NCBI GenBank assembly: GCA_038087875.1
Contig: CM075993.1
Coordinates: 10,852,001 to 10,916,000, forward strand
DNA: 64,000 nucleotides
From: Malacoraja senta
Lineage: Eukaryota
Direction of reading: 5' to 3'
The notes below the pieces were generated by a model. That model was given only the letters and a program-made list of their open reading frames with translations, had not been told where the DNA came from and did no database searches. Numbering within the stretch: position 1 is the first letter of the stretch; each line of letters starts with the position of its first letter. This document shows, in pieces, positions 1-64,000 of this stretch. Made by a program: the position numbers and the translations under genes.

Positions 1-334
1 CAGTCAACCCATTAGCAACCTCCTAGTAGCCCCTTAGCAACGCCTTAGTCAATCAACCCTTAGCAGCCCTTTAGCAACTTAATCATGTTTTTCAGTCATT
101 GTGGCTCAAGCGTATCTACAGTATATTTTGGCTATTGCAGGCCTCGTGACTTAGCAATGCACAATTCTCCACTTGGCATTTAGCCGACAATGTTAATGTT
201 CAGTAAGCATGTTGTAGTGTCCACATAGACAAGTATCCCAACATCCTTTCTGGTTCCGAAATGTACTCCAACAACTTGCGGACGTTATGATGAAGGGCTT
301 CAAGGGCTTGGTTGTGATGCGCAACCTTCTGTAG

Positions 335-720
335 GAATCTGGACCTCCTCCAACTCGCCTACCGCCACAACAGATCAACAGCGGATGTGATCTCGCTGGC
401 TCTCCATCTCTGCTGGAGGACTTGGACAACAAGAACACATACGCCAAGCTGTTTAAGAAAGAACTGCAGATGCTGGAAAAATCGAAGGTAGACAAAAATG
501 CTAGAGAAACTGGAGAAACTCAGAAACCCTCCCTACCCCTACATCAGTACAGCCCACTGTCTCCGCCTTTTCTTCCCGCCCCCCTCTCCCATCCCCACAT
601 CAGTCTGAAGAAGGGTCTCGACCTGAAACGTCACCTATTCCTTCGCTCCATAGATGCTGCCTCACCTGCTGAGTTTCTCCAGCATTTTTGTCTACCTATG
701 GCAAGCTGTTGTTCATAGAC
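335..720 (+). mobile_element. Rex1/Babar-type LINE reverse transcriptase fragment, split by a Penelope pLTR insertion
   Basis: Hand translation gives LDLLQLAYRHNRSTADVISLALH...LDNKNTYAKL|LFID, a Rex1-like RT motif. It is interrupted at 454-701, with duplication caagctgtt at 445-453 and 702-710. Confidence 0.65.
454..701. mobile_element. Penelope-derived pLTR fragments in inverted arrangement, 9-bp TSD
   Basis: gaactgcagatgctgg...gtagacaaaaatgc at left and its reverse complement ...gcatttttgtctacc at right; hammerhead-like core at 605-632; flanked by caagctgtt. Confidence 0.7.
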
Positions 721-1197
721 ACAAAAGGCTGGAGTAACTCAGCGGGACAGGCAGCATCTCTGGAGAGGAATGGGTTGAGACCCTTTGGGTTGAGACCCTG
801 CTTTAGACTGAGAGTCAGGGGAGACATAGGGAGGGTAACGGTAAAGTGTGAAAACGAGAGATCAGAGGGGACGATGCTCAAGGAAAATGTAGAATAGATC
901 ATCGTTGGCTGAGGGGAAGGTGACAACGAGGCATACAATCAGTAAGATTCATCAGGAGGGCAGTGAAACTAGTCGGAGAACTAGGATGGGGGAGGAATGG
1001 AGAGAGAGGGAAAGCAATGGTTACTTGAAGTTAGAGATGTCAATATTCATACAAAATGTGTAGGAAGGAACTGCAGATGCTGGTTAAAACCAAAAATAGA
1101 CACAAAATGCCGGAGTAACTCAGCGGGACAGGCAGCATCTCTGGAGAGAAGGAATGGGTGACGTATTGGGTCGAGACTCTTCTATATTTCTTTTTTT

Positions 1198-2020
1198 CCA
1201 AGATGGCGGATGTGCAGGAGTGGGCGCCGTTTGTATGGCAGCCTGCCTGCAGTCCGTCGTCTAACTTTTTTATTGTCTGAAACATTTTTTTATTGGAGTC
1301 TATTCTTTCTATGTGGGGGGGAACTGTTTTAACCCCAGTCCTACCTGGTCGGAGATGCGGTTTTCCTCCTAATCGCGTCTCCGATCTCCCCATGCGGCCT
1401 TCCATCGGGCTGGAGCGGCGTTCCTGCCGGGGACCACAGCTTCGGCGGCACAGCGCTGGGACACCAACGGGGAGCGGGCGATGCCTTGCCGGGTCGCCGC
1501 TCCGGAGTGCTGTGGCCGCCGACCACCAACATCGGGCAGCCGCGGTCTGTGGTTTGAGGGCATCCCGCCGCGGGCGGGCGACGCTGGATCAGGAACACCG
1601 CGGAGTCGAAGCTCCAACCGGCGCGGCCTGAAGTCCGCGGGCGTCGCAGTCTCCGGGGAAGGAGCGGCCGCTTCAGACATTTTCAAGCTGCTGAGGACTT
1701 TTCCACCCGATGCGGGTGGGCAGACAACATCGGGCTGCCGTTGCGGCGACTGGCTGCAGTGGCCTCAGACTGGCCCCGACCTCGGGTGGACTAGGAGGAG
1801 GAGGAGGACTGGACATTTTAGTGCCTTCCCTCACAGTGGAGAGTGTAGATTCTACTGTGGGGGGATGTTCGTGTTTGTGTAAAATCTCTTATAGTGTGTT
1901 GTCATTTTTTCTATCTCTTTTTATTATTTGTATGGTTAGTAACTGTAAAGCACTTTGGCTTTTGATTTAATTCAATTGGAAAATGTGCTATATAAATAAA
2001 CTTATTATTATTATTATTAT
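1198..2020 (+). mobile_element. GC-rich non-autonomous retroposon with L2-like 3' tail
   Basis: Starts CAAGATGGCGG; GC-rich body; family block gccttccctcacagtgg (~1823); ends aaatgtgctatataaataaa(tta)n. Confidence 0.55.
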
Positions 2021-2300
2021 ATCACCCATTCCTTCTCACCAGAGATGCTGCCTGTCCCGGTGAGCTACTCCAGCATTTTGTGTCAATGGGTTGTTAGCTG
2101 CACAAGCAAAATATATTGTTTTGTTCCTCTAATTTGTGTGGGGCGGCATTCAATTCCATCATCCCCTGAAATCTTGTCATCAAACTCAGGGAACTGGGTC
2201 TCTGCTTGTTTCTCTGACACGGTCCTTGATTTTCTCCATCGGCAACCAGCAGGGGCACTGACCGCAAGGCTGAGCTCAGTCTCCTGGCTCCACTCTCTAT

Positions 2301-3320
2301 ACCAACAGGTGGCGCTGTACATGGCAGCCTCGCCAACAGCCTGTCTTTTATTTTCTTCTTTTGCTGTTTTGGTCTGTGTTTACTTGTATGTTTTTAGTGG
2401 ATCTATAGTTTTTGTATTATGTGGGGGGGGGGGAATCTTTTTTATCTCTTTCCTCGACGGAGATGCGACGTTTTCATCGTATCTCCGTCTGTACTGCGGC
2501 TTTAACATCGTGGAGCTGGCGGTCCCTTTGTTAGGGATCGACTGCGGGAGCTCCAACTGCAGGAGCTTCGACCGCCCCGATCACGGGAACTCCGATCGCC
2601 CCGATCGCGGAAGTTTCAATTGCCCCGAGCGCGGGAGAAAAGGAGGAAGAAGCTATAAGGTATTTGCCTTCCATCGCAGTGGAGAATGTGAGGTCGCCAA
2701 AAAATCAAGATGGACGTGCTGCCTGCGCTGGTGGGGACTCGGAGGGAGTGCCGTGAGTGCAGTGATCTCCATGTTTGCGGGGACATCGCGCCATGAGGAC
2801 ATCCCGGAGTCTGGTGCGAGTGTAGACGGCTTTCTGACTGTTCGGGTGGACAGGGACTGCAGAGAGAGTGACAGCGGTCGGCACGACCCTGGTCACATCA
2901 CGGTGAAGGAGTGTTCAAGAAGGAACTGCAGATGCTGGAAAAATCGACAGTAGACAAAAAATGTTGGAGAAACTCAGCGGGTTCCTTTCTTTCTCCCGCC
3001 CCTCCCCCCCCACCCCCCGATGTCAGTCTGAAGAAGGGTGTTGACCCGAAACGTCGCCTACTCCTTTTCTCCATAGATGCTGCCTCATTCACGGTGAAGG
3101 AGCGTGTGTGTGTGTGGCCCGCACATTGAACTGATGGCTGTGGGTCTCTGCTTATGCTGTGTGCCCTGGGGATTCCCGCACACCGCTGTGGTGGCTGTTT
3201 AAGTTTATGTTTAATCTTTATGTGGTTATGTATCTTGTTGCTGTTTTGTACGACTGTTGGCAAATCAAATTCCTTGCATGTTTACATACCTGGCTAATAA
3301 ATTAATTACAATTACAATTA
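2301..3320 (+). mobile_element. GC-rich non-autonomous retroposon (same family as 32931-33672), with nested Penelope fragment 2912-3088
   Basis: Head ccaacaggtggcgc...atggcagcctc; block gccttccatcgcagtgg; tail ggctaataaa(attaca)n. The nested piece is flanked by 14-bp tcacggtgaaggag (2898-2911, 3089-3102). Confidence 0.6.
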
Positions 3321-3332
3321 CCCATGTGGTGT

Positions 3333-3709
3333 TGTAGCAAGGCCAGACAGATTCAGCAAAGTGATTTTTTATTTTCAATAAAAACTTCTTCTTGCGTATG
3401 GCGTGCACAGCCTAAAGTTGTCGGACAACTTGTTCCATTTGATCTTATTTGATTGTGCACGCCGGGTTGATTGCATTTGTCGAAACAGGGCGGACCACGT
3501 AAAGGTTGCAATCTCCCACCCCTCAATAAAAACGAAACAAAAGTAAGCGTGTCTGACTGAACTAACAATAATAGCTCCTGTTACTGGGAGGAGCGCTGAC
3601 TAACTAACACACCCTAATAAGCCCGCGAACGAACCCCCGCGGTCACGTGACCGAACCGACCATTGATGAGGGTTCTGACCTCCCCATCCCACCACTAGGT
3701 GCCGCTACA
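3333..3709 (-). repeat. 3' LTR of the Gypsy element (contains a 137-bp insertion)
   Basis: Aligns with 12205-12440 except for insert 3386-3522 and small indels; TG...CA termini. Confidence 0.9.
3386..3522 (-). mobile_element. Short retroposon (SINE or 5'-truncated RTE-like LINE end) inserted in the 3' LTR
   Basis: Flanked by tcaataaaaac (3375-3385, 3523-3533); absent from the other LTR; minus strand ends ...gccatacgc(aag)n. Confidence 0.7.
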
Positions 3710-6700
3710 AGACATCCCCAGAACCCGAGGAAACGAAACGCGCGGGCGTCCGAATGATGCGGCCAGACCGAGCAGAGACAGGAAGGACTGGCACAACCGG
3801 TGCCACAGGTGGAACAGGGCGAAGAGGTGGAACAGTCACAATAGGTGCAACCGGTGAAAGTGGCACGGACCGCGGACGACCACTACGCCGGGGTTGGGCC
3901 ACCACCACCGGGCTGTCGACATCCAGATGGGCGGGCTTGAGTTGGACAACGGGAACAATCTACTCACGACCCCCTGACATCCAACACAAAAGTCGCGACA
4001 CCAGGCCGCAACACCCAGAAAAGCCCCTCATAAGGCCGCTGGTGCGGAGTTCGATGTGAGTCCCTGCGAACAAAGACAAAATTGCACCTGCGGAACATAA
4101 GTAGGCGAGAGGTGGGGACGGGAGCCAGACCACCCACTTTCTCCCGCAGATGCGCCAGCGCCGACGAGGCGGGCTCCGGCGACCCTCGAGCCGCAGGAAG
4201 GAAATCCCCAGGCACCGGCAGCGGGGAGCCGTACACCAGCTCCGTGGAAGATGTGTCCAAACGTGCGGATCCCCAGCAACACCCAAAGCAACTGGTCCAC
4301 CCAATCTGGGCCCGTGAGCAGTGCCTTCAACGCTGCCTTCAAATGTCTGTGGAACCGCTCGACCAACCCGTTGGCCTGAGGATGGTACGCGGTGGTATTA
4401 TGTAGCTGTGGCCCGTACAGCTGAGCCACAGGGCAGAGGTGAACTGGGCACCACGGTCGGTGGAGATGTCAGCAGGCACACCGAATCGCGCCACCCAATG
4501 GGCTGCGAGGGCACGGGCCCAAGTCGCGGTGGAGGTGTCGGACAGCGGAACGGTCTCGGGCCTCCTCGTGAAGCGGTCCACAATCGTGAGCAGGTGAGTG
4601 GCACCACGAGACGGCGGCAGAGGACCCACCAAGTCAACGTGAATGTGGGCAAACCGGTGAGGAGGGACCACGAAATCCTGGCGTGGCGCACGTACATGCC
4701 GCTGGACCTTGGACGTGTGGCCGGGAATGCAGGCTCGAGCCCAGGCCGCAACCTGCTTGCGAAGACCATGCCATACGAACTTGGCCGCCACCAACGCAGA
4801 AGTCGCCCGGATGGAAGGATAAGCCAGCCCGTGAATAGAGTCAAACACACGCCGTTGCCAACCTACAGGGACGATAAGGTCGCGGCTGCCCGGTGGAGAC
4901 ATCGCACAGGACCGTCACACCTGCAGGACCGAACGGAACATCGGCCAACACCGACCCCGACACGGCAGTCTGATAGCCTTGCATCTCGTCTCCCTCGCGC
5001 TGTGCAGCAGCCAGCCCAGAATAGTCCAAACCCGGGGCCACGGCCAGTACAGCATGGACCGCAGGGCGAGACAAAGCATCTGCCACCTGATTCAGTTTGC
5101 CCGCCACGTGCCGAACATCGGTGGTAAATTCGGAAACGAACGCCAGGAGACGCTGCTGACGAGCAGACTAGAGGTCGGACACCATCGCGAAGGCAAACGT
5201 GAAAGGCTGTGGTCGGTAAATGCCGTAAATTTCCTGCCCTCCAGGAAATACCGGAAATGCCGGGCCGCCAAATAAAGAGCCAGAAGCTCACGGTCATACG
5301 CACTGTAGTTCCGCTCAGGAGGGTGCAGGTGCCGGCTGGAAAAGGCAAGCGGTTGCCAGCGACCATCGATAAACTGCTCCAGGACCCCTCCGACAGCAGC
5401 ATCAGAAGCATCAACAGTGAGGGTGGTGGCGGCAGCAGCCCGCGGGTGCACCAGCAACGTGGCCTTGGCCAGCGCCTCCTTGGCACCATCGAAGGCGGCC
5501 TCGGTCTTGGCGTCCCACACGAGATCCCGCGGCTTACCGGCCACGTACTGGAACAAGGGCCGCATGATCCGCGCGGCCGCCGGTACAAAACGATGGTAAA
5601 AGTTCACCATCCCCACGAACTCCTGCAGCCCCTTGGTGGTGAGCGGCCGAGGAAACTGCCGAATCGCCTCCACCTTGCCGGGAAGAGGTGTGGCGCCCTG
5701 TGGGGTAACGTGGTGCCCAAGGAAGGAGATGGAGCTGAGACCGAACTGGCAATTGGCGGCGTTAATGACCAGGCCGTGATCCCGGAGCCGCTGGAACAGC
5801 ACGTGGAGGTGCTCACAGTGTTCGCGGTGAGAGTGGCTGGTGACCAGAATGTCATCGAGGTAAACGAAAACAAAGTCCAAACCACGAGCAACCATGTCCA
5901 TCAGGTGGTGAAAAGCCTGTGCGGCGTTTTTAAGTCCGAAAGGCATTCGCAGTCACTCAAACAGGCCGAACGGAGTAATGATGGCGGTCTTTGGCGCATC
6001 ATCGTGGTGGACGGGAATCTGATCTCGCCATGCACCAGATCGACATTGGAGAATGTGGTAGCACCAACCAAGTGGGCCGTGAAGTCCTGGATGTATGGGA
6101 CCGGGTAGCGATCGGCGGTTGTGATGGCATTCAGGCGGCGATAATCCCCACACGGCCACCACCCGCCGGACTACTTGGGAACCATGTGAAGTGGGGAAGC
6201 CCAAGGGCTGTCGGAACGCCGCACGATCCCCATGTCCTCCATCTTCTGGAACTCATCTCTCGCCAAACGCAACTTGTCAGGCGGGAGCCTGCGCGCCCGT
6301 GCGTGTAGCGGAGGGCCAGCGGTGAGTTGTGGTGCACCACTCCATGCTTAGGGGCGGCCGAGTGAATCCGTGGATCTCCGGGAACTCTGCCAGGATCGGA
6401 GCATATACCCCACCCACGTCCGACACGGTTCCGAGCTGCGCATCGGGGGAAGCCACCGGCCGCGAGGCCGCAGTCTGGGGGGGAACCGGAGGAATGAGGC
6501 GCTGGCCCCAAACGTCTACCATGTGGGAAAAGGCCCGCAAAATATCGGCACCGAGCAATGGCTGGGAGACGTCCACGATCGTGAAGGGCCACGACTAACA
6601 GCGGGAGTCGAGGACGAGGGAAACAGTCCGAGTCCCGTAGGTGCGGATGGGGCTGCCATTGACGGCGGTCAGGGCGGGGCCACGCTTACCTGCATGGGTA

Positions 6701-6810
6701 TCGTCCAGACGAGGTAAGATGCTGAGCTCAAACCCAGTGTCCACGAGGAAACGAAGCCCAGAATGGCGATCCCTGACGTAGAGGCGATGTTTCTGGACCA
6801 CCGCGATAGC
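3710..6810 (-). pseudogene. pol: Gypsy pol (protease, reverse transcriptase, RNase H, integrase), multiple frameshifts
   Basis: FLVDTG protease motif (ORF 6595-6891); KTAIITPFGLFE / MPFGLKNA / YLDD RT and DAS..AVGGVL, YSAYDRELLA RNase H (5092-5946); HVDLVGPLP, TDRGAQFTS, TTAYHPQANGLVERFHR integrase (4028-4902). Confidence 0.92.
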
Positions 6811-7379
6811 CTCTACTGGTGATCGGCCGAGACATTTCCCGGATACGAGCAGGGATACGCCGCACCCCAGCGTTGGTGGTAATAACACCACTGGTGCTTA
6901 CTGCGAACCATGGCGGTTGACTGCGGCCCAGCGATGTCATCTGTGGGAGGAACAGCCCAGCGAGGCAGCTGCGGCGAAGGCACGGACACCTGGCTGATAT
7001 AACCGCCATCCTGCTGCTTGGCTAGCCACAACTCGTCCGCCCGCTCAGCGAGTTGCAAGGGATCGGTGAAATCAGACCCGGCAAGAAGCAGGCGGATGTC
7101 ATCGGGCATCTGCTCCAGGAAAGCCTGTTGGAATAAAAGGCAAGGCTGGTGGCCGTCCACGAGAGCTAGCATCTCGCTCATCAAGACCGATGGCTTACGA
7201 TCGCCCAGACAGTCCATATGCAGCAGCCGAGCCGCGCGATAGCGGCGACTGAGCCCGAAGGTGTGTAGCAGCAACGCTTTGCGGCCCTCGTATTTACCAA
7301 CAGTGGGCGGATTCTGCAGGAAAGCCTCCTGGCTGAGCGCACCCACCACGTAGAAATAGCGGGTAGCATCCGCGCTGAT

Positions 7380-10300
7380 TCAGTAAACCGCTCACTTTAA
7401 CAATACTAAATTAATTTTAAAATAGTTAAGAGATAAAGAGTGAGTAGGATATGGAATCGAATACATTTGACATATATATAAATTGTAACTGGGTGAAATA
7501 GAACTGAATTGGAAACGGTAATGACCCCATAGATTTTGGGTAATAAATACAGCGGGGCTAACTTTATACCAACTACGCCGGAAGCGTTATGGATGTCGTA
7601 CCCCACAGACGAGTGGGCCACTCACTACGGTGTTGAAATTTTAGACACCGTAAATTTATTTGATTTATATATATTTTTTTAATCACAATATGTCACATCT
7701 GTGTGTTTTTTCTTCAAGGACAATCGCGCAGGAGAACTACCAAGGAAGTCTATAATAGAAATACTCCCAAAATAACCAGAGTCCGGAGGTATGAACGCAC
7801 CACAATAATTAAGGTCATTAAAACTGGTAAAAATGCATGACGACAATCAAAAGAAAATAGGAGGAATCACATTATGTAGTTGGAATATAAGGGGGATTAA
7901 TGAACCTATTAAAAGGGGCAAGATACTAGCTCAGTTGAAATCATACAACACGGACATTGCGTTTCTACAGGAAACACATCTTAAACAGCAAGATCAGACA
8001 AGACTGAGGGCGAACTGGATAGGCCAAACATTTCACTCTTCATTTACCTCCAAATCTAGAGGTACTGCAATTATTATTCGTAAAGGAATTCCATTTAAAT
8101 CAAAGAACACTATTTTAGATAAGGAAGGGAGATATCTTATAGTAGCAGGGGAGATCAATAATATGCCAATTACGCTGGTAAACATATATGCGCCCAACTT
8201 TGATAACCCTCAATTTTTTAATAAAATTCTGAATATAATTGCAGAATCTAATTATCAAAATGTTATAATCGGAGGAGATTTTAATTGTGTTTTAGATCCT
8301 TATTTAGATAAATCGATGCAAAAACAAAAAGGTCAGACGAAATCTAAAACCAGTGAACTCTTACACACATATATGGAAAACACAAATATAACAGATGTAT
8401 GGAGGATTGCAAACCCGACGGGAAGGGATTACTCGTTTTATTCAATGGTGCATAAAACATATTCACGGATAGACTATTTTCTTGTGGATACAAAATTAAT
8501 TCCGCAATCTCTGAATCCTAAATATCATATTAATGCGATCTCAGATCATTCTCCGTTAACTTTTGTTCTAAAACTAGAAGGAATGTCTATGAATAAACCG
8601 TTCTGGAGGTTTAACTCACAAATTTTAAAAGACCCTCAAGGGAGTATCTATCTAAAAAAACAGATGGATCTATTTTTTGAGTTAAATGATACACCAGAGA
8701 TATCCCCCACGTTATTATGGGAATCCTTCAAAGCATTTATAAGAGGAGTCATTATTTCATTTCAAGCTTATCAAAATAAAAAGAATAAGAATGAACAAAG
8801 ACACTTAGAAGATCAAATAAAACAGTTAGATATAGATAATGCTAAAGACCCAACTATGGATAAACATAATAAAATACTACTACTGAAATTTCAGTTAAAT
8901 AAATTACTGTCAGAGAAAGTTATAACATTATTTCAAATCACAAAACAAGAACACTTCGAATTCGGGGACAAACCCCACAAACTTCTAGCACGACAACTTA
9001 AAAAACGGGAAAAAGAGAATGCAATATTAAAGATTAAATCAGATAGAGGGGAAGTATTAACACTACCCAAGGATATTAATAAAAGATTTGCTCAATTTTA
9101 CCAGAATCTATACACATCTAAAACGTCAATAGACAATAATAAAATCTCAGAATTTTTAGATAATTGTAATCTACCACAATTAGAACGCAGGGAACAAGAG
9201 GAACTGGGAGCACAAATTACTTCTAAGGAGATAGAAGACACAATAAAAACACTAAAAAATGGAAAAACACCAGGACCAGACGGATTCAGTAATGAATTTT
9301 ATAAATCTTTTTATGATATAGTTACTCCACGATTACAAAAAATGTATACATATGCTTATAAAGAGCAAACCCTACCTGAAACACTAGCAGAATCAACGAT
9401 CATATTAATACTTAAAAAAGATAAAAATATAGAAGAACCAGGATCATATAGAGCTATTGCTTTGTTAAATACGGATCAGAAAATAATAGCAAAAACATTA
9501 GCCAATAGATTAAGCAAGTATGTTAGTAGACTAATACATGAGGATCAAACAGGATTTATACCTAAGAGACACTCATTTAATAATTTGAGACGTTTGCTTA
9601 ACATAATGCATTCACATAAATCTTATGACCAAGAGTTAGCTATCATCTCACTGGACGCAGAAAAAGCGTTTGATCAAGTAGAATGGGACTATATGATCAA
9701 AGTATTGCAAAAATTCCAATTGGGAGAAAACTTTATTGCATGGATAAAACTACTATATAACAAACCTACGGCTAGAATACTAACTAATAATATATTATCT
9801 TCAAAATTCGAATTATCTAGGGGCAACAGACAAGGATGTTCACTATCACCGCTGTTATTTGCTTTGGTAATTGAACCCCTTGCTGAAAAAATAAGAACAC
9901 ACTCGAATATTCACGGTTATAACACAAAATATTCAAACAACAAACTATCCCTATATGCTGATGATGTACTACTGTACATCACAAAACCACAAATTAGTAT
10001 ACCAAATATATTAAACTTAATTGAGGACTTTGGATCCTTTTCAGGATATAGAATAAATTGGAACAAAAGTGAAATTATGTCGATTAAACCAAAAGACTCA
10101 ACACATCTCAGGAAATTCCCTTTTAAAATAGCTATGGAAAAATTCAAATATTTAGGAATTGAGATTACTAGAAATTACCATGATATGTTTAAAGCTAATT
10201 ATAATCCCCTACTTAAGAAATTAAATAATTTGATTAAATTTTGGAAAACACTTCCGATGTCCTTAATAGGTAGGATAAATGCTATAAAAATGATTTTCTT

Positions 10301-12023
10301 ACCACAAATCCTTTACCTATTTCAATCAATACCTATATATCTCCCAAAAAAGTTTTTCAAAAAACTGGACTCAGACATTACAAATTTTATATGGGATTAC
10401 AAATCCCACAGAATACAAAGAACACACCTTAACAAACGAAAAGAGTTGGGGGGTCTAGCGCTCCCTAACTTTATGTATTATAACTGGGCAGTAAATATTA
10501 AAAATATGATTCACCTGCTGGACAATTCTGCCCAGCAGGTGGACTGGATTATAATGGAAAAAGGGGATTGCTCCCCGAATAATATAGGAGCGATTATTCT
10601 CTCTCCAATAAATTTGAATAATAAAAATTATAATAAAAATCCAATTATATATAGCACTATTAGAACATGGAAGGAAATAAAACAGAATCTAAATTAAGAA
10701 ACCTATCTCTCTTAATACCAATAGTCAATAACCCATCGTTTAAACCTTCAATCATAGATAAATCATTTATACAATGGGAAAGAATGGGAATCAAAACGCT
10801 CGAAGATCTGTATGAATTAGAAAAATTACTATCATTCCAACAACTACAACTGAAATATAATTTGAAAAATAATCAATATTTTAAATATCTACAAATCTGT
10901 GACTATTTGAAAACACACACAAAAGATTATTATAATATGCCTTCCGACTTACTAGATGAAGCAATGAAGACAAAGGCGGAATCAGTTATTTAATATCATA
11001 CTTATATAATATCATCTTAAACATAGAAATACCCACAACAGATGGGAATTAGAAGAGATTGGGAACAAGATCTAGGTATAAAAATTTCAAAAGAGAGTTG
11101 GGATAATCATTTATTACAGGTGCATAAATGCTCGATCAACGTACGACATACGCTTATCCAATTTAAAACATTACATAGATTATATTATTCAAAAACCAAA
11201 CTAAATAAAATCTTTCCTAACGTCTCACCAATCTGTGATAAATGTATATGTCAAGAAGCTACCATAGCACATTCTTTTGTTTTTTGTACAAAAATCCAAA
11301 AATTCTGGTTTGAAATATTTGATATTTTTTCAAAATTAATCAAAATAAAACTGGTACCAAAACCAGAATGGATTATTTTTGGAATATCGGAAGGTATTCC
11401 TGAATTAAACGTGTATCAGAAGAATTTACTCAATTATGGGCTAATAATGGGAAAAAAGCTTATACTTAAATTCTGGAAAAATGCGCCCACACCAACAATA
11501 AAAATGTGGACATCAAATATGTTGGAAACATTACATCTGGAAGAGATGAGATTCCTCCTAGTAGGCAAAGTAGACCAATTTCAAAAGACGTGGTCTACGT
11601 TTTTGGACCTATTACAAGCATGAGGTGCAATAGTAATTTAGAAAAACAAATAAATAAATAAAAGGTATCTGGACCTGGTAATGGGAGGTAAAACAAAAAC
11701 AGACTTGGTTGGTAGTTCCTTCTCTATGAAGTATGTTATAAGAGTTATAATAGAGCGATTGTTCCTTCTTTCTTTCTCTTTCTTTTCTAGGGTCTATTTT
11801 CTAACTTTACTTCCTTCTCTAACTTCTTTTCTAAGGGGCTTTCTTTTCCCAACACTCTTTTGCACTTCACAACCTTTGCGCACTTTCTTCACTTTTCTTA
11901 CTTCTTTCTTTTTCTTTCTTAAAGTTTAAAAAGTGAAGCGGTACAAAAAATGTATTAATATATACGTGTTGTACATTACTGTAATCTACCGTACTTCTAT
12001 TAAAAAAATTATTTTTAAAAAAA
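7380..12023 (+). mobile_element. L1 LINE, 5'-truncated (no ORF1), nested in Gypsy gag
   Basis: 15-bp TSD agcatccgcgctgat (7365-7379, 12024-12038); A-rich tail ~12002-12023; AT-rich composition contrasting with GC-rich Gypsy. Confidence 0.92.
7833..11623 (+). pseudogene. L1 ORF2p (APE endonuclease, RT, C-terminal Cys-rich domain), three small frameshifts
   Basis: SWNIRG, FLQETHL, GGDFN, SRIDYFL, SDHSP (endonuclease); LDAEKAFD, RQGCSLSP, LYADD (RT); CDKC...HSFVFC. Open 954 aa then frame breaks near 10690, 10988, 11045. Confidence 0.92.
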
Positions 12024-12189
12024 AGCATCCGCGCTGATCTGGCGGAGCTCGAACTGGGCCTAGGTGTGCGCGAACCACACTTGAGGCTGTACTGCCCAGA
12101 AAACGGGTAGTTTTAGTCGGCTGGACGGGCGGGGCGTCGAGGTTCTCGGCAGCGTTCATATCGAGAAGAAATCCGAAAAACAATCGGTT

Positions 12190-12203
12190 CGGCGGGGTCA
12201 CCA
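12190..12203 (-). promoter_or_regulatory. Primer-binding site complementary to tRNA-Trp 3' end
   Basis: Minus strand TGGTGACCCCGcCG one base after the 5' LTR; matches the tRNA-Trp PBS TGGTGACCCCGACG with one mismatch. Confidence 0.8.
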
Positions 12204-12204
12204 C

Positions 12205-12440
12205 TGTAGCGAGGCCAGACAGGTTGAGCAAAGTGATTTTTATTTGCAATAAAAACGAAACAAAACCCGTGAAGTACGCATGTCTGACTGAACTAACAAT
12301 AATAGCTCCTGTTACTGGGAGGAGCACTGACTAACTAACGCACCCTAAAAAGCCCGCAAACGAACCCCCGCGGTCACGTGACCGAACCGACCAGTGATGA
12401 GGGTGCTGACCTCCCCACCCCACCACTTGGTGCCGCTACA
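12205..12440 (-). repeat. 5' LTR of the Gypsy element (236 bp)
   Basis: TG...CA termini, adjacent PBS, flanking TSD gtgt. Confidence 0.9.
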
Positions 12441-12694
12441 GTGTTGCCATTCACAGCTCCAATTTAAATGTGCTGACAATGGCAGCACTGCTGGATGAAC
12501 AAGGAGCAATGATGAGCCAGACTGGTCAGAACTCAAGAGAAAATGTCTTGTTTTTGGAATGGGAAAATCTTTCTACTGCACAAGCATTGGTTCATTACCC
12601 CAAGCAACTGGTGGGATATGGTGCACACAAGTGCACTGGGTTGGTCTGTGTTCAGCTGAAGCTCTGGCCTGGATCAATTCAGACAAAAGAAACT

Positions 12695-13605
12695 AGGAGC
12701 AAAGAGGTCCTTCTGCAGTTGTACAGAGCCCTAGTGAGACCACACCTGGAGTATTGTTTACAGTTTTGGTCCCCTAATTTGAGGAAGGACATTCTTGCTA
12801 TTGAGGGAGTGCAGCGTAGGTTTACAAGGTTAATTCCCGGGATGGCGGGACTGTCATATGCTGAGAGAATGGAGCAGCTGGGCTTGTACACTCTGGAGGT
12901 TAGAAGGATGATTGAAACATATAAGATTGTTAAGGGCTTGCACACGCTAGAGGCAGGAAACATGTTCCCAATGTTGGGGGAGTCCAGAACCAGGGGCCAC
13001 AGTTTAAGAATCAGGAGTAAGCCATTTAGAACGGAGACCATATAACCATATAACCATAACAGCACGGAAACAGGCCATCTCGGACCTTCAAGTCCGTGCC
13101 GAACATTTAAAAAAATATATATAAATAAATACTTCCCCCTAGTCCCATCTACCTGCACTCAGACCATAACCCTCCATTCCTTTCCCGTCCATATACCCAT
13201 CCAATCTATTTTTAAAGGATAACATCGAACCTGCCTCCACCACTTCCACTGGAAGCTCATTCCACACAGCTACCACTCTCTGAGTAAAGAAGTTCCCCCT
13301 AATGTTCCCCCTAAACTTCTGTCATATAACCATATAACCATAACAGTAAATGACGAGGAACTTTTTCTCACAGAGAGTGGTTAGTCTGTGGAATTCTCTG
13401 CCTCAGAGGGCGGGTGGAGGCAGGTTCTCTGGATGCTTTCAAGAGAGAGCTAGATAGGGCTCTTAAAAATAGCAGAGTCAGGGGATATGGGGAGAAGGCA
13501 GGAACGGGGTACTGATTGGGGATGGTCAGCCATGATCACATTGAATGGTGGTGCTGGCTCGAAGGGCCGAATGGCCTACTCCTGCACCTATTGTCTATTG
13601 TCTAT
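12695..13605 (+). mobile_element. CR1 (HER1-like) LINE 3' fragment with nested opposite-strand CR1 tail (~13040-13345)
   Basis: SKEVLLQLYRALVRPHLEYC..FWSP...TRGHSL; 3' tail cctattgtctattgtcta. Confidence 0.85.
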
Positions 13606-13922
13606 GGTCTAAACCTTCATCACCAGCTATCCCACAGTGAATGAGCTGGATTTATAAACTCAGTGAGCTAAGAGAGGGAAATATCACCATGATAATGCTG
13701 GCAAAAAGGGTCAATTGTCACAAGAGGCTGAGTGAGAAACATGTTGTGGTCACGAGGAGGTGAACTTGCTGAATTCGAATCCACGGAGAGAAAGGTAACT
13801 TTTCAAATATCGCAGCTTGGGAAAAACACTTCAAAAGGACAAAAAACAAGACTTCTGAAATAGTACTTGTGCAGAAAAAGAAAAAGATACAATAACAAAA
13901 GAAACCTTCAAGAACAACAAAA

Positions 13923-14222
13923 GTGTGGCACGGTGGTAAAACTGCTGCCTCACAGCGCCAGAGACCCGGGTTCAATCCCAACCTCGGGTGCTGCCTGTGT
14001 GGAGTTTGCACCTTCTCCCCGCGTGGGTTTCCTCTGAGTTCTCCGGTTTCCTCCCACATCCCCAAAAAGGTGTGGGTTTGTAGGTTAATTGGCCTTTGTA
14101 CATTGCCCCTAGTGGACGAGAAAGTGGGAGTAACATAGAACTAGTGAACGGGTGATCGATGGTCAGCGGGGACTCGGTGTGCTGATGGGTCTGTCTTCAA
14201 GCTGTCTCTTTAAAACTAAAAC
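13923..14222 (+). mobile_element. HE1-like tRNA-derived V-SINE
   Basis: A/B-box-like head, central gtggagtttgcaccttctccccgcgtgggtttcc V-domain, taaaac tail. Confidence 0.75.
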
Positions 14223-15882
14223 GAAGACAGAAAATACACAAAAGGCAAACACGGAATTGATAAAATGATGACAATACGAGACGAAACATAAAAAACATGA
14301 CAAACTGTCAAGAAAAAGACTGAAGAAAAATCCAAGACAACCCCGACAGAACACTCACAGGGTTAAGGATACCAAAAAGACCCAGAAAAAAATCTGTCAA
14401 AATAACACCCTGAAAGGCACCGAAACACATAAAAATAACAGAACAAGAGGCAAATCATAAGGTCATAAGGGATAGGAGTATAATTAGGCCAAGCAGCCCA
14501 TCAAGTCTACTCCACCATTCAATCATAGCTGTTCAATCTCTCGCTCCTAACCCCATTCTCCTGCCTTCTCCCCAGAACCTCTGACACCCTACTAATCAAG
14601 AATCTATCCCTACCTTAAAAATATCCACTGACTTGGCCTCCACAGCCTTCTGTGGCAGATTCATCACCCTCTGACTAAAGAAATTTCTCCTCATTTCCTT
14701 CCTAAAAGAACGTCCTTTAATTCTGAGGTTATGACCTCTAGTCCTAGACTCTCACACTAGTGGAAACACTCCTCTCCACGTCCACTCTATCCAAGCCTTT
14801 CACTATTCTGTACGTTTCAATGAGGTCCCCCCCCCTCATTCTTCTAAACTCTAAATGAAACTAAATGATCAAAATAAGACACTTCTGTGGACACAGAAAG
14901 GACACAGAAAGACTCAGAAACAGCTCAAAAAGAACAAAAGCCACTCAAAACGACACATGGGAAGGAAGGTTCTGAAAGGCACTCGGAAAACCAGGCAAGG
15001 GTTACAAAAAGCCAGAAATGACTCCCATAATTAAAAACAAACTCTCAGTAAGATAGACACAAAATGCTGGAGTAACTCAGCGGGACAGGCAGCATCTCTG
15101 GATAGAAGGAATGGGTGACGTTTCGGGTCGACACCCTTCTTCAGACTTAATATACTTCAGATATTCAGACTTCAGATACTTAAAATATACAAAACAAATT
15201 TAAAATTGCACTCTTGAAGATAGCCAAAGAGAATCTCAAAAAGATTCAAAATAATATTCAAAAATGCACTCTTTCGAACAGAGGTGTTCCACAAAAAATG
15301 CACAAACACAAAAAACTCCGAAAGGCAGACATTAAAAACAGACACGATACAAGATTGGAACAACAACAACAAAAATCCAGTTAAAAGACAAAGAAAAAGA
15401 GACAAAGAAAAACATAAAGTCAGCAGTAAACAAAATCAAAACTATTTAAAAACTATCCGCCATTTCCTGCTTGTTCACGTGATTGTAAATGCTTCTTAAA
15501 TGTCACTATCATGTCTGCGACCACCACTTCCCCTGGCATTGTGTTCTAGGTACCTATCACGCTCTTTGTAAAAACCTGCCCCATAAATCTCCTTTAAACT
15601 TTCCTCCTCTCACCTTAAAACCACAACCTGCAGTTTTGTTACTTCCACCCTGTTAAAAAGACACTGACAACCTAACCTATATATGCTTCTCATAATTAAA
15701 AAAAACAATTCTATCAGGTCTCCCCTCTAGGCTCTGAGACGTATAGAGGAAATAGTTCAAGGTTGGCCAACCTCTCCTTAAGCAAATACCCTCTATTCCA
15801 GGCAACATCCTGGCAAACCTCTTCTGTGTTCTCTCCAAAACCTCCACATCCTTCCTGTAATGGGGTGACCAGAACTGCATAT

Positions 15883-16090
15883 TGTAGCGGTGCCTGCTGG
15901 CGCACGACAGTATCGAACCCAGCGTGACCGGGAGGGGGCCGGGGTTTTCGAACGGTTTCGCTTTCGCGCGGCAGTTGTTCGACTGACCACCGTTGTGGCC
16001 AGTCGCGTGTGTATAGACCTGTAGATCAAGGGACGAGTTCTTAATAAAAAAACGTTCATAGAAACTGGTCATCGTCTCTGCACCACTAAA
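15883..16090 (+). mobile_element. Solo LTR (208 bp) inserted in a CR1 fragment
   Basis: TGTAGCGG...CACTAAA (expected CTACA); 4-bp TSD atat (15879-15882, 16091-16094); AATAAA near 16043; interrupts CR1 gaactgcata/aatactcc. Confidence 0.7.
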
Positions 16091-16326
16091 ATATAATACT
16101 CCAAATGCGGTCTAGCCAATTTTTTTACACAGCTGTAACATGGGTTCCCTTCTTTTATACTCAATGGCCTGACTGATAAAGGCAAGTACACTACACACAC
16201 TTTTCACCTGAATTACAGTTTGTCCGTTTCAGGGAACTATGGGCTGGCACTGCAAGATCCCTCTGTATATCAATGCTACTAATGTTCTTGCCATTTACTG
16301 TATACTTCCCTCTTACACTTACTCTG

Positions 16327-16602
16327 GGGCGGCAGGTGGCATAGTGGTAGAGTTACTGCCTTACAGCGCCGGAAACCCGGGTTCGATCCTGACTGCGGGT
16401 CCTTGTCTGTACGGAGTTCGTACGTTCTCCCCGTGACCTGCGTGTGTTTTCTCCGAGATCTTCGGTTTCCTCCCACAAACTTACAAGTTTGTAAGTTAAT
16501 TGGCTTGGTATAAATGTAAATTATCCCTAGTGTGTGTAGTAGGATAGTGTTAGTGTGTGGAGATCGCTGGTCGGTGCGGACTCGGTGGGCCGAAGAGCCT
16601 GT
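16327..16602 (+). mobile_element. HE1-like V-SINE
   Basis: Same head and V-domain as the other SINE copies. Confidence 0.75.
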
Positions 16603-16909
16603 TGACTTCCAAAAATGTAACAACACACGTTTATCCAGATTAAACTCCATCTGTATTTTTATGTCCATATTTCCAACCAGTCTATACCCCATGAACCTTT
16701 TGACAACCTTCCTCACTATTCACAACATTGACATTTTAGATGGTCTTTGGAAACTAACTAATCAGTTCATCTGTGTAAGAAGGAACTGCAGATGCTGGTT
16801 TAAACCGAAGATAGACACAAAATGCTGGAGTAACTCAGCGGGACAGGCAGCATCTCTGGAGAGAAGGAATGGGTGATGTTTTGGGTCGAGACCCTTCTTC
16901 AGACTGGTG

Positions 16910-17250
16910 AGGGATATCGTTTCGCGGAACACTTTCGTTCAGCCCGCGTGAACCAACCTGATCTCCCGATTGCTGGACACTTTAATTCTCCTTCCCATTC
17001 CTACACAGACCTTTCTGTCCTCTGTCTCCTCCATTGTCAGAGTGAGGCTAAACGCAAATTGGAGGAACAGCATCTCATATTTCGCTTGGGCAGCTTGCAG
17101 CCAGTGGTATGAACATTGATTTCTCTCACTTCAGGTAGCCCCGGCATTCCCTCTCTCTCTATCCCTCCCCCACCCAAGTTGCACTAGCTTCTCATTTTCA
17201 TCCTACAACAGCTTACAACGGCCTGTTCCTTTATCATCGTTACTCTTTTG
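16910..17250 (+). mobile_element. Penelope-like element 3' fragment (GIY-YIG C-terminus plus UTR)
   Basis: RFAEHFRS...PDLPIAGHFNSPSH...KRKLEEQHLIFRLGSLQP. Confidence 0.8.
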
Positions 17251-17572
17251 CATATCAGTTCATCTACGTTTTTGTCAAAATCATTTCATTTCCATAGATC
17301 ACATGGGTAGCTGGCACTGCTCCTTGTGGAACTCCACTCGTCATAGACCTCCAGTCAGATTAATACTCCACCCTCACTATCCTCTTCTTCTAACACTAAG
17401 CCAATTTTGAATCCAAACAACCAATTCTCCATTCATCTCAAGGTGCCTCCATCTTCTGGATCAACCCGACAGAGCTTGTCGAAAGCTTGACGAAACTCCA
17501 CTCATAACATCCACTCATCAATCATCATCGCCACCTCCTCAAAAATTTCAATCAACTTTGTAAGAAGTTGTG

Positions 17573-17995
17573 GTGGCACGGTGGAGCAGCGGTAGGTTCA
17601 CTGCCTCACAGCGGCGGTAACCCATGTTCGATCCTGACTACGAGCGCTGTCTGTATGGAGTTTGTACGTTCTCCCGATGAACGTTGCCTATTTCCTTCGC
17701 TCCATAGATGCTGCCGCACCCGCTGAGTTTCTCCAGCATTTTTGTCTACTTTCGATTTTCCAGCATCTGCAGTTCATTCTTGAACACTCCCCATGATCAC
17801 ATGGGTTTTCTCCAAGATCTTGGGTTTCCTCCCACACTCCAAGGACGTCCAGGTTTGTAGGTTAATTGGCTTGGTATAAATGTAAAATTGTTCCAAGTAT
17901 GGTAGGGTGTGTGTTAACGTTCAGGGATCGCTGTGGACTCAATGGGCTGAAGGGCCTGTTCCTGCACTGTATCTCTAAACTAAACTAAACTAAAC
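17573..17995 (+). mobile_element. HE1-like V-SINE interrupted by Penelope pLTR fragment (~17680-17785)
   Basis: SINE head and (ctaaa)n tail flanking an inserted pLTR piece. Confidence 0.7.
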
Positions 17996-18362
17996 ATGAC
18001 CAGAGCTGAACTACTAACTACCTCATCGGGGACCCTCAGACTATCTTTGTTTAAGAAGGAACTGCAGATGCTGGAAAATCGAAGGTAGACAAAAATGCTG
18101 GAGAAACTCAGCGGGTGCAGCAGCATCTATGGAGCGAAGGAGATAGGCAACGTTTCGGGCCGAAACCCTTCTTCAGACTGGTGGGAGGTGGGGGGAGGCG
18201 GGGAGAAGAAAGGAAAAAGGAGGAGGAGCCCGGGGGCTGAGGGAGAGGTAGGAAGGGGAGGAGACAGCAGGGGTTAACTGAATTGTAAGAATTCAATGTT
18301 CATGCCAAGAGGATGCATTCTCTTGGCATGAACATTGAATTCTCACAATTCAGTTAACCCCC

Positions 18363-19232
18363 GCTGATGATACAAAGGTGGGTGGTTTTGCAGATAGTGA
18401 AGATGATTGTGAAAGATTGCAGCAGGATCTGGATCGATTGGCCAGGTGGGCTGAGGAATGGTTGATGGAATTTAATACAGAGAAGTGTGAGGTGTTGCAT
18501 TTTGGGACGTCGAACAAGGGCAGGACCTACACAGTGAATGGTAGGCCTCTGGGTAGTGTTATAGAGCAAAGGGATGTAGGAGTACATGTGCACGGTTCCT
18601 TGAAGGTCGAGTCGCAGATAGATAAGGTGATCAAAAAGGCTTTTGGCACTTTGGCCTTCATCAGTATTGAGTATAGAAGTTGGGAGGTCACGTTGCAGTT
18701 GTGTAAGACATTGGTGAGATTGAATTTAGAATATTGTGTTCAGTTCAGGGCACCATGTTATAGGAAAGATGTTGTCAAGCTTGAAAGGGTTCAGAGAAGA
18801 TTTACGAGGATGTTGCCAGGATTAAACGGCCTGAGCTATAGGGAGAGGTTGAGTAGGCTGTGTCTCTATTCCTTGGAGTGCAGGAGGATGAGGAGTGATC
18901 TTATAAAATCATGAGAGGAATAGATCGGGTAGATGCACAGAGTCTCTTGCCCAGAGTGGGGGAATTGAGAACCAGAGGACATAGGTTCAAGGTGAAGGGG
19001 AAAAGATTTAATAGGAATCTGAGTGGTAACTTTTTTACACAAAAGGTGGTGAGGGTATGGAACAAGCTGCCAGAGGAGGTAGTTGAGGCTGGGACTATCC
19101 CAATGTTTAAGAAACAGTTAGATAGGTACATGGATAGGACTGGTTTGGAGGGATATGGACCAGGTGCAGGCACGTGGGACATGTTGGCCGGTGTGGGCAA
19201 GTTGGTTCAAAGGGCCTGTTTCCACACTGTAT
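18363..19232 (+). mobile_element. CR1 LINE 3' fragment (RT C-terminal region)
   Basis: ADDTK.GG..DSEDDCERLQQDLDRL...FNTEKCEVLHFG...RTRGHRFKV; frameshifted. Confidence 0.88.
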
Positions 19233-19782
19233 CACTCAAAGATTCAAAGTTAATAAATAATAGGAACAGAATTAGGCCATTCGACCATTGTCTTTTCCGC
19301 CATTCACTCGTGGCTGATCTATTTTTCCCGCTCAACCCCATTCCACTGCCATCTCTCCATAACCCCTGACACCCGCACTAATCAAGAGTCAATCTCCGCC
19401 TCAGAGATATCCATTGATTTGGGCTCGACAGCCTTCTGTGGCAATGAATTCCACAGATTCACCACCCTCTGACTAAAGAAATTCCTCATCTCCTTTATAA
19501 AGGTACGCCTCTGGTCCTGGACTCTCCCACTAGTGGAAACATCTTCTCCACATCCACTCTATCCATGCCTTTCACTTCTTAGACCTTTGTTTTAAACATT
19601 GAAAAAGAAAACTCCACATTTCAGGCATTCTGTATAAAGAAAAACAGAGTTAACGTGTCAGGCCAAATATCAGCCATCAGAGATTGCCAGGCTAGTCTCT
19701 GTAAGGATGTAAGTGTAAGTGTACTCTGTCAATACCTGCACTCTGGGGAAGGTTGTAATGGAAGCAAATACCTCCAGCTTGG

Positions 19783-20020
19783 GGGCAGGGTGGCGCAGCC
19801 GTAGAGTTGCTGCCTCACAGTGCCAGAGACCTGGGTTCGATCCTGACTATGGGTGCTGTCTGTTCGGAGTTTGCACGTTATCCCCGTGACCTGCGTGGGT
19901 TTTCCCCGGCAGGTCCGGTTTCCTCCCACACTCCAAAGACGTACAGGTTTGCAGGCTAATTGGATTGGTTCAATTGAAAAATTTCCCCAGTGTGTGTAGA
20001 ATACTGTTAGTGTGCGGGGG
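19783..20020 (+). mobile_element. HE1-like V-SINE
   Basis: ggtggcgcagccgtagagttgctgcctcacagtgccagagacctgggttcgatcc head plus V-domain. Confidence 0.75.
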
Positions 20021-20085
20021 TCACGAGACAAAGCAACTGCAGATGCTGGCTTAGAAAAAAACCCACAAAGTGCTGGAGTAACTCA

Positions 20086-21315
20086 CAGGGCTCTAAATTA
20101 ACGGGTTGCCCGGGTGCCAATGGTCACCTAACGTCCCGCCGGACAATCTAAAAGTCGTGTAATTTTGCCCGGGAAACCTGCCGTTCAACTCTCAGCGCCC
20201 CCCCTCCCCCCCCTCTATCACCTCTCTCTGTCACTCTCCGTCTCCGCACGCCATCCGTTTCCGGGCTGCCGGGTCTCCGCTCTCCGCCGCTCCTCATCCG
20301 CCGTCACGGCCAGCCGTCTTGCACATGCGCACTACCATGGCCAGCACATCCTCCCCCTGCACATGCACACAACCACGGCCAGCACATCATCGGCCGCCCT
20401 GCACATGTGCACTGCCACGGCAACTGGTCGGCGCCGGGCACCTTCTCCCTCCCTTTGCATTGTGGGAGATCTGGCCGCCATTGCTGTCCGGCCGCTGCCT
20501 CGCCGCATCCACTGAAAACCAACGCAGAATCACTCCCTGGAGCTGGAGTAAATCCCTGGAGTAACTTGCTTCTTGGCTTCCTGGTCTTCCAAAAATATTT
20601 AAAATGGAATTTAAACTGGAGTGGACCCACCACCACCAAACTCCAAACTCGAAACAATAACAGCCTATTGCACTTTATCTGTTTATTTACTGTGTATATA
20701 TATGGTCTATGGTATATAGACACACTGAACTTTTTATCTCCTGTTCTGTATTATGTTTACATATTCTGTTGTGCTGCAGCAAGCAAGAATTTCATTGTCC
20801 TATCTGGGACACATGACAATAAACTCTCTTGACTCTTGACTTGGACTTAAGCAAAAAAGGGTTCTTGAGAAAAAAGAGCTACCTTAAATTTAGTTGCTTC
20901 TGGTTGGGTACCTATGGTAGGGTGAAGACTATTCCATGCTATAATTGTGCGGGGGAACTCCATGGAGCAGCCAGCATCTCTGGATAGAAGAAATTGGGTG
21001 ACGTTTCTGGTAGAGACCCTTCTTTAGACTCCCTCTGGTTTTAGTGTTTTTAGTTTAAATTAAAGATACAGCGCGGAAACAGGCCCTTCGGCCCACCGAG
21101 TCCACGCCGACCACTGATCACCTGTACTCTAGTTCTATCCCACACATCAGCAACGTAAGTCAAGAGTGTATTATTCTCTCACGTCCCAGTTAGAACAATG
21201 AAATCCTTACTTGCAGCAGCACAACAGACTATGTAAACATAGTACTCTGTAAACAATGTTATAAACGAGAAAACAAAATGGTGTATATTTATATATGATT
21301 ATAAAACTATATAAA

Positions 21316-21352
<37 letters not shown>

Positions 21353-23568
21353 ATAATATATATACCCACACACACACACACAATTTCCCTCCTGGGATTA
21401 ATAAAGTTCTATCGTATAGTATCGTGTGTGTAGGAAGGAACTGCAGATGCTGGTTTAAACTGAAGATAGACACAAAAAGCTGGAGTAACTCAACAGGTCA
21501 GACAGAATCTCTGGACAAAAGGAAAATATTACGTGTTGGGTTGGGTCTGAAATAGGTTCCTGCACACCTTTGGAATGTGGAAGGAAACAAGAGCACCCGG
21601 AGAAAACCCATGCGATCAAAGGGAAAAGGAGCAAACTCCATACAGACAGCACCCATATTCAGGATCAATTCCGGGTCTCTGGCACTTTTAGGCAGCAACT
21701 TTATGGCCAATGTATTGCCCCATAGTCTTGAACTGAATTAACACCTACAGTAGCTGTAAAGGGGGACATAGCGTCACTTAGAGATTTAAGACTGAAAATG
21801 GATAGTTTCTTTTTTTTAGTAACCAAAGTTTTCAAAGTATAATTTTTTGTGTGTTGGAAAACAAAATATAGTGGCACAGCTGGTGGACTTGCTGCCTCAC
21901 ACGCCAGAGATCTGTGGTTGATCCTGTCCTCGGGCACTGTCTGTGTTAAATTTGCACATTCTCCCTGCAAGCATGTAGGTTTCCTCCCACATCCCAAAGA
22001 CGCATTTGCTTTGTAGGTTAACTTGTCTCTGTAAAATTGCCCCTAATGTGTAGGGAGTGGGTGAGGAAAGTGGGATAACAGAACTTGTGTGAATGGGTAG
22101 ACAAAAATGCTGGAGAAACTCAGCGGGTGAGGCAGCCTCTATGGAGCGAAGGAAATCGGCGATGTTTCGGGTCGAGATCATTCTTCAGACTGATGTGAGG
22201 GTGGGGGGAGGGGGACGGGAAGAAGAAAGGAAGAGGCGGAGACAGTGGGCTGAGGGAGAGCTGGGAAGGGCAGGAGAAAGCAGGGACTACCTGAAATTGG
22301 AGAAGTCAATGTTCATACCGCTGGGGTGTAAACTGCCCAAGCGAAATATGAGGTGCTGCTCCTCCAATTTACGGTGGTCCTCACTCTGGTCATGGAGGAG
22401 GCTCAGGACAGAAAGGTCGGATATGGAATGGGAGGGGGAGTTGAAGTGCTGAGCCACCGGGAGATCAGGTTGGTTATTGCGAACCGAGCGAAGGTGTTGG
22501 GCGAAACGATCACCAAGCCTATGCTTGGTCTCACCGATGTAGAGCAGCTGACATCTAGAGCAGCGTATGCAATAGATGAGGTTGGAGGAGATGCAGGTGA
22601 ACCTCTGCGGCACCTGGAAAGACTGCTTGGGTCCTTGAATGGAGTCAAGGGGGGGAGGTAAAGCGACAAGTGTTGCATTACCTGCGGTTACAAGGGAAAG
22701 TGCCAGGAGAGGGGGTGGTTTGGGTGGGAAGGGGCAAATTGACCAGGGAGTTACGGAGGGAGCGATCTCTGCGGAAAGCCGACAGGGGAGGAGATGGGAA
22801 GATGTGGCCAGTGGTGGGATCCCATTGGTAGACAAAAAAGCTGGAGAAAATCAGCGGGTGAGGCAGCATCTATGGAGCGAAGGAATAGGCGACGTTTCGG
22901 GTCGAGACCCTTCTTCAGACTGATGTCGGGGGGGGGGGGGGGGAACGGGAAAAAGAAAGGAAGAGGTGTAGACAGTAGGCTGTGGGAGAGCTGGGAATGG
23001 GAGGGGAAGGAGGGAGAAAGCAAGGACTACCTGAAATTGGAGAAGCCAATGTTCATACCGCTGGGGTGTAAACTACCCAAGGCCCAGGACAGAAAGGTCG
23101 GATTTGGAATGGGACGGGGAGTTGAAGTGTTGAGCCACCGGGAGATCAGGTTGGTTATTGCGAACTGAGTGGAGGTGTTGTTAGAAGCGATCGCCAAGCC
23201 TGCGCTTGGTCTCACCGAGGTTGATCATACGCTGAATAATCCAACCACATTTTTGTTTGGATGTGGAAAGAAATAATAGAAATTGCATTAATTGCAACGT
23301 GTAAAAAGAGTTGAGATACTGTCTTATAATTTTGCTGCATGTCATTGTGGTATATATCATGTCTTGATTGGTGAATATGTTTAGTTTGTGACATTATTTG
23401 AAGCAGAAATAATATGTGAATGCTTCATTGAGCATAATTCCGACTGGTAACTACACACTTCGTCCGAGCACATTATCGTACAAGCCTTCTTAAATGACCA
23501 CCTAAACTGTCATTTGGCAACCGAAAAAGCTGCTGGCAACAGGGAAAAAAAGTTAAGTGAGAGCCCTG
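20086..23568. mobile_element. Non-autonomous hAT-like DNA transposon with 6-bp TSD, filled with nested retroposons
   Basis: TIRs cagggctctaaattaac / gttaagtgagagccctg (15/17 match); TSD aactca (20080-20085, 23569-23574); splits the pLTR sequence gctggagtaactcagcggg. Confidence 0.75.
22097..23216 (-). mobile_element. Penelope-like element: GIY-YIG endonuclease fragment with tandem pLTRs
   Basis: ORF 22287-22835: FTCISSNLIYCIRCSRCQLLYIGETK...HFN...GMN; pLTR repeated head-to-tail (22097 and 22828). Confidence 0.88.
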
Positions 23569-24267
23569 AACTCAGCGGGTCAGGCAGCATCTCTGCAGAA
23601 CATAGATAGGTGACGATTCTGGTCGGGACCCTTCATTCTGATTGTGGTGTGGGAGAGAAAACTAGATGATAATAGCAGTGTCTGAATAAGGGTGAGGAAG
23701 GGTCCTGATCTGAAACGTCTCCTATCCATGTCCTCCAGAGATGCTGCTGGAATCACTGATTTACTCCAGCACTTTGTGTTGTACTAACGATTCCAGCATC
23801 GGTGGTTTCTTGTGTCTACAGTGTGAGCTGTGAGCTGTGGCACGGATCATCATCGGCAGCCTGGAGTGGTACTGTCACTGTGACGTGCAGGAACAGAAGC
23901 GTATCTGAGGCTACGGGTCATACAGAGAACTGACCTGCTGAAGTCTGGCCTGCATTGATATAGCAATGGAGGCAAGGCAATGGAATGGAAGGCAATGGAA
24001 TGGAAGGCAAGGGAATGGAAGGCAGGGGGATGGCAGGCAAGTTAAGGGAATGAGAGACCTAGCTACCTGGTGGTGTCCCTTTTTCATGGGTGGATGAGGT
24101 TGATGGTGAGGCCTCTCCTGGCTCTATCCACATGGTCCCTGGTCGGCTTGAGGAGTCGTTGATGCTTGTGAATACGGGTAATACAATAGGCCACTTGGCC
24201 CTTCCTACCTGCTGCACCATTCAGTACAATCACCTTTTACCTTGGCACCATTATCCTGCACGAGCTT

Positions 24268-24666
24268 TTAGGATGAGGGGGACCTCATTGAAACTTACTG
24301 AATGGTGAAAGGCCTGGATAGAGTGGATGTGGAGAGGATGTTTCCACTAGTGGGAGAGTCCAGGAACAGAGGGCACAGCCTCAGAATTAAAGGACGTACC
24401 TTTAGAAAGGAGATGAGAAGGAATTTCTTTAGCCAGAGTGCGGTGAATCTGTGGAATTCATTGCCACAGACGGCTGTGGAGGTCAAGTCAATGGATATTT
24501 TTAAAGTGGAGATTGACAGATTCTTGATTAGTACGGGTGTCAAGGGTTATGGGGAGATGGCAGGAGAATGGGGTTGCGAAGGAAAAAAATATCAGCCATG
24601 ATTGAATGACGGAGTAGACTTGATGGGCCGAATGGCCTCATTCTGCTCCCTGAACTTATGAACTTA
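24268..24666 (+). mobile_element. CR1 LINE 3' end
   Basis: KGLDRVDVERMFPLVGESRNRGHSL...WNSLP; (gaacttat)n tail. Confidence 0.8.
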
Positions 24667-24894
24667 GCTCCATGTCCCTCTCCTCCCTTAATATTTGAAA
24701 AACCTATCAATGTCTGTCTTGAGTACACTCCGAAACCAAGCGTCCACCGCCTCTTGGGTGGAGATTTCCAAGGAACCGTTCTCTGACCCTTGCCTTGAAT
24801 GATTGACTCCTTCTTCTGGTACAACCAGGGAGGTCACCCAAGCACCAAACTCAGGGAGCGACTGCTCCAGCGCTGGCAGACTGCTTGTGGGACG

Positions 24895-25162
24895 TGGAAG
24901 GGTGTGGGAGGGGTGGGGGGTGGGGGAGGGGGGGGGTGGGGGAGGGGAGGTGTGGGGGAGGGGGGATGTGGGGTAGGGGGTGTGGGGAGGAGGGGGGGGT
25001 GGGGGAGGGGGGGTGTGGGGGAGGAGAGGGGGTGTGGGGGAGGAGGCTGGTGTGGGGGAGGATGGGCGTGGGGGGATGGGGGTGGGGATGTGGGGGAGGG
25101 GAGGTTTGGGGTTTGGGGAGGGCTGTGGGGGAGGGGGGTGGGGGGGGGGGAGGGGGAGGGGG
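24895..25162 (+). repeat. G-rich low-complexity tract
   Basis: About 270 bp of G-runs separated by t/a/tgt spacers. Confidence 0.9.
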
Positions 25163-25473
25163 AACCTTCAAAACCTTCATAACTTTTTAACTATTTCACC
25201 GATCGGAACAAAACTTATTTGACGCAGCAGAGGAGAATGGTGAGTGAGGTGGTGAAAAATCGTGGCGCTATGGGGATCGTTTTTGCGCAAATTTAATTAC
25301 AACGCAGACAGGAAGTGGTCAAGATGAGAGTTTTAGTAATATACTAGACTAAGTGGGACCCGTTGGGTCCCATGTTCACACGGGGTGGTTCTGGAGCGCT
25401 AGTATGGGTGTTGTGGGCCGAAGGGACTGGTTTCCAGAGGACTAGTATGGACCTTGTGGGCCAAATGGATTCT

Positions 25474-25760
25474 TGGGTTGGCAGCTCAGTCACTCAGGCC
25501 TGGTGGCTGGCAGCTCAGTCACTCAGGCCTGGTAGGCTGGCAGCTCAGTCACTCAGGCCTGGAGGGCTGGCAGCTCAGTCACTCAGGGCTGGTGGGCTGG
25601 CAGCTCAGTCACTCAGGGCTGGTGCGCTGGCAGATCAGTCACTCAGGGCTGATGGGCTGGCAGCTCAGTCACTCAGGGCTGGTGGGCTGGCAGCTCAGTC
25701 ACTCAGGGCTGGTGGGCTGGCAGATCAGTCACTCAGGGCTGGTGGGCTGGCAGTTCACTC
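25474..25760 (+). repeat. 30-bp minisatellite, about 9 copies
   Basis: Unit ggtgggctggcagctcagtcactcagggct, contiguous. Confidence 0.95.
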
Positions 25761-25775
25761 ACGGCTATTCTTTGA

Positions 25776-26135
25776 AATTCCATTTCAAGCAGAGTGCTGG
25801 CCACCAAAGTAAATTTCATAGCATTTCAGGCAGAGTGCAGGCCACCAAAGTCAATTTCATAGCATTTCAGGCAGAGTGCAGGCCACCAAAGTCAATTTCA
25901 TAGCATTTCAGGCAGAGCGCAGGCCACCAGTCAATTTCATAGCATTTCAGGCAGAGTGCAGGCCACCAAAGTCAATTTCATAGCATTTCAGGTAGAGTGC
26001 AGGCCACCAAAATCAATTTCATAGCATTTCAGGCAGATTGCAGGCCACCAAACTCAATTTCATAGCATTTCAGGCAGAGTGCAGGCCACCCAAATTCAAT
26101 TTCATAGCATTTCAAGCAAGTGCAGGCCACCAAAT
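25776..26135 (+). repeat. ~41-bp minisatellite, about 8-9 copies
   Basis: Unit aatttcatagcatttcaggcagagtgcaggccaccaaagtc, contiguous. Confidence 0.95.
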
Positions 26136-26989
26136 TGCCAAACAACTCGTTGCATTGTCATTAAGGGCAAACAAATAATTTATTGCAAGTACATTGCAGA
26201 CTCACAGTTGATTCACAGCTTAGAATCACAGTTGTGGACCCTCCCTCGCGATCTTCCAGAGTGACTGACTCACGTCCAGGCATCCGAGGTTCTATAGTTT
26301 CCGGGTATCGCCACCAGGAGGCTTCTGTCATGATCCCCATTGTTTACAGTGTACTATGTTTACACATTCTGTTGTGCTGCTGCAAGTAAGATTTTCATTG
26401 TTCTATCTGGGACATATGACAATAAAACACTCTTGACTCTTTTCTTACTAACCTTTGCAATACACTCTAACACTTCACAATTGTTCATTTCCCACAGTGA
26501 AATAAAACATGAATATACTTACCAAAGAATAAAAAGGCCAAAATTGGGTGGAGTCTCACAGAACTGTCACAACGTTCCTACATCTTTAAAAAACGCTGCC
26601 TTCTGAAATATGTGGTCCCGTGCTGTAACTTAATTTCACATTGAATACAACAGAATCTTTTCTTTCGTCACATTCTATCCCCGGGTTCATAATTACAAAG
26701 GGTTAATTCAAACTCCCCTCCAGCACAAACTGAATCATACTAAACTAATTCACTTTCTCATGCGTATAGAAAGGAACTGCAGATGCATTATACAAAGTGC
26801 TGGAGTGACTCAGTGGGTCAGGCAGCATCTCTGGAGAAAAAGGATGTAGGCTGTGGGCCAAGCATCAAAAATGTGTCTAGAAATCTTTTTTTTTTAATTG
26901 AAGCTATGTAAGAACTCTGTAACCAATTTGTCGGTTATTACTATTTGTACATATGCTTTTAATAAAAATATTATGATGGTAAGAGGTGA

Positions 26990-27592
26990 ATGACACAGTG
27001 TGGAAACAGGCCCTTCGGCCCAAGTAAAACAGGCACTTTGGCCCAACTTGCCTACACCGCCCAACAATGTCCCAGCTACACTAGTTCCACTTGCCTGCGC
27101 TTGGTCCATATCCCTCCAAACCTGTCCTATCCATGTACCTGTCTAACTGTTTCTTAAACGATGGGATAGTCCTAGCCTCAACTACCTCTTCTGTCAGCTT
27201 GTTCCATACACCCACCACCCTTCGTATGAAAAAGTGACCCCTCAGATTCCTATTAAATCTTTTCCCTTTCACCTTGAACCTATGTCCTCTGGTCCTCGAC
27301 TCCCCTACTCTGGGCAAAAGACTCTGTGCATCTACCTGATCTATTCCTCTCATGATTTTATATACCTCAATAAGATCACCCCTCATCCTCCTATGCTCCA
27401 TGGAAAAGAGACCCAGCCTACTCAATCTCTCCCTATAGCTCACACCCTCTAGTCCTGGCAACATCCTCGTAAATCTCTTCTGATCCCTTTCAAGCTTAAC
27501 AATATCTTTCCTATAACAAGGTGCTCAGAACTGAACACAATATTCTAAATGCGGTCTCACCAACGTTTATACAACTGCAACATGACCTCCCA
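26990..27592 (-). mobile_element. CR1 LINE 3' fragment
   Basis: ORF 27081-27464 MLPGLEGVSYRERLSRLGL...RTRGHRFKV. Confidence 0.85.
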
Positions 27593-28527
27593 ACCTTTGT
27601 ATGTTTACATATTGTGTTGTGCTGCTGCAAGTAGGAATGTCATTGATCTATCTGGGACATGACAATAAAACACTCTTAACTCTTGACAAAGTGCAGGCAC
27701 TTGACTGAACCACTGGATGGCAGCGTAGTACCACTGGTCGGCCAGACCGCCTACATTTATAAAGCAAAGACTGGCCAATTCTGAGGGAAAATCAAAGATT
27801 CAAACCATGCAAACTGGCAGGAAAATTTAAAAAAAAAAGAGAGAAAAAGGAACATTAGAAAAGTGAACGAACATTTCCAATGTGAATGAGGGAAGTAAAA
27901 AAACCTGAGAAAGTTTGAAAAATACAAATGATGAAAGATGCAATGATGTAAATGAGAGAAATTTAGCAAATGTGAGGAAATCTGTCAAAATAAGGAAAGA
28001 GTAAAGCATTTGAGAGAATAGAAATGTGATGAAATGTTTGAAAATTTGCTTTTGAGATGTCAAAAACTCATCAGTGAAACACTCAAAATTGCACGTTAAA
28101 AACCTCAAAGAATGTGAATATTTTCAATGTGAAATGGAGGATGATGTGACTGTCGCCGTCCTTATGCCAGCAGCGGTCAGTGTATGTTCAGCTGTGGATA
28201 ATATCATCAGCAAGGTTTGGTCAACAGTTAATAAGCGATGAGCTTCTCCAAGCATAGCTTCAACTTTGCTCCTGTAAGCATCTTTGCTTTTCACGGTTTC
28301 TTCTTCGTGTCAAGCTTTGTGCAGCTGATGTGCAGGGAGGGACTGATTTAGAATTGTCATCAGATATTCCATTGTGAAGCAAGGAACTCGACAAATCCAA
28401 CATTTCACGGTGACACCGTGACGCAGCGGTAGAGTTGCTGCCTCACAGCGCCAGAGAGACCTGGGTGCGATCCATCCTGACGACGGGTGCTTGTCTGTAC
28501 GGAGCTTGCACGTTCTCCCCGTGGCCT

Positions 28528-29140
28528 AGAAACATAGAAAATAGGTGCAGGAGGAGGCCATTCGGCCCTTCGAGCCAGCACCGCCATTCATTGTGATCAT
28601 GGCTGATCGTCCCTTATCAATAACCCGTGCCTGCCTTCTCCCCATATCCCTTGACTCCACTAGCCCCTAGAGCTCTATCTAACTCTCTCTTAAATCCATC
28701 CAGTGTCTTAACCTCCACTGCCCTCTGTGGCAGGGAATTCCACAAATTCACAACTCTCTGGGTGAAAACGTTTTTTCTCACCTCAGTCTTAAATGACCCC
28801 TTTATTCTAAGACTGTGGCCCCTGGTTCTGGACTCGACCCACATTGGGAACATTTTTCCAGCATCTAACTTTGTCCAGTCCTTTTATAATTTTATATGTT
28901 TCTATAAGATCCTCCCTCATCCTTCTAAATTCCAGTGAATACAAGCCTAGTCTTTTCAATCTTTCCTCATATGACAGTCCCACCATCCCAGGGATCAATC
29001 TCGTGAACCCATGCTGCACTGCCTCAATCACAAGGATGTCCTTCCTCAAATTAGGAGATCAAAACTGTACACAATACTCCAGATGTGGTCTCACCAGAGC
29101 CCTATACAACTGCAGAAGAACCTCTTTACTCCTATACTGA
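28528..29140 (-). mobile_element. CR1 LINE 3' fragment
   Basis: SKEVLLQLYRALVRPHLEYCVQF; TRGHSL; tail (ttctatgt). Confidence 0.85.
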
Positions 29141-30739
29141 AATGGAGTGCCTGCATGGGTTTTCTCCGGGAAGCTCTGGTTTCCTCCGGAAACCGGAGCT
29201 TCCCGGAGAAAGCCCATGCAGGAAGATGTTCGCCTCCCCCCACAACACTCCAAAGACGTGCAGGTTTCTATGCTAAGTGTGTAAGAAGGAACTGCAGATG
29301 CTGGTTTAGAATAGCCACAAAATGCTGGAGTAATTCAGCGGTACAGGCTGCGTCTCTGGAGAGAAGGATTTGGTGACGTTTTGGGTGGAGGCCCTTCTTC
29401 AGACTGAGAGTCGGGGAGAGGGAGACTAGAGCTATTTGAAGGGTAAGGTGTGAAAACGACAGATCAAAGCAGACGAAGTTCAAGGAAATGTAGAACGGTT
29501 CATTGTTAGCTGTGAAGAAGGTGACAACGAGGCATACAATCAGTAAAATTGGAGGCTAGAAGGGAGATAAAATGGCTGGAGAAACTCAGCGGGTGTGGCA
29601 GCATCTATGGAGGATGCCTATTTCCTTCGCTCCATAGATGCTGCCGCATCCGCTGAGTTTCTCCAGCCATTTTGTCTACCTTCGATTCTCCAGCATCTGC
29701 AGTTCCTTCTTGAACAAAATTGGAGGCTAGTTTGCTTGGTATAAATGTAAATTGTCTCCAGTGTGTGCGGGATAGTGTTAATGTGGGGGGATCGCTGGTC
29801 GGCCCGAGGTCTGTGGGCCGAAGGACCTGTTTCCGCATTGCATCTCTAAACTAAACTAAAAATGTATCAATTTCTTGCTTGAAAATCGTCAGTACCTATT
29901 TATTTATTTATTTATTTATTACAATTTTACATTTTAATTAGAAGCATGTATACAAATAATAATAAGCGACAATTTAATTACAGATTTCCTATATAGCTTC
30001 AATTAAAAAATTTTTTTTTTTTTAAAAGAATGAAAATAAAGAGAGAAAAAGATGAGAGAAAATACAGATGAGAGAAACTTGATGAAAAGATGAGAGAAAC
30101 TTGAAAATCTAAACCAGCATGTTTTCCCCTATAACATATACTAGCGTACATATCAGTACTGATCTGGGGATTGATGCAGTTCTGTGACTGTAAAATGATC
30201 TGAGTGCCCAGTCTCTCCACTCAGCCCTGCATCAATATTAAATTAATCCCACTAACTCATTTAATGTTATTAATTCATTGCCACTTCATTATCCTGAATC
30301 AGTCCCAAACAACTGCAATGATCTGTCCTTGGGGACCTGTCCTTGGCCCAGCCACTTTCTGCTGCTTTCCTGGTGACCTTCCTCCTGCAGAGGTCAGCAG
30401 AGGAGATGTTTGCTGATGATTGTGCAGTATTCACAACTCATTAGATACGGAGGCAGTCCGTGCCTGCGTGCAACGAGAACCGGACTACATTCAGGCACGG
30501 GTCGTTAAGTGCCGAGGAACAATCACGCCACACAGATACCAGGCAATACATCAAGACGCAGTCTGAATCCTTGTCCTTGAATATTAGTACCAAACCCACT
30601 CGCTGCCACTGTTATTGGTGACGCTATTACAGGGAGAACATGCAAACTCCACACTGACTGCACCCGAGGTCAGGCTTGAACCCCTGTCGATGGAGCTGTG
30701 AGGCGGCGGCTGTGTTGTGCCTCTGTGCCACCCATGCAT

Positions 30740-31676
30740 CAATAGACAATAGACAATAGGTGCAGGAGTAGGCCATTCGGCCCTTCGAGCCAGCACCGCC
30801 ATTCAATGTGATATTGGCTGATCATCCCCAATCAGTACCCCGTTCCTGCCTTCTCCCCATATCCCCTGACTCCGCTATTTTTAAGAGCCCTATCTAGCTC
30901 TCTCTTGAAAGCATCCAGAGACCCTGCCTCCACCGCCCTCTGAGGCAGAGAATTCCACACTCACTACTCTCTGTGAGAAAATGTGTTTCCTCGTCTCAGT
31001 TCTAAATGGCTTACTCCTTATTCTTAAACTGTGGTCCCTGGTTCTGGTCTCCCCAACATCGGGAACATGTTTCCTGCCTCTAGCGTGTCCAAGCCCTTAA
31101 CAATCTTATGTTTCAATGAGATTCCCTCTCATCCTTCTAAACTCCAGAGTGTACAAGCCCAGCTGCTCCATTCTCTCAGCATATGACAGTCCCGCCATCC
31201 CGGGAATTAACCTTGTAAACCTACGATGCACTCCCTCAATAGCAAGAATGTCCTTCCTCAAATTAGGGGACCAAAACTGCACACAATACTCCAGGTGTGG
31301 TCTCACTAGGGCTCTGTACAACTGCAGAAGGACCTCTTTGCTCCTATATTCGATTCCTCTTATAAAGGCCAACATGCCATTCGCTTTCTTCACTGCCTGC
31401 TGTACCTGCATGCTTACTTTCATAGACTGATGTACAAGGACCCTCAGCTCCCGTTGTACTTCCCCTTTTCCCAACTTGACGCCATTTAGATAGTAATCTG
31501 CCTTCCTGTTTTTGCTACCAAAGTGGATAACCTCACATATATCCGCATTAAACTTCATCTGCATTGCATCTGCCCACTCTCCCAACCTGTCCAAGTCACC
31601 CTGCATTCTCATAGCATCCTCCTCACAGTTCACACTGCCACCCAGCTTTGTGTCATCTGCAAATTTGCTGATGTTA
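30740..31676 (-). mobile_element. CR1 LINE 3' fragment
   Basis: ORF 31106-31633 CR1 RT C-terminus; tail (ctattgt)n at 30740-30760. Confidence 0.88.
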
Positions 31677-31789
31677 CTTTGACATCCTCTGGGTCTCTGC
31701 CTGAACTAGCACACTCTGCTGGGTGCAGCGTCCTGCTTGGTTAGCAAACCGCTTGGCTCTCTGCTCACTGGTTACTTGAAGTTGACCAC

Positions 31790-32095
31790 AGTTTAGTTTA
31801 GAGATACAGCGCAGAAACTGGCCCTTCGGCCCACCGAATCCACGCCGACCAGCAATCCCCACACATTAACACAATCCTACGCACACCAGGGACAATTTAC
31901 AATATTACCAAGCCGATTAACCTACAAACCTGTATGTCTTTGGAGTGTAGGAGGCAACCTGAGATCCCAGGGAATACTCACACAGGTCATGGGGAGAACG
32001 TACAAACTATGTACAGACAGCACCCGTAGACAGGATCAAACCCGGGTCTCTGGCACTGGAGGGCAGCAACTCTACCGCTGCTCCACCGTGCCGCA
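31790..32095 (-). mobile_element. HE1-like V-SINE
   Basis: Reverse complement of the SINE consensus, with (tttag)n tail. Confidence 0.75.
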
Positions 32096-32930
32096 CTGTT
32101 GATAGGGTCATTGAGAAATACAGCATAGAAACAGATCCTTCGGCCCACTATGCAGACTTTCCGCTCGAGGGGAGAGGGAAACTAGAGGTATGAAAAAGTT
32201 CAGAACAAATCAGAGCCAATAGACAATTGGTGCAGGAGTAGGCCATTCGGCCCTTCGAGCCAGCACCGCCATTCAATGTGATCATGGCTGATCATCCCCA
32301 ATCAGTACCCCGTTCCTGCCTTCTCCCCATATCCCGACTCCGCTATTTTTAAGAGCCCTATCTAGCTCTCTCTAGCCGGCACCCATGCCCAAGCAGGTAG
32401 TGCCCACAATGGTCCATTGTTGGCTGTGGAAGAGCTTACTGATCTGCAGGGTTTGGGGATCAGGGAGGATGCCATAGCAGCTGAAGGAAATGCGAGCAGT
32501 CACAAGGTGAACGTGCTAACTTCACACAGACAGCAACCAGCCATGGGCGCTGTGATGAACAGCTCTACTACCTGAGCCAAGGTGCCGTCTGATTCTATCG
32601 AAGGCTGCCTTACCATCCAGCTGACACCGTTAAACAGTGGGTCTTCAGTAACCAGGGTCTGCCACACCGGGACCTGCCACATGTTGGAAGGAACTACTCA
32701 CTTCATCCAACCTGCCCAATTTTGCCACTCATCTCATCAACTTCAACAGACAATGGAAGTTACTGTCATAATGCAGCTCAGGGCATGCAAACACTGACAC
32801 TCTTACACCACCCTTCATTAGTTAAGTATGTATTCCCCATCTTCCAATCTATCCCATTGCGACCCTTGCATTTAAAAAAAATCTGTTTACTCTGTAGCTG
32901 CAACACTGTACTGTTTAGTTTCTCTTTTGT

Positions 32931-33672
32931 ACCACCAGGGGGCGCAGCACAATGGCAGCCTCACCAACGGTCTGTCTGTTTTTTCGTCTTTTTTGTTATT
33001 TTTAGTGTGTTTTAAAAGTTTGTGTTAATGTTCTCTGGTTTGTTTTATGTGGGGGACGGGGTTGGGGGAAACCTTTCTTCATCTCTTACCTTGCCAGAGA
33101 TGCGATTGTTTTCCGGATCGTATCTCCGGTTGCTCTGCGGTCTAACATCATGGAGCCGGAGGCCTTGCTCGGGTCTGACTTTAAGCCCCACCGTGGGGAC
33201 GTGGACTTGCCATCTGAGCCGATTCCTTGCCTGGGATCGACGCTCCCAGGATTCCACCATCGAGGAGCTCGTAGTGTCGGGTAGAGACCGATGTCGGGAA
33301 GCTCCAAACGACACAGGTTCTGCCAGCCCCGACCCGGGGTTAGATCGCCCGGCGCGGGGGAGCTAAGATTCCCAACGATGCGGGAACTTGATCGCTCCGA
33401 ACGTGGAGGGCCCAAATGCAGCCGGATACGAGAGCCAAGATCGTCCCATCAACGGAAGGCTCGAGGCCCCCCAAGGATACCAAAGAGGGAAGAGATTAAA
33501 CTTTTTTTCGCCTTCCATCACAGTGAGGAATGTGGAGGAGTCACTGTGGTGGATGTTCATGTTAAAATGTATTTTGTGTGTTTTGTTGCTTTTTAATGGT
33601 ATGACTGTATGGCAAATCAAATTCCTCGTATGTTGCAAACCATACTGGGCTAATAAAGTATGATTATGATTC
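32931..33672 (+). mobile_element. GC-rich non-autonomous retroposon with CTCF-like 5' motif
   Basis: Head ccaccagggggcgcagcacaatggcagcctc; family block gccttccatcacagtgaggaatgtgg; tail ggctaataaag(tatgat)n. Confidence 0.6.
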
Positions 33673-33674
33673 GA

Positions 33675-33990
33675 GGGCGGCACGGTGATGTAGCGGTAGA
33701 ACTACTGCCTTACAGCGCCCGGGACCCGGGTTCGATCCTGGCTATGGGTGCTTGTGTGTACGGAGCTTATACGTTCTCCCTGTGACCTGCGTGGGTTTTC
33801 TCAGAGATCTTCGGATTCCTCCCGCACTCCAAAGACGTACAGGTTTATAGGTTGATCGGCTTGGTATAAAAATGTTCAATTGTCCCCAGTGCCTGTAGGG
33901 TAGTGTCAATGTGCGGGGATCGATGGTCGGTGCGGACTCAATGGGCCAAAGGGCCTATTTCTGCGCTGTATCTCTAAACTAAACTAAAAA
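33675..33990 (+). mobile_element. HE1-like V-SINE, full length
   Basis: ggcggcacggtg head through (ctaaa)n tail. Confidence 0.78.
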
Positions 33991-34169
33991 CTGCCTGGAG
34001 AGCACACAAAACAAAGCTTTTCACTGTATCTTAGCACACGTGACAGTACCAACAATACCAACCCATTCACCAAAACATATTCAGGAGTTAAAACGGGTGC
34101 ATCCTCCATGTGAAGCTTCTTTGAGTTGAGGGAGCAACTCTCCCTCAGAATCCTAATGTCACTGAATCC

Positions 34170-34685
34170 TTTTTTAAATTTTTTTATTTATTAGAAGCAA
34201 GTGTACAAAAATATAACCAGTGGCATATGACATAATACAGTTATTGTACAGCTTCAATTTTGACTTTTAGCTATAGTTAAGAGAAAAGAAGAGAGAAAAA
34301 GCAAGAGAGAGAAAAAGTGGAGTGTGCAAAGATAGAACCCCTAGACTACCAAAGTGGCGGAGCCAAAGAGTGAGTAAGTAAAAGAAATAAGGAAGACATG
34401 GAGAAATAAAAAGACAAAAACAGAAAGAAAACAAAAAGTGATGATATACCTGCCTCGCATCCCTCCCCACCCATCACCCAACCCGTAATTAGATTTAACT
34501 CCAAAATTGTGTTGTACCATACTATCCTTGTAATAAATCAATGAATGGTGTCCATGTCTTCGAAAAATGCTCTGGTTTTTCTGCGGACAAGTCTAATATT
34601 TTCAAGATGTAGCGTCTCAGACATGTTTGTAATCCACATTTTAAGAGTAGGGACAGATGTATGTTTCCAAAAGTTGAGTATTAGA
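34170..34685 (-). mobile_element. L1-like 3' end fragment
   Basis: Minus strand LNFWKHTSVPTLKMWITNMSETLHLE resembles the C-terminus of the L1 at 11042-11623; poly(T) at ~34170-34190. Confidence 0.7.
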
Positions 34686-35681
34686 ATCCTAATGTCTATC
34701 TTTACACTATCACCTCTCTTCCGTATTAACTTAGATAAATAGTAATATAAAATGTAGAAAGAACCATAAAGCTTTGACCAAATAGCACAACTGATATCTT
34801 TGCACCAAGAAAGTCAGTTGTTCAAAACATAAAATGCCGAATGAACTCAGCAGATCAGGCAGCATCTGTGGGGGAATGGACAAGTCATGTTTTGAGTCTG
34901 ACCCACTGAGGAACTCCAGCACTCCCATTCCCACACATTGCTCAAGCTTCCAGCCTCTACACTTCCTTATGTCTCCAAGTCAGTCTATCAGGTGGTTGCC
35001 TTGCTCATCATGAACATTTAGTTCAATTTAATCTCATTAGTTTTTAATTTTTAGAGTTACAGCATGGAAGCAGACTCGGACCCACTGAGTCCACGGCAAC
35101 AGTGATCACCCGTACACCAGGGACAATTTGCAGAAGCCAATTGACCTACTAACCTGCACGTCTTTGGAATGTGGGTGGAAACCAGAGCACCTGGAGGAAA
35201 CCTAATGGTTACAGGGAGAATGTACAAACACCGTATAGACATCACCCGTAGTCAGGATCGAATCCGGGTTTCTGGCGCTACTCACTGTTCCGCCCTCAAG
35301 GTTGTCTCATCCTGAAGTGTGATTTCCTCCACTGTGGAAGTCTCAGCAGGTGAGGTGCCTTTTGGTACCAACAAATCCTCACTTGGTTATTGTGATGGAT
35401 GAGATGCACTCTCTCTTAGCCAGGGTTGATGTTGCACTCTGATGCAAGTATCCTGCAGTGGAACCATGAATGTAATTGGGCCTCTGCAGTTAGTGACATG
35501 TCCCGATAACTGACCCTCTTGTACAGCTTTACAACGGGTACAAATGGTGATCATGTCTTCTGGTGTCAAGGTGCTTCTTTTGTAACACACAGACATGCTA
35601 ACCTTTGTCAATCTCAAATCCAAGTGCATTCTGATATGTCTGCCCTTCAATAACTTGGCCAGTGTCAGTCATGTACATGTA

Positions 35682-37298
35682 CAGTGGCTTGCAAAAGTAT
35701 TCATACCCCTTGAACTTTTCCACATTTTGTCACATTACAACCACAAACGTAAATGTATTTTATTGGGATTATATGTGATAGAATAACACAAAGTGGTGCA
35801 TAATTGTGAAGTGGAAGGAAAATGATACATGGTGTTCAAATTTTTTTACAAATAAAAAACTGAAAAGTGTGGCGTGCAAAAGTATTCAGCCCCCCTGAGT
35901 CAATACTTTGTAGAACCACCTTTCGCTGCAATTACAGCTGCAAATCTTTTGGGGTATGTCTCTACCAGCTTTGCACATCTAGAGACTGACATTTATGCCC
36001 ATTTTTCTTTGCAAAATAGCTCAAGCTCAGTCAGATTGGATGGAGAGCGTCTGTGAACAGCAATTTTCAAGTCTTGCCAGAGATTCTCAATTGGATTTAG
36101 GTCTGGACTTTGACTGGGCCATTCTAACACATGAATATGCTTTGATCTAAACCATTCCATTGTAGCTCTGGCTGTATGTTTGGGGTCATTGTCCTGCTGG
36201 AAGGTGAACCTCCGCCCTAGTCTCAAGTCTTTTGCAGACTCTAACAGGTTTTCTTCCAAGATTGCCCTGTATTTGGCTCCATCCATCTTCCCATCAACTC
36301 TGACCAGCTTCCCTGTCCCTGCTGAAGAAAAGCATCCCCACAGCATGATGCTGCCACCACCATGTTTCACAGTGGGGATGGTGTGTTCAGGGTGATGTGC
36401 AGTGTTAGTTTTCCGCCACACATAGCATTTTGCATTTAGGCCAAAAACTTCAATTTTGGTCTCATCTAACCAGAGCACCTTCCTCCACATGTTTCCTGTG
36501 TCCCCCACATGGCTTGTGGCAAACTGCAAACGGGACTTCTTATGGCTTTTTTTCAACAATGACTTTCTTCTTGCCACTCTTCCATAAAGGGCCGATTTGT
36601 GGAGTGCACGACTAATAGTTGTCCTGTGGACAGATTCTCCCACCTGAGCTGTGGATCTCTGCAGCTCCTCCAGAGTTACCATGGGCCTCTTGGCTGCTTC
36701 TCTGATCAATGCTCTCCTTGCCCGGCCTGTCAGTTTAGGTGGACGGCCATGTCTTGGTAGGTTTGCAGTTGTGCCATACTCTTTCCATTTTCGGATGATG
36801 GATTGAACAGTGCTCCGTGAGATGTTCAAAGCTTGGGATATTTTTTTATAACCTAACCCTGCTTTAAACTTCTCCACAACTTTATCCCTGACCTGTCTGG
36901 TGTGTTCCTTGGGCTTCATGATGCTGTTTGTTCACTAATGTTCTCTAACAAACCTCTGAGGCCTTCACAGAACAGCTGTATTTATACTGAGATTAGATTA
37001 CACACAACTGGACTCTATTTACTAATTAGGTGACTTCTGAAGGCAATTGGTTGCACTGGATTTTATTTAGGGGTATCAGAGTAAAGGGGGCTGAATACTT
37101 TTGCACGCGACACTTTTCAGTTTTTTATTTGTAAAAAAATTTGAAAACCATGTATCATTTTCCTTCCACTTCACAATTATGCGCCACTTTGTGTTGGTCT
37201 ATCACATAAAATCCCAATAAAATACATTTACGTTTGTGGTTGTAACGTGACAAAATGTGGAAAAGTTCAAGGGGTATGAATACTTTTGCAAGCCACTG
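35682..37298 (-). mobile_element. Tc1/mariner transposon, IR/DR type, 1617 bp
   Basis: About 214-bp TIRs starting CAGTGGCTTGCAAAAGTATTCATACCCC, each with inner DR gcaaaagtattcagccccc; TA TSD (35680-35681, 37299-37300). Confidence 0.95.
35900..36919 (-). pseudogene. Tc1 DD34E transposase (339 codons) with a single premature stop at 35993-35995
   Basis: HTH region, GRPPK, WLDETK, QQDNDPKH, SPDLNPIE (34 residues between D and E). After the TAA the frame continues MSVSRCAKLVETYPKRFAAVIAAKGGSTKY*. Confidence 0.92.
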
Positions 37299-37581
37299 TA
37301 TGTAGTGCATTTCCAGTTGTGGATTAAGACGCAACTCTGGTCACCATTTCACCTCTTACCATCTTCTTCAGCCCATCTCCCACAGTTTTAACTGCCCTAG
37401 TGCCAAACCAGGGTCAGATACCCTGGTCAGTTGATCAGATAAAGGGCAAATTAAATAGAATCGAGACAAAATGTGAGATACTGTACTGTCGAAATGAGCC
37501 AAGGCAAGCGGCAAAACATTATATAGGGATGTTACAAAATGTTGAGTTGTTAAAACTCAAGCCTGCAATTTATCCCATCAG

Positions 37582-38318
37582 AATCAGAATCAGATTTTAT
37601 TCGCTAAGTATGTTTCGCAACATACGAGGAATTTCATTGGCCAGGTCAGTCATACAATTAAAAGCAACAGATCACTTCAAAAACACATTTTAACATGAAC
37701 ATCCACCACAGTGACTCCTATACATTCCTCACTGTGATGGAAGGCGAAATAAAGTTCAAGTCCTTCCCTTAGTTCTTCCTTGGTCGTGGGCCTCGAGCCT
37801 CCATTGACGGGACGATCTTAACTCCCGTAGCTGGCGGCGTTCGGGCCCTCCGCGTCGAGGCGATCAGCTCCCGCATCGGGGGGATGTCAGCTTCCCCGCG
37901 CCCGGCGATCGAACCTCGCGTCGGAGCTGGTCGAACCTTCCGCGACGTTGGAGCTTCCCGACTAGCCTCTCCCGTTACTGCGAGCTCTTAATGGTAAAGT
38001 CCACAGTGGCCGAGGTGGGAGCGATCCCAGGCAAGGGATCAGCTCCGATGTGAAGTCTGCACCCCCGCGATGGGGCTCAAAGTCAGTCCAAGTAGGCCTC
38101 CAGCTCCGTCGATGGAAAACCGCAGAGCCCGGAAATGTGATCGGAAAATTAATCACATCTCCGGCAAGGTAAGATACCCCCGATACCCTCCCCCATCCCC
38201 CACATAAAACAAATCGAAGAACATTAAAACAAACTTTTAACACTAAAAAATAACAAAAAGAATGAAAAAACAAACAGACTGCCGGCAGGGCAGCCATCGT
38301 CCCGGCGCCCCTGGTGGT
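37582..38318 (-). mobile_element. GC-rich non-autonomous retroposon nested in the hAT terminal region
   Basis: Minus head ccaccaggggcgcc; (tctgat)n tail; interrupts tatcccatcaga/taaagcat of the hAT end. Confidence 0.65.
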
Positions 38319-38777
38319 CAAGATAAAGCATAAAAAGAACTTTAATCTGATACCTAATTCACTTTCATATCTTCAGTATTAAAAAAGTTATGGCCATTTT
38401 CATACTCGGAAATTAGCATCTTGTTCCCTATTGCTTTTTCCATTAACTTAACACAAAAGCTGTGATCGAGGACAGTCAAAAGCCCATAATTTTCTTAAAA
38501 ATTAAGAGAACTGAATGAAATTTTCTGTTATTATAGATTAAATAATTCTGAAACAAATATGATACATCTTACTTGGATGACCTGAAATTAAAGTATATAA
38601 TTAGTTAGTTACCTAATCAAGTAGCTAATTACATAATTAACCGTTGTGACGGAAATAGTAATAAACACCCAGACTGCCTTGAAAGTTAAAAAATATTCTC
38701 AAGATCAAAACTTTAATATTATTGTATTATATGCGTAACAGACAGGTAAAGAAATTACAATTTCTAGCAAAAGATTG

Positions 38778-39440
38778 TGGCCCGAGAATTGGGAGCTATT
38801 TCTGAGTTACAGTCAGCAGAGATGATCCCAGCAACAAAGGATTTGACTGCAGGTTTTGATGCAACCACCCAAGAAGAGACCCATATTAACAGTGTACACT
38901 TCACCACCACAAATGAATGTCTTTCTGCAGCAGTCGATGAATTGGCTGGTGGGACTGCTGTCGAGTATGCGCAACATATTTGCAATACTGTTGACAATTT
39001 GTGTGAAACTTACACTTATTTCAATGAGCAAGCAGACTTCCAAGACACCAGGCAAAAGATGATAGACAGCATTACAAATACACCGAGTGACAGGTATGCC
39101 GCTAATCATGCTGCTATTAGGATTGTGAACAGTGAGTGGGGTAAATCTTTGAATGAGCTCTACTGCCACTTGCATCCTCTTGACTCCATCGCAACGTCAG
39201 TTCGCTCAGCCCACAAAAAGCACAAAGAATCCAGAGGCAAAGTCTTTGGGAAGGACTGTCTAGCAGGAAATGTCATACTGCAGATGAACAAACTTCAGTA
39301 CAAGAATGGAAAAGGGGACCCAAAAGGATTTGTTGCATTTTTGGATGAAAGGAACATTCCCCGAGGTGTCCTCCCTCGGTACCATGGCAACAGATTACAT
39401 ATTAGTGGCAAGCTCATAGAACATTATGATGGCTTTGTTA
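38778..39440 (+). pseudogene. Inverted segment encoding hAT-type transposase catalytic core
   Basis: ARELGAIS...GFDATT...SDRYAAN...CHLHPL (first D, second D, CxxH-like motif); opposite strand to the rest of the transposase. Confidence 0.75.
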
Positions 39441-41550
39441 CCATAGGTTCAACTGCACTGCGTTGAGGAACACTATCCAGATCACGTCCACTCCGCTTGT
39501 GCAACTGGCTCATCAGGATTGGAATGTTTGCTGCGGGACTTTTGTTTACAATACACAGTCAATCACATGCATCCTTGTTGTTGAGGAGTAAGTCTTCTGG
39601 TCCACCTTTGACTTGACCTTACTGGCAGCCTCCAGAGTTTCGATTCTTTCTTTGAGGACACGATTGTCAAATTCGAGGCGTCTCACATCCTCTTCCCTGT
39701 CCTTTAGTTTTTCCTGAGCTTTTCTGTGCTGGTTTCAGAATGGCAGGCAGTGACTAGTGGGGTACCGCAAGGCTAGGTGCTGGGACCGCAGCTATTTACA
39801 ATATTCATCAATGGTTTGGATGAAGGGATTCAAAGTAACATTAGTAAATTTGCAGATGACACAAAGCTGGGTGGCAGTGTGAACTGTGAGGAGGATGCTA
39901 TGAGAATGCAGGGTGACTTGGACAGGTTGGGGGAGTGGGCAGATGCATGGCAGATGAAGTTTAATGTGGATAAATGTGAGGTTATCTACTTTGGTATCAA
40001 AAACAGGAAGGCAGATTACTATCTAAATGGCGTCAAGTAGGGAAAAGGGGAAGTACAGCGGAATCTGGGGGTCCTTGTTCATCAGTCTATGAAAGTAAGC
40101 ATGCAGGTACAGCAGGCAGTGAAGAAAGCGAATGGCATGTGGGCCTTTACAACAAGAGTCGAGTATAGGAGCAAAGAGGTCCTTCTGCAGTTGTACAGGG
40201 CCCTAGTGAGACCACACCTGGAGTATTATGTGCAGTTTTGGTCCCCTAATTTGAGGAAGGACATTCTTGCTATTGAGGGAGTGCAGCGTAGGTTTACAAG
40301 GTTAATTCCCGGGATGGCGGGACTGTCATATGCTGAGAGAATGGAGCGGCTGGGCTTGTACACTCTGGAATTTAGAAGGATGAGAGGGGATCTTATTGAG
40401 ACAAATAAGATTGTTAAGGGTTTGGACACGCTAGAGGCAGGAAACATGTTCCCGATGTTGGGGGAGTCCAGAACCAGGGGCCACAGTTTAAGAATAAGGG
40501 GTAAGCCATTTAGAACAGAGACGAGGAAACACTTTTTCTCACAGAGTTGTGAGTCTGTGGAATTCTCTGCCTCAGAGGGCGGTGGAGGCCGGTTCTCTGG
40601 ATACTTTCAAGAGAGAGCTAGATAGGGCTCTTAAAGATTGCGGAGTCATTGAAACAGTTTTCCTCTTTTTCTTATTGCCACTAAACTTGATCAATTGTCT
40701 GATTGCTTTTTTAAATTTCAAAATCTCTACCTTGGTTTCAGCAATCTTGCGTGTCAAACGTAAGTTGGTTTTGAGTTCCTGAATCTTTCTGTCCTTCAAA
40801 TCTATTTGGTTTTGATTTCTCTTTAAGGCTTGATTAACTACACGTTTGGATGTTTTCAACTGTGCCCTAAGTTCACGGATCTTTGGGCCATACTTTAGTG
40901 CAAGACCGACCTTGGATGTAGACAGATAGTTTTGTCTTTTCTTTATTTTGTTTCCTTGGTGAAAGACTTAGAAGTTCTCTGGTACATCTTGTTGAAACAC
41001 TAGATGTCGATGGCATTGGTTCAGGAGAGGCAGCAGCTGTCGTTGGCGTTGCTAGATTCAGTGGAGGATGCAGACTATGACTGCCATCGCCCATGTCCTC
41101 AGTGTCTTGAAATATGGGCACTTGGCTTTTGGCTGATGCCAAGGATTCAGGATCATGAGCACCAGGCGGTGAAATGTCATCTAAAGAAATGTGTTGCCTG
41201 CCTTCTGGAAGTTTAAAAGTTTCATCACACATTTCCGTAAATGTTTCAAGTTCCTTGGGATTGCTGAGTTTTTTTAATTTAAGCAAAGTCCGGTTAACGA
41301 GAGTCCTCACCCTTGAGTTAACAGCAGCAAATGAATAGCCTTCTGCATCCGACAAAGAAAAATGTGAACTCAGCCGTCTCTCAGTTTCAGACAGACTTTT
41401 TCCAAACGAGGTATACAAGTACAAGATGTGTCCATTTTTAAGATCCCTCTTAGACTCGGGCATGATAGAGAAATTCACTTCAAGGTGAGCTTTAGCTATG
41501 CCAGGCTGGGCATTTGGATTGACAATTTTGGATTTCTTCTTCGGAGGCAT
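39441..41550 (-). pseudogene. N-terminal half of the same transposase, interrupted by CR1
   Basis: MPPKKKSK... (ORF 40873-41586), coiled-coil piece (40572-40859), then ...DSVPQRSAVEPM ending at 39441, which joins in sense to ARELG. Confidence 0.65.
39735..40648 (+). mobile_element. CR1 LINE fragment nested in the hAT transposase gene
   Basis: SGVPQG.VLGPQLFTIFIN...FADDTKLGG RT motifs; truncated at both ends. Confidence 0.88.
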
Positions 41551-42924
41551 CTGAAAAATGTAACGAAAAAACCCACTGAACAGCATTAAGTAGAAACAAG
41601 TTTTTATTTGCAGTTTTAGAAAAAAAAGGTAGAATTAATTTTGTTGAACAAAATGCCTAACACAAGTTAAACGTTAAAACAAAAAGTAAATACCCAACAA
41701 AAAAATTCATATTCACCAGTCATCAAATCAATTAAATTCGTCTAAATTCAATCTAGATCTAAACATCTATGCCATTCTTAAGTAAAGGCTAAAAATAAAT
41801 TTTTAAATAGCCAAAGTATCCAAATAACAAACTGATCCCATTCACACAAGAATTCACAACATAACATGATTTTTAAATCTCACTTTGTCATGAATTTCTA
41901 TGCCAACTCGAAGGAATTTAATGTTTAATTCCCATAAATTTTCCTGTTGGATTATAACATTGCAGCAGGCAAGGGGTGTTTTACACAGACATGTGTTCAA
42001 AATCCACAAACATCCACTCTCAAGATAATCAAAATCATTATTTTTTGCACAATCATGTCATAAGAACATCTAAATTATCTATATTTTGTGTAATTGTCTA
42101 TCCATGATTAATATTTTCATACTAAATATCTGACTAAAAACTATGTACTGTGGAAGTTTTTAGTCAGATATTTAGTATGAAAATATGGATGTTTAGTGTT
42201 TTATGGGTCATTCGTAACTGTCACTGTATGTCATGTTGTCACTTGTGGGCGGAGCACCAAGGCAAATTCCTTGTATGTGAATACTTGGCTAATAAACTTA
42301 TTCATTCATTCATTCATTCATTCATTCATCATGGATAGACAATAACACGAAATATAGATAATTTAGATGTTCTTATGACATTGTGCAGAAAATAATGAAT
42401 TTGATTATCTTGAGAGTGGATGTTTGTGGATTATGATGCAGAGATCGGATTGTGGTCGCCGCCTTGATTTTGCTCACACTCACAGTCGGCAGGCAGGACT
42501 CGCTGATATCGGGGCCTAAATAACATATTTCGCATCATCAGGTTAAAATGAAATTACACCAAAAACTAGATAAGATGTTAAATAAACATCCTACAGTACA
42601 TACCTTTGTTTTGTCCTGAACTTGCGATCCGTGATTTTGAAGGCGTTGAAGTTGGGCCCGACTTTCATCCAGCGATTCAATAGTCAGCAACGTTTTGAAA
42701 AAAATCGTGAACGAAATTTCCTCATAAACTTATCGTACGACGAAATCCCTCCCTGACAACCAATAAAAACATGCACTTTACTCACCCCCCCCCCCCCCCC
42801 CACCACAGCCTCTTGAGTCGCACGCACAGGCAGTTGGCAGATCTGGAGCGCCACTGATAGCAGGAATTTGTTACAACGCTACATTATATTGTCATGGATT
42901 ATGGTGGACCAAAGGAACTGCCTC

Positions 42925-43217
42925 TTTAGACTTCAGAGACACAGTGCGGAAAAAGGCCATCAGGCACACAGAGACCACGCTGACCAGCAATCATCCTGTA
43001 CACTAACACTATCCTACACACTGGGACAATTTACAATTTACAGAAGCCAATTAACCTGTCTTTGGAGTGTGGGAGAAAACCACAGCACCCGGTAAAACCC
43101 CACGCAATCACACGGAGAACATACAAACTTCGCACACACAGCACCTTTAGTCAAGATCAAACCCGTGTCTCTGGTGCCGAAAGGTAGCAACTCTACCACT
43201 GCGTCACTGTGCCGCCC
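42925..43217 (-). mobile_element. HE1-like V-SINE
   Basis: Reverse-complement SINE consensus. Confidence 0.7.
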
Positions 43218-43837
43218 ATTTCTATGCTGAATGTTGAGTGGTATGTAGGAATGTAGAGTGGTATGTAGGAATACAGAAGGCAGTGGAGGCCAATTCACTG
43301 GATGTTTTCAAGAGAGTTAGATTTCGCTCTTCGGGCTAATGGAATCAAGGGATATGGGGAAAAAACAGGAACGGGGTACTGATTTTAGATGATCAGCCAT
43401 GATCATATTGAATGGTGGTGCTGGCTCGAAGGTCCGAATGGCCGACACCTGCACCTATTCTTCACTGTTTCTAGAAGTGACTTTGGAATGTAGATCCAGA
43501 GATCTCTAAAGGCAAGACAAGTAGGCAAGTTGGTTAAAAATGCACACAGGATGCTGGGGATCTTTGTCACCATGTTACAGGTAAAATATGATTGCTCAGC
43601 AAGCCCTTGATACTCTTCATTTTGAGAAATCGAGCAACCTCTATCTTGAATTAAGTGAAGCATTCTGCATAAAGAATTTCAGAGACACCGCCCCAAGCAA
43701 GAGGAATTTCTTCTCAGTCCCCAGTTGCCCATATACTGAAAGTGTCATCCTACGTGAACCCAGCTTGTTCAACACTGTATTTTATAAATTTCACTCTGAC
43801 CCCCTCTCAATTTGCTAACCTCAAGAGTATACAAGGT

Positions 43838-45455
43838 TAGATAGATAGATAGATAGAATGCCATTTATTGTCATTTACACATACAACGTTCAAACGAGAT
43901 TACGTTCCTGCAGTCATAACAGCAAAAAAACAACAACACACAATTGACACAATTCCACACAAACATCCATCACAGTGAATCTCCAAACACCTCCTCACTG
44001 TGATGGAAGGCAAAAGTCTTATCTCTTCCCTGTTCTCTGTTCTTTATTCTTCTTCTCTCGCAGTCAAGCAGTCAAACTGCTGCATCGAGCTGATCAAGGC
44101 TTTTGATATTAGAGCCCCCGGCGGGTGATGGTAAGTCCCGCGGCCGTTTAAGCAGCGCCGGGCGATGTAAGGCCCCGCTCCGGGTCGATTTAAATCCCTC
44201 GATTCGGGCTGGAGAAGTTGCCGTTGCGGGAGCCCCGAAAAGCGGTCTCCCACCAGGGACCCGCAAGCTCCCAATGTTACCGTCCACAGGGCCTGCAGCC
44301 GGAGCCTCTGAAGCTCCGAAGTCGGGTCGCAGCCGCGCGCCACCACAGCGCTCCGCGATGGTGAGTCATAGAAACATAGAAAATAGGTACAGGAGTAGGC
44401 CATTCGGCCCTTCGAGCCTGCACCGCCATTCAATATGATCATGGCTGATCATCCAACTCAGTATCCTGTACCTGCCTTATCTCCATACCCCCTGATCCCT
44501 TTAGCCACAAGGGCCACATCTAACTCCCTCTTAAATACAGCCAATGAACTGGCCTCAACTACTTTATGTGGCAGAGAATTCCACAGATTCACCACTCTGT
44601 GTGAAAAACATTTTTCTCATCTCAGTCCTAAAAGACTTCCCCCTTATGCTTAAACTGTGACCCCTTGTTCTGGACTTCCCCAACATCGGGAACAATCTTC
44701 CTGCATCTAGCCTGTCCAACCCTTTAAGAATTTTGTAAGTTTCTATAAGATCCCCCCTCAATCTTCTAAATTCTAGCGAGTACAAGCTGAGTCTATCCAG
44801 TCTTTCTTCATATGAAAGTCCTGCCATCCCAGGAATCAGTCTGGTGAACCTTCTCTGTACTCCCTCTATGGCAAGAATGTCTTTCCTCAGATTAGGAGAC
44901 CAAAACTGTACGCAATACTCCAGGTGGGTCTCACCAAGGCCCTGTACAACTGCAGTAGAACCTCCCTGCTCCTATACTCAAATCCTTTTGCTATGAATGC
45001 TAACATACCATTCGCTTTCTTCACTGCCTGCTGCACCTGCATGCCTACTTTCAATGACTGATGTACCAGGACACCCAGGTCTCGTTGCATCTCCCCTTTT
45101 CCTAATCGGCCACCATTCAGATAATAGTCTACTTTCCTGTTCTTGCCACCAAAGTGGATAACCTCACATTTATCCACATTGTATCCGCAGGCTCTGCGAC
45201 TGGAGTCCCAGGTCGATTCCGGTTGGAGGCCGCCGGCTCCACGATGTTAGGCCCCAACGACAACGGAGACTCGAGAGGGAAAAGGTCAAGTCCCCCGTGA
45301 AGAGAAGAGATTAAAAAGTCCCACCCCCCCCCCCACACATATACACAGCTAAATATAAAATAAAACTAAAACCAAAAACATACACATAACAGGACAAAAA
45401 AGAAGAAAAGACAGACAGACTGCAGTGGCCGCTGCCGCGAGGCGCCGCCATCTTG
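43838..45455 (-). mobile_element. GC-rich retroposon interrupted by a CR1 fragment (44367-45180)
   Basis: Minus head caagatggcggcg (~45443-45455); family block at ~43965-44011; CR1 ORFs 44564-44827 and 44887-45177. Confidence 0.6.
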
Positions 45456-45844
45456 GTCAACCTTTCCTCATATGGCGAAACTGTCATCTATGAGCAAAGG
45501 CTTGTTAATCATGAGAGGAATAGATAGGGTGAATGTACAGCCTTTTACCCAGAGTAGAGGAATCAAGAACCAGAGGACATAGGTTTAAGGTGAAGGGGTG
45601 AGATTTCATAGGCACTTGAGGGACAACTCTTTTACACAAAGGGTGTTAGGGATATGGAATGAGTTGCTGGGGGAGGTGGTTGAGGCAGGTGCTATAACAA
45701 CATTTATAAAAGATAAAAACGAGGAACTGCAGATGCTGGTTTACCAAGAAAAGGCAAAAAAGGTGGGAAGAAATCTGGACGTGTGCATTTTCACACTTGA
45801 TTGGAAAGGGGAGAAGAAGGAGTAGCCAAGGTGCGATTCATCTT

Positions 45845-46092
45845 TGATTATGCTGTTGGCCTTGCCCAGGCAGCACATGGTGCAAATGAGTCAATGGAAG
45901 AGAGGTTGATTTGTGTGATGGTCTGGACTGCGTCCACAATACTCTGCAATTTCTGGCGGTCTTGGATGGAGCTGTTCCCAAACCATGCTGTGACGCATCC
46001 CAATAAAACGCTTTCCTTGACGCATCTGTAGAAGTTGGTGAGAGTTGTTGGGGACATGCCGAATTTCTTAAGTCTTCTACGGAAGTAGAGGA
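45845..46092 (-). mobile_element. Rex1/Babar-type LINE C-terminal fragment
   Basis: LYFRRRLKKFGMSPTTLTNFYRCVKESVL.GCVTAWFGN...QKLQSIV. Confidence 0.75.
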
Positions 46093-47134
46093 GTTGGTGT
46101 GGAAGACTTTGGCCCAAACGCGGGCAGTTGGTAGTAGTGTAGATGGGGTAGTTTCCTCCCCCTGGCTTCACCATCCACAATTCTTCAATATAGAATCAAA
46201 GAACTACAGATGCTGGTTTATGCCAAAGATAGACACAAAGTGGGTCGGGCAGCATAGAAACATAGAAAATAGGTGCAGGAGGAAGCCGTTCGGCCCTTCA
46301 AGCCAGCACCGCCATTCATTGTGATCATGGCTGATCGTCCCCAATCAATAACCCGTGCCTGCCTCCTCCCCATATCCCATGATTCCACTAGTCCCTAGAG
46401 CTCTATCTAACTCTCTCTTAAATCCATCCAGTGACTTGGCCTCCACTGCCCTCTGTGGCAGGGAATTCCACAAATTTAAGTTTAAGGCCACAGTTTAAGA
46501 ATAAGGAGTAAGCCATTTAGAACGGAGACGAGGGAAGGCTTTTTCTCAAAGAGAGTTGTGAGTCTGTTGAATTCTCTGCCTCAGAGGGCGGTGGAGGCAG
46601 GTTCTCTGGATGCTTTCAAGCGAGAGCTAGATAGGGCTCTTAAACATAGCGGAGTCAGGGGATATGGGGAGAAGGCAGGAACGGGGTACTGATTGGGGAT
46701 GATCAGCCATGATCATATTGAATGGCGGTGCTGGCTCGAAGGGCCGAGTGGCATACTCCTGCACCTATTGTGTATTCACAACTCTCCGGGTGAAAACGTT
46801 TTTTCTCAACTCAGTCTTAAATGGCTTCCACTTTATTCTAAGACTGTGGCCCCATGTTCTGGACTCGCCCAACATGGGGAACATTTTTCCTGCATCTAGC
46901 TTCTCCAGTCCTTTTATAATTTTATATTTCTATAAGATCCCCCCTCATCCTTCTAAACTCCAGTGAATACAAGCCTAGTCTTTTCAATCTTTCCTCATAT
47001 GACAGTCCCGCCATCCCAGGGATCAATCTTGTGAATCCATTTTCCCAACTTGACACCATTTAGATAATAATCTGTCTTACCTGTTCTTGCCACCAAAGTG
47101 GATAACCTCACATTTATCCACATTAAACTTTATC

Positions 47135-49506
47135 TAGTGATGTTACAAAACTTACCTTCAGCGGCGCTGCAGTTCTGCTACTGGCCGTGTGCGCGACTTT
47201 GGCGCCTTTGTGGGTGGGGGCGGGATTAAAATGCCGTTTTCTCCTGCTTTTCGGAGGCGGACTTCCTCGGGCTATTAGCTGCTGAAGAACAATCGATCGG
47301 ACTTCCGCTCCCGATTTATTTAATCGCGAGACAATTTAATAATTACATTAAAATAAAAAGCGACTTCTAACGCCCTCAACGCCTACAGCATGACGGATCG
47401 CATGAACGGGACAAAACAAAATGTAAGTCGTTTATTTTCACATATAAACTTGTTTCTTGGGATGGCTTTAATCAAATTTTACGATGCAAAAATGTAATTT
47501 GGGCCCCATACGAACCGGCAGTGTTTTTCCTGCCGATATGGAGTTCAAATTCACCGTAAATGCAACGTTCCAATCGATCGCGTTCCAGAAAAACCCACTC
47601 GCAAGATGATTTAAATGCACTTTTTTTTGGACAATCGTGTCATGAGCATCTATATTTTGTGTTATTGTTTACCCATAGTCAATATTTTTATACTAAATAT
47701 CAGTTTTATTCCCATGTATTGTGCAAAAAAATAATAATTTTAATTATATTCAGTGGATGTTTCTAGATTAATTTATGGGAATTAAACATTAAATTCCTTC
47801 CATCTGGCATATAAATTCATGACAGTGAGATTTAAAAATCATGTTCTATTGTGAATTCTTGTGTGAATGGGATTAGTTTGTTATTTGGATACTTAGGCTA
47901 TTTAAAACAAAAATCCTTTTCTTAAGAAATGGAATCTACAGGACATTGTTAATGGGAAAGTAGTGGGCAGAAAGGCATGTGTGGTTTGAAGAGCAAAAAC
48001 CTGTAGTTTACAATGCTACAATTGAAAAGTTGAGGAAAAACAAGGTGTACAGAGTTGCTTATTGGTTACAATCTGAGGAGTATGATGATGCTACTGATTA
48101 TGATATGCCAATGTACCAGCTAGCAACTGATCTTCTCCATAAAGACTTGGTCTATTGCTAGAAATTGTAATTTATTTACCTATCTGTTACGGATTTACAG
48201 CATATAATACAATAATATTAAAGTTCTGATCTTAGGAATATCACATTTTTGAATTTTCAAGGCAGTCTGGGTGTTTATTACTATTTCCGTCACAACGGTC
48301 AATTTTGTAATTAACTACAATTAGGTAATTAACTAATTATATGCTTTAATTTCAGGTCATCCAAGTAAGATGTTTTATATTTGTTTCAGAATGCTTCAAT
48401 CTATAATAACTGAAAATTTCATTCAGTTCTCTTGATTTTTTAGGAAGTTATGGGCTTTTGACTGTCCTCGATCACAGCTTTTGTGTTAAGTCAATGGAAA
48501 AGCAATAGTAGGTATGTTACAAAACTTACCTTCAGCGGCGCTGCAGTTCCGTCACTGCCCGTGTGTGCGACTTTGGCGCCTTTGAGAGGGGGGCGGGTTT
48601 AAAATGCGATTTTTCAGCAGCCTATTCAAATCGATCTATCAGGCTGTTTAGTTGCTAAAGAAAAATCGCTTCGACTGCCGTTTTATTAAGTTTATTAAGA
48701 TTTGCGCTGGATAATTAAATTGTTGGAGTAAAATTAAAATCATCTTCATATGCCGTCAACGCCGACAACGGGACGGATTTCACGTAGGGGACAAGGCAAG
48801 GTACGCCGTTTATTTTTTCATATAAACTTGCTTCTTAGGATGCCCTTAATCAAAATTTCACGTTGCAAAAATGTGATTATGTAAATATACAAACCGGCAG
48901 TATTTTTCCTGCCGATATGGGATTTAAATTCACTGCAACCGCAACGTTCCAAACCAGCGCGTTCCACAAAAACCCACTCGTAAGATGATCCATTTGGCCT
49001 ATAAATTCATGACAATGAGATTAAAAAATAATATTATATTGTGAATTCTTGTGTGAATGTTATTTGGACACTTAGGCTTTTAAAACATGTTAACCTTTTT
49101 CTTAAGAAATGGATAGATGTTTAGATCTAGTAATTGAATTTTGTAATTAGCTACAATTGGGTAACTAACTAATTATATGCTTTAATTTCAGGTCATCCAA
49201 GTAAGATTGTTTCATATTTGTTTCAGAATGCTTCAATCTATAATAACTGAAAATTTCATTCAGTTCTCTTAATTTTTAAGAAAGTTATGGGCTTTTGACT
49301 GTCCTTGATCACAGCTTTTGTGTTGTCAATGGAAAAGCAATAGGGAACAAGATGCTAATATCCGAGTATGAAAAAGGCCATAACTATTTTAATACTGAAG
49401 ATATGAAAGTGAATTAGGTGTCAAATTAAACTTCTTTTTATGCTTTATCTGATGGGATAAATTGCAGACTTGATTTTTTAAATTTCAAAAGTTTGTAACA
49501 TTGCTA
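47135..49506 (+). mobile_element. Compound of two non-autonomous hATw-like elements (47135-48508 and 48509-49506) inside a CR1
   Basis: 5' ends tagtgatgttacaaaa (47135) and taggtatgttacaaaa (48509); a single 3' end tttgtaacattgcta (49506); outer TSD ctttatc/cttcatc (47128-47134, 49507-49513). Confidence 0.85.
47933..48161 (+). pseudogene. C-terminal remnant of the hATw-like transposase
   Basis: ORF ...WFEEQKPVVYNATIEK...DLVYC*. Its stop and downstream sequence match (reverse complement) 38700-38775 of the large copy. Confidence 0.6.
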
Positions 49507-49567
49507 CTTCATCTGCCATGCTCTGCCCACTCACCCAACCTGTCCAAGTCACCCTGCATTCTCATAG

Positions 49568-50603
49568 TAGGTATGTTACAATACTTACCTTCAGCGGCGC
49601 TGCAATTCTGCCACTGGCCGTGTGCGCGATTTTGGCGCCTTTGAGGAGGGGGGGGGGGCGGGGTTAAAACGCGGGTTTCTCCTACCTTGTCTTGTATTAT
49701 ATTTCGTTGGAGTGTCAGCTTTTGCTGAAAAATCTTTCCGACGGGCGTTTTGTGTATTTTTTATTTTTATTCAATCGACAAGTTCAGCGCTGGAGCAATT
49801 TTAAAATCAGCTTCGAAAGCCGTCAACGCCGACAACGGGGACGGATTTCACGCACGGGACAGGTAAACGAAAGCAGTTTATTTTAATGTATAAAAGTGCT
49901 TCTTAAGAGGCCTTTAATTCACATTTTTTAATGCGAAACGGTGATTCTTTTCCCCGAACGGCAGAATTTTTCATGCCGATACGGGGTTAAATTCACCGCA
50001 AATCAACGTTCCAAATGATCGCGTTCCAGAAAATCCCACTCGCAAGATGATTTAAATGCCCATTAATTTACAGGTATTAAACATTAAATTTCTTCCATTT
50101 GGCCTGTAAATCCATGACAATGAGATTTTAAAATTATGTTATATTGTGAATTCTTGCGTGAATGTTATTTGGACACTTAGGGTATTTAAAAATGTTAATC
50201 TATTCTTAAGAAATTGATAGATGTTTAGATCTAGTAATTGAATTTTGTAATTAGCTACAATTAGGTAACTAACTAATTATATGCTTTAATTTCAGGTCAT
50301 CCAAGTAAGATTGTTTCATATTTGTTTCAGAATGCTTCAATCTATAATAACTGAAAATTTCTTTCAGTTCTCTTAATTTTTAAGAAAGTTATGGGCTTTT
50401 GACTGTCCTCGATCACAGCTTTTGTGTTAAGTCAATGGAAAAGCAATAGGGAACAAGATGCTAATATCCGAGTATGAAAAAGGCCATAACTTTTTTAATA
50501 CTGAAGATATGAAAGTGAATTAGGTGTTAGGTTTTTATGCTTTATCTGATGGGATGAATTACAGACTTGATTTTTAAAATCTCAAAATTTTGTAACATTG
50601 CTA
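49568..50603 (+). mobile_element. Non-autonomous hATw-like element, 1036 bp
   Basis: taggtatgttacaata ... ttttgtaacattgcta; perfect 7-bp TSD ctcatag (49561-49567, 50604-50610) within CR1. Confidence 0.9.
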
Positions 50604-50754
50604 CTCATAGCATCCTCCTCGCAGTTCACATAGTTTTGTGTCATCTGCAAATTTGCGGATGTCAAGGGTTATGGGGAGAAGGCAGGGAAATGGGATTAAA
50701 CGGGAGAGATAGATGAACGGCAGAGATTCATGTTGAACGGCAGAGGAGCCATCG

Positions 50755-50954
50755 NNNNNNNNNNNNNNNNNNNNNNNNNNNNNNNNNNNNNNNNNNNNNN
50801 NNNNNNNNNNNNNNNNNNNNNNNNNNNNNNNNNNNNNNNNNNNNNNNNNNNNNNNNNNNNNNNNNNNNNNNNNNNNNNNNNNNNNNNNNNNNNNNNNNNN
50901 NNNNNNNNNNNNNNNNNNNNNNNNNNNNNNNNNNNNNNNNNNNNNNNNNNNNNN
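50755..50954. other. Assembly gap (200 N)
   Basis: Run of N. Confidence 1.
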
Positions 50955-51539
50955 TGTTCCCATGCCTCTAGCGGGAGTCCAAACCCTTAACAATCTTATA
51001 TGTTTCAATAAGATACCCTCTCATCCTTCTAAACTCCAGAGTTTACAAGCCCAGCCGCTCAATTCTCTCAGCATATGACAGTCCCGCCATCCCAGGAATT
51101 AACCTTGTAAACCTACGCTGCACTCCCTCAATAGCAAGAATGTCCTTCCTCAAATTAGGGGACCAAAACTGCACACAATACTCCAGGTGTGGCTCTGTAC
51201 AACTGCAGAAGGACCTCGCACCTACATTCCTAAGATAGACACAAAAAGCTGGTGTAACTCAGCGGGACAGGCAACATCTCTGGAGAGAAGGAAAAGGTGA
51301 CGTTTTGGGTCGAGACCCTTCTCCAGACTGGTTAGGGACAAGGGAAACGAGAGATATAGACGGTGATGTGGAGAGATAAAGAACAATGAATGAAAGATAT
51401 GCAACAAAATTAACGAAGATAAAGGAAACAGGCCATTGTTAGCTGTGTAGGAAGGAACTGCAGATGCTGGTTTAAACCGAAGATAGACACAAAAAGCTGG
51501 AGTAACATAGCGGGACAGGACACTCTATCTTAGAGAGAG

Positions 51540-52382
51540 ATTAGAGATTAGAGATTCCTTTATTTGTCATTCAGACCTTTCGGTCTGAACGAAATTTCGT
51601 TGCCTGCAGTCATACATATAATAATAAATAACAATAAACACAAATTAACATCCACCACAGTGAGTTCACCAAGCACCTCCTCACTGTGATGGAGGCAAAA
51701 GTCTTAAAGTCTCTGTCTCTTCCCTCTTTTGTTCTCCCTCTGCGCTGAGGCGATCCAGGCTTCTGATGTTGTGACCCCGCCGGGTGATGGTAAGTCAGTC
51801 CCGCGGCTGAATCCGTGCTCCGCGACGGGCCGGTTCAAACTCCGCAGGCCCGGGGTGGTCGAAGCTGCCGAAGCTGCCGCCCTCCAGTCCAGCGGACGCA
51901 GCTGTAGTTGCGGGAGCTCCAGAAAAACAGGTCACCCACCTGTGACCTGCGAGCTCCCGACGATGTCGTCCACTGGGCCCGCGGCCGAGCCTCCGGATTC
52001 AGGTCGCCACCAGTGTCTTTGGTCGCCACCGCCGGAACGCCGGAACACCACCGCAGCGCCAAAGTCGGCCAGCCTCGCGTTGGTAAATCTTGGCTCTGCC
52101 TCCGGAGCCTCGAGGTCGGTCGGTCGCTCGCAGTTGGAGTTGGAGGCCGTCAGCTCCGCCATTAGGCCTCAGCGCAGACGGAGGCAGAGAAGGGGGATAT
52201 GACAAGAAAAAGTCGCATTCCCCCGAAGGAAGAGACAAAAATCATGTTTCACCCCCCCCCCCACACACATAACCCAATAAACTAAAATTTAACTAAAACA
52301 GGACAAAAGAAAACAACAAAAAAAGTAAAAACAGACAGACTGCAGGCGAGCCGCTGCTGTTCAACAGCGTCGCCACATCCGG
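51540..52382 (-). mobile_element. GC-rich non-autonomous retroposon
   Basis: Family block (reverse complement cacctcctcactgtgatggaggc ~51675-51696); GC-rich body; (tctaatc)n tail. Confidence 0.55.
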
Positions 52383-52412
52383 AATCTATCGTTTCCCTTA
52401 TCCCTAACCAGT

Positions 52413-52440
52413 CTGAAGAAGGGTCTCGACCCGAAACGTC
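52413..52440 (+). ncRNA. Minimal hammerhead ribozyme-like motif in Penelope pLTR (representative copy)
   Basis: CTGAAGA-A-GGGTC(TC)GACCC-GAAA-CGTC: CUGANGA and GAAA boxes, stem II, palindromic ACGT stem III, GUC site; stem I weak. Confidence 0.55.
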
Positions 52441-53644
52441 ACCCACTCCTCTCCAGGGATGCTGCCTGTTCCGCTGAGCTCCAACAGCTTTTTGTGTCTA
52501 TCTATTGTTAGCTGTTTGTTGGGTGAAACCAAGAAGCTGGTGCAACTTGGGTAGGGGAGGTATAGAGAGAGAGAGAGAGAGAGAGAGGGTATGCTGGGGC
52601 TTCTTTTCAAGTTAGCAAAACCAATATTCATACCACTGGGCTGTAAGCTGCCCAAGCGAAATATGAGATGCTGTTCCTCCAATTTGCGTTTGGCCTCACT
52701 CTGACACTGGAGGAGACCGGGGACAAATGGTCTGTGTGGGAATGGGACGGAGAATGAAAGAGTTTAGCACCTACATTCCTTCCTCTTGCTTCACAATTCG
52801 CAACTCTTCAAGCCTTTTGTCTCACACCTTCTGTTGTTTCAACTCTGGCCGTTGCCCACCATCTTACTATGACAGCCCCCCTCACCTTTATCAACCGACT
52901 ACCTGCTAAGCTTTGCCTTGCCTCCCCTCTCTTCCAGCTTTCATTCCCCCCCACCTACATTCAGTCTGAAGGAAGGTCCCGACCTGACACGTCTATCCAT
53001 GCTCTCCAGAGAGGCTGCCTGACCTGCTGAGTTACTTGAGCACATTATGTCTTTATTTAGGATTGGGTAGAGGAGGCTAGAATAGGCTAAGGTATAGGGT
53101 AGAGTAGCCTAGGGTAGAGTAGGCTCGGGCAGTAATGTAGAGTAGAGCAGAGTTGGGTTGTGTAGGAAAGAGTAGTCGAATAGATTACAGTTGAGGTGGG
53201 TCATAGGTCATAGGTTATAGGAGCAGAATTAGGCCATTCGGCCCATCAACTTTACCATTCAATCATGGCTGATCTATCTCTCCTAACCCCATTCTCCTGC
53301 CTTCTTCCCATAACCTCTGACACCCGCACCAATCAAGAATCCATCCATCTCTGCCTCAAAAACATCCATTGACTTGAATTCCACAGATTCACCACCCTCT
53401 GACCACTTTTATAGGGTGGGATATAGTGTAGAGTAAGGTAGTGCCGTGTAGGGTAGTGTTGTGTAGCGTAGTGTCGTGTAGGGTAGTTAGTGTAGCCGAG
53501 GGTAGGGTAGACTATGAGGGGTTAACAAGAGTATGATGGTGTGTATGGCATGACAGTGTTGGGTAGAGAAGGGTAGAGTAGGGGAGACTAGAATAGGGTA
53601 GGTTCCAGAGAGGTGGCATAGCGTAGGGAAGGGTGGGATAGAAT

Positions 53645-53840
53645 TGGGTAGAGATGGGTAGGGTTGGGTTGGGTTGGGTTGGGTAGAGTTGGGTTGGGTT
53701 GGGTTGGGTTGGGTTGGGTAGAGATGGGTAGGGTTGGGTTGGGTTGGGTTGGGTTGGGTTGGGTTGGGTTGGGTTCGGTTGGGTTGGGTTGGGTTGGGTA
53801 GGGTTGGGTTGGGTAGGGTTGGGTAGGGTTGGATTGGGTA
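53645..53840 (+). repeat. (GGGTT/GGGTA)n pentanucleotide microsatellite in a larger degenerate tract (~53060-53960)
   Basis: Direct inspection. Confidence 0.95.
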
Positions 53841-54531
53841 GTGTAGATAGATGAGGGTAGTCGGATAGGGCATAAGGGAGTGTAGAGTAGGGTGGAGTAG
53901 CGTACAGTAGGGCAGGATAGTGTAGAGTAGGGTCGAGTATGGTAAGGGTAGATTAGATGAGGAGGAAGGAACTGCAGATGCTGGTTTAAACGCAAGATAG
54001 ACACAAAAAGCTGGAGCAACTCAGCGGGACAAGCAGCATGTCTGGAGAGAAGGAATGAGTGACATTTTGGGTCGAGACCCTTCTTCAGTGAGATATCTTG
54101 GGTGGAGCAGAGGAGGAGAGGAGAGGAATGGTGTCACAAGGACAGTGGGCCCTTATGGCCAAGATAAGACTGTGCTCTTAACAACTTTGAAACTCTGTGG
54201 GTGCCAGAAAGGTGGTGATCCTTTGTGTACTGTCCCGGTGTAGTCTACTATTGTACATATAGTATGATTCTACTGGAGTGTCTGTAGAATGTCACTGTAC
54301 CTACAGTAGGTACATCGGTGCATGTGGCAATAAGGTATATCCTCACTCCTGCCCATACATCACATACATCCCATCTGTCTTTCAGGACCTCAACGTACAG
54401 CCTTCCTTAATGGATGCATATTGTCCACAGCCTGATTTCCCCCTCCTCTCAGTTTGTCACTTTAGTTTAGTTTCGAGATACAGCACGGAAACAGGTCCGC
54501 GCCGACCAGCGATCCCCGCACACTAAACTTT

Positions 54532-54755
54532 GGGCCTGTCCCACTTTCATGACCTAATTCACGACCTCTGCCGAGTTTGTCCTTGACTCATACTCGCAGC
54601 ATGGTCGTCACGAGGTCGTAGGAGGTCGTCGGAGGTCGTGATGCTAGTCGTAGGTACTCGTGGCATCAAGTAGGTCGGGGCGTTTTTTCTAGCCTGATGA
54701 AAAATGTCCACGAGTAAAAAAGGTTGTGAATTAGGTCGTGAAAGTGGGACAGGCT
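54532..54755. mobile_element. PIF/Harbinger-like MITE nested in a SINE
   Basis: TIRs gcctgtcccactttcatgacctaattcacgacct / aggttgtgaattaggtcgtgaaagtgggacaggc; TSD unclear. Confidence 0.65.
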
Positions 54756-55354
54756 ACTTACACTATCCTACACACTAGTGACAATTTTTACATTTTTACT
54801 TTTATCCCAAGCCAATTAAGCTACGGACCTGTACGTCTTTGGAGTGTGGGAGGAAACTGAAGATCTCGGAGAAAACCCACGCAGGTCACGGGGAGAACGT
54901 ACAAACTCCGTACAGACAGAAACCGTAGTCGGGATCGAACCCGGGTCTGCGACACTGCAATCGCTGTGAGGCAGCAACTCTAGCGCTGCGTCACCGTGCC
55001 GCGCTTGTTTGGTTTAGTTTATTTTTAAGATAAAGAATGGAGGAAGGTCCTTCGGCCCATTGAGTCCACACTGACTATCGACCACTAGTTCTACATTATT
55101 CCACTTCCCGACTCCCTACACACTAGGGTCAATTTACAGAGGACCAACTAACCTACAAACTTGCACGTCTTTGGGATGTGGGATGAATTAGAGCACCCGG
55201 AGGAAACCCACGCGGTCACAGGGAGAACGTGCAAACTCCACACAGGCAGCACCCGAGGTCAGGATTGAACCCGGGCCTCTGGTGCTGTGAGGCAGCAACT
55301 CCGCCCCCTGCACCACTGTACCGCTCTTGACCTTTAGATCTTTTAACTATAATA

Positions 55355-55792
55355 TAGCCATGCAGCACAGAACCAGGCCCTTCAGCCCAACTTGCCCACA
55401 CCGACCAAGATGCCCCATCTAAGCTAGTCGCACCTGCCTGCATTTGGCCCATATCCCTCTAAACCTTTCCTATCCATGAACCTGTCCAAATACTGTTTAA
55501 ATAATACCTGCCTCAACTACCTCCTCTGGAAGCTTGTTCCATATCCCCACTGCCGTGTGTGAAACAGTTGCCCCTCAGTTTACTATTAAATCTTTCTTCT
55601 CTCACTTTAAACCTATGTCCTCTGGTTCTTGATTCCCCTACTCTGGGCAAGCGACTCTGTGCATCTACCCGATCTATTCCTCTCATGATTTTATACACCT
55701 CTGTAAATTGACCCACTCATCCTCCTGCACTCCAAGGAATAGAGTCCTAGCCTGCTCAACCTCTGCCTATAGCTCAGGCCCTCGAGTCCTGG
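55355..55792 (-). mobile_element. CR1 LINE 3' fragment
   Basis: EVYKIMRGIDRVDAQS.LPRVGESRTRGHRFKV. Confidence 0.8.
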
Positions 55793-56089
55793 CGCAGCAG
55801 TAGTGGTGCTGCCTCACGGCGCCAGAGACCCGGGTTCGATCCTGACCATGGGTACTGTTTTTACTGAGTTTGTGCGTTCTCCCCGCGACCTGCATGGGTT
55901 TTCTCCGAGATCTTCGGTTTCCTCCCGCTCTCTAAAGACGTGCAGGTTTGTAGGTTAATTGCTTTGGTATAAATGTAAAATTGTTCCTAGTGTTAATGTG
56001 TGGGGATCGTTGGTCGACACGGACCCGGTGGGCCGAAGGGCCTGTTTCCGTGTTGTATCTCTAAGCTAAAGTAAAAGTCGTCTGAGAAC

Positions 56090-57470
56090 TTTGCAAATTG
56101 TGGTTCTGCGACTGGAATTCGCCGGGATAATTGGGATACGTGAGAAGTGATCGGCCCACAGGAACAGCTATGAAAGCCAAACAGGCAATGAATTTATGTG
56201 GAGACAACAGTGGTGAATCCATTTAGTTCTCAGTGAGACCTTCTCTCTCAGTGTGAAACCCGTCCCATCTCTGCTGGTCCATTATACCATTAGACTGTGG
56301 ACTCAGCACTGCTCTGCTCTTTACTTAATACAGAGGAGACTTTTACTTTCCTTTTGGGAAAGTGGGGGGGTAATTTTAGTGATTTCTTAGATCGTTCCAT
56401 AGGTAAATCACACATCCTTTCAAGCACAGTTATAAAAATCTTGTCCTTTGGTACCAGATCCTCCATCGAGCTGCATTAATCCAGATTTACACACTCCCAG
56501 CCCCAACTAACTTCTTACAACATCCAAGGAGGTATAGTAATTAAATTTGCTCTTGATTCAGGTCATACTCAATAAATCGGAATAAATTAACAAGGCATTA
56601 GTGCGGTTGCTACATTAAATTTGCATAGTGCATTTAATGAATATGCAACTCGAGTAAAAAAGGTCCACCACTGTGAACCGTCGGAATTAACATAACTACT
56701 TCCAACATGCTTCTTAAATAATGCACTCATTTGCACATCACTGTGTTGGCTAATTCTAACTTCAGTCAGGGTGCTATTGTAATTAAGATTTGAGCTTTAA
56801 TTTTTAATGGAGTTTATGTTACATCAATCGTGACAGTAATGAGGGGACAAGGAAACAAAAAGACTGCTAATAATTAAATTCACAAACCAGTTCCAGGGAT
56901 AATCATTCCTGAGGAGAAATTACATGACTAATTATTAATTAAATATTCATACCATCGCTGGGCCAACTCACACTCCTGTCCGGATAACACTTTGCTGTCG
57001 ACGATGCTCCTTATCAAATGTCTCTCTCCACCTATTCACAATTTAGGATTTCAGCTCACTACGCCAAGGCTATTAATCAGATTGACACATCGCCAAATGA
57101 TTGCGATCAATTTATTGCACTTACGTGTTCCAATATTGCAACCTTCCGAATGGATTTATCCTGTTACATCACAGATAAATTAGGATTAAATAGGATTGCA
57201 TTTTATTCCCAGGCCACTTCTAACCTTTTGTCTTTTTGTTGGAATTACAGTGGGCTAGAGGAGTCAAAGGCAGCGTCGCGGGGAGAGGTATTTTTATCAC
57301 CATCGAACTCTCACTAAGTACTGGGCCATCAGCGCTCATCAGAGACCCCCCCCCCCCCACAGGGGGAGGTGGCGGGACAAGGGCAGTCCCACGAAGTGTA
57401 TCAGAGTTATTCATTGACCATTGCAGGGCTATGGAGCCCGTAACATCTCCAAAGGTCACAGAAAGTGAAT
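56090..57470. promoter_or_regulatory. Candidate conserved non-coding element / enhancer
   Basis: The only long block without recognisable repeats; dense TAAT/ATTA motifs; octamer ATTTGCAT at 56619-56626; no credible ORF. Confidence 0.45.
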
Positions 57471-57471
57471 C

Positions 57472-57835
57472 GTGAAAGGCCTGGATAGAGTGGATGTGAA
57501 GAGGATGTTTCCACTAGTGGGAGAGTCTAGGACCAGAGGCCATCGCCTCAGCATTAAACAATGTTCCTTTCGGAAGGGGATGAGGAGGAATTTCTTCAGT
57601 CAGAGGGTGCTGAATCTGTGGAATTCTTTGCCACAAAAGGCGGTGGAGGCCAAGTCAATGGGTATTTTTAAGGCAGAGATAGATGGATTCTTGGTTAGTA
57701 CGGGTATCAGGAGTTATGGGGGGAAGGCAGGAGAATGGGGTTAGGATGGAGAGATAGATCAGCCACGATTGAAGGGCGGAGGAGACTTGATGGGCCGAAT
57801 GGCCTAATTTTGCTTCTATCACCTATGAACTTATG
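57472..57835 (+). mobile_element. CR1 LINE 3' end
   Basis: KGLDRVDVKRMFPLVGESRTRGH...WNSLP. Confidence 0.8.
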
Positions 57836-59225
57836 GTGTCGTCAGAAGTCACGTGTGCGGTCTGTTGGGTCGGCACAGTGGTGCAGCGGGTAGAGCTGCT
57901 CCCTCGCAGCTCCAATGACCTGGGATTCCATCCTGACCTCCAATGCCCTCTGTTAAGAGTCAAGAGAGTCAAGAGTGTTTAATTGGCATTTGCACGGACA
58001 ACAGAACAATGACATATTTACTCACAGTAAACACAACACAATGGGCCTGGAAACACAATACTCACACATAACATATAATCAATAGTCAAGTCAAGTCAAG
58101 TCACATTTATTTATATAGCACATTTAAAAAACAACTCTCGTTGGCCAAAGTGCTTTACATTTGTTATAAGAATAGCATAAACAGACAAATAAAAAAATTT
58201 TAAAAAAAAATTATAAGCCCAGTACTAGTGCAAAAAAACTAGTAGTCCTTGATACAACCACTGTCTGAAGCAGGTTCTCGACCTGAAATGTCACCCATTC
58301 CTTCTCTCCAGAGATGCTGCCTGACCTGCGGAGTTACTCCAGCTTTTTGTATCTATCTCCGGTTTAAACCAGCATCTTGCAGTTCCTTCTTACACAGTCC
58401 ACTGTTCGTCTGAAGAAGGTTTCTGACCTGAAATGTCACCTATTCATTTTCTCCGGAGATGATGCCTGACCCGCTGAGTTACTCCGGCATTGTGGGTCTA
58501 TCTTGGTCCAGAGTTCATGGTTTAGTTGATGTTTTGTGGTGTTCAAGAGCCTGATAGTTGTTGGGAAGAAGCCACTCTTCAACCTGGTGCTCAGGGTTTT
58601 CAGGCTCCGACATCATCTTCCCAATGGTATGAGAGAAATGATAGTGTGCGAGGGTGGTGTGCATCTCTGATGATGCTGGCTGCCTTTTTGAGGCAGCGAC
58701 TCCTGTAGATCCCTTCGATGGTGGGTAGGTCAGTACCCGTGATGGACTGGGCAGTGTTTACCATTCTCTGCAATCTCCTTCATTCTTAGGCGTTCAAGGC
58801 CACAATGCCCGTGTGCTCGCCACCATATCTCTGTGTGGAGTTTGCATGTCTCCCTGTGACCAGGTCCTCCGGTTTTCTCCCACAATGCTATTGTTGCTTA
58901 GTTTATTGTCACGTGTACCGAGGTACAGTGAGAAGACTTTGCTGCATTCTAACCGGTCAACGGAAAGACAATACATGATTACAATCTAGCCAGTTACGGT
59001 GTATAGATACATGATAAGGGAATAACTCCAGCTTTTTGTGTCTATCTCAGGTTTAGACCAGCATCTGCAGTTCCTTCCAACACAGACTATCAATTTTAAT
59101 TTTAATTCAAAAAGTTTCAATAAAAGGTTTCGAAACATAATTTTCCACAAAACATTTAAAAGATCTAAAATTACCAACAACAAAAGAACACTAAATAATC
59201 ACAAAACGTCTCGAACTGAAACTGA

Positions 59226-59561
59226 AACGTGTTCCCGATGTTGGGGGAGTCCAGAACCAGGGGCCACAGTTTAAGAATAAGGAGTTAGCCATTTAGAACG
59301 GAGACGAGGAAACACTTTTTCTCACAGAGAGTGGTGAGTCTGTGGAATTCTCTGCCTCAGAGGGCGGTGGAGGCAGGTTCTCTGGATGCTTTCAAGAGAG
59401 AGCTAGAAAGGGCTCTTAAAAATAGCGGAGTCAGGGGATATGGGGAGAAGGCAGGAACGGGGTACTGATTGGGGATGATCAGCCATGATCACATTGAATG
59501 GCGGTGCTGGCTCAAAGGGCCATATGGCCTCCTCCTGCACCTATTGTCTATTGTCTATTGT
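59226..59561 (+). mobile_element. CR1 LINE 3' end
   Basis: Same 3' sequence and (ctattgt)n tail as 12695-13605. Confidence 0.8.
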
Positions 59562-60384
59562 CCCTCACCCATTCCTTCTCTCCAGAGATGCTGCCTGTCC
59601 CGCTGAGTTACTCCAGTTTTTTGCGTCTATCTTCGGTTTAAACCAGCATCTGCAGTTCCTTACTGCACAAAATAATCAAATACGTTTAATGTGGGCTTAC
59701 GGTAAACCAGCGGGGGGTGTTCACGGGCCGGGGATCCGCAGAGGTCCCAGCCCCATAAACGGTATGCCGGCTACAGGCCCGGTGCTCACGGCCCCCTTAT
59801 GCCTCCCTGTCTCCGCTCCCTCGACCAGATGCTCCCGCCACAAGGTGCCAGCTCACCGGGTAACTGGCGGAGGTGGGAAGGCGGTGCTACGGGAATCTCG
59901 GTCGGCTGTCACGGAAATCCGCTATATAGAAGTCGTCTATTGCAAGGGTTTACTGTATATACAAATATATTTTTGTAAACTTTTTTCCCACTTACAGGGT
60001 CCTTTACCACTGGTGTACATTGAGGGGCAGAGTCCGGTGGGGACTCCCAGGGGGCTACTCATGAGTGGCAAGGGATGTTTTGTCTAAAGACAGGACAGTA
60101 TCCCGGGGAGCCGCGCGGGGACGACTCACTCGCCGAACAACTGCGCCGCGGACCGGAGCCCGCCCGCTAGGCCCGACTCGCCCGCACAGGCCTGCCAGGA
60201 GGCTGCAGAAAAGCCGGGCAGCGAAGCCAGCCTGGACCGAATGGAGCCTCGACTGCAACGGTGAGCCTCGGCAGCGTGGGGGCGTTGGCAGCGGTGAAAC
60301 AGTGGTGACGGTGGAGCCTCGGCGGTGGTGAAGCCTCGTGGGTCGACTCGTGATCAGTTGTCGATGAGAGCGTGGGGGGACCGC

Positions 60385-60580
60385 CGTGAGGGAGGAGGGG
60401 GAGGAACAATGGGGAGGGAGGGAGGTGAGGAGGGGAGAAGAATGGAGACCTGGCATGGAGGGGGAGGGGGGAGAGGAGGGAGGGGGGAGGGGGAGAGGGG
60501 GGGGAGAGGAGGAGGGGGAGAGGAGGGGGGAGGGGGAGAGGAGGGGGAGGGGGAGAGGGGGGGTAGAGGAGGGAGGGGAG
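60385..60580 (+). repeat. GA-rich purine tract
   Basis: G-runs with a spacers. Confidence 0.85.
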
Positions 60581-62394
60581 AACAAAGGAGGAGTTGGCCA
60601 GTGTACTTTGTAACAGTCAGCGCCCTTTATGTAGCAACTATTTGCATACCTTGGGAATTCATGCAAAGAATTTCACTGTACCTACTCACATGTGACAATG
60701 AAGTATTCCATTCCATATTTAGGGTAAGAAGGGGGAAAGATGGGGACCTGAAGGGCAACATTTTTACACAAACGGTGGTGGGAGTCTGGAACGAGCTGCT
60801 GGAGGAGGTAGTTGAGGCAGATAGTGTAGTGCCAACCATACAGAAGTTTGTCTACCTTCGATTTTCCAGCATCTGCAGTTCCTTCTTAAACATACAGAAG
60901 TTACACCTTGCTTTCAAAATCCTAACCAGGGCTTCCAAGTTAATGGAATCTGCAATATATTTTTAGAAAACGCTATAATGTAGAGGGTAAAACAGAGGTG
61001 ACATTTCAGGTCAGAGTTAACATCAGATTTGAAACATAGAAAATAGGTGCAGGAGTAGGCCATTCGGCCCTACGAGCCAGCACCGCCATTCAATACGATC
61101 ATGGCTGATCATCCAGAATCGTTCCTCCTTTCTTCCCATATCCCTTGATTCCGTTAGCCCTAAGAGCTGGACACTGGATTCAAACATTAGATTCGTTCCA
61201 ATGAAGAGGAAAAGTTATAGGGAAAATATATATATGTGTTACATAATTCACATCTGCAGAATCAATTGAGTTAAATTCCACGCATTTCCTTACAGCACAA
61301 AGACTATTCAGCCCATCGAGTGTATGCTGTTTCTCGGGACAGTCCTATCTCTGCCATTCCCTCACTTGTTTCCCAGTAATCTGTTCTTTCCCACATGCCC
61401 GTTAGCACTTCTACGGACACACTGTAGAAAGTATCCTGGTTGCATTCCAACACACAGGAACACGAGAGGCTGCAGAGAGTGGTGGACTCAGCCTGGTCCA
61501 TCACGGGTACTGCCATCCCCTCCATCGAAAGCATTGATGTTTCCACTGGTGGGAGAGTCTAGGACTAGAGGCCATAGCCTCAGAATTGAAGGACGTTCTT
61601 TTGGGAAGGAGATGAGGAGAAATTTCTTCAGTCAGAGGGTGGTGAATATGTGGAATTCTGCCACCGAAGGCTGTGGAGGCCAAGTCAGTGGATATTTTTA
61701 AGCCAGAGATATTCTTGGTTTGTACTGGTGTCGGGGGTTATGGGGAGAAGGCAAGAGAATGGGGTTAAGAGGGAGAGATAGATCAGTCATGATTGAATGG
61801 CGGAATAGACTTGATGGGCTGATCTATCTCTCCCTCCTTAACCTCATTCTCCTGCCTTCTCCCCATAACCTCTGACACCCGTACTAATCAAGAATCTATC
61901 TATCTCTGTCTTAAATATATCCACTGACTTTGCCTCCACAGCCTTGTGTGGCAAAGAATTCCACAGATTCACCACCCCGCGACAAGTCCAGAACAAGGGG
62001 TCTCAGTTTAAGGATAAAGGAGAAATCTTTTAGGACTGAGATGAGAAAAACATTTTTTACACAGAGAGTGGTGAATCTCTGGAATTCTCTGCCACAGAGG
62101 GTAGTTGAGGCCAGTTCATTGGCTATATTTAAGAGGGAGTTAGATGTGGCCCTTGTGGCTAAAGGGATCAAGGAGTATGGAGAGAAGGCAGGTACAGGAT
62201 ACTGAGTTGGATGATCAGCCATGATCATATTGAATGGCGGTGCAGGCTCGAATGGGCTGAATGGCCTACTCCTGCACCTATTTTCTATGTTTCTATGTGA
62301 TGCCTTTACCTGTGATGCTGCTGCATGCAAGATTTTCCCTAAACCTTTTTACCGAACACATGGCTTGACTTGAATCTACTCATTCCTCTGCCAC

Positions 62395-62613
62395 TGTAGA
62401 TTGGTTATTTCATACTAGCCAATTGTAGTGCTTGTTAGTAGTTGCTCCGCCCAATGTCCGTTTTATATTCGCAAGAGTTTGCCGACGACATTCAGTATGA
62501 GTAGCTGCCTGGAACTGTAATGTCCTGCAGATCGATACTGTAAGTACATTGAATAAACATGTGTTGTATCCTGATATGTGTTTGACTCAACTCATTACAG
62601 CTACCTTCCTACA
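62395..62613 (+). mobile_element. Possible solo LTR
   Basis: TGTAG...CTACA termini and AATAAA near 62552; no matching TSD found. Confidence 0.4.
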
Positions 62614-62699
62614 TCAGTGCTATCCCACATCGTTGGGATGCGGGAGGGAACCGGAGCACCCAGAGGAAACCCACGCAGTCACAGGGAGAACATGCAAAC

Positions 62700-63099
62700 C
62701 AAAGATCCTACAGCGAGCAAGATAGTCCACTCGACGAAAAAGACGTAGTACGGTCATGGGCAGATTCATGGGTAATTTTCGGCCCCATTTCCATAACCAG
62801 CTTCCGTCTCCGCACCAAAGATCCCATAGGATAATAGTGCGGAGACGGAAGCCGGTTACGGAAACATCCTCGTAAAAATAAAAGTTATTTGGTAAAAATC
62901 TTCTCCTCATTGTCAGAATTTTAATTTATTAACACAAACTGTTCCCCCCCAACGTTGATTACACTGCGAGTCGGGTCGGGTCGGGTCCGGTTACGGAAAT
63001 GGATGAAAAAAAGGCCCACGTTCCGCTCCGTTGCGTACTACACGTCAGCCCATTGCATTTAGCAGGAGTGGTCTATCTTGCTCCGCTATACGATCTTTG
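62700..63099. mobile_element. P-element-like MITE (400 bp) nested in a SINE
   Basis: About 33-bp TIRs caaagatcctacagcgagcaagatagtccactc / gagtggtctatcttgctccgctatacgatctttg; perfect 8-bp TSD atgcaaac (62692-62699, 63100-63107). Confidence 0.8.
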
Positions 63100-63828
63100 A
63101 TGCAAACTCCACACACACAGAAGTCGAGGTCAGGATTGAACCCAGATCGCTGGCGCTGTGAGGCAGCAGCTCTACCTGCGGGGCATCTGCACTGTCCTAA
63201 TTTTGTTGTTGCTGTCATTTTGTGTTTTCTAGGTTTCTTTTGCAATCACATATTTTTCTGTGATTTTGTAAAAGAAAAGTACACTTCATTTTTAACAGGT
63301 TTTTGGACCTTTTTGAAGCTTTATGAGAGGAAGGATGCTGGACTACCTCTCCATGTAATAGCTGATCAGGCCCAGAGCCATCAAACGCTCATCAGAGGTT
63401 AACCAGCATTCAGGACAACCAGACAACCAGAGCAAAGTCTGAAACACACATGTATTACTTAAGCAAAGCAAAACTATCTTAAATATTATTTTTAAGTTAA
63501 AAAAAAGTAAAATCACATAATTCTTGACATTTTTCCTGCATAGATATTAGAGTAGAATGTTTTTTAGTCGGGTAGTTTGTGAAGCAAACTATATATCATA
63601 TTTTTTAGAGTATTTTACAGTGGAACTAATTTGCAAGATAATCTCAGTTCAAGCCAGTCCCCCCGATTTATAAATGATAGGAGAAGAATTATGCCATTCG
63701 GCCCATCACACCTACTCTGCCATTCAATCATGGCCGATCTATCTTTCCCTCTGAACCCCATTCTCCTGCCTTCTCCCCATAACCCCTGACACCCGTACTA
63801 TTCAAGAATCTATCAATCTCTGCCTTAA

Positions 63829-64000
63829 AGCCCTGTCCCACGGTACGAGTTCATTCCAAGAGCTCTCCCAAGTTTAAAAAAAATCAAACTCGTGGTAAGC
63901 ACGGAAAATGAACGTAGCAGGTACGTCGGAGCTCGGGGACGTCTCTTAGCGCTAACGGCAGGTACTCGGGAAGACTCGCTAACGGCAGGTAAGCACGGGA
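63829..64000. mobile_element. Start of a second Harbinger-like MITE (cut by window end)
   Basis: Begins agccctgtcccac, similar to the 54532 TIR; interrupts a CR1 tail. Confidence 0.45.

What the first reader, a model, noticed from the sequence alone, without database searches (positions are those of the whole stretch)
37524..50603. Family of TAG...CTA DNA transposons making 7-bp TSDs (hATw-like), with transposase partly reconstructable from local copies
Seen: four elements share ends TAGnnATGTTACAAAA ... TTTGTAACATTGCTA, and three independent insertions give 7-bp TSDs (cattata, ctttatc/cttcatc, ctcatag). The large copy supplies the N-terminus and the D..D/CxxH core; copy 47135 supplies the C-terminal ~70 aa. 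Known: most hAT elements make 8-bp TSDs, and 7-bp TSDs define the uncommon hATw lineage. Inferred: a poorly described hATw-type family was repeatedly active in this genome.
Basis: partly seen in the sequence, partly recalled or inferred. Interest (0 to 1): 0.72.

Follow-up and report, generated by a model that had tools for sequence, protein, structure and literature searches.

The report
Dead hAT-type transposons with Spindlin-like tail
These are four broken copies of a very abundant cut-and-paste jumping gene that duplicates 7 bases where it lands, and whose enzyme ends in a small domain shaped like Spindlin, a reader of methyl marks on histones, so the element may choose landing sites by reading chromatin.

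Summary
Real. Four decayed copies (A 37524-42881 on the minus strand; B, C, D 47135-50603) share ~15-bp TAG...CTA inverted ends, and three insertions have 7-bp target duplications. The coding pieces are colinear with 960-aa animal transposases, but residues ~612-878, with the third catalytic Glu, are absent, and the D..D/CxxH core of A is inverted. An intact relative folds best like the hAT transposase Hermes (Z 17.0; P element 8.1) and has no Pfam match. Filing it as Repbase hATw is plausible but untestable here; 7-bp duplications also occur in the unrelated fungal hAT7 group. Histone reading is inferred, not shown. I found no such DNA-transposase fusion in print. This scan noted the same fusion before on four other stretches of DNA. 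Contigs of four coded organisms show the family is very high-copy.

The parts
37524..42881 (-). Copy A: decayed, once-autonomous element (5358 bp with later insertions); 5' end at 42881, 3' end at 37524
37517..37523 (+). TSD of copy A (cattata)
   Evidence: sequence
42882..42888 (+). TSD of copy A (cattata)
   Evidence: sequence
37524..37538 (-). 3' terminal inverted repeat of A
   Evidence: 12 of 15 complementary to the other end
42867..42881 (-). 5' terminal inverted repeat of A (diverged)
37583..38320 (.). Later insertion of an unrelated repeat with a short microsatellite tail into A's 3' subterminal region
   Evidence: 76.6% identical to 32931-33672; junctions
38321..38777 (-). 3' non-coding region of A plus the last three codons and stop of the transposase
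   Evidence: 88-92% identical to B, C, D; junction
38778..39440 (+). Inverted piece of the transposase gene: catalytic D..D, CxxH (CHLH) and RYxGNRLH; equals P0003 residues ~385-611
   Evidence: (74% identity, E 5e-111)
39441..39734 (-). Transposase residues ~286-385 (end of coiled coil to start of core), one frameshift
39735..40648 (+). Later insertion in the coding region: CR1-type 3' fragment 39826-40648 plus ~90 unassigned bases
40647..41550 (-). Transposase residues 1-285 (ATG at 41550), one frameshift near 40940
41551..42603 (-). Predicted 5' UTR intron (GT at 42603; acceptor tttttcag directly before the ATG), holding a long palindrome (arms 41997-42112 and 42324-42436) and a SINE-like insert (~42187-42330)
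   Evidence: an acceptor-like cag lies 6-8 bases before the ATG in 6 of 7 related loci printed; splicing not shown
47135..48508 (+). Copy B: internal-deletion derivative with 5' end, part of the intron, the C-terminal coding piece and most of the 3' region; no own right end
47918..48161 (+). Transposase residues ~879-960 = Spindlin-like Tudor domain; one frameshift near 47975; W, Y, Y cage positions and the DY motif intact
   Evidence: 6, 10, 16 and 5 contigs of the four runs carry 5 more bases at 47975
48509..49506 (+). Copy C: 998-bp non-autonomous element abutting B; its right end closes the B+C unit
47128..47134 (+). TSD of B+C (ctttatc)
49507..49513 (+). TSD of B+C (cttcatc)
49568..50603 (+). 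Copy D: 1036-bp non-autonomous element, same ORF-deletion junction as C
49561..49567 (+). TSD of D (ctcatag)
50604..50610 (+). TSD of D (ctcatag)
47037..50662 (-). CR1-type fragment that is the target of B+C and D (pieces 47037-47134, 49507-49567, 50604-50662; the two sites are 61 bases apart)

Best explanation
A, B, C and D are dead copies of one divergent hAT-type cut-and-paste transposon family (probably Repbase's hATw group, about 65%). SHOWN: ~15-bp imperfect TAG...CTA inverted ends, 7-bp target duplications, and a single long coding exon for a ~960-aa protein. In relatives this protein has a small helical N-terminal domain, a long coiled coil, an RNase H core with D412/D489/E766 split by a helical insertion that begins with CxxH, a long helix, and a C-terminal Spindlin-like Tudor barrel. 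INFERRED from Hermes: the enzyme binds both ends, cuts the element out (hairpins left on the flanks) and joins the 3' ends to target DNA with a 7-nt stagger, giving the 7-bp TSD. B, C and D are internal-deletion derivatives moved in trans. A died by frameshifts, retroposon insertions and an inversion-plus-deletion that removed residues ~612-957. INFERRED, about 55%: the Tudor barrel binds a methylated lysine or arginine on histone tails and tethers the transpososome to marked nucleosomes, biasing where it inserts, as chromodomains do for some Gypsy integrases.
For: Ends and TSDs. Colinearity with P0003 and nine other relatives. Conservation in 56 aligned relatives: D412 56/56, D489 55/56, C514 and H517 56/56, E766 55/56. 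Model of P0003, mean pLDDT 84: best match Hermes 8edg, Z 17.0, rmsd 3.9, 336 aligned, next transposase ISCth4 9.8, P element 8.1; Foldseek ranks 1-10 are Hermes, E 7.6e-7 to 1.9e-5; Atlas features point to DUF659/ZBED1/Dimer_Tnp_hAT clusters at 0.77-0.79, a lead only. Same end type in relatives: L001 has TTTGTAACATACCTA after the ORF; L011 has a 14/15 TAGGTATGTG TIR pair. Tudor domain: present in 50 of 56 aligned relatives; model pLDDT 95.7; the 16 best Foldseek rows shown are Spindlins (E 0.02-0.09, TMq 0.59-0.67); VIA-align Z 8.0-8.6, rmsd 1.8-3.1, 63-68 residues against Spindlin1 repeat 2 (residues 123-193); hmmsearch puts W21, Y30, Y47 on Spindlin-4 W, W, Y spaced 10 and 19 apart (E 0.08), the spacing of the cage residues W62/W72/Y91 and F141/W151/Y170 (PMC7878818, passages); these three positions are aromatic in 46 of 55 relatives, and 43 of 55 also keep the aromatic of the DY motif.
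Against: No Pfam hAT domain in any of 13 proteins scanned, and the profile finds no transposase in the PDB by sequence. Foldseek E-values for P element (2.7e-5) are close to those for Hermes. Each Tudor test is weak alone: no Foldseek E<=0.001, hmmsearch E 0.08 behind a chance hit, Atlas 0.80-0.82, no Spin-Ssty Pfam hit in 14 members; non-reader barrels score nearly as well (Tn7 TnsB N-terminal domain Z 7.0, F-plasmid TraI Z 6.9). The fourth cage residue was not mapped. The TSD rests on three insertions, one with a mismatch. The only related locus with both TIRs in full view (L011, 1 of 44) shows no TSD of 4-10 bp. No binding or insertion-bias data.
Confidence: 0.6

Rival explanations
1. Same hAT-type transposon, but the C-terminal barrel is a generic SH3/Tudor-like module used for DNA binding, multimerisation or binding a host protein, not a histone-methyl reader.
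For: Small barrels of transposition proteins match almost as well: TnsB residues 1-57 Z 7.0, TraI Z 6.6-6.9. In the wide search the best Z is only 7.2, within the range common for models without a clear match. Only 16-20% identity to Spindlins.
Against: Spindlins take ranks 1-24, and the Spindlin-type vGxxixHxW start and three cage aromatics are among the best-conserved positions of the domain (H900 49/50, W902 49/50, aromatic 911 50/50, Y928 47/50).
Confidence: 0.27
2. The family is not hAT but a separate lineage of the hAT/P/Mutator-like CxxH group (for example nearer to P elements, which also make 7-8-bp TSDs; that length is recalled).
For: No Pfam hAT domain; ~10% identity to Hermes; P element transposase at Foldseek E 2.7e-5; unusual size, coiled coil and no BED finger visible in the model.
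Against: Hermes Z 17.0 at rmsd 3.9 against P Z 8.1 at rmsd 7.3; Atlas neighbours are hAT-related clusters; TAG-starting ends are shared with the hATm group of hAT (PMC6004678, passages).
Confidence: 0.09
3. The true ends are AG...CT with a 9-bp TSD (hATm- or Mutator-like), the T and A being part of an A-N7-T target preference.
For: For A (acattatat twice) and B+C (actttatct/acttcatct) a 9-bp reading fits as well.
Against: At D the CR1 reference has c where the filled site has T, and t where it has A, so both belong to the element. At C's left junction the family sequence continues with g, not T. Relatives L001, L011 and L017 also end in TAG/CTA.
Confidence: 0.04

Closest known systems
Hermes / hAT superfamily (PDB 8edg, 6dwz, 4d1q, 2bw3)
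   Same: RNase H DDE core split by a large helical insertion that starts with CxxH; short TIRs; fixed-length TSD; non-autonomous deletion derivatives. Best structural match.
   Different: 7-bp rather than 8-bp TSD; ~960 aa; no Pfam hAT domain; no BED finger seen; long coiled coil; C-terminal Spindlin-like Tudor barrel.
Repbase/Dfam hATw group
   Same: Recalled, from no call: divergent hAT group first described from Hydra with 7-bp TSDs. The class hAT-hATw is used for Hydra and amphioxus repeats (PMC13465017, PMC12905397, passages), and 19 of the 36 species-named relatives are from Hydra vulgaris.
   Different: No hATw sequence was available, so identity is untested. A Tudor/Spindlin domain is not mentioned in the passages read.
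hATm group
   Same: Divergent hAT branch whose ends start with TAG (PMC6004678, passages).
   Different: hATm ends are TAGGGTG...CACCCTA with 8- or 9-bp TSDs, and hATm-6 has PF05699; here TAGnnATGTTAC, 7 bp, no PF05699.
Fungal hAT7 (PMC12730594, passages)
   Same: [quoted passage not shown]
   Different: hAT7 clusters with fungal and plant Ac/Tam3-type hATs in rust fungi; this family's named relatives are aquatic animals and lack canonical hAT Pfam domains.
Spindlin1-4 (Spin/Ssty repeats, PF02513)
   Same: Same barrel, best to repeat 2, the H3K4me3 pocket; three cage aromatics in register.
   Different: One repeat instead of three, fused to a transposase; 16-20% identity; below Pfam detection; ligand unknown.
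Reader-bearing transposons: chromodomain Gypsy elements, Tudor-bearing Gypsy-10_Ec32, hAT-Chromo fusions in Ephydatia
   Same: A chromatin-reader domain on the integrating enzyme (PMC12477816 and bioRxiv 10.1101/2021.11.30.470311, passages).
   Different: Those are retrotransposons, or chromodomains; the 2025 paper calls its Gypsy the first reported TE with a Tudor domain. Here it is a Spindlin-type Tudor on a whole lineage of DNA transposases.

Membership tests
hAT superfamily | DDE RNase H core with a large helical insertion (Hermes fold) | tested here: met
   Model of relative P0003: Hermes Z 17.0, rmsd 3.9, 336 aligned; D412/D489/E766 conserved. The window holds only the two Asp.
hAT superfamily | CxxH motif after the second Asp | tested here: met
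   CHLH in the window; C514 and H517 in 56 of 56. The motif as a hAT feature is recalled; it is shared with P and Mutator.
hAT superfamily | Short terminal inverted repeats | tested here: met
   12-13 of 15 complementary in all four end pairs
hAT superfamily | 8-bp TSD (usual; 5-, 6- and 7-bp subgroups are accepted as hAT, PMC12730594) | tested here: not met
   7 bp at 3 of 3 insertions; this excludes canonical 8-bp groups, not the superfamily
hAT superfamily | C-terminal dimerisation domain PF05699 by profile | tested here: inconclusive
   No hit in 13 proteins, but the structural match runs to Hermes residue 609 and Atlas neighbours carry PF05699 at low score
hAT superfamily | Hairpin formation on flanking DNA during excision | not testable with these tools
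   needs biochemistry or excision footprints
hATw (Repbase/Dfam) | Transposase similarity to hATw consensus families | not testable with these tools
   no Repbase/Dfam library; no hATw sequence in the papers or the one supplement set searched
hATw (Repbase/Dfam) | 7-bp TSD (recalled as the hATw feature; not confirmed in any paper read) | tested here: met
   not exclusive, since hAT7 shares it
hATm | TAGGGTG...CACCCTA ends | tested here: not met
   ends are TAGnnATGTTAC
hATm | 8- or 9-bp TSD | tested here: not met
   7 bp at D without ambiguity; A and B+C alone are ambiguous
P element superfamily | P-type core fold and THAP domain | tested here: inconclusive
   P transposase matches at Z 8.1, rmsd 7.3, far below Hermes; no THAP hit
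Spin/Ssty (Spindlin) Tudor repeat | Spindlin-type barrel fold | tested here: met
   Z 8.0-8.6 to Spindlin1 repeat 2, ranks 1-24 all Spindlins
Spin/Ssty (Spindlin) Tudor repeat | PF02513 profile match | tested here: not met
   0 of 14 members; Atlas features rank Spin/Ssty clusters 2nd and 3rd at 0.80-0.81, a lead only
Spin/Ssty (Spindlin) Tudor repeat | Four-residue aromatic cage | tested here: inconclusive
   three positions in register and aromatic in 46 of 55; fourth not mapped, no coordinates available
Spin/Ssty (Spindlin) Tudor repeat | Binds methylated histone peptides | not testable with these tools
   no experiment possible; no histone chain available to the complex tool

The most novel reading that the evidence does not exclude
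A whole, widespread lineage of animal hAT-type DNA transposases, now shown to have flooded a vertebrate-type genome, carries a working Spindlin-type methyl-histone reader that steers integration to marked chromatin; and the Spin/Ssty repeats of Spindlin proteins share ancestry with this mobile domain, possibly taken from such a transposon.
Probability: 0.3. Interest if true: 0.8.

Novelty: new variant of a known kind. Interest (0 to 1): 0.52.

Why it matters
The local copies are dead and the 7-bp TSD alone is a minor, known variation. The Tudor tail matters more. Reader-guided integration is established for chromodomain retrotransposons, and a 2025 paper calls a Gypsy element the first reported TE with a Tudor domain (PMC12477816, passages). 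A conserved Spindlin-like reader on cut-and-paste transposases would give a directly testable case of chromatin-guided insertion by a DNA transposon, a candidate origin for Spindlin repeats, and a small native targeting module for transposon tools. Apparently intact relatives (such as P0003) exist to test it.

Tried and rejected
Whole genome: none held, so no genome-wide TSD count or search for an intact copy. Pfam: no significant family for window pieces or relatives or for the C-terminal members. PDB by sequence with the full profile: only coiled-coil matches. Metagenome loci (44): TIR/TSD scans found one full TIR pair with both flanks (L011, no TSD; perhaps a collapsed consensus contig), one looser pair at a contig edge (L017) and one right end (L001); the other short inverted-repeat pairs were taken as chance. 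Viral contigs: the 16-base end pattern gave 120 stretches, the 80 listed with one match each, taken as chance and not followed; the transposase profile found no relative among 63 candidates. Rfam: nothing. The C-terminal profile found 17 proteins, 13 already known as relatives and 4 new unnamed ones, and no Spindlin. Read laying could not give paired TSDs or test A's inversion: it was laid on B-D only, and the joints skipping the elements come from the many other CR1 copies, so they do not show an empty allele at this locus. The core tree (48 rows, 1 dropped) puts the window with P0003, P0005, P0007 and a sea-urchin protein (95/82), but most deep forks are open, so horizontal transfer is not claimed. 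Paper searches gave no statement of hATw TSD length or ends; others gave no DNA transposase with a Spindlin/Tudor domain. Three papers asked for by recalled id were not held. Supplements of bioRxiv 10.1101/2021.11.30.470311 (its Table 6 lists TE-reader fusions) were not seen and may bear on novelty. Adjacent deletion by C was rejected for the B+C junction, because C's right flank carries B's TSD and continues the CR1 exactly. No complex was predicted.


Full report
1. Observation. The window is repeat-rich animal DNA (45% in self-repeats, no host gene recognised among long ORFs). From the repeat content I take it to be a cartilaginous fish; that is recall and was not tested. The end pattern occurs 7 times against 0.73 expected, and six hits are ends of the four copies. 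Copy A runs 37524-42881 on the minus strand: its 37524 end matches the 3' ends of C and D, and its 42881 end is a diverged 5' end. B (47135-48508), C (48509-49506) and D (49568-50603) lie on the plus strand. The inverted repeats are short and imperfect (12-13 of 15). No further family piece lies elsewhere in the 64 kb.

2. TSD length. A is flanked by cattata twice, B+C by ctttatc/cttcatc, D by ctcatag twice; chance is 8e-5 for an exact and 1.7e-3 for a one-mismatch 7-mer. A and B+C both sit in A-N7-T sites, so alone they also fit 9 bp with AG..CT ends. D settles it: B+C and D are inserted 61 bases apart in one CR1-type fragment, removing 7+7 bases best restores colinearity with the CR1 copy inside A (333 against at most 329), and the terminal T and A of D are not in the target. 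The sample is three insertions. Among 44 related metagenome loci only L011 shows both TIRs with both flanks (TAGGTATGTG, 14 of 15), and it has no TSD of 4-10 bp, so 7 bp is not confirmed outside the window.

3. Coding pieces. The core (P0001) finds 124 proteins at E<=0.001 among 1604 candidates; named ones come from Hydra (19 of 36 species-named rows), molluscs, sea urchin, brachiopod, annelids, priapulid, sea spider, copepod, sponge and a teleost; 657 representatives pass E<=0.001 in the 50% library. Against the best relative P0003 (960 aa), the window gives residues 1-285 (41550-40647, minus), 286-385 (39734-39442, minus), 383-611 (38771-39445, plus, 74% identical) and 879-960 (47918-48158, copy B), with frameshifts. 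In A the core is inverted: one junction has a TGG overlap in the 'EPM/ARELG' stretch, the other joins to the last three codons, so A lost residues ~612-957 in the same event (an assembly error is not excluded). The ATG follows a splice-acceptor-like tttttcag; 6 of 7 related loci printed have such an acceptor just upstream, and all four copies keep a donor-like GT at the same place, which points to a 5' UTR intron (not shown by RNA).

4. Superfamily. Pfam finds nothing. In 56 long relatives (chosen from the 120 listed) D412, D489, CHLH 514-517 and E766 are nearly invariant. The AlphaFold model of P0003 (pLDDT 84) matches Hermes best: Foldseek E 7.6e-7, P element 2.7e-5, ISCth4 1.9e-3; VIA-align Z 17.0 (rmsd 3.9, 336 residues) against 9.8 for ISCth4 and 8.1 for P. 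It therefore works like a hAT. It fails the hATm tests (TAGGGTG ends, 8-9-bp TSD; PMC6004678, passages). hATw cannot be tested here. That hATw has 7-bp TSDs and was described from Hydra is my recall; the papers read only use the class name (PMC12905397, PMC13465017, passages). 7-bp TSDs also mark fungal hAT7 (PMC12730594, passages). I put hATw membership at about 65%.

5. The C-terminal domain. The wide structure search of the whole model also matched residues ~887-960 to Tudor domains. The domain is present in 50 of 56 aligned relatives, with H900, W902, Y/F/W911, Y928, W929, D940, D951 strongly kept, and copy B holds it with these residues intact. Folded alone from a 14-row alignment that includes copy B (first row L001; pLDDT 95.7), it gives Spindlins in the 16 best Foldseek rows shown, none at E<=0.001; RDM15 Tudor Z 7.2 and Spindlin-4 Z 7.0 in the wide search; and Z 8.0-8.6 against Spindlin1 residues 123-193, repeat 2, with ranks 1-24 all Spindlins. 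hmmsearch aligns W21, Y30 and Y47 with Spindlin-4 W, W, Y spaced 10 and 19 apart (E 0.08, second hit), the spacing of cage residues W62/W72/Y91 and F141/W151/Y170 in Spindlin1 (PMC7878818, passages). These three positions are aromatic in 46 of 55 relatives (5 lack the region, 2 are cut short, 2 differ). Against: Pfam Spin-Ssty hits 0 of 14, Atlas scores are only 0.80-0.82, and TnsB and TraI barrels reach Z 6.9-7.0. The fold is well supported; histone reading is an inference (about 55%).

6. History. C and D share one ORF-deletion junction and are 98.6% identical in the 3' block, but only 70% in a 400-bp CpG-rich 5' stretch; A is 92-95% identical to the others in the 3' block and 55-63% in that stretch. 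Subfamilies thus differ mainly in the presumed promoter region, with many transversions, which CpG decay alone does not explain. A CR1-type copy landed in A, while B+C and D landed in a CR1-type copy of the same kind, so the family was active over a span of time. B lacks a right end: either C jumped into B's 3' region and the B-left/C-right unit moved as one, or recombination between the duplicated ends removed B's end in place; I cannot tell these apart. Twenty public runs of 7 coded organisms in 9 studies hold 23-31% of the sampled words; the 4 runs laid gave 55,007-93,201 contig records each on 47000-50700, cover in all 30 bins, most at 90% identity or more (CR1 flanks included, no copy number). 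The family is abundant across related species, so four copies in 13 kb need not mean local hopping.

7. Novelty. A hAT-type family with a 7-bp TSD is a known kind. A Spindlin-like Tudor on a DNA transposase was not found in searches of an open-access library that lacks most subscription papers. A 2025 paper calls a Gypsy element the first reported TE with a Tudor domain (PMC12477816, passages), and a 2022 preprint reports Chromo and PHD fusions, including hAT-Chromo in a sponge (passages; supplements not seen). I reached the Tudor reading, before looking at earlier scan notes; four notes on other DNA (sea urchin, sponge) report the same fusion. They are unchecked and not independent proof, and they mean that this window extends the lineage rather than discovers it. 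Other papers seen: PMC8721813 (first quarter of the text and passages), PMC9004415 and PMC12220107 (passages); none mentions hATw.

8. Verdict. Observation confirmed, interpretation partly supported.

Noticed in passing
window 35682-37298 (-): Near-intact Tc1/mariner element with long inverted repeats and TA flanks, 225 bases from copy A; 312-codon open stretch with HTH_Tnp_Tc3_2, HTH_SB and DDE_3 hits, then one premature stop near the C-terminus.
   Followed up: partly
window 7809-10694 (+): 962-codon open stretch with endonuclease and reverse transcriptase domains, an L1/Tx1-like ORF2.
   Followed up: partly
window ~4340-7380 (-): Broken pieces that look like a Gypsy-type pol (seen only in the ORF listing; label recalled).
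   Followed up: no
window 41997-42436 and 47584-47770: Long palindrome in the predicted 5' intron of A (arms 92% alike) with a weaker form in B; C and D have lost it at slightly different junctions.
   Followed up: partly
window 47208-47610, 48582-48989, 49641-50051, 42415-42806: Presumed promoter region is CpG-rich (observed/expected 1.0-1.5) and only 55-72% alike between copies, whereas the flanking blocks are 86-99% alike: promoter turnover or mosaicism between subfamilies.
   Followed up: partly
P0003 residues ~10-110 (window 41550-41200, -): Confidently modelled helical N-terminal domain with a conserved NGHVL motif and no Pfam match; likely the end-binding domain; not folded or searched alone.
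   Followed up: no
L005:3814-4144 and 11528-11868: Long inverted repeats (87-89% alike) around a related transposase in a metagenome contig, unlike the short TAG ends; perhaps another element or a different end type.
   Followed up: no
window 50755-50954: 200-base assembly gap 150 bases after copy D.
   Followed up: no
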